Shown: positions 1-34,304 of the stretch, in pieces
Position numbering within the stretch: position 1 is the stretch's first letter
Layout: each line of letters starts with the position of its first letter
DNA from: Candidatus Poribacteria bacterium
GTDB lineage: Bacteria; Poribacteria; WGA-4E; WGA-3G
Direction: 5' to 3'
NCBI GenBank assembly: GCA_963663765.2
Contig: CAXXUA010000014.1
Coordinates: 1-34,304, forward strand
Length of the DNA: 34,304 nt
Translations under genes and position numbers: made by a program
The notes under the pieces: model-generated
What the model was told of the DNA's origin: nothing
What the model saw: the letters and a program-made list of their open reading frames with translations, nothing else
Database searches by the model: none

Positions 1-464
1 ATCTTTTTCAATAGGATTAAGTTCAGGTGAATAAGGTGGCAAAAATAGTAAACTCGCATCACACGCAGCGATGAGTTCTTTTGTCTTTTTCCCTTTATGT
101 TATAGAAATACGCATTATCCAATACGACGACATGGGACGCATCAAGTATCGGACATAACATGTTTTCAAGCCAAGCATTGAAGGCAAGTCCATCACAAGC
201 ACCCTCAAAAAGCATCGGCACTGTAAAACAACCATTGACTCGTGCAGCAATCAGTGAGGTGTGTCTATACTGATTGCTTGAGATTGTCCCTTCTATGCTA
301 ACCCCCTTGGGAGCATAAGCATATTGCCGGACACTTTCTATAGTAAAACCGCTTTCGTCAATAAAGACAGGTGTTTGTCCGTTCTGAAGTGCTGTCTGAA
401 GTTCAGTCTTATATACCTCCTGTTTTATATGACATTGTTCCTTGTAGGTGAACGTCTTTTTTTT
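1..464 (-). pseudogene. IS630 transposase DDE part (orfB), reached by -1 frameshift and broken by a 5-nt insertion
   Basis: The -1 frame reads KKTFTYKEQ...VFIDESGF...VVLDNAYF. Five extra nt (TATAA on the minus strand, 100-104) precede HKGKKTKELIAACDASLLFLPPYSPELNPIEKD in another frame. Confidence 0.82.
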
Positions 465-763
465 CGGGTACAACCGAGTTTCTTTAGACCATACCAAACA
501 CATTGCTGCGACACGCCAAAATGTGCAGCTCGTTCTTTCTGGGTGCTGTCTGGGAACTTTTTGACATGTTCAGCGAGTGCTTCTGGGTCAAGACGATGGG
601 GTTTTCGGGGTCCCGGTTTTTTATACGAGAGAGGATCTTTTGCGTCAAGCCATGTATAGATACAAGGGCGCGATATATTAAACCTTCGTGCAGCTTCAGC
701 TATACTGCCACCATCTGCTATAAAATCAAGAGCAAGTTTTCGTAAATCTGTTGAATATCTCAT
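425..763 (-). CDS. IS630 transposase, N-terminal HTH part (orfA)
   Basis: The MRYSTDLRKLAL...SIAEAARRFNIS HTH start is typical of IS630. The ORF ends just after an A8G run (plus-strand C-T8 at 456-464). Confidence 0.9.
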   Translation of the reverse strand: MRYSTDLRKLALDFIADGGSIAEAARRFNISRPCIYTWLDAKDPLSYKKPGPRKPHRLDPEALAEHVKKFPDSTQKERAAHFGVSQQCVWYGLKKLGCTRKKRRSPTRNNVI

Positions 764-863
764 AATAACATTATTCTAACAAAATTCAAAAAAATGTAAA
801 TATAATTATAGATTTCACTATAATATAGAGATAAAATCTGATATTCAAATGGATAAAACATAA

Positions 864-1462
864 ATGAAAAAATACATAGTTCTGGTCGTGCTAATATTCA
901 CCTTTCTTGTCGTCGGCAATACAATCGCTCAAAACAATCTTACTGATATAGAAACAAAAGCAAAAACAGACGCACTTTGGGACTTAGACACTCAAAAGTG
1001 GTTCCAAATGGGCATATGATTTTCCTGTGTCAGTATCTCATCTGGCTGCGTTGTTTCGATGTTAACCGCGACTGATTCTAGCAGTTCGGGAGGGTTGGAC
1101 TTTGGAATTCCTGAACCAAACCTGATCGGATTCGCTGTAACTGTTCTGGGGGTTGCTGCTTTATCAAATTTAGGCGTGGCTGGTGCTGTTGCCTCTATCC
1201 CGCCTGAACGGTTATTGGGAGTGCCTGCATCAGATATAGTAACATACTCAAAAACATATATAGATACAGTCAGAGATCAACGGGTAAAATACTCGTTATA
1301 CCCAATTCACGTGAACTGTATTGCTAATTGTGCGGTTAGGAAACCGCACCTACCTTCGTAAAAAAGATAAATTCCGTTAATTTGGTATTATATGGCACTG
1401 GTGCTACGATCTTGGGTTTTGGTGTTATTTCAATGATAATCACACTTTCTAGTTATCAATAG
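864..1462 (+). pseudogene. Small exported/membrane protein, disrupted by an in-frame TGA (1017-1019) and a MITE insertion (1299-1390)
   Basis: ATG 864 gives a signal peptide MKKYIVLVVLIFTFLVVGNTIA, in frame with ORF 1059-1361. Removing 1299-1390 restores the hydrophobic tail YSLYGTGATILGFGVISMIITLSSYQ* ending at 1462. Confidence 0.72.
1299..1387. mobile_element. 89-bp MITE-like element with TTA direct repeats, carrying a GTAG-type REP hairpin
   Basis: The ends TACCCAATT and AATTTGGTA are inverted repeats (8/9), with TTA on both sides (1296-1298, 1388-1390). Inside is GTGCGGTTAGGAAACCGCACCTAC. Excision restores the host reading frame. Confidence 0.78.
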
Positions 1463-1488
1463 AAAATTAGTGTCGTCAATCAATATAT

Positions 1489-1530
1489 GCCGTGTCGTCA
1501 AACTTGTTTGACTCACGGCTCTTTTGTTTT
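1489..1530 (+). terminator. Possible intrinsic terminator after the pseudogene
   Basis: The hairpin GCCGTG-tc-GTCAAAC/GTTTGAC-t-CACGGC is followed by TCTTTTGTTTT. Confidence 0.45.
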
Positions 1531-1665
1531 AATCGGTTGAGTGTGGTATTCATTCCTATGACACCGCGCGGCATACCTCAGACACGCGTGAATATCTGAT
1601 TTGGTTATATGTTGGTAGTCCTCAAGAATATCTTCTTCACTCACATTGGACGCGAGTAAATTTAG

Positions 1666-1794
1666 CAGGACTTACGCAGTTTTCTTAATTTGATCAAGAA
1701 TTATGTTGAAATGATATAATTAATCAGTATTTTTATAGGGTTCCAGCACCAAATCAAGAAATCAACGGTATGAATGCCATTAAGGCATTCCCCG
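1666..1794. mobile_element. Truncated copy of the CAGGACTTACGCA-ended MITE family
   Basis: It starts with CAGGACTTACGCAGTTTTC and shares CACCAAATCAAGAAATCAACGGTATGAATGCCAT...GGCATTCCCCG with 23500-23661. The right terminal repeat is missing. Confidence 0.75.
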
Positions 1795-1917
1795 TATGGC
1801 ATTTGTTGGGACTGAAGATCGTTTCAAACCATGAAGGAGGCCTGCAAAACGTCATGCTTATGTGAAACAATGATTAACATATAGTTATTTAGCACAACTC
1901 GTTTGCATCATAAAGAT

Positions 1918-1941
1918 GCACAAACTAAAAGTTTGTGCTAC
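1918..1941 (-). repeat. GTAG-type REP hairpin
   Basis: The reverse complement is GTAGCACAAACTTTTAGTTTGTGC, a GTAG start plus a perfect stem. Confidence 0.6.
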
Positions 1942-2048
1942 AAATACTACCGAAAAGTGTTTTATACTCTATAAAAAAGGTGTTTATTCGTCTAAACCTT
2001 ATAGGTAGCAACTTGAGTTATTATAGCACATCGAGCAGTATAATCGCG

Positions 2049-2088
2049 ACTGACCACTCCCAAGTCTTTACACTTGAGAATGGTCAGT
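2049..2088 (-). terminator. Stem-loop 3' of the antiporter gene
   Basis: The 17-bp arms ACTGACCACTCCCAAGT and ACTTGAGAATGGTCAGT have 2 mismatches that become G-U pairs on the minus-strand RNA. There is no strong U tract. Confidence 0.5.
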
Positions 2089-2107
2089 TGTATTCCGAGA
2101 TTAGTTT

Positions 2108-3538
2108 CTAATGCATGTCTACTGAGAATATATAGCTGAGAATTGTTACCAAAATATAAGTTGCAACCAAGACGACCCCAAATGGACGTTTCAATTGGCT
2201 TCCCGATACAAAAATCCCAATTCGGAATACGATCAAAATAAACACCATTGCTGGAAACAGGAACTGGAAGAATTTTCCAGAGGCTTGTAAACCGGATGGG
2301 GTGGCAGCAGCTGAAACGCCAGCAACAAATAGAACATTCAAGATATCCGCACCGATGATGTTGCCAACTGCTAACTCACCATGCCCGCGTCTGACTGCTG
2401 TGATTGCTGTTACAAGTTCTGGTAATGATGTGCCAAACGCGACAAGCGTCGCAGCAACAATTTCTTCCGGTACATTAAATTTAATTGCAAGTGTCTTCAC
2501 TGTTGGGATAAGGATTTGTGCAGAAACAACTACAATTGCTATTGACCCAATAAGTTTAAGTAGGGTGAGAAGCGTGTTTGATCCTTTGTGTTCTGTTTGT
2601 TCATCGTTTTCAGATGTTGGTGTGATTGCACCTGCCCATCGGATAGACTGCCACACATATAATCCTAACAGAACAATAAAAACAATGCCTATGTATTGAT
2701 GGAGAGTGCCGCCTTGACTAAATACTTTTGCTGGAGATGACCAAGGAAAACAGGCTAATACCATGAGTATACCAGCACTTACCTGAACATTAGACAGCCG
2801 CGATGCTAACTCTCTATTGAAGGATAGGGGAGCAATGAGTGAAGCCAACCCTAAAATGAGTCCTGTATCACATATAATTGAACCGACTGCGTTTCCGAGT
2901 GCGAGTCCCGGTTCGCCTTGTATAGCCGACAACACTGAGACAGCCGCTTCGGGAGTTGTTGTGCCAATACTTACAATTGTTGCTCCGATAACTGCTTTTC
3001 CTAATCCCCATTGCGTTGAAAGTTGCACTGCTTCATCAACGAGCCAGTCTGCCCCTTGGCTGAGCGCAAAAAGTGATACTATGACTATTAACAAAAGCAG
3101 TAGTAGGTGAAGATTTCTTATCTTAAACTCCAACCAATCTGCTTTAATAAGTCTTGCCAGTTCTGTGATCACATCTTTGTCTTGAATTAGGTTATGGAAG
3201 TCTGTGTCATTGAATATTGCTTGTAATCCGCTATCTTCTTTTAAAAGTGCTATGAATTCTTCATCTATTTCTTCTACTAACTTCTGTAATTCTTCAGGAT
3301 TCGCAAATAATTGAGGTAAATCCTTCTGGATCAACTTTGCATGAATTTCCGGTTTCTTGAATTCCTTTAGAGCATTTGGTAGAAGGTTTTTTACATTATT
3401 CTGTTTTAACGTATCCTTATGCTTTTCTAATATTTTTTCAATAATTGAGGTATCTTCACCGTATACTGAGTGAATGACTAAACTTTGGAATATACAAGAT
3501 AAAATAATTATACAACCAAAAAGTATTCGTTTTACCAT
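2108..3538 (-). CDS. Ca2+/Na+ antiporter (CaCA, YrbG-like) with an N-terminal signal peptide and soluble extension
   Basis: It has two alpha-repeats (SIGTTTPEAAVS...GNAVGS and AFGTSLPELVT...GNIIGADILN) and about 10 TM segments. ATG 3538 follows GGAG; the ORF track starts at GTG 3550. Confidence 0.92.
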   Translation of the reverse strand: MVKRILFGCIIILSCIFQSLVIHSVYGEDTSIIEKILEKHKDTLKQNNVKNLLPNALKEFKKPEIHAKLIQKDLPQLFANPEELQKLVEEIDEEFIALLKEDSGLQAIFNDTDFHNLIQDKDVITELARLIKADWLEFKIRNLHLLLLLLIVIVSLFALSQGADWLVDEAVQLSTQWGLGKAVIGATIVSIGTTTPEAAVSVLSAIQGEPGLALGNAVGSIICDTGLILGLASLIAPLSFNRELASRLSNVQVSAGILMVLACFPWSSPAKVFSQGGTLHQYIGIVFIVLLGLYVWQSIRWAGAITPTSENDEQTEHKGSNTLLTLLKLIGSIAIVVVSAQILIPTVKTLAIKFNVPEEIVAATLVAFGTSLPELVTAITAVRRGHGELAVGNIIGADILNVLFVAGVSAAATPSGLQASGKFFQFLFPAMVFILIVFRIGIFVSGSQLKRPFGVVLVATYILVTILSYIFSVDMH

Positions 3539-3572
3539 TAACTTCTCCACAATACCGATTTTTTATTGTCTA

Positions 3573-3601
3573 AGATTACAACATTAACTCAGTTATGTCA
3601 A
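3573..3601 (-). promoter_or_regulatory. Sigma70-type promoter of the antiporter
   Basis: The minus strand reads TTGACA-17 nt-TAATCT, about 35 nt upstream of the ATG. Confidence 0.6.
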
Positions 3602-3619
3602 TTAAAAAGGGTGGGTCCC

Positions 3620-3738
3620 AGGTTTATTCAGTTTTATGCATTTTTGCTGTTTCCTGAGAAAATCGCGACCGGGAGGTCGCTCCTACCGCGGGGTTTCTTT
3701 TTTGAAAAATCCAAAAATTAGGTAAACTGAATAACCCT
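3620..3738. mobile_element. MITE-like element with 15-bp terminal inverted repeats and an internal REP half
   Basis: AGGTTTATTCAGTTT and AAACTGAATAACCCT match as inverted repeats (14/15). Inside is AATCGCGACCGGGAGGTCGCTCCTAC (3661-3686). Confidence 0.68.
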
Positions 3739-3887
3739 TATTGCTGTGGGTGTGTAAAGATTTTGCACAGAGGTACAAACTTTTGTTCTCTTTAGTCCCG
3801 TAGGGACTGAAGCGTATGGTTGATATTAACAATATTTCCTTATATTGACACCTAATGAAGTTTGACAATCAATCGGTAGTTGAATAC

Positions 3888-3910
3888 GTAGGGGTTGGGT
3901 TCCCCAACCC
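3888..3910 (+). repeat. GTAG-type REP, left member of a doublet whose right member is duplicated at 3938-3954 and 5435-5456
   Basis: GTAGGGGTTGGGTTCCCCAACCC, paired with GGCGTGGCAACCACGCCCCTAC. Confidence 0.65.
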
Positions 3911-3954
3911 GTTTGGTTTTAAAGTTTGCGTAGATCGTGCGTGGCAACCACGCC

Positions 3955-4098
3955 CCATAGGCGTCACTTTAAGAAAAAAGTGTTGGTGTTTCTCTTGTGG
4001 GAGGGGTTTTCAACCCCGATTTGAGAGTAAAAGCGCGTAAAATCGGGGTTGAAAACCCCTCCCAGAAGAGGTCAAAATCCTTAAATTGACGCTTATGG
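3955..4098. mobile_element. 144-bp MITE (CCATAGGCGTCA...TGACGCTTATGG) with an internal long inverted repeat
   Basis: It has the same length as 22886-23029 and closely similar sequence. The internal arms are TTGTGGGAGGGGTTTTCAACCCCGATTT and AAATCGGGGTTGAAAACCCCTCCCAGAA. Confidence 0.88.
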
Positions 4099-5126
4099 GG
4101 TGCGCTTACAAAGCACGTCTATCATCGGGGGCGCGCTTACAAAGCACGCCTGCAGGTGGGGGGCGAGGATGGCGCGCTTGAAAAGCACGCCTGCAGTGGG
4201 GGTATGCCTGCAGGTAAGGGCGGGGATGGCGCGCTTGAAAAGCACGCCTGCAGTGGGGGTATGCCTGCAGGTGAGGGCAGGAATGGCGCGCTTACAAAGC
4301 ACGCCTGCAGGTGGGCGGCGAGGATGGCGCGCTTACAAAGCACGCCTGCAGGTGGACGGCGAGGATGGAGCGCTTACAAAGCACGCCTGCAGGTGGACGG
4401 CGAGGATGGCGCGCTTACAAAGCACGCCTGCAGTGGGGGTATGCCTGCAGGTAAGGGCGGGGAGGGCGCGCTTGAAAAGCACGCCTGCAGTGGGGGGAGC
4501 AGTTGGGGGCGCGCTTGAAAAGCACGCCTGCAGTGGGGGTATGCCTGCAGGTGAGGGCGGGGAGGGCGCGCTTGAAAAGCACGCCTGCAGTGGGGGTATG
4601 CCTGCAGGTGAGGGCAGGAATGGCGCGCTTACAAAGCACGCCTGCAGTGGGGGTATGCCTGCAGGTGAGGGCGGGGAGGGCGCGCTTACAAAGCACGCCT
4701 GCAGTTTGGGAGCAGTTGGGGGCGCGCTTGAAAAGCACGCCTGCAGTGGGGGTATGCCGGCAGGTGAGGGCGGGGAGGGCGCGCTTGAAAAGCACGCCTG
4801 CAGTGGGGGTATGCCTGCAGGTAAGGGCGGGGAGGGCGCGCTTGAAAAGCACGCCTGCAGTGGGGGTATGCCTGCAGGTAAGGGCGGGGAGGGCGCGCTT
4901 GAAAAGCACGCCTGCAGTGGGGGTATGCCTGCAGGTGAGGGCAGGAATGGCGCGCTTACAAAGCACGCCTGCAGTGGGGGTATGCCTGCAGGTAAGGGCG
5001 GGGATGGCGCGCTTGAAAAGCACGCCTGCAGTGGGGGTATGCCTGCAGGTGAGGGCAGGAATGGCGCGCTTACAAAGCACGCCTGCAGGGAGGATAAGAG
5101 GATGGCGCGCTTACAAAGCACGCCTA
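4099..5126. repeat. GC-rich tandem array of 21 REP-like cores GGCGCGCTT(AC/GA)AAAGCACGCCT
   Basis: I counted 21 cores. Most units are 57 bp, some 41-43 bp, and the first is about 31 bp. The linkers are re-used variants, not unique spacers. Confidence 0.92.
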
Positions 5127-5183
5127 TCTCTTGTGGGAGGGGTTTTCAACCCCGATTTGAGAGTAAAAGCGCATAAATTCGGG

Positions 5184-5345
5184 GTTGAAAACCCCTCCCA
5201 CAAGAGGTGAAAATCCATAAGTTGAAAACCCCTCACACAAGAGGTGAAAATCCATAAATTGAAAACCCCTCACACAAGAGGTCAAAATCCTTAAGTTGAA
5301 AACCCCTCCCACAAGAGGTCAAAATCCTTAAGTTGAAAACCCCGA
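5184..5345. repeat. 37-bp tandem repeat (4 full copies plus a partial), derived from the 144-bp MITE interior
   Basis: The unit GTTGAAAACCCCTC(C/A)CACAAGAGGT(G/C)AAAATCC(A/T)TAA starts at 5184, 5221, 5258, 5295 and 5332. Confidence 0.88.
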
Positions 5346-5434
5346 TTTTATGTTCATTTCCACTCAAATCGGGGTTAAAAACCCCTCCCACAAGAGAATA
5401 TGCCAACACTTTTTTCTTAAGTTGACACCTATGG
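5332..5434 (-). mobile_element. Inverted partial copy of the 144-bp MITE family
   Basis: The reverse complement begins CCATAGGTGTCAACTTAAGAAAAAAGTGTTGG, matching the left end at 3955. Confidence 0.8.
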
Positions 5435-5496
5435 GGCGTGGCAACCACGCCCCTACGAATACACAAAATACACAACTTGAACGTCAAAACTCATTT

Positions 5497-5559
5497 GGTC
5501 TCTGTGCCCCGCAATCTCTCATTTAATCAGTTGCGGCGGGGCACAGAGACCTTCCCTAC
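5497..5559. repeat. REP doublet with a truncated left arm
   Basis: GGTCTCTGTGCCCCGC (5497-5512) and GCGGGGCACAGAGACC (5536-5551) form a perfect 16-bp inverted repeat, followed by TTCCCTAC. Confidence 0.72.
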
Positions 5560-5616
5560 AATGGAGAGTGGGATGTTTGTGCAAAATTTTTACACAAACA
5601 TTACTGTTACAATTTC

Positions 5617-5646
5617 TTGAATATTGGGGTGGAATTGTGATATAAT
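5617..5646 (+). promoter_or_regulatory. Sigma70 promoter with extended -10
   Basis: TTGAAT-18 nt-TATAAT with a TGn extension (TGATATAAT), 83 nt before ATG 5730. Confidence 0.6.
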
Positions 5647-5729
5647 TAGCCAATGAACATTCATATTGAAGCGTTTTTGTAGTTTGCATTAGAAGTGTGC
5701 CGTAAAGATAGGGAGGGTTTTCAATAAAC

Positions 5730-7313
5730 ATGGTTATATTTAGGTGGAAGTATTTGTTTATTTTTGTATTGTCAATTTTGGTGAGTCCGTTTGTATTTGC
5801 AGACAATCATGGTAAAGAGGAACCTGTCAGTTTTCATAAAGACCTTGTTCCTATCCTCAAACGGAGTTGTCAAGGTTGCCATCATCCTGGTGATCCGAAT
5901 GGTGACTTTATAGTTACATCGTTTGATGAGTTTAAGCGAGGTGGCAAGGCAGGAGAAGCGATTATCTCTGAAAAGCCTGATGAGAGTCTCCTCATAGAGC
6001 TTATCTCTGGTGATCCACCGGCGATGCCCCAGAACCAAGACCCGCTTACAGATGATGAAATTGACCTATTCAGACGTTGGATTCTTGAAGGTGCGAAAGA
6101 TGATACACCTGAAACAGAGGAAATGACAGGCGAAAACTACCCTGTTTATACAGTGCCTCCCGTAATTTCTGCGATATCCTATTCCTCTGATGGTAGCATG
6201 CTGGCTGTGTCGGGTGTTAGTGAAGTATTGTTATATGACACGCAGACTTTTGAATTGAAAGCAAGATTGGTAGGAAAAGCACGTCGAATCACATCAATAG
6301 TTTTTACCAAAGATGGAAAAATGCTTGGTGTTGCTGGCGGTAATCCTGCTCAATTTGGTGAAGTGCAGCTCTGGAATACCGCTACGAATGAACTTATCAA
6401 AGCGATACGTTCCACTTATGATACGATCTACGGACTTTCATTCTCTCCGGACAACAGCCGTGTGGCATTTGGGAGTTCGGATAAAACGGTGCGTGTCTTA
6501 TCTATTTCTGATGAGAAGGAACTTGTAAAGTTTGACAATCATGGTGATTGGGTTTTCGGAACAGTATTTTCTACTGATGGATCACATTTTGTGAGTGGTA
6601 GTCGTGATACAGCCCTGAAATTAGTTGAAGTAGATACCGGTTCCTTTGTAGACGATGTCAACTCAAGTAATAAAAATTATGGTGAAATCAATGCAATTGC
6701 TCGACATCCGAATGCGGATCAGGTTTTGAGTGTCGGAGAAGATCGGATACCACGTTTATACAGGATGTTCCGACAGCGGCGTAGGGATGTGGGTAACACA
6801 GATTTCAACCTGATTAGAGCTTATGAAGCACAGTCTGGATCTATTGATGCGGTAGTTTTTTCTGCTGACGGTAGTAAAATTGCAGTAGGTAGTTCTAATG
6901 GTGAAGTGCGTGTCTACAATGTATCCGATGGCAAGAGACTATTAGCGATGCAAGGGGATACCGAAAGTGTATTTGCAGTTGCATTCCATCCTAACGGCAA
7001 GCAACTTGCTGCGGGTGGTTTTGATGGGAAAGTTCGTGTTTTTGACACGAACTCAGGTGAAGAACTGAAAGTCTTTATTTCTGTTCCGATTAAGACGATC
7101 GCAAGTGAGGAAGTCACTTTGGTAGTAACAGGTATGACGTGAGGGGCTTGTGTAGCTAAAGTGCAGGATGCACTTACGAAACATCAAGACGTTATCAGCG
7201 CTGAAGTTTCTTTACCGGATCAAGCAATTGTTAAGGTGCGTAAAAACAGTGTAAAGACAGATGAACTTGCAAATGTTATCAAAGCGGCAGGCTTTACTGC
7301 AACCGTTAAATAG
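5730..7313 (+). CDS. Exported planctomycete-type cytochrome c + WD40 propeller + HMA-domain protein; probable selenoprotein (527 aa, Sec at TGA 7140-7142)
   Basis: It has a signal peptide, VSFHKDLVPILKRSCQGCH...MP...WILEGA and WD40 repeats. The sequence then runs VTLVVTGMT-TGA-GACVAKVQDAL...IKAAGFTATVK*, in frame to TAG 7313. Confidence 0.88.
7151..7178 (+). promoter_or_regulatory. Putative bacterial SECIS element
   Basis: The stem-loop AAGTGCA-GGA-TGCACTT lies at 7159-7175. Its G-starting loop is 23 nt after the UGA, and the stem can be extended by GTA/TAC. Confidence 0.75.
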
Positions 7314-7325
7314 TAATAACGAAAG

Positions 7326-8780
7326 ATGTCTATAAAAACTCCGAATATCCTATGGATATGTACTGACCAGCAACGTTATGATACAATTGGTGCGCTTGGC
7401 AATCCGTTCGTATCAACACCGAATATTGATAGTTTGGTTACTGAGGGTGTTGCATTCACACATGCGTTTTGTCAAAGTCCGATATGCACTCCGAGTCGTT
7501 CAAGTTTTTTAACAGGCATGTATCCAAGTGCAACGCATGTTAATTATAACGGTAATGCTTACTATCCAGAGACGTACCCACTAATAACGCGTACACTTGC
7601 GGATATTGGTTACGATTGTGGTCTAATTGGGAAGCTTCATCTGGCGAGTGCTTATGGCAAAGCGGAACCTCGTGCAAATGACGGTTATCGCTATTGGCAA
7701 TATAGTCATGCGCCAAGAGATGATTGGCAGGAGGGACACGACTATGCTGATTGGGTGCGTTCAAAAGGATATATACTTGGTGAGTTGATCCAGGATCCAG
7801 CAGGTGTCCCTGCAGATTTACACCAAACCACTTGGTGTGCGGAAAAGACGATTGAGTTCATTCTTGAGGAACGAGATATACCTTGGCTTGCGAGTGTGAA
7901 TATCTATGACCCGCACCCACCGTTTAATCCACCACAATCTTATAGGGAACAGTTTAATCCTGAAGACATGCCCGATCCTCTTTTCATGGATAGTGATTTA
8001 GAACAACAGGAAAGATTAGGTCAGATTGATTTTCAGTCTAAAGTTCGAACACCTGATGAATTGGACATTCGAAATCCGATTTTGCCGCGCCCTCCACGTC
8101 GTGATGGAGAACCGGTAGTTGTCGGTGAAAGGGATGCGAAGACGCTTATTGCGGCATATTATGCTATGATTAAACAGATTGACGATCAGTTAGGACGGAT
8201 TCTGGAAGTTCTATCGGAAATAGGACAACGTGAAAACACCGTGATTATCTTAACAAGTGATCACGGAGAGACACTCGGTGATCATGGACTCATACAAAAA
8301 GGGTGTCGTTTCTATGAAGGATTGGTTAGAGTGCCGTTGATTTTCTCTTTACCTGGGCAGTTTGTTGGTGGTTTAAAGAGTGATGCGCTTGTTGAATTGA
8401 TTGACAAAACACCAACACTTTTGGAATTAGCAGGTCTGCCGATTCCAAAACAGATGCACGGACGTTCATTGTTACCGATCCTACGTGGTGAAGCAGATCC
8501 AAACCATCATCGTGACTTTGTTCGGTGTGAATACTATGACGCGATTAATATGCGCGACCACACATTCGCAACAATGTACCGAGATAAGCGATACAAATTA
8601 GTCGTATATCACGGACACGAGGAGGGAGAACTCTACGATTTAGTGGACGATCCTGATGAGTTCAATAATTTATGGTTCGCGTCTGACAAGCAGGACATAA
8701 AAATGGATCTGTTAAAACAGAGTTTTGATGCGTCTATGTTTGCTATGGATAGAGGTCCTGAACGTGTGGGGCCGATGTGA
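7326..8780 (+). CDS. Formylglycine-dependent sulfatase-family hydrolase
   Basis: Motifs PNILWICTDQQR, CTPSRSSFLTG (CxPxR), GKLHL and TSDHGE. No signal peptide is visible. Confidence 0.95.
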   Translation: MSIKTPNILWICTDQQRYDTIGALGNPFVSTPNIDSLVTEGVAFTHAFCQSPICTPSRSSFLTGMYPSATHVNYNGNAYYPETYPLITRTLADIGYDCGLIGKLHLASAYGKAEPRANDGYRYWQYSHAPRDDWQEGHDYADWVRSKGYILGELIQDPAGVPADLHQTTWCAEKTIEFILEERDIPWLASVNIYDPHPPFNPPQSYREQFNPEDMPDPLFMDSDLEQQERLGQIDFQSKVRTPDELDIRNPILPRPPRRDGEPVVVGERDAKTLIAAYYAMIKQIDDQLGRILEVLSEIGQRENTVIILTSDHGETLGDHGLIQKGCRFYEGLVRVPLIFSLPGQFVGGLKSDALVELIDKTPTLLELAGLPIPKQMHGRSLLPILRGEADPNHHRDFVRCEYYDAINMRDHTFATMYRDKRYKLVVYHGHEEGELYDLVDDPDEFNNLWFASDKQDIKMDLLKQSFDASMFAMDRGPERVGPM

Positions 8781-8878
8781 TAGACCGATGTGATAGAATC
8801 AATCAAAAATTTGTTGCTTATTTTGTAAAAAGCGTGGCAATTGGGATATTCAATCACTCACAATTATCAGGAAAGAAT

Positions 8879-9700
8879 ATGTATAGAAAATTTGTATTTT
8901 ACTTGACATTAATGTTAATATATGGTTTAAATATAGGAAATGCTGCGGTAGAATTGGGATTTGTGTATCTTGGTGATGACGGTCCATTTACTGCACCTGC
9001 ACTGGAATTCGCAAAGGAAAACTACACTACAACGCAATTGACAAAAAACGACTTGAAGAGTACGACGTTCAAAAGGTTTGCTGTTGTGTGGTGGCACGAA
9101 GGGGATACTGATCCTGGTGCTTTATCTAATGCTGAAATTGATGCATTTTTGGATTACGCAGAGAGTGGCGGTGCAGTGCTGTTGACAGGATGGGCAATTC
9201 GTTATGCTACACCGATGGGACTTGAAGATGTTGAAGCACGTCAATTTGGTCCTGAATTAGACGATGGACAAAATGTTGGCATTACCGTTCTCCAAGAGAC
9301 GGTTGACCATAAATTAGTTAACGGACTTAAGAATATTGATGGGGAAACACCAAAACTCGGTGATAGGATACAGATCAATTCAACAGGGTTTCCAAAAAGT
9401 GGCGACTATCACGACAAGATTTGGAAGAACTTTATTACACTTGCCAATGCTTGGGGTCCACCAGAAAGCGATTGGGGTGATACTATTGCTGCATTCGGTT
9501 ATTGGAAAGCAGGTAACGGGAAGGTGTTTAATATGAATTGGCGACTTCCGAACTTTCACGAAAATAATCAAGATATTGAACAGTTAGAACAACTCACAGA
9601 GAATGTGATCAATTGGTTAGCGAGTGAATCGGCATATTTAGATGTCTCTTCACACGGTAAATTGCCAATAGTGTGGGGAAAATTAAAAAATCAGAGGTAA
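8879..9700 (+). CDS. Secreted hypothetical protein (class I GATase-like/DUF4960-like fold suspected) with C-terminal GKLPIVWGKLK tail
   Basis: ATG 8879 follows AGGAAAG and gives a signal peptide; the ORF track starts at 8777. The protein contains AVVWWH...FLDYAESGGAVLLTG. Confidence 0.7.
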   Translation: MYRKFVFYLTLMLIYGLNIGNAAVELGFVYLGDDGPFTAPALEFAKENYTTTQLTKNDLKSTTFKRFAVVWWHEGDTDPGALSNAEIDAFLDYAESGGAVLLTGWAIRYATPMGLEDVEARQFGPELDDGQNVGITVLQETVDHKLVNGLKNIDGETPKLGDRIQINSTGFPKSGDYHDKIWKNFITLANAWGPPESDWGDTIAAFGYWKAGNGKVFNMNWRLPNFHENNQDIEQLEQLTENVINWLASESAYLDVSSHGKLPIVWGKLKNQR

Positions 9701-9784
9701 TAAAATCTATAATTACACGTTAATATAAGGTGAATAGGCGGATTATTCCGTATAAATTAGTTTCATATCACATTGGAGGTATAT

Positions 9785-12262
9785 GTGGAACTCAGGTTTA
9801 ACTTGGTTGTTTTGCTGCTTATTGCGTTTCTTTTCTGTTTCGGATTTCAGCATTCAAGCTGGAGTGAGATGGATGAGGCAGCACCGAGTATAGAAGTGCC
9901 GAAAATATCAGCGTTGAAGATTCATCCAGAGTCATTGACGTTGGAGCATGCGCGTGATGGTAGGCGTGTGCTGGTTTCGGGACAAACAAAAGATGGAAAA
10001 TGGGTAGATGTGACATCTTGGGCTGTGCTAAAACCGACTACAGACGGTGTGAAAGTGCATGAAGATGGCTATATCTTTCCTGAAAAAGTAGGTACAACAA
10101 AAATTGCAGTATTGGTAGAGGGTGTTAGCACAGAGTTACCGGTGATCGTGAAAAGCGTAGATGCACCGTCGGTCAGTTTTGTGCGGGATGTCATGCCGAT
10201 CATAAGCCATGCGGGTTGTAACAACGGGACGTGTCATGGTTCTGCAAAAGGCAAAAATGGATTCAAACTTTCACTTCGTGGTTACGATCCGGAGTTTGAC
10301 TACGAACTTTTGATAGAAGATATTTCTGGTCGACGTTTTAATCGGGCATTTCCAGAGCAGAGTCTCATGCTGCTCAAACCGACATCCGAAGTGCCGCACA
10401 AAGGTGGTCAGGTGGTTGTGCCAGATTCGCGCGATTATAAGCTGATTCATCAGTGGATCAGCGAAGGTGTTGCTTCTGATGTAGGAACAACCCGACGTGT
10501 GGAAAGGTTAGAAGTGTTCCCCGATTCTGCGGAATTGTCAATACCGGGCATGAAACAGCAATTGTTGGTCATCGCACACTATCCTGATGGAACTACCCGT
10601 GATGTTACGCGTGAAGCAAAATTCACCAGTAGTGTAAGTGAAGTTGGAAAAGTAACTGATGATGGTGTTGTGACTGCGGAACGGCGTGGTGAAACCGCTA
10701 TCCTCACTCGATATGAGGGAAAGTACAGCACAAACGGCATTATCGTCATGGGTGACCGTAGTGGTTATAAGTGGGTGGAAACCCCTGAATACAACTATAT
10801 AGACACACACGTCCATAACAAACTAAAACGATTGAAGATTTTACCTTCAGAACTGAGTACGGACGAGGAGTTTATCCGGCGTATTTACTTTGATATGACA
10901 GGACTTCCACCGAATCCTGAGCAGGTGCGGTCTTTTCTCTCTGATAAGACACCATCCAAGGAGAAACGAGAACAACTCATTGATGTGTTGGCAGAATCAC
11001 CTGAATATGTTGATAATTGGACACACAAATGGGGGGATTTACTGCAATCGAACCGTAAATTTCTTGGTGAGCGCGGTATGTGGCTTTTCAAGCAGTGGAT
11101 ATATGAGTCAATTGCCGATAATCGTCCGTATGATAAATTTGTGCATGATTTGATTACTGCGACTGGGAGTGTTTATACTAATCCGGCAGCGAACTATTTT
11201 CGTGTTTCTCGCGAATATACGGCTGCAGTGGAAAACACGACGCAGCTTTTCCTTGGTGTGCGGTTCTCCTGTAATAAGTGCCATGATCATCCGTTTGAAG
11301 TATGGACTCAGAATCAATATTATGAGTTTGGTGCATTTTTTTCCGATGTAAAGCTGAAAAACGGTAGGTTGCCGGGTGAGGAGGTCGTATACGCGAGTTT
11401 CACACCGACACCTGTTCAACATCCGCGGACGTTAGCAGTTGTGCCCGCAGCCGTTCCGTTTGGGGAAACGAAGAAAGACACTGCGGATAAACGTGAAGCA
11501 CTTGCGGAATGGTTGACATCAAAAGAGAATCCGATGTTTGCTAAAGCAGGGGTGAACCGAATCTGGAGTTATTTCATGGGACGTGGTATCATTGACCCTG
11601 TTGATGATATTCGGTCAAGTAACCCCCCCAGTAATCCGGAATTGCTGGATGCACTGACGAAAGATTTTGTAGACAATGGGTTTGATATAAAACATATCAT
11701 GAAAACGATTGCCCGTTCTCGTACTTACCAACAGAGTATCAAGACGAATGAATGGAACAAAGAGGATACGATTAATTTCTCACATGCAATTGCGCGACGT
11801 CTGACAGCGGAACAGTTGTTAGATGCGATCGGTGTTGCTACGGGAAGTCAACCGAAGTTTCAGGGTGTGCCGAAAAACTTGCGTGCCGTTCAATTACCGG
11901 ACAGCAAAGTTAAGGATGATGGATTTTTGAAGTTATTTGGTCGTCCTGAACGTGAGAGTTCTTGTGAATGTGAAAGAACAACAGAAGTTAGCCTTGCTCA
12001 TGCAATGAACCTTATTAACGGACCGACGGTTGCCGATGCGATTATTGACCCGAACGGTCGGATTGCTAAACTCCTGAAAGAGAACAAGGAAGATCGTTTG
12101 CTTGTTGAGGAGTTATATCTTGCGACATTTGCTCGGTTTCCGCAGAAAAACGAATATACGATAGCGATTGAACATCTTGGCAGTGCTGAATCTAAAGAGG
12201 AAGGCGTGCAAGATTTGATGTGGGCATTGATCAATAGTCCTGCATTCCTTTTCAATCGTTAA
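9785..12262 (+). CDS. DUF1549/DUF1553 (PSCyt2/PSD1) protein with Ig-like domains
   Basis: Motifs include GCNNGTCHG...GFKLSLRG, EFIRRIYFDMTGLPP, CNKCHDHPF, VNRIWSYFMGRG...PSNPELLDAL, FGRPERESSCECER and SPAFLFNR. GTG 9785 follows GGAGGT; the ORF track starts at 9773. Confidence 0.92.
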   Translation: MELRFNLVVLLLIAFLFCFGFQHSSWSEMDEAAPSIEVPKISALKIHPESLTLEHARDGRRVLVSGQTKDGKWVDVTSWAVLKPTTDGVKVHEDGYIFPEKVGTTKIAVLVEGVSTELPVIVKSVDAPSVSFVRDVMPIISHAGCNNGTCHGSAKGKNGFKLSLRGYDPEFDYELLIEDISGRRFNRAFPEQSLMLLKPTSEVPHKGGQVVVPDSRDYKLIHQWISEGVASDVGTTRRVERLEVFPDSAELSIPGMKQQLLVIAHYPDGTTRDVTREAKFTSSVSEVGKVTDDGVVTAERRGETAILTRYEGKYSTNGIIVMGDRSGYKWVETPEYNYIDTHVHNKLKRLKILPSELSTDEEFIRRIYFDMTGLPPNPEQVRSFLSDKTPSKEKREQLIDVLAESPEYVDNWTHKWGDLLQSNRKFLGERGMWLFKQWIYESIADNRPYDKFVHDLITATGSVYTNPAANYFRVSREYTAAVENTTQLFLGVRFSCNKCHDHPFEVWTQNQYYEFGAFFSDVKLKNGRLPGEEVVYASFTPTPVQHPRTLAVVPAAVPFGETKKDTADKREALAEWLTSKENPMFAKAGVNRIWSYFMGRGIIDPVDDIRSSNPPSNPELLDALTKDFVDNGFDIKHIMKTIARSRTYQQSIKTNEWNKEDTINFSHAIARRLTAEQLLDAIGVATGSQPKFQGVPKNLRAVQLPDSKVKDDGFLKLFGRPERESSCECERTTEVSLAHAMNLINGPTVADAIIDPNGRIAKLLKENKEDRLLVEELYLATFARFPQKNEYTIAIEHLGSAESKEEGVQDLMWALINSPAFLFNR

Positions 12263-12321
12263 ACCTGCTATAAAATTGTGCTGTTATGAAATCAGCACAA
12301 TCAAAATGGAGGAAATTATTG

Positions 12322-13767
12322 ATGATATCGTTACCACAAGCACCCGGAAGATTATGTGATGGGTTCTCACGTAGAGAGTTTCTCCGCGTGGGTGGCGCAG
12401 CGATGCTGGGCATTAGCCTACCACAAGTATTGTCACTCAAAGCTAATGCGAGTACGACAGTTGAACCCGCGAAGGCTCTCAACGGATGGGGCAAAGCGGA
12501 TTCTGTCATTCTGCTTTTCTTACAAGGCGGACCGAGTCACATTGACATCTGGGATCCAAAACCGGATGCGCCTTCTAATATCCGTGGTGAATTTAACCCG
12601 ATACCAACGAATGTTCCTGGCATTCAGTTGTCAGAGACGATGCCGCGTTTGGCAAAACAGATGGACAAAGCATGTCTTATCCGTTCAGTAAGTTATACGC
12701 CTGCTGGTCTTTTCAATCACACCGCAGCGATGTATCAGATGGTTACTGGTGAGACACCGGACAAGGTTGCGCCTTCTGGGCAGCTGGATCCACCTTCACC
12801 TGCAGATCATCCGAATGCTGCTGCACACATTGCGAAGTTCCGACCACCAGATGAACCGATGTTGGCAGCAGTCCAACTCCCGCGCCCGATGCAGGAAAGT
12901 AATATTATCGGTAAAGGTGGCAATGCGGGGTTCCTCGGCAGAGCGTATGACCCGTATTTTCTCTTTCAAGATCCGAATAAAGAGATAAAACTTGATGATT
13001 TGAAACTCCGTCCGGAAGTGCCGCCGATGCGCTTGCAGCGTCGTAAGTCACTGCTTGAAACGATCAACGCCAATATGCCTGAAATTGATAAAGTCGCAGA
13101 ATCTTACGCACTGAATGAATACTATGAAAAAGCGTATAACCTGATTTTATCCCAGAAGGCGCGTAATGCGTTTGATTTGTCGCAGGAAAAGAATGAATTG
13201 CGTGACAAGTATGGTCGACATACATTTGGTCAGAGCGCGCTCCTTGCCCGTCGTTTAGTTGAATCGGGTACGCGATTTGTCCAAGTGAACTGGCCCTCAG
13301 TGGCAAACGGCAATCCGAATGATACTGCATGGGATACACACGCAGCGAATTTCGGACCACTGAAAAACCTTCATTGTCCTAAGTTAGATAGTGCAGTTTC
13401 TTCGCTGCTTGAGGATTTGGATCAACGCGGCATGTTAGAGAGCACGCTTGTGCTTGCTATTGGAGAATTTGGTCGTTCACCACGCATGGGTGTTAGCACG
13501 TCTGGCAATGGTAACGCTCCTGATGGACGTGATCACTGGCCGTATTGCTACACAGGTTTGATTGCTGGTGCGGGCGTACAAGGTGGTCAGGTTTACGGTA
13601 AGTCTGATGCTACGGGTTCAACACCGCTTGAAAAACCTGTCCATCCGCGCGATATCCTCGCTACGATTTACCATACTCTTGGTATTGATCCACACACTAT
13701 TGTGATGAATCATTTAGATCAACCGCGTGAATTGGTCAAGGGTGAAGTGATTACGGGGATATTTTAA
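12322..13767 (+). CDS. DUF1501 family protein, Tat-exported
   Basis: It has the twin-arginine SRREFLRVG plus LQGGPSHIDIWDPKP, WDTH, GEFGRSP and GRDHWP. ATG 12322 follows GGAGG; the ORF track starts at 12286. Confidence 0.93.
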   Translation: MISLPQAPGRLCDGFSRREFLRVGGAAMLGISLPQVLSLKANASTTVEPAKALNGWGKADSVILLFLQGGPSHIDIWDPKPDAPSNIRGEFNPIPTNVPGIQLSETMPRLAKQMDKACLIRSVSYTPAGLFNHTAAMYQMVTGETPDKVAPSGQLDPPSPADHPNAAAHIAKFRPPDEPMLAAVQLPRPMQESNIIGKGGNAGFLGRAYDPYFLFQDPNKEIKLDDLKLRPEVPPMRLQRRKSLLETINANMPEIDKVAESYALNEYYEKAYNLILSQKARNAFDLSQEKNELRDKYGRHTFGQSALLARRLVESGTRFVQVNWPSVANGNPNDTAWDTHAANFGPLKNLHCPKLDSAVSSLLEDLDQRGMLESTLVLAIGEFGRSPRMGVSTSGNGNAPDGRDHWPYCYTGLIAGAGVQGGQVYGKSDATGSTPLEKPVHPRDILATIYHTLGIDPHTIVMNHLDQPRELVKGEVITGIF

Positions 13768-13783
13768 CTCAACCTTAATTCAG

Positions 13784-13823
13784 AAGTCTACACTTGCAAA
13801 TTAGGTTCAAGTGTAGACTTTCT
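13784..13823 (+). terminator. Terminator-like hairpin
   Basis: A perfect 13-bp stem AAGTCTACACTTG/CAAGTGTAGACTT lies directly after the DUF1501 gene. Confidence 0.6.
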
Positions 13824-14066
13824 AATATAATTGAGAGTGTTCATAATTCACCATCAATTGTACCATTCATTGATTTATACTTGTAGGTACTGATCGGATG
13901 TGTAAAATTTTTTTATTCTTGTCTGAACCAGGATTTTCAGGATTATTAGATTTCCAGGATTACCTTATCAAGGGATTATGATACACATTGAGTTGCATTC
14001 TGTAGGAACAACCTTTTGGATTCGATCAAGAGGTCGTCCTACTACATTCCTCAGCTAATGATAAAT

Positions 14067-14217
14067 TATACCAATTCTAATTATTTTTATACCATTCTTC
14101 TGTAGGTCGGGTAGAGGCACGAAACCCGACATGTATTGATTGTGGTTATATCATGTCGGGTTTCGTGCCTCTACCCGACCTACGAAAAAAGGTAAATTAT
14201 AAAGTAGAAATGGTATA
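14067..14217. mobile_element. MITE-like element enclosing a perfect REP doublet
   Basis: The ends are TATACCAATTCTA and TAGAAATGGTATA. Inside is a perfect 32-bp inverted repeat GTAGGTCGGGTAGAGGCACGAAACCCGACATG (14102-14133 and 14152-14183). Confidence 0.8.
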
Positions 14218-14257
14218 AGAATATCCACATTTCATAAGAAAAAATAATTAATTAATT

Positions 14258-14681
14258 CAGGACTTACGCAGTTTTCATGATCCAATCAAGAATTAAGACG
14301 AAAACGATGTAATTTTCAGCATTTTTTCGGTTTCCGGCGCGCTTACAAAGCACGCCTACCGTTGGGTGCGTAAGTCCTGTTAATTATTGAAATTAAGTCT
14401 CATACAGTCAGGACTTACGCAGTTTTCATGATTTGATGAAGAATTAAGACGAAAATGGTGTAATTTTCAGCATTTTTTCGGTTTCCGGCGCGCTTACAAA
14501 GCACGCCTACCATTGGGTGCGTAAGTCCTGTTAATTATTGAAATTAAGTCTCATACAGTCAGGACTTACGCAGTTTTCATGATTTGATGAAGAATTAAGA
14601 CGAAAACGATGTAATTTTCAGCATTTTTTCGGTTTCCGGCGCGCTTACAAAGCACGCCTACCGTTGGGTGCGTAAGTCCTG
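14258..14681. mobile_element. Three tandem 122-bp MITEs (151-bp period) with 13-bp terminal inverted repeats CAGGACTTACGCA/TGCGTAAGTCCTG
   Basis: Copies lie at 14258-14379, 14409-14530 and 14560-14681 with identical 29-bp linkers. Each carries GGCGCGCTTACAAAGCACGCCTAC. Confidence 0.92.
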
Positions 14682-14774
14682 TTGAAATTAAGTCTTATAC
14701 AGTTAAAAAACTGCACTTGCACAAGAGGTAATCTATATATGCCTGAGATGTTATTTTGTAAACAAGGGAATATT

Positions 14775-17228
14775 ATGAAGAACCGATCGCAACATTTTTT
14801 TATTCAGATAGTGCTAACCCTCTTATTCGTTGTTGGCATAGCACATGCCCAAGTTTCACCGCAGCTAACGAGTATATCTCCGCGTGCAGCACAACGCGGG
14901 CAAACGATTGAAGTAATATTAGTTGGAAAAAACATCAACGAAAACGCGAAGATATGGTTTAATAAGCAAGGTATAAAAGCGACAATAAAGCAAAAGTCTC
15001 CAGTAGCGACCGTTCGTTTTAACGGTTCAGGTATCTCTGCGAATATTCCAAACGATCCACGACTAATTCTTTCCTTTGAAATTGCCCCTGATGCGTCATT
15101 GGGGACCCATCAAATCCGTCTAATCACTCCCAACGGTGTTTCCAACCCACAAAACTTCATCGTTGGCGACCTTCCTGAGATGAACGAGAAGGAACCCAAT
15201 TCCACGTCTGCTGAAGCACAGGTAATTGAATTACCCGCCACTGTTAATGGTGCTGTTACGTCTATTGAGGATGTGGACATATTCCATTTTACACTGCGGA
15301 AAGGTGCGCGCCTAATTTGCGACATCAGTGCACAACGTATGGGGTCGGCTTTAGATTCTCACCTTGTTTTATATGATCCAAGTGGTAAAGAGGTAGCAAA
15401 AAGTCTGGATGGAAACGGACTGGACTCATTCATTGATTATTCAACGCAACAAGCAGGGGAGTATTCACTTCACCTGCGCGATGTGCGTTTTCAAGGCAGT
15501 GGCAATCATCGCTATCGGTTGAATATTGGGGAATTACCTTATCTTCAAGTTGTGTTTCCACTTGGTGGAAAACGGGGTGCTGCGAACAGTATCAACGTTG
15601 CTGGTGCAAATTTGGGGTCTGTGAATGCCATACAACTTGACATTTCAGCTGATGCGACACTTGGGATTCAAGAATTGCGCGTCAACACACCGAATGGTTT
15701 GGAAACAAACGCTTACCCTTTCGCTATCGGTGAGTTTAACGAGACGGTTGAAAAAGAACCTAACAATGGTCTAAACCAAGAAAACAAAATCGGCACGCCG
15801 ATCACAGTAAATGGTAGGATTGAGAAAGCGGGTGATGTAGATAGGTATTCAATTACGGTTGCTAAAGGTGCAAGTTTTATTTTTGAAGTGAAAGCTCGTG
15901 AGTTTCGATCAGAGTTGGATCCTGTATTGACTCTGTACTCACACAAAAAAGGAGCTGCAGAGGGTAGCGTTGAGGAACAGGTTTTACGAGTGAATGACGA
16001 TGCAAGTGGTGTTGATGCGCGTATTGGATTTGCGTTTCCTGAAGCAGGGAATTATGGAATCTCCGTGCGTGACCTCAATAGTGCTGGTGGTGGAAATTTT
16101 CCTTACAGACTAACCATCCGTCCATTGAAACCTGATTTTCGTTTGAATGCAGGTACAGATAATGTGCGTGTCAGTCAAGGTGGTACGTTCATGACGACAG
16201 TCTCAGTCGCGAGGATAGATGGGTTTAATGGTGCGCTCCGTTTCTATTCCCCGGATCTTCCCAAGGGTTTTGTGGTAAATCCGACAATTCTTTTTGCAGG
16301 TCAAAATCAAGCATTATTGACAATAACTGCGCCGACAGATGCTCCACTTGGTCTGCACACATTTTCCATCGTTGGCGTAGGTGCTATTGGTGGCAATCGG
16401 ATAGAGGCGACTGCATCTCCACAGAAAATATTTCTGACAGTGCTGGAAACACCGCCATTTACACTCTCATTTGCTGATGTTAGCGTGAGTGTGGTTCACA
16501 ACAAGTCTACAAGTTTCCATGTTATTGCTGATCGAAGAGACGGTTTCAATGGACCGATTAGTTTGTCTGTACAAAGCATGCCTGCTCGTATTTCAGGTGG
16601 AAAAGCCACAATTCCTGCGGGACAAAATAGTGCTGTGATTTCACTACGCGCAGGTACCGTGGAACGCCGCGAACAATTTTCTGTTGTTCCCACACCTGGC
16701 ACGAGTTATATCTCGGTAAGTGGTACTGCAAATTTCAATCGTGAAACCTATACAGAAGTATCCCCAGTAATTCCCCTTACAGTTGTTGAAGCACCGTATA
16801 TTGTTACGATTGAACCCTTGAGATTTAGCATAGTATTCCCAAAGGCAGCAAATGTAACTGAACCTGTAGCGGCAGCAGCTGAAGGCGAAACCGTTGCAGT
16901 CTCAGAACCCAGTCCATCGGAAAATCCAGAAACAGAGAAAGCAAAACAGAGCGAACCGATTAAGAAGACTGCTAAACTTACAATAAGCATTGTTCGAACA
17001 GGGAGTTTTACAGATATAGTGACCATTACTCCGATAACGGTGCCTGAAGGTATTACGATACCTACTGCAACAATTCCTATCAACGAGAACGAAATTGAGG
17101 TGGAACTTGAAGCACTTGATACGCTTGAAGCAAAAACACATCAAATGAGGTTCCGTGCTACTGCCGTTATCAACGGTAGACCCTTTACACAGGATAGTCC
17201 TGTCATCAATGTGAAGATAATTCGTTAG
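14775..17228 (+). CDS. Secreted PPC (pre-peptidase C-terminal)/Ig-like repeat protein of planctomycete DUF1549-DUF1501 clusters
   Basis: ATG 14775 gives a signal peptide (the ORF track starts at 14682). There are two EKEPN...TVNG...DVD.F...LD..L.LY modules and VFPLGGKRG. No protease domain is recognisable. Confidence 0.85.
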   Translation: MKNRSQHFFIQIVLTLLFVVGIAHAQVSPQLTSISPRAAQRGQTIEVILVGKNINENAKIWFNKQGIKATIKQKSPVATVRFNGSGISANIPNDPRLILSFEIAPDASLGTHQIRLITPNGVSNPQNFIVGDLPEMNEKEPNSTSAEAQVIELPATVNGAVTSIEDVDIFHFTLRKGARLICDISAQRMGSALDSHLVLYDPSGKEVAKSLDGNGLDSFIDYSTQQAGEYSLHLRDVRFQGSGNHRYRLNIGELPYLQVVFPLGGKRGAANSINVAGANLGSVNAIQLDISADATLGIQELRVNTPNGLETNAYPFAIGEFNETVEKEPNNGLNQENKIGTPITVNGRIEKAGDVDRYSITVAKGASFIFEVKAREFRSELDPVLTLYSHKKGAAEGSVEEQVLRVNDDASGVDARIGFAFPEAGNYGISVRDLNSAGGGNFPYRLTIRPLKPDFRLNAGTDNVRVSQGGTFMTTVSVARIDGFNGALRFYSPDLPKGFVVNPTILFAGQNQALLTITAPTDAPLGLHTFSIVGVGAIGGNRIEATASPQKIFLTVLETPPFTLSFADVSVSVVHNKSTSFHVIADRRDGFNGPISLSVQSMPARISGGKATIPAGQNSAVISLRAGTVERREQFSVVPTPGTSYISVSGTANFNRETYTEVSPVIPLTVVEAPYIVTIEPLRFSIVFPKAANVTEPVAAAAEGETVAVSEPSPSENPETEKAKQSEPIKKTAKLTISIVRTGSFTDIVTITPITVPEGITIPTATIPINENEIEVELEALDTLEAKTHQMRFRATAVINGRPFTQDSPVINVKIIR

Positions 17229-17291
17229 GTGTTTTTACCCCTCAATATTCACGGATATCCGTGATATAGTAATTTTAAGACGTCAAATTTC

Positions 17292-17320
17292 ATGCAAAGA
17301 ATCGTATATTGTGATATACT
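17292..17320 (+). promoter_or_regulatory. Sigma70 promoter of the respiratory cluster
   Basis: ATGCAA-17 nt-TATACT with a TGn extension, 43 nt before the Rieske start. Confidence 0.5.
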
Positions 17321-17363
17321 TTTACAAAATAAAAAAGCGAATTGAAATTAGGGAGTATAAGTA

Positions 17364-17849
17364 TTGACTCGTCGTAGTTTTTTCACAGCACTCGGTTGGG
17401 GTAGTTTCACGGCGGCACTTGGAACGTGTTTTGGTCCGGGTTTAGTGCGTTATTTGTATCCACGTGTATTGTATGAACCTTCGTCAGTATTTCAAGCGGG
17501 ATTTCCAGCAGAATATCCGCCGGGTAGTGTAAGCGAAAAATATAAGAAAGAGCCTTTTGGTGTATGGATTGTTCGGCGTCAGGATGGAGAGTTTTATGCG
17601 CTCCTGACAACCTGCACACATTTGGGGTGCACGCCGCGTTGGCTCTCTTCCGAAAATAAATTCAAATGTCCGTGCCACGGTAGCGGTTTCGACCGTGAGG
17701 GGATCAACTACGAAGGACCTGCTCCACGTCCACTTGAACGTGTGAAAATTACATTGGCGGAAGATGGACAACTTCAAATTGATAAGTCCGTCAAGTTTTT
17801 GGGTGAAAAAGGTCAATGGGTAGACCCTGGTGCATCTTTGAAAGTCTAA
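17364..17849 (+). CDS. qcrA: Rieske [2Fe-2S] subunit of a quinol:cytochrome c reductase
   Basis: It has the Tat signal TRRSFF, CTHLGC, CPCHGS and GPAPRPL. The start is TTG after GGGAG. Confidence 0.95.
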   Translation: MTRRSFFTALGWGSFTAALGTCFGPGLVRYLYPRVLYEPSSVFQAGFPAEYPPGSVSEKYKKEPFGVWIVRRQDGEFYALLTTCTHLGCTPRWLSSENKFKCPCHGSGFDREGINYEGPAPRPLERVKITLAEDGQLQIDKSVKFLGEKGQWVDPGASLKV

Positions 17850-17912
17850 CCTGAGGGGGTATCATTTGCGTCTGAGCTGATTCCGTGTATCTTCAGACAG
17901 AAAAAGGAAATA

Positions 17913-18686
17913 ATGAACGAAGAACGAAAAGGACTAAAAGAAAAGATTACGAATTCCGACATTTGGAAATCTATTTTCCGACACGGTTACGAAAAAACGG
18001 GTCGTCGTTATACACTGCAGGTATTGCAAAACGTATGGTTGCATTTGCATCCACCTCGTATTTCCCGCCACGCCTTAAACTTCCGATTCACATGGTGTAT
18101 GGGTGGTATCACCTTCCTGATGTTTCTTGTGACAGCCGTCACAGGTGTTCTGTTGATGTTTTACTACCGTCCGACAGCCGAATATGCCTTCGCTGACATA
18201 CAAGCACTTGAATTTGATATTCCGTTTGGTATGCTATTACGGAACATGCACCGGTGGGCAGCACACGGTATGGTTATATCTGTGATGCTCCACATGTTTA
18301 GGGTGTTCTTGACAGGTTCTTATAAGAAGCCTCGTGAGTTCAATTGGGCAGTTGGTGTTATTTTATTGCTCATCACATTTTTCCTGAGTTTTACAGGTTA
18401 TTTGCTTCCGTGGGATCAGTTGGCACTTTGGGCGGTTACAGTCGGGACGAACATGGCAAGTGCTACCCCAGCGTTAGGTAGTGAAGGTCCGTTTACCCCT
18501 ACAGATATTATCACACCAGCAAATGACGTTAGATTTGCCTTGCTTGCGGGAACTATTGTTGGACCGTCAACGTTGTTGCGGTTCTATATTTTGCATTGTG
18601 TTGCTGTTCCGTTGGTGGCAAGTGTGTTGATGGCACTACATTTTTGGCGTGTACGTAAAGATGGTGGCATATCTGGACCTCTTTAG
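17913..18686 (+). CDS. qcrB: Cytochrome b N-terminal subunit (b6-like)
   Basis: Motifs WCMGGIT, RNMHRWAAHGMVISVMLH, PREFNW, GYLLPWDQ, RFYILH-x14-HF and GGISGPL. Confidence 0.95.
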   Translation: MNEERKGLKEKITNSDIWKSIFRHGYEKTGRRYTLQVLQNVWLHLHPPRISRHALNFRFTWCMGGITFLMFLVTAVTGVLLMFYYRPTAEYAFADIQALEFDIPFGMLLRNMHRWAAHGMVISVMLHMFRVFLTGSYKKPREFNWAVGVILLLITFFLSFTGYLLPWDQLALWAVTVGTNMASATPALGSEGPFTPTDIITPANDVRFALLAGTIVGPSTLLRFYILHCVAVPLVASVLMALHFWRVRKDGGISGPL

Positions 18687-18790
18687 TGACAAGTTTTTCA
18701 TAAGAAATACAGCATTTATTCGGTTTTTTTCACAAGCCCCTTTGTAATGTTTTTGAAATTTTTTCGTTTTGAAGGAGATAGAAGTTAGGT

Positions 18791-19657
18791 ATGGAGTATT
18801 TTTTAGCACTTGTAACGAAACCTGATAATGTTCCAATTTTGGCAATTCTGTTTCTGATTCCGTTTTTTCTCTGGTTATCATACAGACAGGCGCGTCAAAC
18901 AGACCGCACAGGTGTCCCATCCGATGCGGAATTAAACGACAAGGTTTACGTTTGGCCCTATCTCTGTCGTAATGAGTTTATCTGTGCGATTATTATAATG
19001 TTAGTGCTGGGTGTATGGTCAATTATGATTGATGCCCCGCTTGAAGAACCGAGTGATCCTGCCAAGACACCGAATCCCTCTAAAGCTCCGTGGTATTTTC
19101 TTGCACTTCAAGAGATGTTGGTCTATTTTGACCCTTGGATTGCCGGTGTGGTATTGCCGGGGTTGATTATTGCGGGACTCATTGCTATTCCATATATTGA
19201 CATCAATCCTAAAGGTAAAGGTTATTATACCATCAAGGAACGTCCCTTTGCACTTGGGGTGTTCTGCTTCGGATTTATCATATTGTGGATTGTCTTGATG
19301 ATAGTCGGAACATTCTTAAGGGGTCCTGGGTGGAACATATTTATGCCGTGGGAGTATTGGGATCCGCACAAAGTTGTGCCGTTAACTAATGTGAACCTTT
19401 CAAGTTTGATTGGGATACGGGGTGAAACAACAGCGATTTTCTTTGGGATTGCGGTTATCGCAGGGTATTACGCTCTCGGTCCGATCTACTATTTTTGGAA
19501 ATGTAAAAGCAGCCGTTTTTTACAGGAGCTTGGGTTGATCAGGTATATCATCGTCTCATTTCTATTTTTGACTATGCTTGCGTTACCGATAAAAATGATA
19601 CTACGGCTTGGGTTGAATGTGAAATATATTTTAGAATCACGTTTGTTAAACATTTAA
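18791..19657 (+). CDS. Cytochrome b C-terminal subunit (subunit IV-like)
   Basis: It is a polytopic membrane protein with VWPYL, APLEEPSDPAKTPNPSKAPWYF and IPYID, located directly after qcrB. Confidence 0.88.
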   Translation: MEYFLALVTKPDNVPILAILFLIPFFLWLSYRQARQTDRTGVPSDAELNDKVYVWPYLCRNEFICAIIIMLVLGVWSIMIDAPLEEPSDPAKTPNPSKAPWYFLALQEMLVYFDPWIAGVVLPGLIIAGLIAIPYIDINPKGKGYYTIKERPFALGVFCFGFIILWIVLMIVGTFLRGPGWNIFMPWEYWDPHKVVPLTNVNLSSLIGIRGETTAIFFGIAVIAGYYALGPIYYFWKCKSSRFLQELGLIRYIIVSFLFLTMLALPIKMILRLGLNVKYILESRLLNI

Positions 19658-19720
19658 TACTTACAACTTGTGCTGAACTTTGTTTTAGATATTTTGCTTG
19701 ATATGGAGGTTTAACATTTC

Positions 19721-22700
19721 GTGAGGAACAAAAAAGAGATTCCCGTTGAAAATAAATCATATTCTGTTTTGTTCTTTATTCTGTCAGCACTGTTAGGGTT
19801 GGTGACGATATGGGGATTCTGGGATGAAATGATCACGCGCCGTCCTTGGAAGGAACATCAACAGCAGTTTTATCAATATGAATATGAAAAGACTATGACA
19901 GAATTAGAAAACGCAGAGAAAGACTTACCTGAAATGCCAACCGCTCCTGAGATTGATGAGAAAGCGTTGAGAAAATTGGAGAAAGAGGTTAATATAAAAA
20001 AGATGGCGTTAGATGATGCGATGCAAGCACGTAAGTTTGAGCAGAGCAAATCTGATGCGATCAACTATAAATATCAACATAGTCTACACGAAGCACATAG
20101 TGAAGAAACAGAAAAAGTACTAAAATGGAAAGAGAAATTAGACGACTATGAACAACGGATTGAAGGTGAACTCACTGATACGATCATAGCAGCTCAGAAT
20201 GAATATGCTGATGAAAATAAGACACTTGCCGATTTTTATAAAACGAACAACGACCCTGAAAATGCACTTTCTACCTACCTCATAGCACAAAAATATAAAC
20301 CAGACGATACTGCTATTGCTGAAAGGATTTCTGAAGTACAACAATCACTTGTTGCCCTTGAAGCGGTGAAAGCCGAGCATGCTAATGTGGATCGTATTAA
20401 AGAGAAATTAGCAGATGTTGGCGGCATCAAACGAAAATTCCTCGGCAGCCTATTAGAAAATCCATTTAAGCAGACACGGACTATCGTTCAACACTATCTG
20501 GAAGACTTTGATTATAAGGCGGATAGGTGTGAAACCTGCCATTTTGCAGTTGACAAGAGTGGTTACGATAGTGATGCACAAGAGACTTTTGAAATAGAAG
20601 GTGATGGTGAAGAGCTCGTAAAGTATCAACTCAAACATCCAAGGGTGAGACCTGGCAGTGAGACAATATATATTGATGGATTTGATGTAGAAGCAGAAGA
20701 GTATGAACTTTCGGAAGAAGGTCTGCTTACCTTTAATGATCCTGATGTTTTTGGTGATGTAGAAATTTCTTATGAAACCGATTACCATCGTGCCTTACGG
20801 ACTCACCCGCATCGTGAAGTTCTACTCGCAAAACACCCACTTGAAAAATTCGGATGTACACCTTGCCATGGTGGACAAGGACGCGGACTGACAGCAAAAT
20901 CTGCACACGCACTTACACATGCCGAATACTGGTTGACTCCTGTACTTGGGATGGATGCTGAAACAGGTAGAACATCTGAAGAGAAAAAAGGATATATGGA
21001 GTCTAATTGTCGACGTTGTCACGATGGTGTGATGAAGTTAGACTTCGGTGTAGACCCTGATACAAACGCTCCTATAGACTATGCGCCGCATCTTTCTAAA
21101 GGTTTGGCACTCTTTGAAGACCTCGGATGTCATGGTTGTCATGCAGTAGAGGGTTACAGTGCGTTGGATAATATCGCAAAGGTTGGTCCCGCGCTTGATA
21201 AGATTGGAAGCAAAGTGCAGGATACCGCATGGCTTGAAAGTTGGATAAAGGAACCCGAAGCATACCTACCAAATACAACAATGCCGAACTTCTTTCCAGC
21301 GGAAGGCATGAGCCAAATTGTCTACTTAAAGAATGGAGGACAACGTACGGGTGTTGTTACTGAAACTGAAACAAGTTACACTGTGAAGACAGACGATGGA
21401 ACAGAATTTCCTTATGCTAAGGATGATGTGTTACGTGTTGTTGACGAGGTAAAATCTATCGCTGCCTACCTTGCGAGGATGAACGACCAAACCATTGATG
21501 ATTCACAAGCCACATATTCTACATCTGAGAGTGCGATTAAAGCTGGTGAGGAGACGGTAAAAACTGTTGGATGTCTTTCCTGCCATACCGTAGGCGACTT
21601 AGGGAGTGATTTTGCACCAGCATTGGATAGTGTCGGCACAAAGGTCACCCCAAATTATCTTTATGGTTGGATTGCAAATCCGAGGTCTTATGATCCTGAT
21701 ACCACTATGCCAAGTTTGCGCTTGAGTGACACAGATCTTAACAATGTTGTCGCGTATCTCATGAATTTGCAAGAACCCACAACAACAGCTGTTTCCGATT
21801 CGGTAGGAGAAATAGATGTAGCAGAAGGGGAAAAACTTGTCAGAACTTATGGGTGTTTTGGTTGTCACGAAATACCGGGGTTTGAAAACGAATCGAAAGT
21901 TGGTGCGGATCTCGGTGAATTTGGCGCGAAACTTGCTGCGGAACTTGACTATGGTGACACTGTAGATATAGACCATCATTCTTGGCATGCTTGGACCATA
22001 GGAAAAATTACCAACCCACGTCGCTACCAAACGCGTCGGATTGTTTCTCGTATGCCAGTTTTCAATAATCTCAAGGATAGTGATGAGGATGCGAAAGCAC
22101 TTGCAGTTCTATTGAAGAGTTTTCAACCGGAAGCTTATCCACTCAGTTATACCTTTGATCATGCAGTTGAACCGAATAGGGTTGAGAAACAGAAACAAAT
22201 TGATGCTGGTAGACGTATTGTCAAGAAATATAACTGCACAGGATGTCATGTGATTGAAGGTGAAGGTGGCGCTTATACGGATGTGATCACCGCACATGAA
22301 GGTTTAGATGTAATCACGTCTAAGCAATTGTCTCCACCCCCCTTACAAGCGGAAGGTGCGCGAGTTTATCCTGATTGGTTGTTTAACTTCCTCAAAGATC
22401 CGTCAAAGGAGATACGTTATGGACTCAAGGTGCGCATGCCCACATTTGAGATGTCAGATGAAGAAGCAACGACACTTGTCAAATACTTCTATGCATTAGA
22501 TGATGAACCCTTCCCCTACGAGACACTACCAGAACCAGAAGCAACGCAAACGGAATTACGTGTTGGCAAACAGATTTTTGACGCCCTGAAATGCGACTCA
22601 TGTCATCCATCACAAGGCGAAACCATTCCTGCTAATAGTGACAAGGCAGGAAGACCTGACCTATCCTTAGCTAATGGCCGACTGAAACCGGATTGGTTGA

Positions 22701-22867
22701 TTGACTGGATGAAAGATCCACAAACATTCCAACGCGGTACTGCGATGCCACAAGCGTGGCCCCTTTCTGTAGATGGACAACATACACCTTATGGAGACTA
22801 TGCTGATAGGGATGCAGAAAAACAGATACGGTTGGTTCGTGACTATCTATTATCGTTAGGTAGATAG
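19721..22867 (+). CDS. Membrane-anchored octaheme cytochrome c (1048 aa)
   Basis: It has an N-terminal TM helix and a coiled region. The eight CxxCH motifs are CETCH, CTPCH, CRRCH, CHGCH, CLSCH, CFGCH, CTGCH and CDSCH. Confidence 0.93.
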   Translation: MRNKKEIPVENKSYSVLFFILSALLGLVTIWGFWDEMITRRPWKEHQQQFYQYEYEKTMTELENAEKDLPEMPTAPEIDEKALRKLEKEVNIKKMALDDAMQARKFEQSKSDAINYKYQHSLHEAHSEETEKVLKWKEKLDDYEQRIEGELTDTIIAAQNEYADENKTLADFYKTNNDPENALSTYLIAQKYKPDDTAIAERISEVQQSLVALEAVKAEHANVDRIKEKLADVGGIKRKFLGSLLENPFKQTRTIVQHYLEDFDYKADRCETCHFAVDKSGYDSDAQETFEIEGDGEELVKYQLKHPRVRPGSETIYIDGFDVEAEEYELSEEGLLTFNDPDVFGDVEISYETDYHRALRTHPHREVLLAKHPLEKFGCTPCHGGQGRGLTAKSAHALTHAEYWLTPVLGMDAETGRTSEEKKGYMESNCRRCHDGVMKLDFGVDPDTNAPIDYAPHLSKGLALFEDLGCHGCHAVEGYSALDNIAKVGPALDKIGSKVQDTAWLESWIKEPEAYLPNTTMPNFFPAEGMSQIVYLKNGGQRTGVVTETETSYTVKTDDGTEFPYAKDDVLRVVDEVKSIAAYLARMNDQTIDDSQATYSTSESAIKAGEETVKTVGCLSCHTVGDLGSDFAPALDSVGTKVTPNYLYGWIANPRSYDPDTTMPSLRLSDTDLNNVVAYLMNLQEPTTTAVSDSVGEIDVAEGEKLVRTYGCFGCHEIPGFENESKVGADLGEFGAKLAAELDYGDTVDIDHHSWHAWTIGKITNPRRYQTRRIVSRMPVFNNLKDSDEDAKALAVLLKSFQPEAYPLSYTFDHAVEPNRVEKQKQIDAGRRIVKKYNCTGCHVIEGEGGAYTDVITAHEGLDVITSKQLSPPPLQAEGARVYPDWLFNFLKDPSKEIRYGLKVRMPTFEMSDEEATTLVKYFYALDDEPFPYETLPEPEATQTELRVGKQIFDALKCDSCHPSQGETIPANSDKAGRPDLSLANGRLKPDWLIDWMKDPQTFQRGTAMPQAWPLSVDGQHTPYGDYADRDAEKQIRLVRDYLLSLGR

Positions 22868-22885
22868 GTGCGGATTGAATTCGTC

Positions 22886-23029
22886 CCATAGGCGTCAATT
22901 TAAGAAAATATTGTTGTCATTTTTCTTGTGAGAGGGTTTTTCAACCTTGATTTGAGAGGAAAAGCGCATAAATTCGGGGTTGAAAACCCCTCCCACAAGA
23001 GGTCAAAATCCTTAAATTGACGCTTATGG
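22886..23029. mobile_element. 144-bp MITE flanked by a perfect 17-bp direct repeat
   Basis: The ends are CCATAGGCGTCAATTTAAG and CTTAAATTGACGCTTATGG. TGCGGATTGAATTCGTC lies at 22869-22885 and 23030-23046. Confidence 0.92.
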
Positions 23030-23071
23030 TGCGGATTGAATTCGTCCCTACCCGGGGAGTATCCGTGCTAT

Positions 23072-23428
23072 ATGAAACATCTACTGATTGTCGTTGTGAT
23101 GATCTTTGTGTGGTTAAACGGGTTCATCTGGTTAGGTAAACAGGTTGATCCAAGCACAAAGCATCAAACAGAAGTTGAATATAACTATAAACGATACTGC
23201 TCTGGATGCCACGGCTATAGTGGTGCGGGTGATGGACGTATAGGTCGTTTCAAGAAATTAGCACCTGCTGACTTGACAGATAACGATTTGTGGACAATGC
23301 ATGACGATGCGAACCTACTTGAAAGCATCCGTGATGGCAAAAACGACATGCCTGCGTTCCACTACTACCTTAGCAGCGACGAACAGCAGGAACTGCTTGA
23401 TTATATAAGAGAAATGTTCAAGCCATAA
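23072..23428 (+). CDS. Small monoheme cytochrome c (class I)
   Basis: It has a hydrophobic N-terminus from ATG 23072 (the ORF track starts at 23036) and CSGCHG.SGAGDG...MPAF. Confidence 0.88.
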   Translation: MKHLLIVVVMIFVWLNGFIWLGKQVDPSTKHQTEVEYNYKRYCSGCHGYSGAGDGRIGRFKKLAPADLTDNDLWTMHDDANLLESIRDGKNDMPAFHYYLSSDEQQELLDYIREMFKP

Positions 23429-23464
23429 AACACACGGATATCCGTGATGTTTGTTTTTAACGGT

Positions 23465-23494
23465 TTGCCTTTTCAAAACTTAAGGTGTTAATAT
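23465..23494 (+). promoter_or_regulatory. Possible sigma70 promoter
   Basis: TTGCCT-18 nt-TAATAT with a TGn extension. A MITE sits immediately downstream. Confidence 0.4.
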
Positions 23495-23499
23495 AGATT

Positions 23500-23661
23500 A
23501 GGACTTACGCAGTTTTCATAATTTGATGAAGAATTATGAAAATGGTGTAATTTTCAGCATATTTTCGGTTTCCAGCGCGCTTACAAAGCACCAAATCAAG
23601 AAATCAACGGTATGAATGCCATTTAGGCATTCCCCGCCTACCGTTGGGTGCGTAAGTCCTG
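23500..23661. mobile_element. Long variant of the CAGGACTTACGCA MITE
   Basis: It runs AGGACTTACGCA...TGCGTAAGTCCTG with TAGATT on both sides. An extra segment of about 43 bp splits the REP core. Confidence 0.88.
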
Positions 23662-23693
23662 TAGATTAAAAGAATTAAATAAGGAGAAAAACC

Positions 23694-24461
23694 ATGAAAA
23701 ATTTGAAGACTATCATTGCGGCACTAATTTGTAGCACGTTAGCGGGTGTTGCATTAGCTGGAAATGTCACTGGTACGGTATCTTATGAAGGGGATGTACC
23801 TGCGCGGAATGCTTTGACAATTAGCACAGAGGAACAACACTGTATTACAGCCACAAAGGGTGCAAAATCTGAGGCGCTTGTTGTTTCAAAAGCAAAAGGC
23901 ATCCAAAATGTTGTTATTTCATTACGACTTCGTGGTGCCCAGGAACTCAAGATGCCTGAGAAACCGCTTGTTGTTGACCAAAAAGACTGTCGTTATTTGC
24001 CACATGTGATTGCGGTTCCCGTAGGTGCTACAGTAACGATTACATCTGCTGATCCTGTTGCACACAATGTACATTCACATGCACTGCAAAATGAAGCTCC
24101 GAACATCCAGATTCCGGAAAAAGGTGATGTCTACAAGTATAAGATCACCAAAGCGGAAGCGATCAAACTCACATGTGATATTCACGCATGGATGAGTGGT
24201 TATATCGTTGCTGTTAATAGCAACTTTTATACAGTTACGGGACAAAAGGATAAAGAAGACAAATGGATTCATCCTGATGATTATGAAAAGTCATCAGATA
24301 CCGGCAAATTTGCCTTTAAAAAGGTGCCAGAGGGCAGAGCACGTGTGATTGCTTGGCATGAAACACTCGGTTCAGCGAATAAAACGATTACTGTTCCTGC
24401 GGAAGGTGATATCTCTGTAGATTTCAAAAGTACTGATTTCAAAAAGCCTAAGGCAAAATAA
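23694..24461 (+). CDS. Secreted carboxypeptidase-regulatory-like/cupredoxin-like domain protein
   Basis: It has a signal peptide, DQKDCRYLPHV, HNVH, CDIHAWM and AWHE. It is a paralogue of 30631-31437. Confidence 0.8.
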   Translation: MKNLKTIIAALICSTLAGVALAGNVTGTVSYEGDVPARNALTISTEEQHCITATKGAKSEALVVSKAKGIQNVVISLRLRGAQELKMPEKPLVVDQKDCRYLPHVIAVPVGATVTITSADPVAHNVHSHALQNEAPNIQIPEKGDVYKYKITKAEAIKLTCDIHAWMSGYIVAVNSNFYTVTGQKDKEDKWIHPDDYEKSSDTGKFAFKKVPEGRARVIAWHETLGSANKTITVPAEGDISVDFKSTDFKKPKAK

Positions 24462-24481
24462 TAGTATCACCAATAATGTAA

Positions 24482-24518
24482 TGTATGTCAGGTTTGCCTT
24501 CAAGCAATTTGACATACA
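24482..24518 (+). terminator. Intergenic stem-loop
   Basis: The outer stem is TGTATGTCA...TGACATACA with an inner TTGC/GCAA pair. Confidence 0.4.
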
Positions 24519-24567
24519 ACCCACAATTTCAGGTTGAAAAAACACTACATTTGAGAGAACCCCTAAA

Positions 24568-26478
24568 ATGCGTTGTTGTTCTTCCCGGACGAAAAAGAGA
24601 ATAGTCCTTATATTTGGTTTTGTGCTGCTTGGATTTGTACTCTTTTCATTTGTACCAGCATTTGCACAGGATGTGACAGATGAAGACTACCGTCCATTCC
24701 CAATGATCGGCAGTAGAAATGCTGCATGGATTGCTGCACAATTGCACCTATTGTTCGGTTCGTTTATTTTAGGTGTGCCGATGTTCGCTGTTATCATTGA
24801 ATTCATTGGATGGAAAACCAAAGAGGAACGGTATGACCGAATGGCGCAAGAGTTCATCAAACTCTGTATGGGTGCATTTTCAACGACGGCATTACTCGGT
24901 GGTGTTCTTGTTTTTATTTTGATATGGTGCTATCCGAAGGTGATGAACAAAATGAGCGGTATCTTCGGACCGACGATGATCTTCTATGTCATTCTGTTCT
25001 TCGGAGAAACATTCACGTTGTATCTCTATTCCTACGGTTGGGATAAGATGCAGGGTCGCCATAAAGGATGGCATTTATTTTTGGGAGTGATGCTGAATGT
25101 ATGGGGTACAGCGATTATGTTTGTCTCAAACACATGGCTGACCTATCAGACAAGTCCTGCAACGCAATACGGCAAGTTATCAGACAAAGCAAAAGAAGGA
25201 TGGTTAGAACATACACTATCGCAGAATCCAGAGTTAACACGTGCTGAAGTCCTAAAAGATGTAACAGATACTACTGTCACCAATCTACATAACGAAACAA
25301 CGGGTGAGTTTCTGGGTACGGTCATGGATGCAGTTAACAATTTTACGTGGATGCCGGTCAATATCCACCGTCTCATCGGAAACATCGCCTTTGGTGGATC
25401 AATTGTTGCAGCTTATGCGGCATTTCGTTTTCTTGTTGCGAAAACGAAAGAGGAAAAAGCTCACTACGACTGGATGGGATACAACGGTAACTTTATTGCC
25501 TTGTGCGGTTTGATTCCACTACCTTTTGCTGGATATTGGTTAGGTAGAGAGATCTATATATTCAACAACACCATGGGTGTAAACATGATGGGAGCACTTT
25601 TCTCATGGTTGTTTATAATACAAGCGGTGATGATTGGTATTTTATTTATCGGAGCAAATTACTACCTATGGTCTGGTATGGGACGTATTGAGGGGGGAGA
25701 GAAATTTGCACGGTATCGTCCCTACATGATTGCTGTAATCGTGATATGTGTTGGTGTTTGGATGACACCCCGTACGCTTTCAAGTATTTCTACTGCATCA
25801 GAACAAACTGCAATGGGAGGTTCGAACCATCCACATCTGGGTTGGTTTGGACTCATGACTGCAAAAAATACAGTGGTTAATATTGTTATATTAACGACCT
25901 TTTTGAGTTTTCTGTTTTATAGACGTTCAGGTAAAACACCGACAGCAAACTGGAAAAAGATGGGGAATATCGTTATTTCAACAATATTATTTTTAGGTGT
26001 GGTTGTAATTGTCGTCATTGGTATTGCGGGTTTTTCAGTTGAATCCTCTGTTCGGGTAAATGTGCTGACACCTTGGCAGGTGCTGGTTGCGCTTGCTGTC
26101 ATGGTTGTCGTGACAATAATTGATATTTTTATGTACCGAAAAGCAACTTCATCAGGTACAATTAAATGGGGTGGTATGACAGAACGGTCACAGTATGTCC
26201 TGATACTCCTTGCGATCACTTTTACCTCTCTGATGGGTTTGATGGGATATGCGCGTTCCGGTCTTAGGCAGGGATGGCACATATTTGGGGTCATGAAAGA
26301 CACATCGGTTGATGCCTATACTCCTTCACTGAGCAGTGCTGTAAACATGGTTTCAGTCATTATGGTAATATTCTTTGCACTTGTTGGATTTATTTTCTGG
26401 CTTGGTTTATGGGGTGACAAGAAAAAGCAAAAGGCAGTTCCTATTGAAACAGAAGCACTTGTAGAAGGAAACGAATGA
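24568..26478 (+). CDS. Cytochrome bd-like oxidase subunit I (CydA superfamily, Nitrospira/OR-N-like)
   Basis: It is a polytopic membrane protein with AQLHLLFGSFILGVP, ETFTLYLYSYGWD, NIHRLIGNI and MGLMGYARSGLRQGW (in place of GRQPW). No cydB-like neighbour is present. Confidence 0.85.
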   Translation: MRCCSSRTKKRIVLIFGFVLLGFVLFSFVPAFAQDVTDEDYRPFPMIGSRNAAWIAAQLHLLFGSFILGVPMFAVIIEFIGWKTKEERYDRMAQEFIKLCMGAFSTTALLGGVLVFILIWCYPKVMNKMSGIFGPTMIFYVILFFGETFTLYLYSYGWDKMQGRHKGWHLFLGVMLNVWGTAIMFVSNTWLTYQTSPATQYGKLSDKAKEGWLEHTLSQNPELTRAEVLKDVTDTTVTNLHNETTGEFLGTVMDAVNNFTWMPVNIHRLIGNIAFGGSIVAAYAAFRFLVAKTKEEKAHYDWMGYNGNFIALCGLIPLPFAGYWLGREIYIFNNTMGVNMMGALFSWLFIIQAVMIGILFIGANYYLWSGMGRIEGGEKFARYRPYMIAVIVICVGVWMTPRTLSSISTASEQTAMGGSNHPHLGWFGLMTAKNTVVNIVILTTFLSFLFYRRSGKTPTANWKKMGNIVISTILFLGVVVIVVIGIAGFSVESSVRVNVLTPWQVLVALAVMVVVTIIDIFMYRKATSSGTIKWGGMTERSQYVLILLAITFTSLMGLMGYARSGLRQGWHIFGVMKDTSVDAYTPSLSSAVNMVSVIMVIFFALVGFIFWLGLWGDKKKQKAVPIETEALVEGNE

Positions 26479-28016
26479 TGGAAGAAACAAAATCAACAAC
26501 AAACATACTCATAAAAGTCGCAAGTCTCTTATTAATGCTGGTGAGTTTCATTGCTTTTATTGCGAAAGCTCCCGCTTTTCCCATTGCATCTGAAAACTTG
26601 TTACCTTGGTCGGTATGGTTCCTCATAGCAATCCTTGTAAATATGGTTGTATGGGGCATGGTTGTGAAACTGATGACTTATGTATTGGCAATAATCTGGT
26701 TTTTTGCGTTAATTGCCGCGTGGGTGCCAGACACATCAACAGTTACCGCAACGTTGACAGAATTGGATTGGGAGGATCCGGATGGGGTTGTAGAGTTCGG
26801 TGAAGCAATCTTTAAAAGCAAAGGTCAGTGTAGTGCATGTCACACTTTAGACACCACTGCACCGAAAGGTAGATGTCCTGATTTAACTGACATCGGAATC
26901 AATGCTGCAAATAGAGAACCCGGTAAAGATGCAAGAACATATCTCATTGAGTCTCTGTATGAACCGAGTAAATATTTAGTGCCAGGATACGGTAAAATCA
27001 TGCCTGAAGTATGGAAAAATCCGATAGCACTCACAAAGATTGAAATTGCAGCGGTCATTGCATTCTTAGAAAGCCAAGGCGGTGAAGTTAATCCGACACT
27101 TTTTGACGAACCTATTGATAGAGCTGAAATTGGAGCAGCTGCAGAAGCACTGCCACCATTACTCACCGGTGATCCTGAAGAAGGCAAAAGGGTATTTATA
27201 GACGTAGCTTGTATCTCCTGTCACGAAATCCAAGGATTAGAGAACCCAAAGGCAGGAGAAGTTAATGAAGATTTTGAAGTTGTCACTGCACCAGAACTGA
27301 CAGAAATTGCAGCTTTGAACAGTATGCGATATATTGAGGAGTCAATCCTACTACCTGACAAAGAAATTGTCCCAGGTTATGGCACAGTAACAGTGTTGTC
27401 GAAAGGCGTAACCTACCAAGGCACGCTTGTCTCACAGGATACAGAACAGATCGTTGTCCGGACCAAAGCAGATGATGGAACAGAAACCGAACACACAATT
27501 CTTTTGAGCGACCTTGATGAAGAACCGATTGAAGACCTGACGGATCTCAAAGGTAGAGGTTATTTGACATTAACAATAACACCTATTGACACTGACACAC
27601 CCGTAAGCGGAGAGATCGTTGAGGAAAGCGATACGACAGTAACGCTAAAGGTCGGTGACGAAACGCAAACAGTTTCTAAGACAGATGTGAAAAAGCAGAT
27701 GACACTTCACCATTATGATGAAAATCAAACAGTAGTAGGTGAATTAGTATCAAAGGACGAATTTGAGATCGTTCTAATCGTTGATGGAAATGAAGAGAGT
27801 TTTGATACGTTTGATTGGAATGAAGATAAATCTGTTTTAGCATCCGCTTATGGTACAAGATTGGAGGTTAAATCTCCAATGCCAACGAACTTCCCCGATC
27901 TTTTGAGTCTTCGGGAAATGGCGGACTTAATTGCATACCTAAGCACATTAACAGGTGCTACAGAAGAAGAAACTAATGAGGCATCAAGCGATACACAGGA
28001 AGAAGTCACGGAATAA
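26475..28016 (+). CDS. Membrane-bound diheme cytochrome c
   Basis: It has about 3 N-terminal TM helices, CSACH...IMP and CISCH...SPMP. It overlaps the previous stop codon (ATGA). Confidence 0.9.
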   Translation: MMEETKSTTNILIKVASLLLMLVSFIAFIAKAPAFPIASENLLPWSVWFLIAILVNMVVWGMVVKLMTYVLAIIWFFALIAAWVPDTSTVTATLTELDWEDPDGVVEFGEAIFKSKGQCSACHTLDTTAPKGRCPDLTDIGINAANREPGKDARTYLIESLYEPSKYLVPGYGKIMPEVWKNPIALTKIEIAAVIAFLESQGGEVNPTLFDEPIDRAEIGAAAEALPPLLTGDPEEGKRVFIDVACISCHEIQGLENPKAGEVNEDFEVVTAPELTEIAALNSMRYIEESILLPDKEIVPGYGTVTVLSKGVTYQGTLVSQDTEQIVVRTKADDGTETEHTILLSDLDEEPIEDLTDLKGRGYLTLTITPIDTDTPVSGEIVEESDTTVTLKVGDETQTVSKTDVKKQMTLHHYDENQTVVGELVSKDEFEIVLIVDGNEESFDTFDWNEDKSVLASAYGTRLEVKSPMPTNFPDLLSLREMADLIAYLSTLTGATEEETNEASSDTQEEVTE

Positions 28017-28063
28017 CACATAGTAGAGATTTTAGTTAGACAATGTGCAAATAGAGGTAAACC

Positions 28064-28840
28064 ATGAGAAAGCCATCGCTTTTCACAATATGTTTTGCAA
28101 TATTCATCGTATGTTGGGTGTTTTTCCGATTTTTCGTCGGCGGTGTTATCTCAAAACCGATACCAAATAGCGTGATTGCGATGTATATGGCATTGGTCTT
28201 CATCGCAATTTTGGTGCATATCTCTGTGGAAGACACAAGGTTTCGGGAGTTTCTACGTCCTATTCACGAGACACTCGTTGATGAGAACCGTAGTACCCGC
28301 AGAGTTGTTTTGGCAGTATTGATCCCGCTTCTTATGCTCGGATTTACCTACACTAATATTGCCCAAAAGGCGAATCCTCCAGGAGACCCCCGGACAGTAC
28401 ATCCAACACCGCCAGACAACTTGATGTACAAAGATATAGTTCTTGGTACAATGGATGAGTCAGAAAACCCTTTTCGGCATTATGAGAAGGATGATCCTGA
28501 TGCGTATAAATCCCATGTAGAGAAGGGCAGAGCAGTCTATTATCAAAATTGTTTTTTTTGTCATGGTGACAATCTTGATGGTAAGGGGCATTTTGCAGAT
28601 GCGTTGAATCCGTTGCCTGCGAATTTTCAGGACCCGGGTGTTCTACCTAATTTCTCAGAATCATTCTTTTTCTGGCGGATTAGCAAAGGTGGACCTGGAA
28701 TGCCTGCATCTGGCACACCTTGGAATTCTGCTATGCCTGTCTGGGAAGAGTATCTAACACAAGACGAAATATGGGAAGTTATTCTGTTCTTATCCGACTA
28801 CACTGGCAATAAACCGCGCACCTTTGGGGAGGGTCACTAA
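28064..28840 (+). CDS. Membrane-bound monoheme cytochrome c
   Basis: It has three TM helices and CFFCHGDNLDGKG...FWRISKGG...SAMPVW. Confidence 0.9.
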   Translation: MRKPSLFTICFAIFIVCWVFFRFFVGGVISKPIPNSVIAMYMALVFIAILVHISVEDTRFREFLRPIHETLVDENRSTRRVVLAVLIPLLMLGFTYTNIAQKANPPGDPRTVHPTPPDNLMYKDIVLGTMDESENPFRHYEKDDPDAYKSHVEKGRAVYYQNCFFCHGDNLDGKGHFADALNPLPANFQDPGVLPNFSESFFFWRISKGGPGMPASGTPWNSAMPVWEEYLTQDEIWEVILFLSDYTGNKPRTFGEGH

Positions 28841-28842
28841 GA

Positions 28843-30597
28843 ATGAAAAAAAGAAATTATACCCTCATACTCACAATATTAGGTATGTTTTTTATTGTCC
28901 CCTTTATCATTGCGCAGGATACTGCAGATGATACTGCGGAAGCACAAAATGCCGCAGCAGGAAAAGCGGTATATGATAACAGTTGCGCGCACTGCCACGG
29001 TATTGAAGGACGCGGGGATGGAAGTGCAGCAGAAAACCTTTTACCACAACCCAGAGATTTCACACGTGGTTTATATAAAATACGTTCAACAGAAAGCGGT
29101 GAGCTGCCAACCGATCAAGATCTGTTTGATATTATTACAGAAGGTATGCCAGGAACTTCTATGCCAGAATGGGAAACTGCTTTAGATGCAGATGAACGTT
29201 GGCAAGTTGTGGCATATATTAAGACCTTCTATGAAGGTTTTAAGGAAAGTGAAACTACACCTAAAGAAATCCGTTTAGCAGGTAAAATTCCTTACTCTGA
29301 AGAGAGTATTGAAATTGGCAAAGAACTATATACGCAATTCGCGTGTTATGAATGCCACGGCGATGAAGGACGAGGCGATGGCACATCTGCCCCCACGTTG
29401 AGAGATGAGTGGGACTATAAGAGTTGGCCAGCAAATCTTCACCAAAATTGGAATTACAGAGGCGACAACGATATTGACGATATTTACAAGCGGTTCATCG
29501 GTGGTATTGCAGGTTCCGCAATGCCTATGTTTGATGACCCCGCCTTCGGATTATCTATTGAAGAAGCCAGACGTTATAACCAATTGGACAATATGGGTGA
29601 AATGACAGATGCTGAGGAAGAAGAATATACAGGACTTGCGGATAAAATGGAAAACGCTTTTGAGATCTTAGATATTATGAATGCAGATGAAGGCGATGAA
29701 GAACAAAGAAAGTTCTATGAAGAATCAATGAAGGCGTTTTATGAAAAAAGTTGGCATCTTGCGAACTATGTAAAATCGCTATCACCAGAGAAACGTCCTG
29801 AGGCAGCGATTGGTAAAAACTCGCTCCGATCACAATATGTAGAAGGTGAGTTGCCGTCGATGGACGATGTTGTATGGGATGATCTTGAAGCAAGCTACTT
29901 TCCGCTTGTTGGACAGATAATCATTGAACCGAGACAGTTCAACCCTACAATTGACTCTGTCAACGTCAAATCCTACTATAACGACACACATGTTGCATTT
30001 CTGTTTATATGGGATGACCGCACACATAATACTGCAGAAGAAGAAAACGAAGATACAGGTAAAACCTATGAGGACGCAATTGCAATTCAGTTTCCGGTGA
30101 AAATCCCAAAAGGTCCGACATCACCGAAACCTTATTTCCTTTGGGGTGGAAAATTGCCTGTATATCTGTGGCACTGGCAAGCTTCTGCACCAGAAAAAAC
30201 TACAGAACTTACAGCAAAAGGCATCAATAATGCCACGATTCAAGATGTCCAAACGGATATTCAAACTGAGAGTACGTATTCAAAGGGACAATATAAACTG
30301 TGGATCAAACGTTCAATTAAAACTGAAGATAAAAAAGATCTACAGTTGGAACCAGGTGTATTTGCACCTATAGCCTTTTCTGTATGGGATGGAGCGAATG
30401 GTGATGTTGGCACAAAACGGGTGATCTCAAGTTGGTATTCTTTTGTGTTGGAACCTATTCCATCATCCAAAAGATTTATTTATCCACCTATAGTGGCGTT
30501 GCTCTCTTTAGGTTTGCTAATCGGTTTACGAGGTTTTGTGCAACGCAGAAACACAGAATTGAACAATACAAACGATGAAAATAATAGGGACAAGTAA
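28843..30597 (+). CDS. Diheme cytochrome c fused to an ethylbenzene-dehydrogenase-gamma-like (EB_dh, heme b) domain, with a C-terminal TM anchor
   Basis: The cytochrome part has CAHCH...PRDFTRG...SMP and CYECH...AMP. The C-terminal part has WDD.T...DAIAIQFP...WHW...IAFSVWDG...KRVISSW. Confidence 0.87.
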   Translation: MKKRNYTLILTILGMFFIVPFIIAQDTADDTAEAQNAAAGKAVYDNSCAHCHGIEGRGDGSAAENLLPQPRDFTRGLYKIRSTESGELPTDQDLFDIITEGMPGTSMPEWETALDADERWQVVAYIKTFYEGFKESETTPKEIRLAGKIPYSEESIEIGKELYTQFACYECHGDEGRGDGTSAPTLRDEWDYKSWPANLHQNWNYRGDNDIDDIYKRFIGGIAGSAMPMFDDPAFGLSIEEARRYNQLDNMGEMTDAEEEEYTGLADKMENAFEILDIMNADEGDEEQRKFYEESMKAFYEKSWHLANYVKSLSPEKRPEAAIGKNSLRSQYVEGELPSMDDVVWDDLEASYFPLVGQIIIEPRQFNPTIDSVNVKSYYNDTHVAFLFIWDDRTHNTAEEENEDTGKTYEDAIAIQFPVKIPKGPTSPKPYFLWGGKLPVYLWHWQASAPEKTTELTAKGINNATIQDVQTDIQTESTYSKGQYKLWIKRSIKTEDKKDLQLEPGVFAPIAFSVWDGANGDVGTKRVISSWYSFVLEPIPSSKRFIYPPIVALLSLGLLIGLRGFVQRRNTELNNTNDENNRDK

Positions 30598-30630
30598 TAC
30601 CCTATACCTACAATCATAAAGGAGAAAAAA

Positions 30631-31437
30631 ATGAAAACGAGAATGTTTGCATGCCTTGCACTTCTTATCGCATGTGGTTTCTGTATAATTGTATTTGCAG
30701 ACAATCACGAAGAAGAAGATATGAATAAACTTGTTTTTCCAGAAGCATATAAAATAGAGGCAGTTGCTAACGGAGGAAAAATAAGTGGCGTTGTAAAGTT
30801 TGATGGCGAAGTGCCTGAAAAGAAAAAACTCGCAATCAATAAAGACCCAGCAGTTTGTGATACTGTTGCTAAGTACGATGAGTCACTTGTCGTTGGTGAA
30901 GGTAACGTTTTGAAAAACACGATTGTTTATCTGATGGACGTTACCAAAGGTAAAGATTTTGATAAGGATGCAAAAGTAGAACTTGACCAAAAGGATTGCC
31001 GATTTGATCCGCATGTGCAGATTATTCCTGTTGGTGCAACATTGACAGTTTTGAATAGTGACAAGGCAACACACAATGTACATATCTTCGGGACTAAGAA
31101 AAACAATACTTCTGTGAACAAACAACAACCAAGAACACGCAAAAAAATGCGGTTGTCACGTGAAGGTGTCGCCAAGGGACCGGAAGGACCAGTTGAAGTC
31201 AAATGTGATATCCACGGATGGATGAGAGCCTGGGTCGCCTATGTACCACATCCCTATTTTGCTGTGACAAACGAAAAGGGTGAATTCACACTTGAAGATG
31301 TCCCAGCAGGCACATATAAGTTGGGTTATTGGCATGAAATGTGTGGTACAAATAATAAAGAACCGGTCGCTATTACAGTTGAAGCGGGTGGAGAAGTCAA
31401 ACAGGAGTTTACACTTAAAGTTAAAGAATCCAAGTGA
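30631..31437 (+). CDS. Secreted carboxypeptidase-regulatory-like/cupredoxin-like domain protein
   Basis: It has a signal peptide, DQKDCRFDPHV, HNVH, CDIHGWM, HPYFAVT..KGEF and YWHE. Confidence 0.82.
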   Translation: MKTRMFACLALLIACGFCIIVFADNHEEEDMNKLVFPEAYKIEAVANGGKISGVVKFDGEVPEKKKLAINKDPAVCDTVAKYDESLVVGEGNVLKNTIVYLMDVTKGKDFDKDAKVELDQKDCRFDPHVQIIPVGATLTVLNSDKATHNVHIFGTKKNNTSVNKQQPRTRKKMRLSREGVAKGPEGPVEVKCDIHGWMRAWVAYVPHPYFAVTNEKGEFTLEDVPAGTYKLGYWHEMCGTNNKEPVAITVEAGGEVKQEFTLKVKESK

Positions 31438-32354
31438 GTAAAAATACGATTACGGTCGAAAATATAACGCACCATTACGGGACACGGTGTGCGTTAGACG
31501 ATGTAAGTTTGACCGTATCTCAAGGTGAGGTATTTTGCCTACTCGGACCGAATGGTAGCGGAAAAACAACCCTTTTTAAAATCCTGTCTACGTTGATGCC
31601 ACTTACATCTGGCACAGTCAACATACTCGGATTTGATTTGCACACTAAGGCAAAAGCAATACGGAAATTAATGGGGGTTGTTTTTCAACATCCAGCACTT
31701 GACATAAAACTCACTGTTAGGGAAAACTTACGACATCACGGACATCTATATGGACTTCACGGCAAAAGTCTGAGCCACCGAATTTCTGAACTGCTTGACA
31801 AGTTTGGTATAGATGATAGAGCAAATGACCTTGTTGAGAAATTATCTGGAGGATTACAAAGGCGCGTAGAAATCGCTAAAGCTATGCTGCATTCACCAAA
31901 AGTCTTACTGCTTGATGAACCGAGCAGCGGGTTGGATGCAGGTGTTCGGCGACAACTCTGTGAATATCTTAAACTACTTGCAGAGACAGAAGGCATCCTT
32001 ATTCTACTCACAACACATTTGTTGGATGAAGCAGACGAATGCACAAGAGTCGGTATTTTGGATAATGGTAAGTTAGTTGCTATCGGAACACCTGAAGAAC
32101 TCAAGGCACAAATTGGGGGTGATGTGGTACTGATAGAAAGCGATAACAGAGAAACACTCCACACAGCAATCGTTGACAAGTTTGATGTTTCGCCAGTATT
32201 TGTAGAGGACCGTTTGAGCATTGAATGTGAAAAGGCACATGAGTTTGTGAGGGATGTTGTTGCTGCGTTTCCTGATGATATTCAGACGGTTCGTTTCGGT
32301 AAACCGACATTAGAGGACGTGTTCATCAAGTTGACAGGAAACCCTTTTGCGTAA
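31434..32354 (+). CDS. ABC transporter ATP-binding protein (DrrA/ABC-2 type)
   Basis: Motifs GPNGSGKTT, LSGG, LLLDEP, TTH and C-terminal PTLEDVF. Confidence 0.95.
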   Translation: MSKNTITVENITHHYGTRCALDDVSLTVSQGEVFCLLGPNGSGKTTLFKILSTLMPLTSGTVNILGFDLHTKAKAIRKLMGVVFQHPALDIKLTVRENLRHHGHLYGLHGKSLSHRISELLDKFGIDDRANDLVEKLSGGLQRRVEIAKAMLHSPKVLLLDEPSSGLDAGVRRQLCEYLKLLAETEGILILLTTHLLDEADECTRVGILDNGKLVAIGTPEELKAQIGGDVVLIESDNRETLHTAIVDKFDVSPVFVEDRLSIECEKAHEFVRDVVAAFPDDIQTVRFGKPTLEDVFIKLTGNPFA

Positions 32355-32376
32355 TAACTCTTGTAGGAAGGTTTTA

Positions 32377-32513
32377 TATAGTGAAATATACAATTAAGTT
32401 TACACTTGTTCTGTAGGAGGGATCTCCGAATCGCGACTGAACGTCTTGATAGTCGGGAATCGGAGTTCCCTCCTACACCTGAAAGTATAAAAATAATTCT
32501 AAAATCTACTATA
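32377..32513. mobile_element. IS630-type MITE enclosing a REP doublet
   Basis: The left end TATAGTGAAATATACAATTAAGTTTACA matches the IS630 end at 795-822 (24/28). The right end is ...CTACTATA. The internal 27-bp inverted arms are at 32412-32438 and 32451-32477. Confidence 0.82.
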
Positions 32514-32564
32514 ATTCAGATTGTTTTGGATACAGACTCGTTTATGCTGTAGAGGAAGAACGAT

Positions 32565-33344
32565 TTGATCAACGTTCTGTTACCTGTTTCAACGATTTGG
32601 TGGCGTGAAATCATCAGGTTTTATCGGCAACGTAGTCGTCTTTTCAGTGCAATTGCGCAACCTTTTGTGTTTTGGATTCTCATCGGAACAGGTCTGAGTG
32701 CTTCATTTAAGCCTTCTGGCATATCAGAACAGACTGGGTATATTGAATACTTTTATCCCGGAATTGTTGTTTTAGTCTTGCTATTTACCGCCATATTCGC
32801 TACAATCTCTGTTGTGAATGAGCGGCGCGAAGGTTTTCTGCAGGGTGTACTTGTTGCCCCGGTTGCAAGATGGGGTATTGTTCTTGGACAAGCATTAGGA
32901 GGAACCACCTTAGCACTTCTACAAGGTTCACTTCTGTTATTCCTCGCGCCATTGATCGGAATTAAATTTGGGATTACATCTTTGGTTTTAACGTTAGGGG
33001 TGATGGCACTTTTAGCGTTTGGCTTGACTAATCTCGGACTGCTGATCGCATGGCGGATGGACTCTACACAAGGTTTTCATGCGATAATGAACCTTATACT
33101 CATTCCAATATGGCTGCTATCTGGTGCGTTTTTTCCAAGTGCTGGAGCACCCAGTTGGTTGGCATGGGTAATGAAACTAAATCCTTTAACCTATGGACTC
33201 GCTGCGTTGCGACGTTGTCTTTATTATGAAACAGCAACAACTGGCAACATACCAACGTTGATACTTTCTTTATTGATTATAACACTATTTAGTATATTGA
33301 CTTATTTGGGTGCTACACTGACTGCTTCAACAAAAACATACTAA
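32565..33344 (+). CDS. ABC-2 type transporter permease
   Basis: It has about 6 TM helices, WWREIIRF, ERREGFL..VLVAP, LSGAFFP and LNPLTY. Confidence 0.93.
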   Translation: MINVLLPVSTIWWREIIRFYRQRSRLFSAIAQPFVFWILIGTGLSASFKPSGISEQTGYIEYFYPGIVVLVLLFTAIFATISVVNERREGFLQGVLVAPVARWGIVLGQALGGTTLALLQGSLLLFLAPLIGIKFGITSLVLTLGVMALLAFGLTNLGLLIAWRMDSTQGFHAIMNLILIPIWLLSGAFFPSAGAPSWLAWVMKLNPLTYGLAALRRCLYYETATTGNIPTLILSLLIITLFSILTYLGATLTASTKTY

Positions 33345-33397
33345 GAACGCACACCTAATAGATACTTTTATTTACGATTTTGGAAAAGGAGAAATGA

Positions 33398-34057
33398 ATG
33401 TTTAGATTGGGTCCAGAAAATATATCAAAGTACGCGCAAGGTGTAGATAATCTCTATACACTCATATTTTGGATTACATTCGTGGTTCTTGTGCTGGTGT
33501 TTGCCACACTGATTGCATTCCTAATTTTGTATCGGCATAGGGAAGGACGTCGTGCTGAGTACATTGAAGGGAGTACGAAACTTGAAATCATTTGGACAAC
33601 TGCTACAACGGTGATTGTGTTCGGACTGGCAATGCTCAGTTTCCCACAATGGAACCAACTGAAAGGAACACCCGAAAATGCAGACTACGTCGTTCAGGTC
33701 CAAGGAGAACAATTCAACTGGTTTATGATCTACCCCGGTCCAGACAATGAATTCGGAACAGATGATGATCTGAAAATAGAAAATGAATTGTATGTACCAA
33801 TAGATAAGGATATACAAATAGAATTAACCTCTATTGATGTGATTCACAGTTTTTTTATTCCAAATTTGCGATTGAAACAGGACGCACTGCCCAATAGAGT
33901 CCTTAGAAACATCATGTTTAACGCACAGAAACCAGGTCGTTATGAAATTCCGTGTGCTGAACTTTGTGGGTTTGGACACGCAGAAATGCGTGGTTATCTC
34001 ATTGTTAAAACACAAGAAGAATATGATGCATGGGTTCAGGAACAGTGGCCAGAATAA
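33398..34057 (+). CDS. coxB: Cytochrome c oxidase subunit II
   Basis: It has two TM helices with LEIIWT and the CuA ligands DVIHSF and CAELCGFGHAEM. Confidence 0.96.
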   Translation: MFRLGPENISKYAQGVDNLYTLIFWITFVVLVLVFATLIAFLILYRHREGRRAEYIEGSTKLEIIWTTATTVIVFGLAMLSFPQWNQLKGTPENADYVVQVQGEQFNWFMIYPGPDNEFGTDDDLKIENELYVPIDKDIQIELTSIDVIHSFFIPNLRLKQDALPNRVLRNIMFNAQKPGRYEIPCAELCGFGHAEMRGYLIVKTQEEYDAWVQEQWPE

Positions 34058-34123
34058 GAAACCCAAGCGACTTGATAAAAATTCGAATCATGATTGTAAG
34101 ATCACGAAAGGAGTAAATTAGCA

Positions 34124-34304
34124 ATGCAAGAAAACGAAAATATATCACATGATAATGACGATGATGAACAGCACGAACATGCACATGACGACAACGATGC
34201 CGAACAACACACACACGAGCATGATGATGATGGACAACACGAGCATGCGCATCATCATGAAGAGGGTTTTATACGAAAATACATCTTTTCGCTTGATCAT
34301 AAAA
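34124..34304 (+). CDS. coxA: Cytochrome c oxidase subunit I, 5' fragment (truncated by the window end; not in the ORF track)
   Basis: ATG 34124 follows AAAGGAG. It reads MQENENISHDNDDDEQHEHAH...EEGFIRKYIFSLDHK; FSxDHK is the usual subunit I N-terminal motif, and the gene follows coxB. Confidence 0.85.
   Translation, partial: MQENENISHDNDDDEQHEHAHDDNDAEQHTHEHDDDGQHEHAHHHEEGFIRKYIFSLDHK

Follow-up and report, generated by a model that had tools for sequence, protein, structure and literature searches.

Positions 5730 to 7313 of the window, by which is meant the whole 34,304-nucleotide stretch of DNA that was analysed, very probably hold a single selenoprotein gene, with a SECIS-recoded UGA inside the coding sequence of a predicted exported PSCyt1-WD40-Sec-HMA protein, and not a 470-codon gene followed by junk. 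The source of the gene is a Poribacteria sponge-symbiont bacterium.

Organization of the gene

The features of the gene and its upstream region are as follows.

5617..5646, forward strand: TTGAAT-18-TATAAT (with TG), a promoter-like site roughly 85 nt 5' of the start codon
5730..7313, forward strand: full recoded coding sequence, 527 codons plus TAG; frame through the TGA kept in 80/80 loci
5730..5804, forward strand: predicted N-terminal export signal, residues 1-25, MVIFRWKYLFIFVLSILVSPFVFA followed by D, read from the sequence
5868..6029, forward strand: PSCyt1 (Planctomycete cytochrome c), residues 47-100; PF07635
6165..7103, forward strand: seven-bladed WD40 beta-propeller, approximately residues 146-458; Pfam, AF2 and Foldseek
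7104..7310, forward strand: HMA domain straddling the UGA, residues 459-527; PF00403, beta-alpha-beta-beta-alpha-beta fold
7140..7142, forward strand: in-frame UGA, residue 471, proposed Sec; TGA in 79/80 related loci, TGT in L080
7149..7151, forward strand: Cys474, second ligand of the UxxC motif; Cys in 81/81 TGA-form sequences
7159..7175, forward strand: putative bacterial SECIS hairpin; 7-bp stem AAGUGCA/UGCACUU, apical loop GGA (7166-7168)
7311..7313, forward strand: stop codon TAG of the full frame, then TAA TAA; TAG or TAA at this codon in 80/81 TGA-form sequences

The gene starts with ATG at 5730, and its first 470 codons end in GGT ATG ACG TGA, so that standard annotation closes it at 7142 with a product of 470 aa. 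Beyond this TGA, 56 codons (7143-7310) remain open in the same frame before the TAG. The read-through product is 527 aa long, with the junction ...VTLVVTGMT-U-GAC-VAKVQDAL..., and U471 occupies the first ligand position of a G-M-T-[C/U]-x-x-C motif. A sequence-only reading of this DNA had proposed that the 470-residue ORF stops exactly where the first Cys of GMTCxxC belongs, and the coordinates and the Pfam HMA alignment agree on this point; its further proposal, that the 56-codon continuation completes an HMA domain, is borne out by the frame and by the Pfam score.

The promoter-like site matches 10 of 12 consensus positions and is the best of eight sites detected, but it is weak evidence only, because shuffles of the region yield 4.9 +/- 2.4 such sites.

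Domains and structure model

The predicted export signal has a basic n-region, a hydrophobic core and small residues ahead of D25, and a low-confidence helix (residues 3-18) is placed in this region by the AF2 model. The PSCyt1 domain follows (37.5 bits against a cutoff of 22, E 3.6e-9) and contains the haem-binding motif C47-Q-G-C50-H51 (C47-x-x-C50-H51, 5868-5882), in which C47, C50 and H51 are invariant across 39 aligned homologues. WD40 and beta-propeller Pfam families then span approximately residues 146-460, with PF00400 at 111 bits. Most of the propeller is modelled at pLDDT >90, and it matches the seven-bladed structure 7bie_A with a target-normalised Foldseek TM of 0.92.

With the TGA read through, the last 75 residues score 40.1 bits against PF00403 (cutoff 24.8, E 4.9e-10), and the 56 post-stop residues by themselves score 25.6 bits. 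The AF2 model (mean pLDDT 86.8; 10-residue block means of 83-93 in the HMA domain) contains HMA strands at 459-467, 488-494, 498-504 and 523-526 and helices at 472-483 and 510-519, with residue 471 in the beta1-alpha1 loop just ahead of the first helix. The tail aligns to the metal-binding domains of Cu-ATPases (ATP7B), to MerP and to CopZ, and U471 falls at their first Cys. The fusion of haem c, propeller and Sec-HMA domains suggested earlier is thus supported, with PSCyt1, WD40 and HMA all above their Pfam cutoffs. Sequence and fold searches of the PDB with the whole protein returned generic WD40 propellers only, and no structure with the PSCyt1-WD40-HMA architecture; in the ESM Atlas, the natural Cys form matched PSCyt1-WD40 clusters only, which do not inform the HMA domain.

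Conservation of the TGA and the cysteine form

A genome scan found 229 relatives, of which the best 80, all Poribacteria or MAG records with 61-91% identity, were analysed. Among these best 80 of 229, codon 471 is TGA in 79, including L049 (Candidatus Poribacteria bacterium WGA-3G), and TGT (Cys) in one, L080. The same stop recurring at the same place is far beyond chance. The L080 sequence (P0272) is the most divergent of the 80; it has the motif GMTCDAC, carries Pfam HMA, PSCyt1 and WD40 domains, and is encoded by a single uninterrupted ORF. In a quick IQ-TREE tree, rooted on HMA-less homologues with long outgroup branches, it is sister to all 81 TGA-form sequences (SH-aLRT 100). The question of whether orthologues carry TGA or TGY at this codon is therefore answered by 79 TGA forms and a lone TGT form sister to the rest. 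This supplies the Sec/Cys pair by which bacterial selenoprotein genes are recognised (TGT in L080/P0272, TGA elsewhere).

At the protein level, the best 120 homologues (70-98% identity) all end at ...GMT, including entries named by NCBI and JGI, as expected from the suggestion that gene callers would truncate the product. Because every database copy retrieved is truncated (120/120 best clusters), annotation misses an entire domain of a conserved Poribacteria protein, and so do domain-based metabolic reconstructions of sponge symbionts. A search of the C-terminal region with the window's protein gave 49 candidates, none of them significant, and a search with the Cys-form tail recovered only its own cluster, P0272. 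The rarity of Cys forms is only suggested by these searches, because the word index restricts their sensitivity.

Coding selection beyond the TGA

Protein-level selection acts downstream of the UGA. The mean entropies at the three codon positions are 0.46/0.33/1.22 downstream, with the hairpin codons excluded, and 0.33/0.20/1.25 upstream, a similar pattern on both sides; the UGA is thus conserved (79/80 loci) together with coding conservation on both of its flanks, a further mark of a bacterial selenoprotein gene. Cys474 is encoded by TGT in 48 and by TGC in 33 of the 81 TGA-form sequences, and this invariance with free synonymous choice indicates that selection acts on the protein in the interval from the UGA to the hairpin. 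The Val at +4 is likewise present in 81/81 TGA-form sequences, with four codons used. In the alignment of these sequences, conservation collapses beyond the stop codon of the full frame (codon +57).

The putative SECIS hairpin

The hairpin with a G-initiated loop that had been read 23 nt past the UGA is found at 7159-7175, with the first loop G at 7166. The bSECIS model in the Fig. 2 legend of PMC13188914 has a loop of 3-9 nt, a stem of 4-16 bp, a spacing of 16-37 nt, a G in the first two loop positions and a minimum free energy of -7.5 kcal/mol or lower. The geometry given in that legend is matched here by a 3-nt loop (GGA), a 7-bp stem, a G followed by a G, and a spacing of 23 nt. Relative to the limit of -7.5 the outcome varies with the length folded: energies are -6.4 kcal/mol for the 17-nt hairpin, -7.4 for 33 nt and -10.8 for 46 nt. 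The value for the 17-nt hairpin alone is equalled by 0/200 shuffles, and longer stretches are no better than shuffles (z -1.25 for 46 nt, z -1.1 for 71 nt).

The hairpin appears to be under RNA-level constraint. The stem is paired in 97.9% of cells across 69 distinct sequences, and its sequence is kept down to synonymous sites, which answers the earlier question of its conservation in relatives: GTG is frozen in 81/81, CAG in 79/79 and GCA in 80/81. The normalised synonymous entropy, which averages 0.706 over the gene, falls to 0.09 at codons +6 to +12, the lowest of 387 seven-codon windows; the next non-overlapping window stands at 0.40. Covariation of the hairpin together with a candidate lower stem is not significant, with a score reached by 41/500 shuffles; this is because the hairpin hardly varies, and only one of its base pairs is changed on both sides. 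The candidate lower stem (columns 10-14 with 37-41), paired in 80.3% of cells and lacking covariation, was dropped.

The Cys form lacks the loop G's, reading CAA..ACT..GCG as opposed to CAG..GAT..GCA in the TGA form. It still forms a 6-bp hairpin, so the stem may partly reflect the K-V-Q-x-A-L peptide and not RNA function. No Rfam family reached its gathering threshold in the whole window, and near the hairpin there were only chance-level matches (E 4.9 and 6.8).

Neighboring genes

Four genes follow on the same strand.

7326..8780, forward strand: sulfatase gene, 12 nt past the stop of the selenoprotein gene; PF00884, E 1.2e-46
8777..9700, forward strand: conserved ORF whose start overlaps the sulfatase stop; weak sub-cutoff DUF4960 match only
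9773..12262, forward strand: PSCyt2/PSD1 (DUF1549/DUF1553) gene, identified by Pfam; downstream in 70/80 loci
12286..13767, forward strand: DUF1501 gene; PF07394, E 4.7e-104

In 70 of the 80 loci a sulfatase gene follows in the same orientation, with one match on the opposite strand, and in the window no terminator-like site was found between it and the selenoprotein gene; the two are probably in the same operon. Counterparts of the 8777..9700 ORF lie downstream in 69/80 loci, and those of the DUF1501 gene in 67/80, with a median identity of 91%. DUF1501 genes are the usual companions of PSCyt2/PSD1 genes. The PSCyt2/PSD1 gene directly adjoins the gene of interest in the Cys-form locus, and among 11 homologues scanned, PSCyt1-WD40 is fused to PSCyt2 in five, four of which also include PSD1. 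The PSCyt2/PSD1 protein is therefore a likely functional partner, a suggestion that draws on gene order and domain fusion.

Identity of residue 471 and alternative explanations

Searches for tRNA(Sec) in the window, in 60 of the related loci and, by a script, in all 80 loci plus the window returned 0 tRNAs, and no sel gene was seen in the window or these loci. In the literature, Poribacteria appear among the phyla with Sec-type hydrogenases in the relevant text of PMC13582414, and the corresponding text of PMC5649159 places SelA and SelB in most sponge-symbiont bins, with two SelA, one SelB and one SelD given for Ca_Poribacteria_WGA3G in its Table S4.

An unlikely alternative is that the hairpin directs the insertion of cysteine at the UGA, by a tRNA(ReC)/SelC*-type tRNA, which would give a CxxC motif and involve no selenium. 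According to the sections of PMC13582414 on this tRNA, UGA is read as Cys by tRNA(ReC) when a SECIS follows, and such tRNAs occur in approximately 17% of the Sec-type genomes of that study; the DNA of the window alone does not distinguish Sec from Cys insertion. The same sections report it chiefly where UxxU motifs occur, with approximately 2.3% of other Sec-type genomes carrying it, and Poribacteria are absent from the carriers named there. SelA and SelD, which are needed only for Sec synthesis, are both in the Poribacteria WGA-3G entry of PMC5649159. It can also be argued that residue 471 differs from Cys, because a costly UGA has been kept in 79/80 loci although a TGT or TGC codon would supply Cys at no cost.

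A genuine stop, ending a 470-residue PSCyt1-WD40 protein and followed either by a separate 50-residue peptide initiated at GTG 7161 or by untranslated sequence, is very unlikely. A GTG-started 50-aa ORF does exist at 7161-7313, its GTG is invariant (81/81), and distant homologues from other phyla end soon past the propeller with no HMA domain (0/25 of those <800 aa have a GMTCxxC-like motif). Against this, the six codons from the TGA to the GTG are under protein-level selection (Cys474 and Val +4, both 81/81), and a peptide beginning at 7161 would have neither strand beta1 nor either of the metal ligands. Strand beta1 and the G-M-T are encoded 5' of the stop, and none of the 80 loci shows a shift of frame. 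The conserved nucleotides 3' of the GTG form a palindrome, unlike a ribosome-binding-site pattern, and in the Cys form the ORF runs through without a break.

A nonsense mutation, a pseudogene or an error of sequencing or assembly, which one window by itself could not exclude, is scarcely plausible given that the TGA is shared by 79/80 independently assembled genomes with approximately 30% protein divergence, lies behind 120/120 best protein clusters, and is followed by a frame that is intact and under selection. The lone nonsense mutation that the sequence-only reading had named as fatal to its claim is thus contradicted by the recurrence of the TGA, and so is its other case, of close relatives with Cys and no hairpin conservation, since these relatives keep both the TGA and the hairpin. 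That TGA codes for a standard amino acid such as Trp or Gly throughout the genome has nothing further in its favor than the open frame itself, and is highly improbable: TGA is otherwise an ordinary stop in the window, ending 3 of its 21 main ORFs (TAA ends 13 and TAG 5), there are no other credible extensions with TGA as sense in the window or related loci, and the codon aligns to Cys, not to Trp or Gly.

No other credible gene with an in-frame UGA was found in the window, nor was a second selenoprotein gene found in approximately 1.6 Mb of related loci. In that survey the present gene formed the top group, and the remaining in-frame-UGA groups resemble out-of-frame noise.

Proposed mechanism and significance

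In the selenoprotein reading, the UGA at 7140-7142 would be recoded during translation, with the hairpin at 7159-7175 and its GG-initiated loop serving as a bacterial SECIS that may recruit a SelB-type elongation factor with Sec-tRNA(Sec). Sec would be inserted at residue 471 and translation would run 56 codons further to the TAG. The product would be exported and would consist of a signal peptide, a PSCyt1 domain predicted to bind a single haem, a seven-bladed propeller and a C-terminal MerP/CopZ-like HMA domain with G-M-T-U-x-x-C. The selenolate-thiolate pair may be a binding site for soft metal ions of the Cu(I) or Hg(II) kind, or alternatively a periplasmic selenenylsulfide redox couple; in either case the Sec-HMA domain would presumably act next to the haem domain and together with the PSCyt2/PSD1, DUF1501 and sulfatase proteins encoded alongside.

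A bolder interpretation, possible but doubtful, is that the Sec-HMA tail, an addition peculiar to Poribacteria, makes a widespread periplasmic cytochrome-c/propeller scaffold into a metal or redox relay that depends on selenium and serves the PSCyt2-PSD1/DUF1501 (plus sulfatase) machinery. In this interpretation selenium supply could also switch the cell between two isoforms, because a product ending at the UGA would be similar to the HMA-less homologues. If this were true, the function of the very large PSCyt/PSD/DUF1501 families would become open to experiment for the first time, and the protein would exemplify an exported selenoprotein connected to a haem.

UGA recoding is a textbook mechanism and Sec-HMA domains are known, and the gene therefore extends known biology and will not surprise specialists. 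It would place a Sec soft-metal or redox site in a predicted exported haem protein, one linked to PSCyt2/PSD1/DUF1501 proteins through gene order and domain fusions. A single earlier selenoprotein report for Poribacteria was found in the literature. The PSCyt1-WD40-Sec-HMA fusion is absent from the selenoprotein table of a 2026 review (PMC13188914), and beyond that table it adds both a selenoprotein family and a domain architecture.

Comparison with known systems

That UxxC HMA selenoproteins are already known, as the sequence-only reading had stated, is confirmed by two published lists that include Sec-HMA-type families, the GOS table of PMC2398784 and the selenoprotein table of PMC13188914. 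In the known proteins (UxxC cation-transporting P-type ATPase, 'MerP'/putative mercuric transport, NF041115), as proposed for the present protein, a metal-ligand Cys of a GMTCxxC-type HMA loop has given way to Sec, and the recoding signal closely follows the UGA. The known Sec-HMA domains occur by themselves as small proteins or at the N-terminus of transporters, whereas the one described here forms the C-terminus of a haem-c and WD40 protein with predicted export. Every HMA subfamily model tried (MerP, CopZ, UxxU selenoprotein) scored below its cutoff. The tail scores 41.2 bits with NF041115 (cutoff 95), a UxxU family to which a UxxC motif does not conform, and MerT_CopZ_Se (NF045683) gives 15.5 against a cutoff of 375.

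MerP and CopZ resemble the modelled HMA domain in fold and in the loop position of both ligands, and the domain would be periplasmic like MerP if the predicted signal peptide is real. They differ in the first ligand, which is here the proposed Sec. The scores are 34.7 with MerP TIGR02052 (cutoff 92.55) and 40.5-42.6 with the CopZ models NF033794, NF033795 and NF047957 (cutoffs 85-95); because these fall below the cutoffs, the domain belongs to neither family. No mer or cop operon was found near the gene in the Pfam annotation of the window.

Like the bSECIS of the E. coli fdhF type, the hairpin lies within the coding sequence directly 3' of the UGA, and a G opens its small apical loop. It differs in its short stem (7 bp), its 3-nt loop, the lack of an evident bulged U and a stability that is borderline for the bSECIS energy limit. 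The upper-stem sequence presumably resembles that of fdhF.

PSCyt1-WD40 proteins from Planctomycetota, Verrucomicrobiota, Acidobacteriota and other phyla share 39-49% identity with the N-terminal 460 residues and have the same CxxCH motif and propeller. A whole-library phmmer search was swamped by giant WD40 proteins and is informative only on the HMA-less and PSCyt2-fused relatives. Homologues <800 aa end a few residues past the last blade, with an HMA-like or GMTCxxC-like motif in 0/25 representatives, and others run on into Big_2-PSCyt2-PSD1. Among the sequences compared, the HMA tail is confined to the Poribacteria clade.

Reading frame and domain composition

The ORF that begins at the ATG at position 5730 of the forward strand terminates after 470 codons at a TGA (7140-7142), in the codon context GGT ATG ACG TGA GGG GCT TGT. 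Past this TGA, the same frame is open for 56 more codons (7143-7310) and closes with a TAG (7311-7313), followed by two TAA codons. The read-through translation is a protein of 527 residues (...EEVTLVVTGMT-U-GAC-VAKVQDALTKHQDVISAEVSLPDQAIVKVRK...FTATVK). The sequence-only reading had placed the stop at the first cysteine position of a GMTCxxC motif, with the continuation completing a heavy-metal-associated (HMA) domain, and both points hold: phmmer aligns the residue at the UGA (U471) and C474 to the two cysteines of GMTCxxC in Cu-ATPase metal-binding domains, with further matches to MerP and CopZ chains, and the 56 residues after the stop score 25.6 bits for HMA (PF00403) on their own. TGA terminates 3 of the 21 main ORFs of the window, and translation of the window and the related loci with TGA as a sense codon gave no further credible extension besides this gene.

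Domains of the 527-residue product (Pfam)
Residues 47-100: PSCyt1, 37.5 bits against a cutoff of 22, containing C47-Q-G-C50-H51
Residues ~146-460: WD40/beta-propeller, matched by many families
C-terminal 75 residues: HMA (PF00403), 40.1 bits against a cutoff of 24.8

The proposed fusion of haem c, propeller and HMA domains is borne out by these matches and by an AlphaFold2 model of the 527-residue product (39 homologues as input, mean pLDDT 86.8). The modeled propeller has seven blades, with a Foldseek target-normalised TM of 0.92 against the 7-bladed 7bie_A, and the C-terminal domain is beta-alpha-beta-beta-alpha-beta, with residue 471 in the loop preceding helix 472-483, which is the metal-binding place of HMA domains. 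The N-terminus (MVIFRWKYLFIFVLSILVSPFVFA|DNHG) looks like a putative export signal; c-type cytochromes are matured outside the cytoplasm, and the predicted export therefore fits.

Conservation of the TGA among relatives

Searches of protein databases gave 1,467 significant matches, the best 120 of which are 70-98% identical, 439-494 aa long and span only ~82-89% of the read-through query. All of these 120 have ...GMT as their C-terminal end, and annotation thus cuts the protein at the UGA, as had been anticipated. A genome scan with one genome per species detected 229 relatives, and the best 80 loci were retained, the nearest having 91% protein identity to the window's gene, which is assigned to Candidatus Poribacteria on this basis. 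The TGA is retained in 79 of these 80 genomes: G-M-T-TGA is found in 78 loci, and locus L077 has G-M-M-TGA. The exception is locus L080, at 61% identity the most divergent of the 80, in which the codon is TGT (GMTCDAC) and the gene is one unbroken ORF of 576 codons.

A quick tree, rooted on 13 homologues that lack the HMA domain, gives the clade of HMA-bearing sequences a support of 99 and places the Cys form as the sister group of the 81 TGA-form sequences together (SH-aLRT 100). A single Cys/Sec switch, in either direction, explains this distribution. In one of the 78 G-M-T-TGA loci, L071, the 3' part of the gene is present twice (at 6470 and 7484, ~1 kb apart), with G-M-T-TGA and an intact HMA tail in both copies and with the second copy on a long branch of the tree; either a tandem duplication or an artefact of assembly could account for this.

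Evidence for translation beyond the UGA

One TGA-form sequence was removed beforehand for an upstream part below 1,290 nt or an N, and the codon alignment comprised the other 80. Mean entropy at the three codon positions is 0.33/0.20/1.25 upstream of the UGA and 0.46/0.33/1.22 downstream (hairpin codons left out), and this dominance of the third position on both sides indicates purifying selection on the protein downstream. Cys474 is present in 81 of 81 sequences although its codon is free (TGT in 48, TGC in 33), the unchanging valine at +4 uses four codons, and the final stop at +57 is present in 80 of 81, with conservation dropping away beyond it.

An alternative reading of the downstream frame is a separate peptide initiated at the GTG at 7161. 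The six codons between the TGA and this GTG are under protein selection, and a product begun there would be without strand beta1 and both ligands, which argues against such a start. A lone nonsense mutation is ruled out by the downstream coding selection, the unchanging Cys474 and the kept stop at +57.

A putative SECIS element

The hairpin with a G-initiated loop that had been noticed after the UGA is found at 7159-7175 of the forward strand (AAGUGCA-GGA-UGCACUU), with a stem of 7 bp and a loop that opens with GG 23 nt 3' of the UGA. The consensus bacterial SECIS, as given in the Fig. 2 legend of PMC13188914, has 3-9 nt in the apical loop, 4-16 bp in the upper stem, G in the first two loop positions, a UGA-to-loop distance of 16-37 nt and a minimum free energy no higher than -7.5 kcal/mol. 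The hairpin agrees with all four geometric features of that legend, and its energy (-6.4 kcal/mol alone, -7.4 in 33 nt, -10.8 in 46 nt) is borderline against the -7.5.

The strongest evidence for a recoding signal is the evolutionary constraint on the hairpin codons. Codons +6 to +12 (AAA GTG CAG GAT GCA CTT ACA) have near-zero synonymous variation, with GTG in 81/81, CAG in 79/79, GCA in 80/81 and AAA in 73/74, whereas elsewhere in the gene unchanging Val, Ala and Gly positions are encoded by three or four codons. Their normalised synonymous entropy (0.09, against a gene mean of 0.706) is the minimum among 387 windows of seven codons; the next lowest that does not overlap is at 0.40. Stem pairing is 97.9% across 69 distinct sequences. 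Other observations count against such a signal. Covariation is not significant (the observed score was reached by 41 of 500 shuffles), because the hairpin hardly varies. No Rfam family matches the hairpin. A candidate lower stem, with pairing of just 80.3%, was rejected.

Also on this side, the Cys form in L080 retains a stem of 6 bp, but has an AAC loop from which the G's are gone, and its codons are CAA/ACT/GCG as against CAG/GAT/GCA in the TGA form. The same pattern is described in PMC13582414 for Cys-type relatives of Sec hydrogenases.

Selenocysteine machinery and the inserted residue

No selA, selB, selC or selD lies within the window, and a tRNA search of the 80 related loci gave none. 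Evidence for the machinery comes from published work: PMC13582414 names Poribacteria as one of nine phyla with Sec-type Group 4 hydrogenases, and according to PMC5649159 the majority of sponge-symbiont bins have SelA and SelB. Table S4 of the latter gives SelA 2, SelB 1 and SelD 1 for Ca_Poribacteria_WGA3G (the 36th genome column, counted by hand). The TGA form is present in locus L049, which comes from a record titled Candidatus Poribacteria bacterium WGA-3G, and at least one TGA-form genome is therefore reported with three of the four components (SelA, SelB and SelD).

The kept TGA, the downstream coding selection and the frozen hairpin codons support the initial interpretation of a UGA-recoded Sec-HMA gene, and SECIS-directed recoding to yield the full 527-residue protein is very probable. 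From the DNA alone, SECIS-directed insertion of cysteine at the UGA by a tRNA(ReC) is a less likely alternative, and the identity of residue 471 as Sec, and not Cys, is a little less secure than the recoding itself.

Genomic neighborhood

Genes downstream of the target gene, all on the same strand (counts over 80 loci are minimum values, since some contigs stop early)
7326-8780 (+): sulfatase, in 70/80 loci, one match on the opposite strand
8777-9700 (+): unknown ORF, in 69/80 loci
9773-12262 (+): PSCyt2/PSD1 gene, in 70/80 loci
12286-13767 (+): DUF1501 gene, in 67/80 loci

The gap between the target gene and the sulfatase is 12 nt, with no terminator-like site in it. In the Cys-form locus L080 (7855-12177), the PSCyt2/PSD1 gene follows the target gene immediately, without an intervening sulfatase.

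Genes upstream of the target gene
3-503 (-): DDE_3 transposase fragment
2108-3550 (-): Na/Ca-exchanger gene

None of the 80 related loci yielded these two genes or the ORF at 1059-1361, whereas the downstream genes are syntenic; a rearrangement may therefore have taken place on the upstream side. Just upstream of the target gene is a GC-rich tandem-repeat array (4097-5088) with a 57-nt period, ~10.5 copies and super-periods of 114 and 213 nt; a second array (5184-5343) has 4.3 copies of a 37-nt unit at 95% identity. Neither looks CRISPR-like, because both parts of each unit repeat. Farther downstream (17364-30597 and 33398-34057) is a large respiratory-type cluster with a Rieske protein, a split cytochrome b, a 1,048-aa multihaem cytochrome c, several cbb3-type cytochrome c proteins, a cytochrome-bd-like protein and an EB_dh-domain protein; an ABC-2 transporter and COX2 come after these.

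Possible function and comparison with known systems

Distant homologues (39-49% identity), labeled in the Atlas as Planctomycetota, Verrucomicrobiota and Acidobacteriota, also have PSCyt1 and a propeller, and finish a few residues beyond the last blade. Neither an HMA-like motif nor a GMT end was found in any of 25 homologue representatives under 800 aa, and the HMA tail seems to be an addition specific to Poribacteria. A Pfam scan of 11 homologue representatives detected a PSCyt2 continuation in five, four of which also have PSD1. This domain fusion, together with the gene order, suggests joint action of the PSCyt1-WD40 module with PSCyt2/PSD1 and DUF1501. If translation ended at the UGA, the product of 470 residues would closely resemble the homologues without HMA that occur naturally in other phyla, and it is therefore conceivable, as an idea, that selenium supply could toggle the 470- and 527-residue isoforms.

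No mer or cop genes lie near the target gene in the window, and the HMA tail scores too low for the MerP, CopZ and UxxU-selenoprotein models at their curated cutoffs; it would therefore act in a similar way to these proteins without belonging to their families. Our best inference, held with low confidence, is that a putative periplasmic site beside a one-electron haem would either bind a soft metal (Cu(I)- or Hg(II)-type) or serve as a selenenylsulfide redox centre.

Sec-bearing HMA-type proteins, cited as precedent in the sequence-only reading, are indeed listed in the GOS table of PMC2398784 and the selenoprotein table of PMC13188914, as a cation-transporting ATPase (UxxC), MerP/mercuric transport proteins and the NF041115 UxxU metal-binding protein. 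The main text of PMC13188914 has no WD40, propeller, HMA or Poribacter-, and 'cytochrome' for other families only. Full-text literature on selenoproteins with WD40, PSCyt1 or HMA/UxxC, or in Poribacteria, held no description of this family, most subscription journals being outside the search. The family is systematically mis-annotated; its recoding mechanism is standard and its type of Sec site known, and what is undescribed is the architecture and the lineage.
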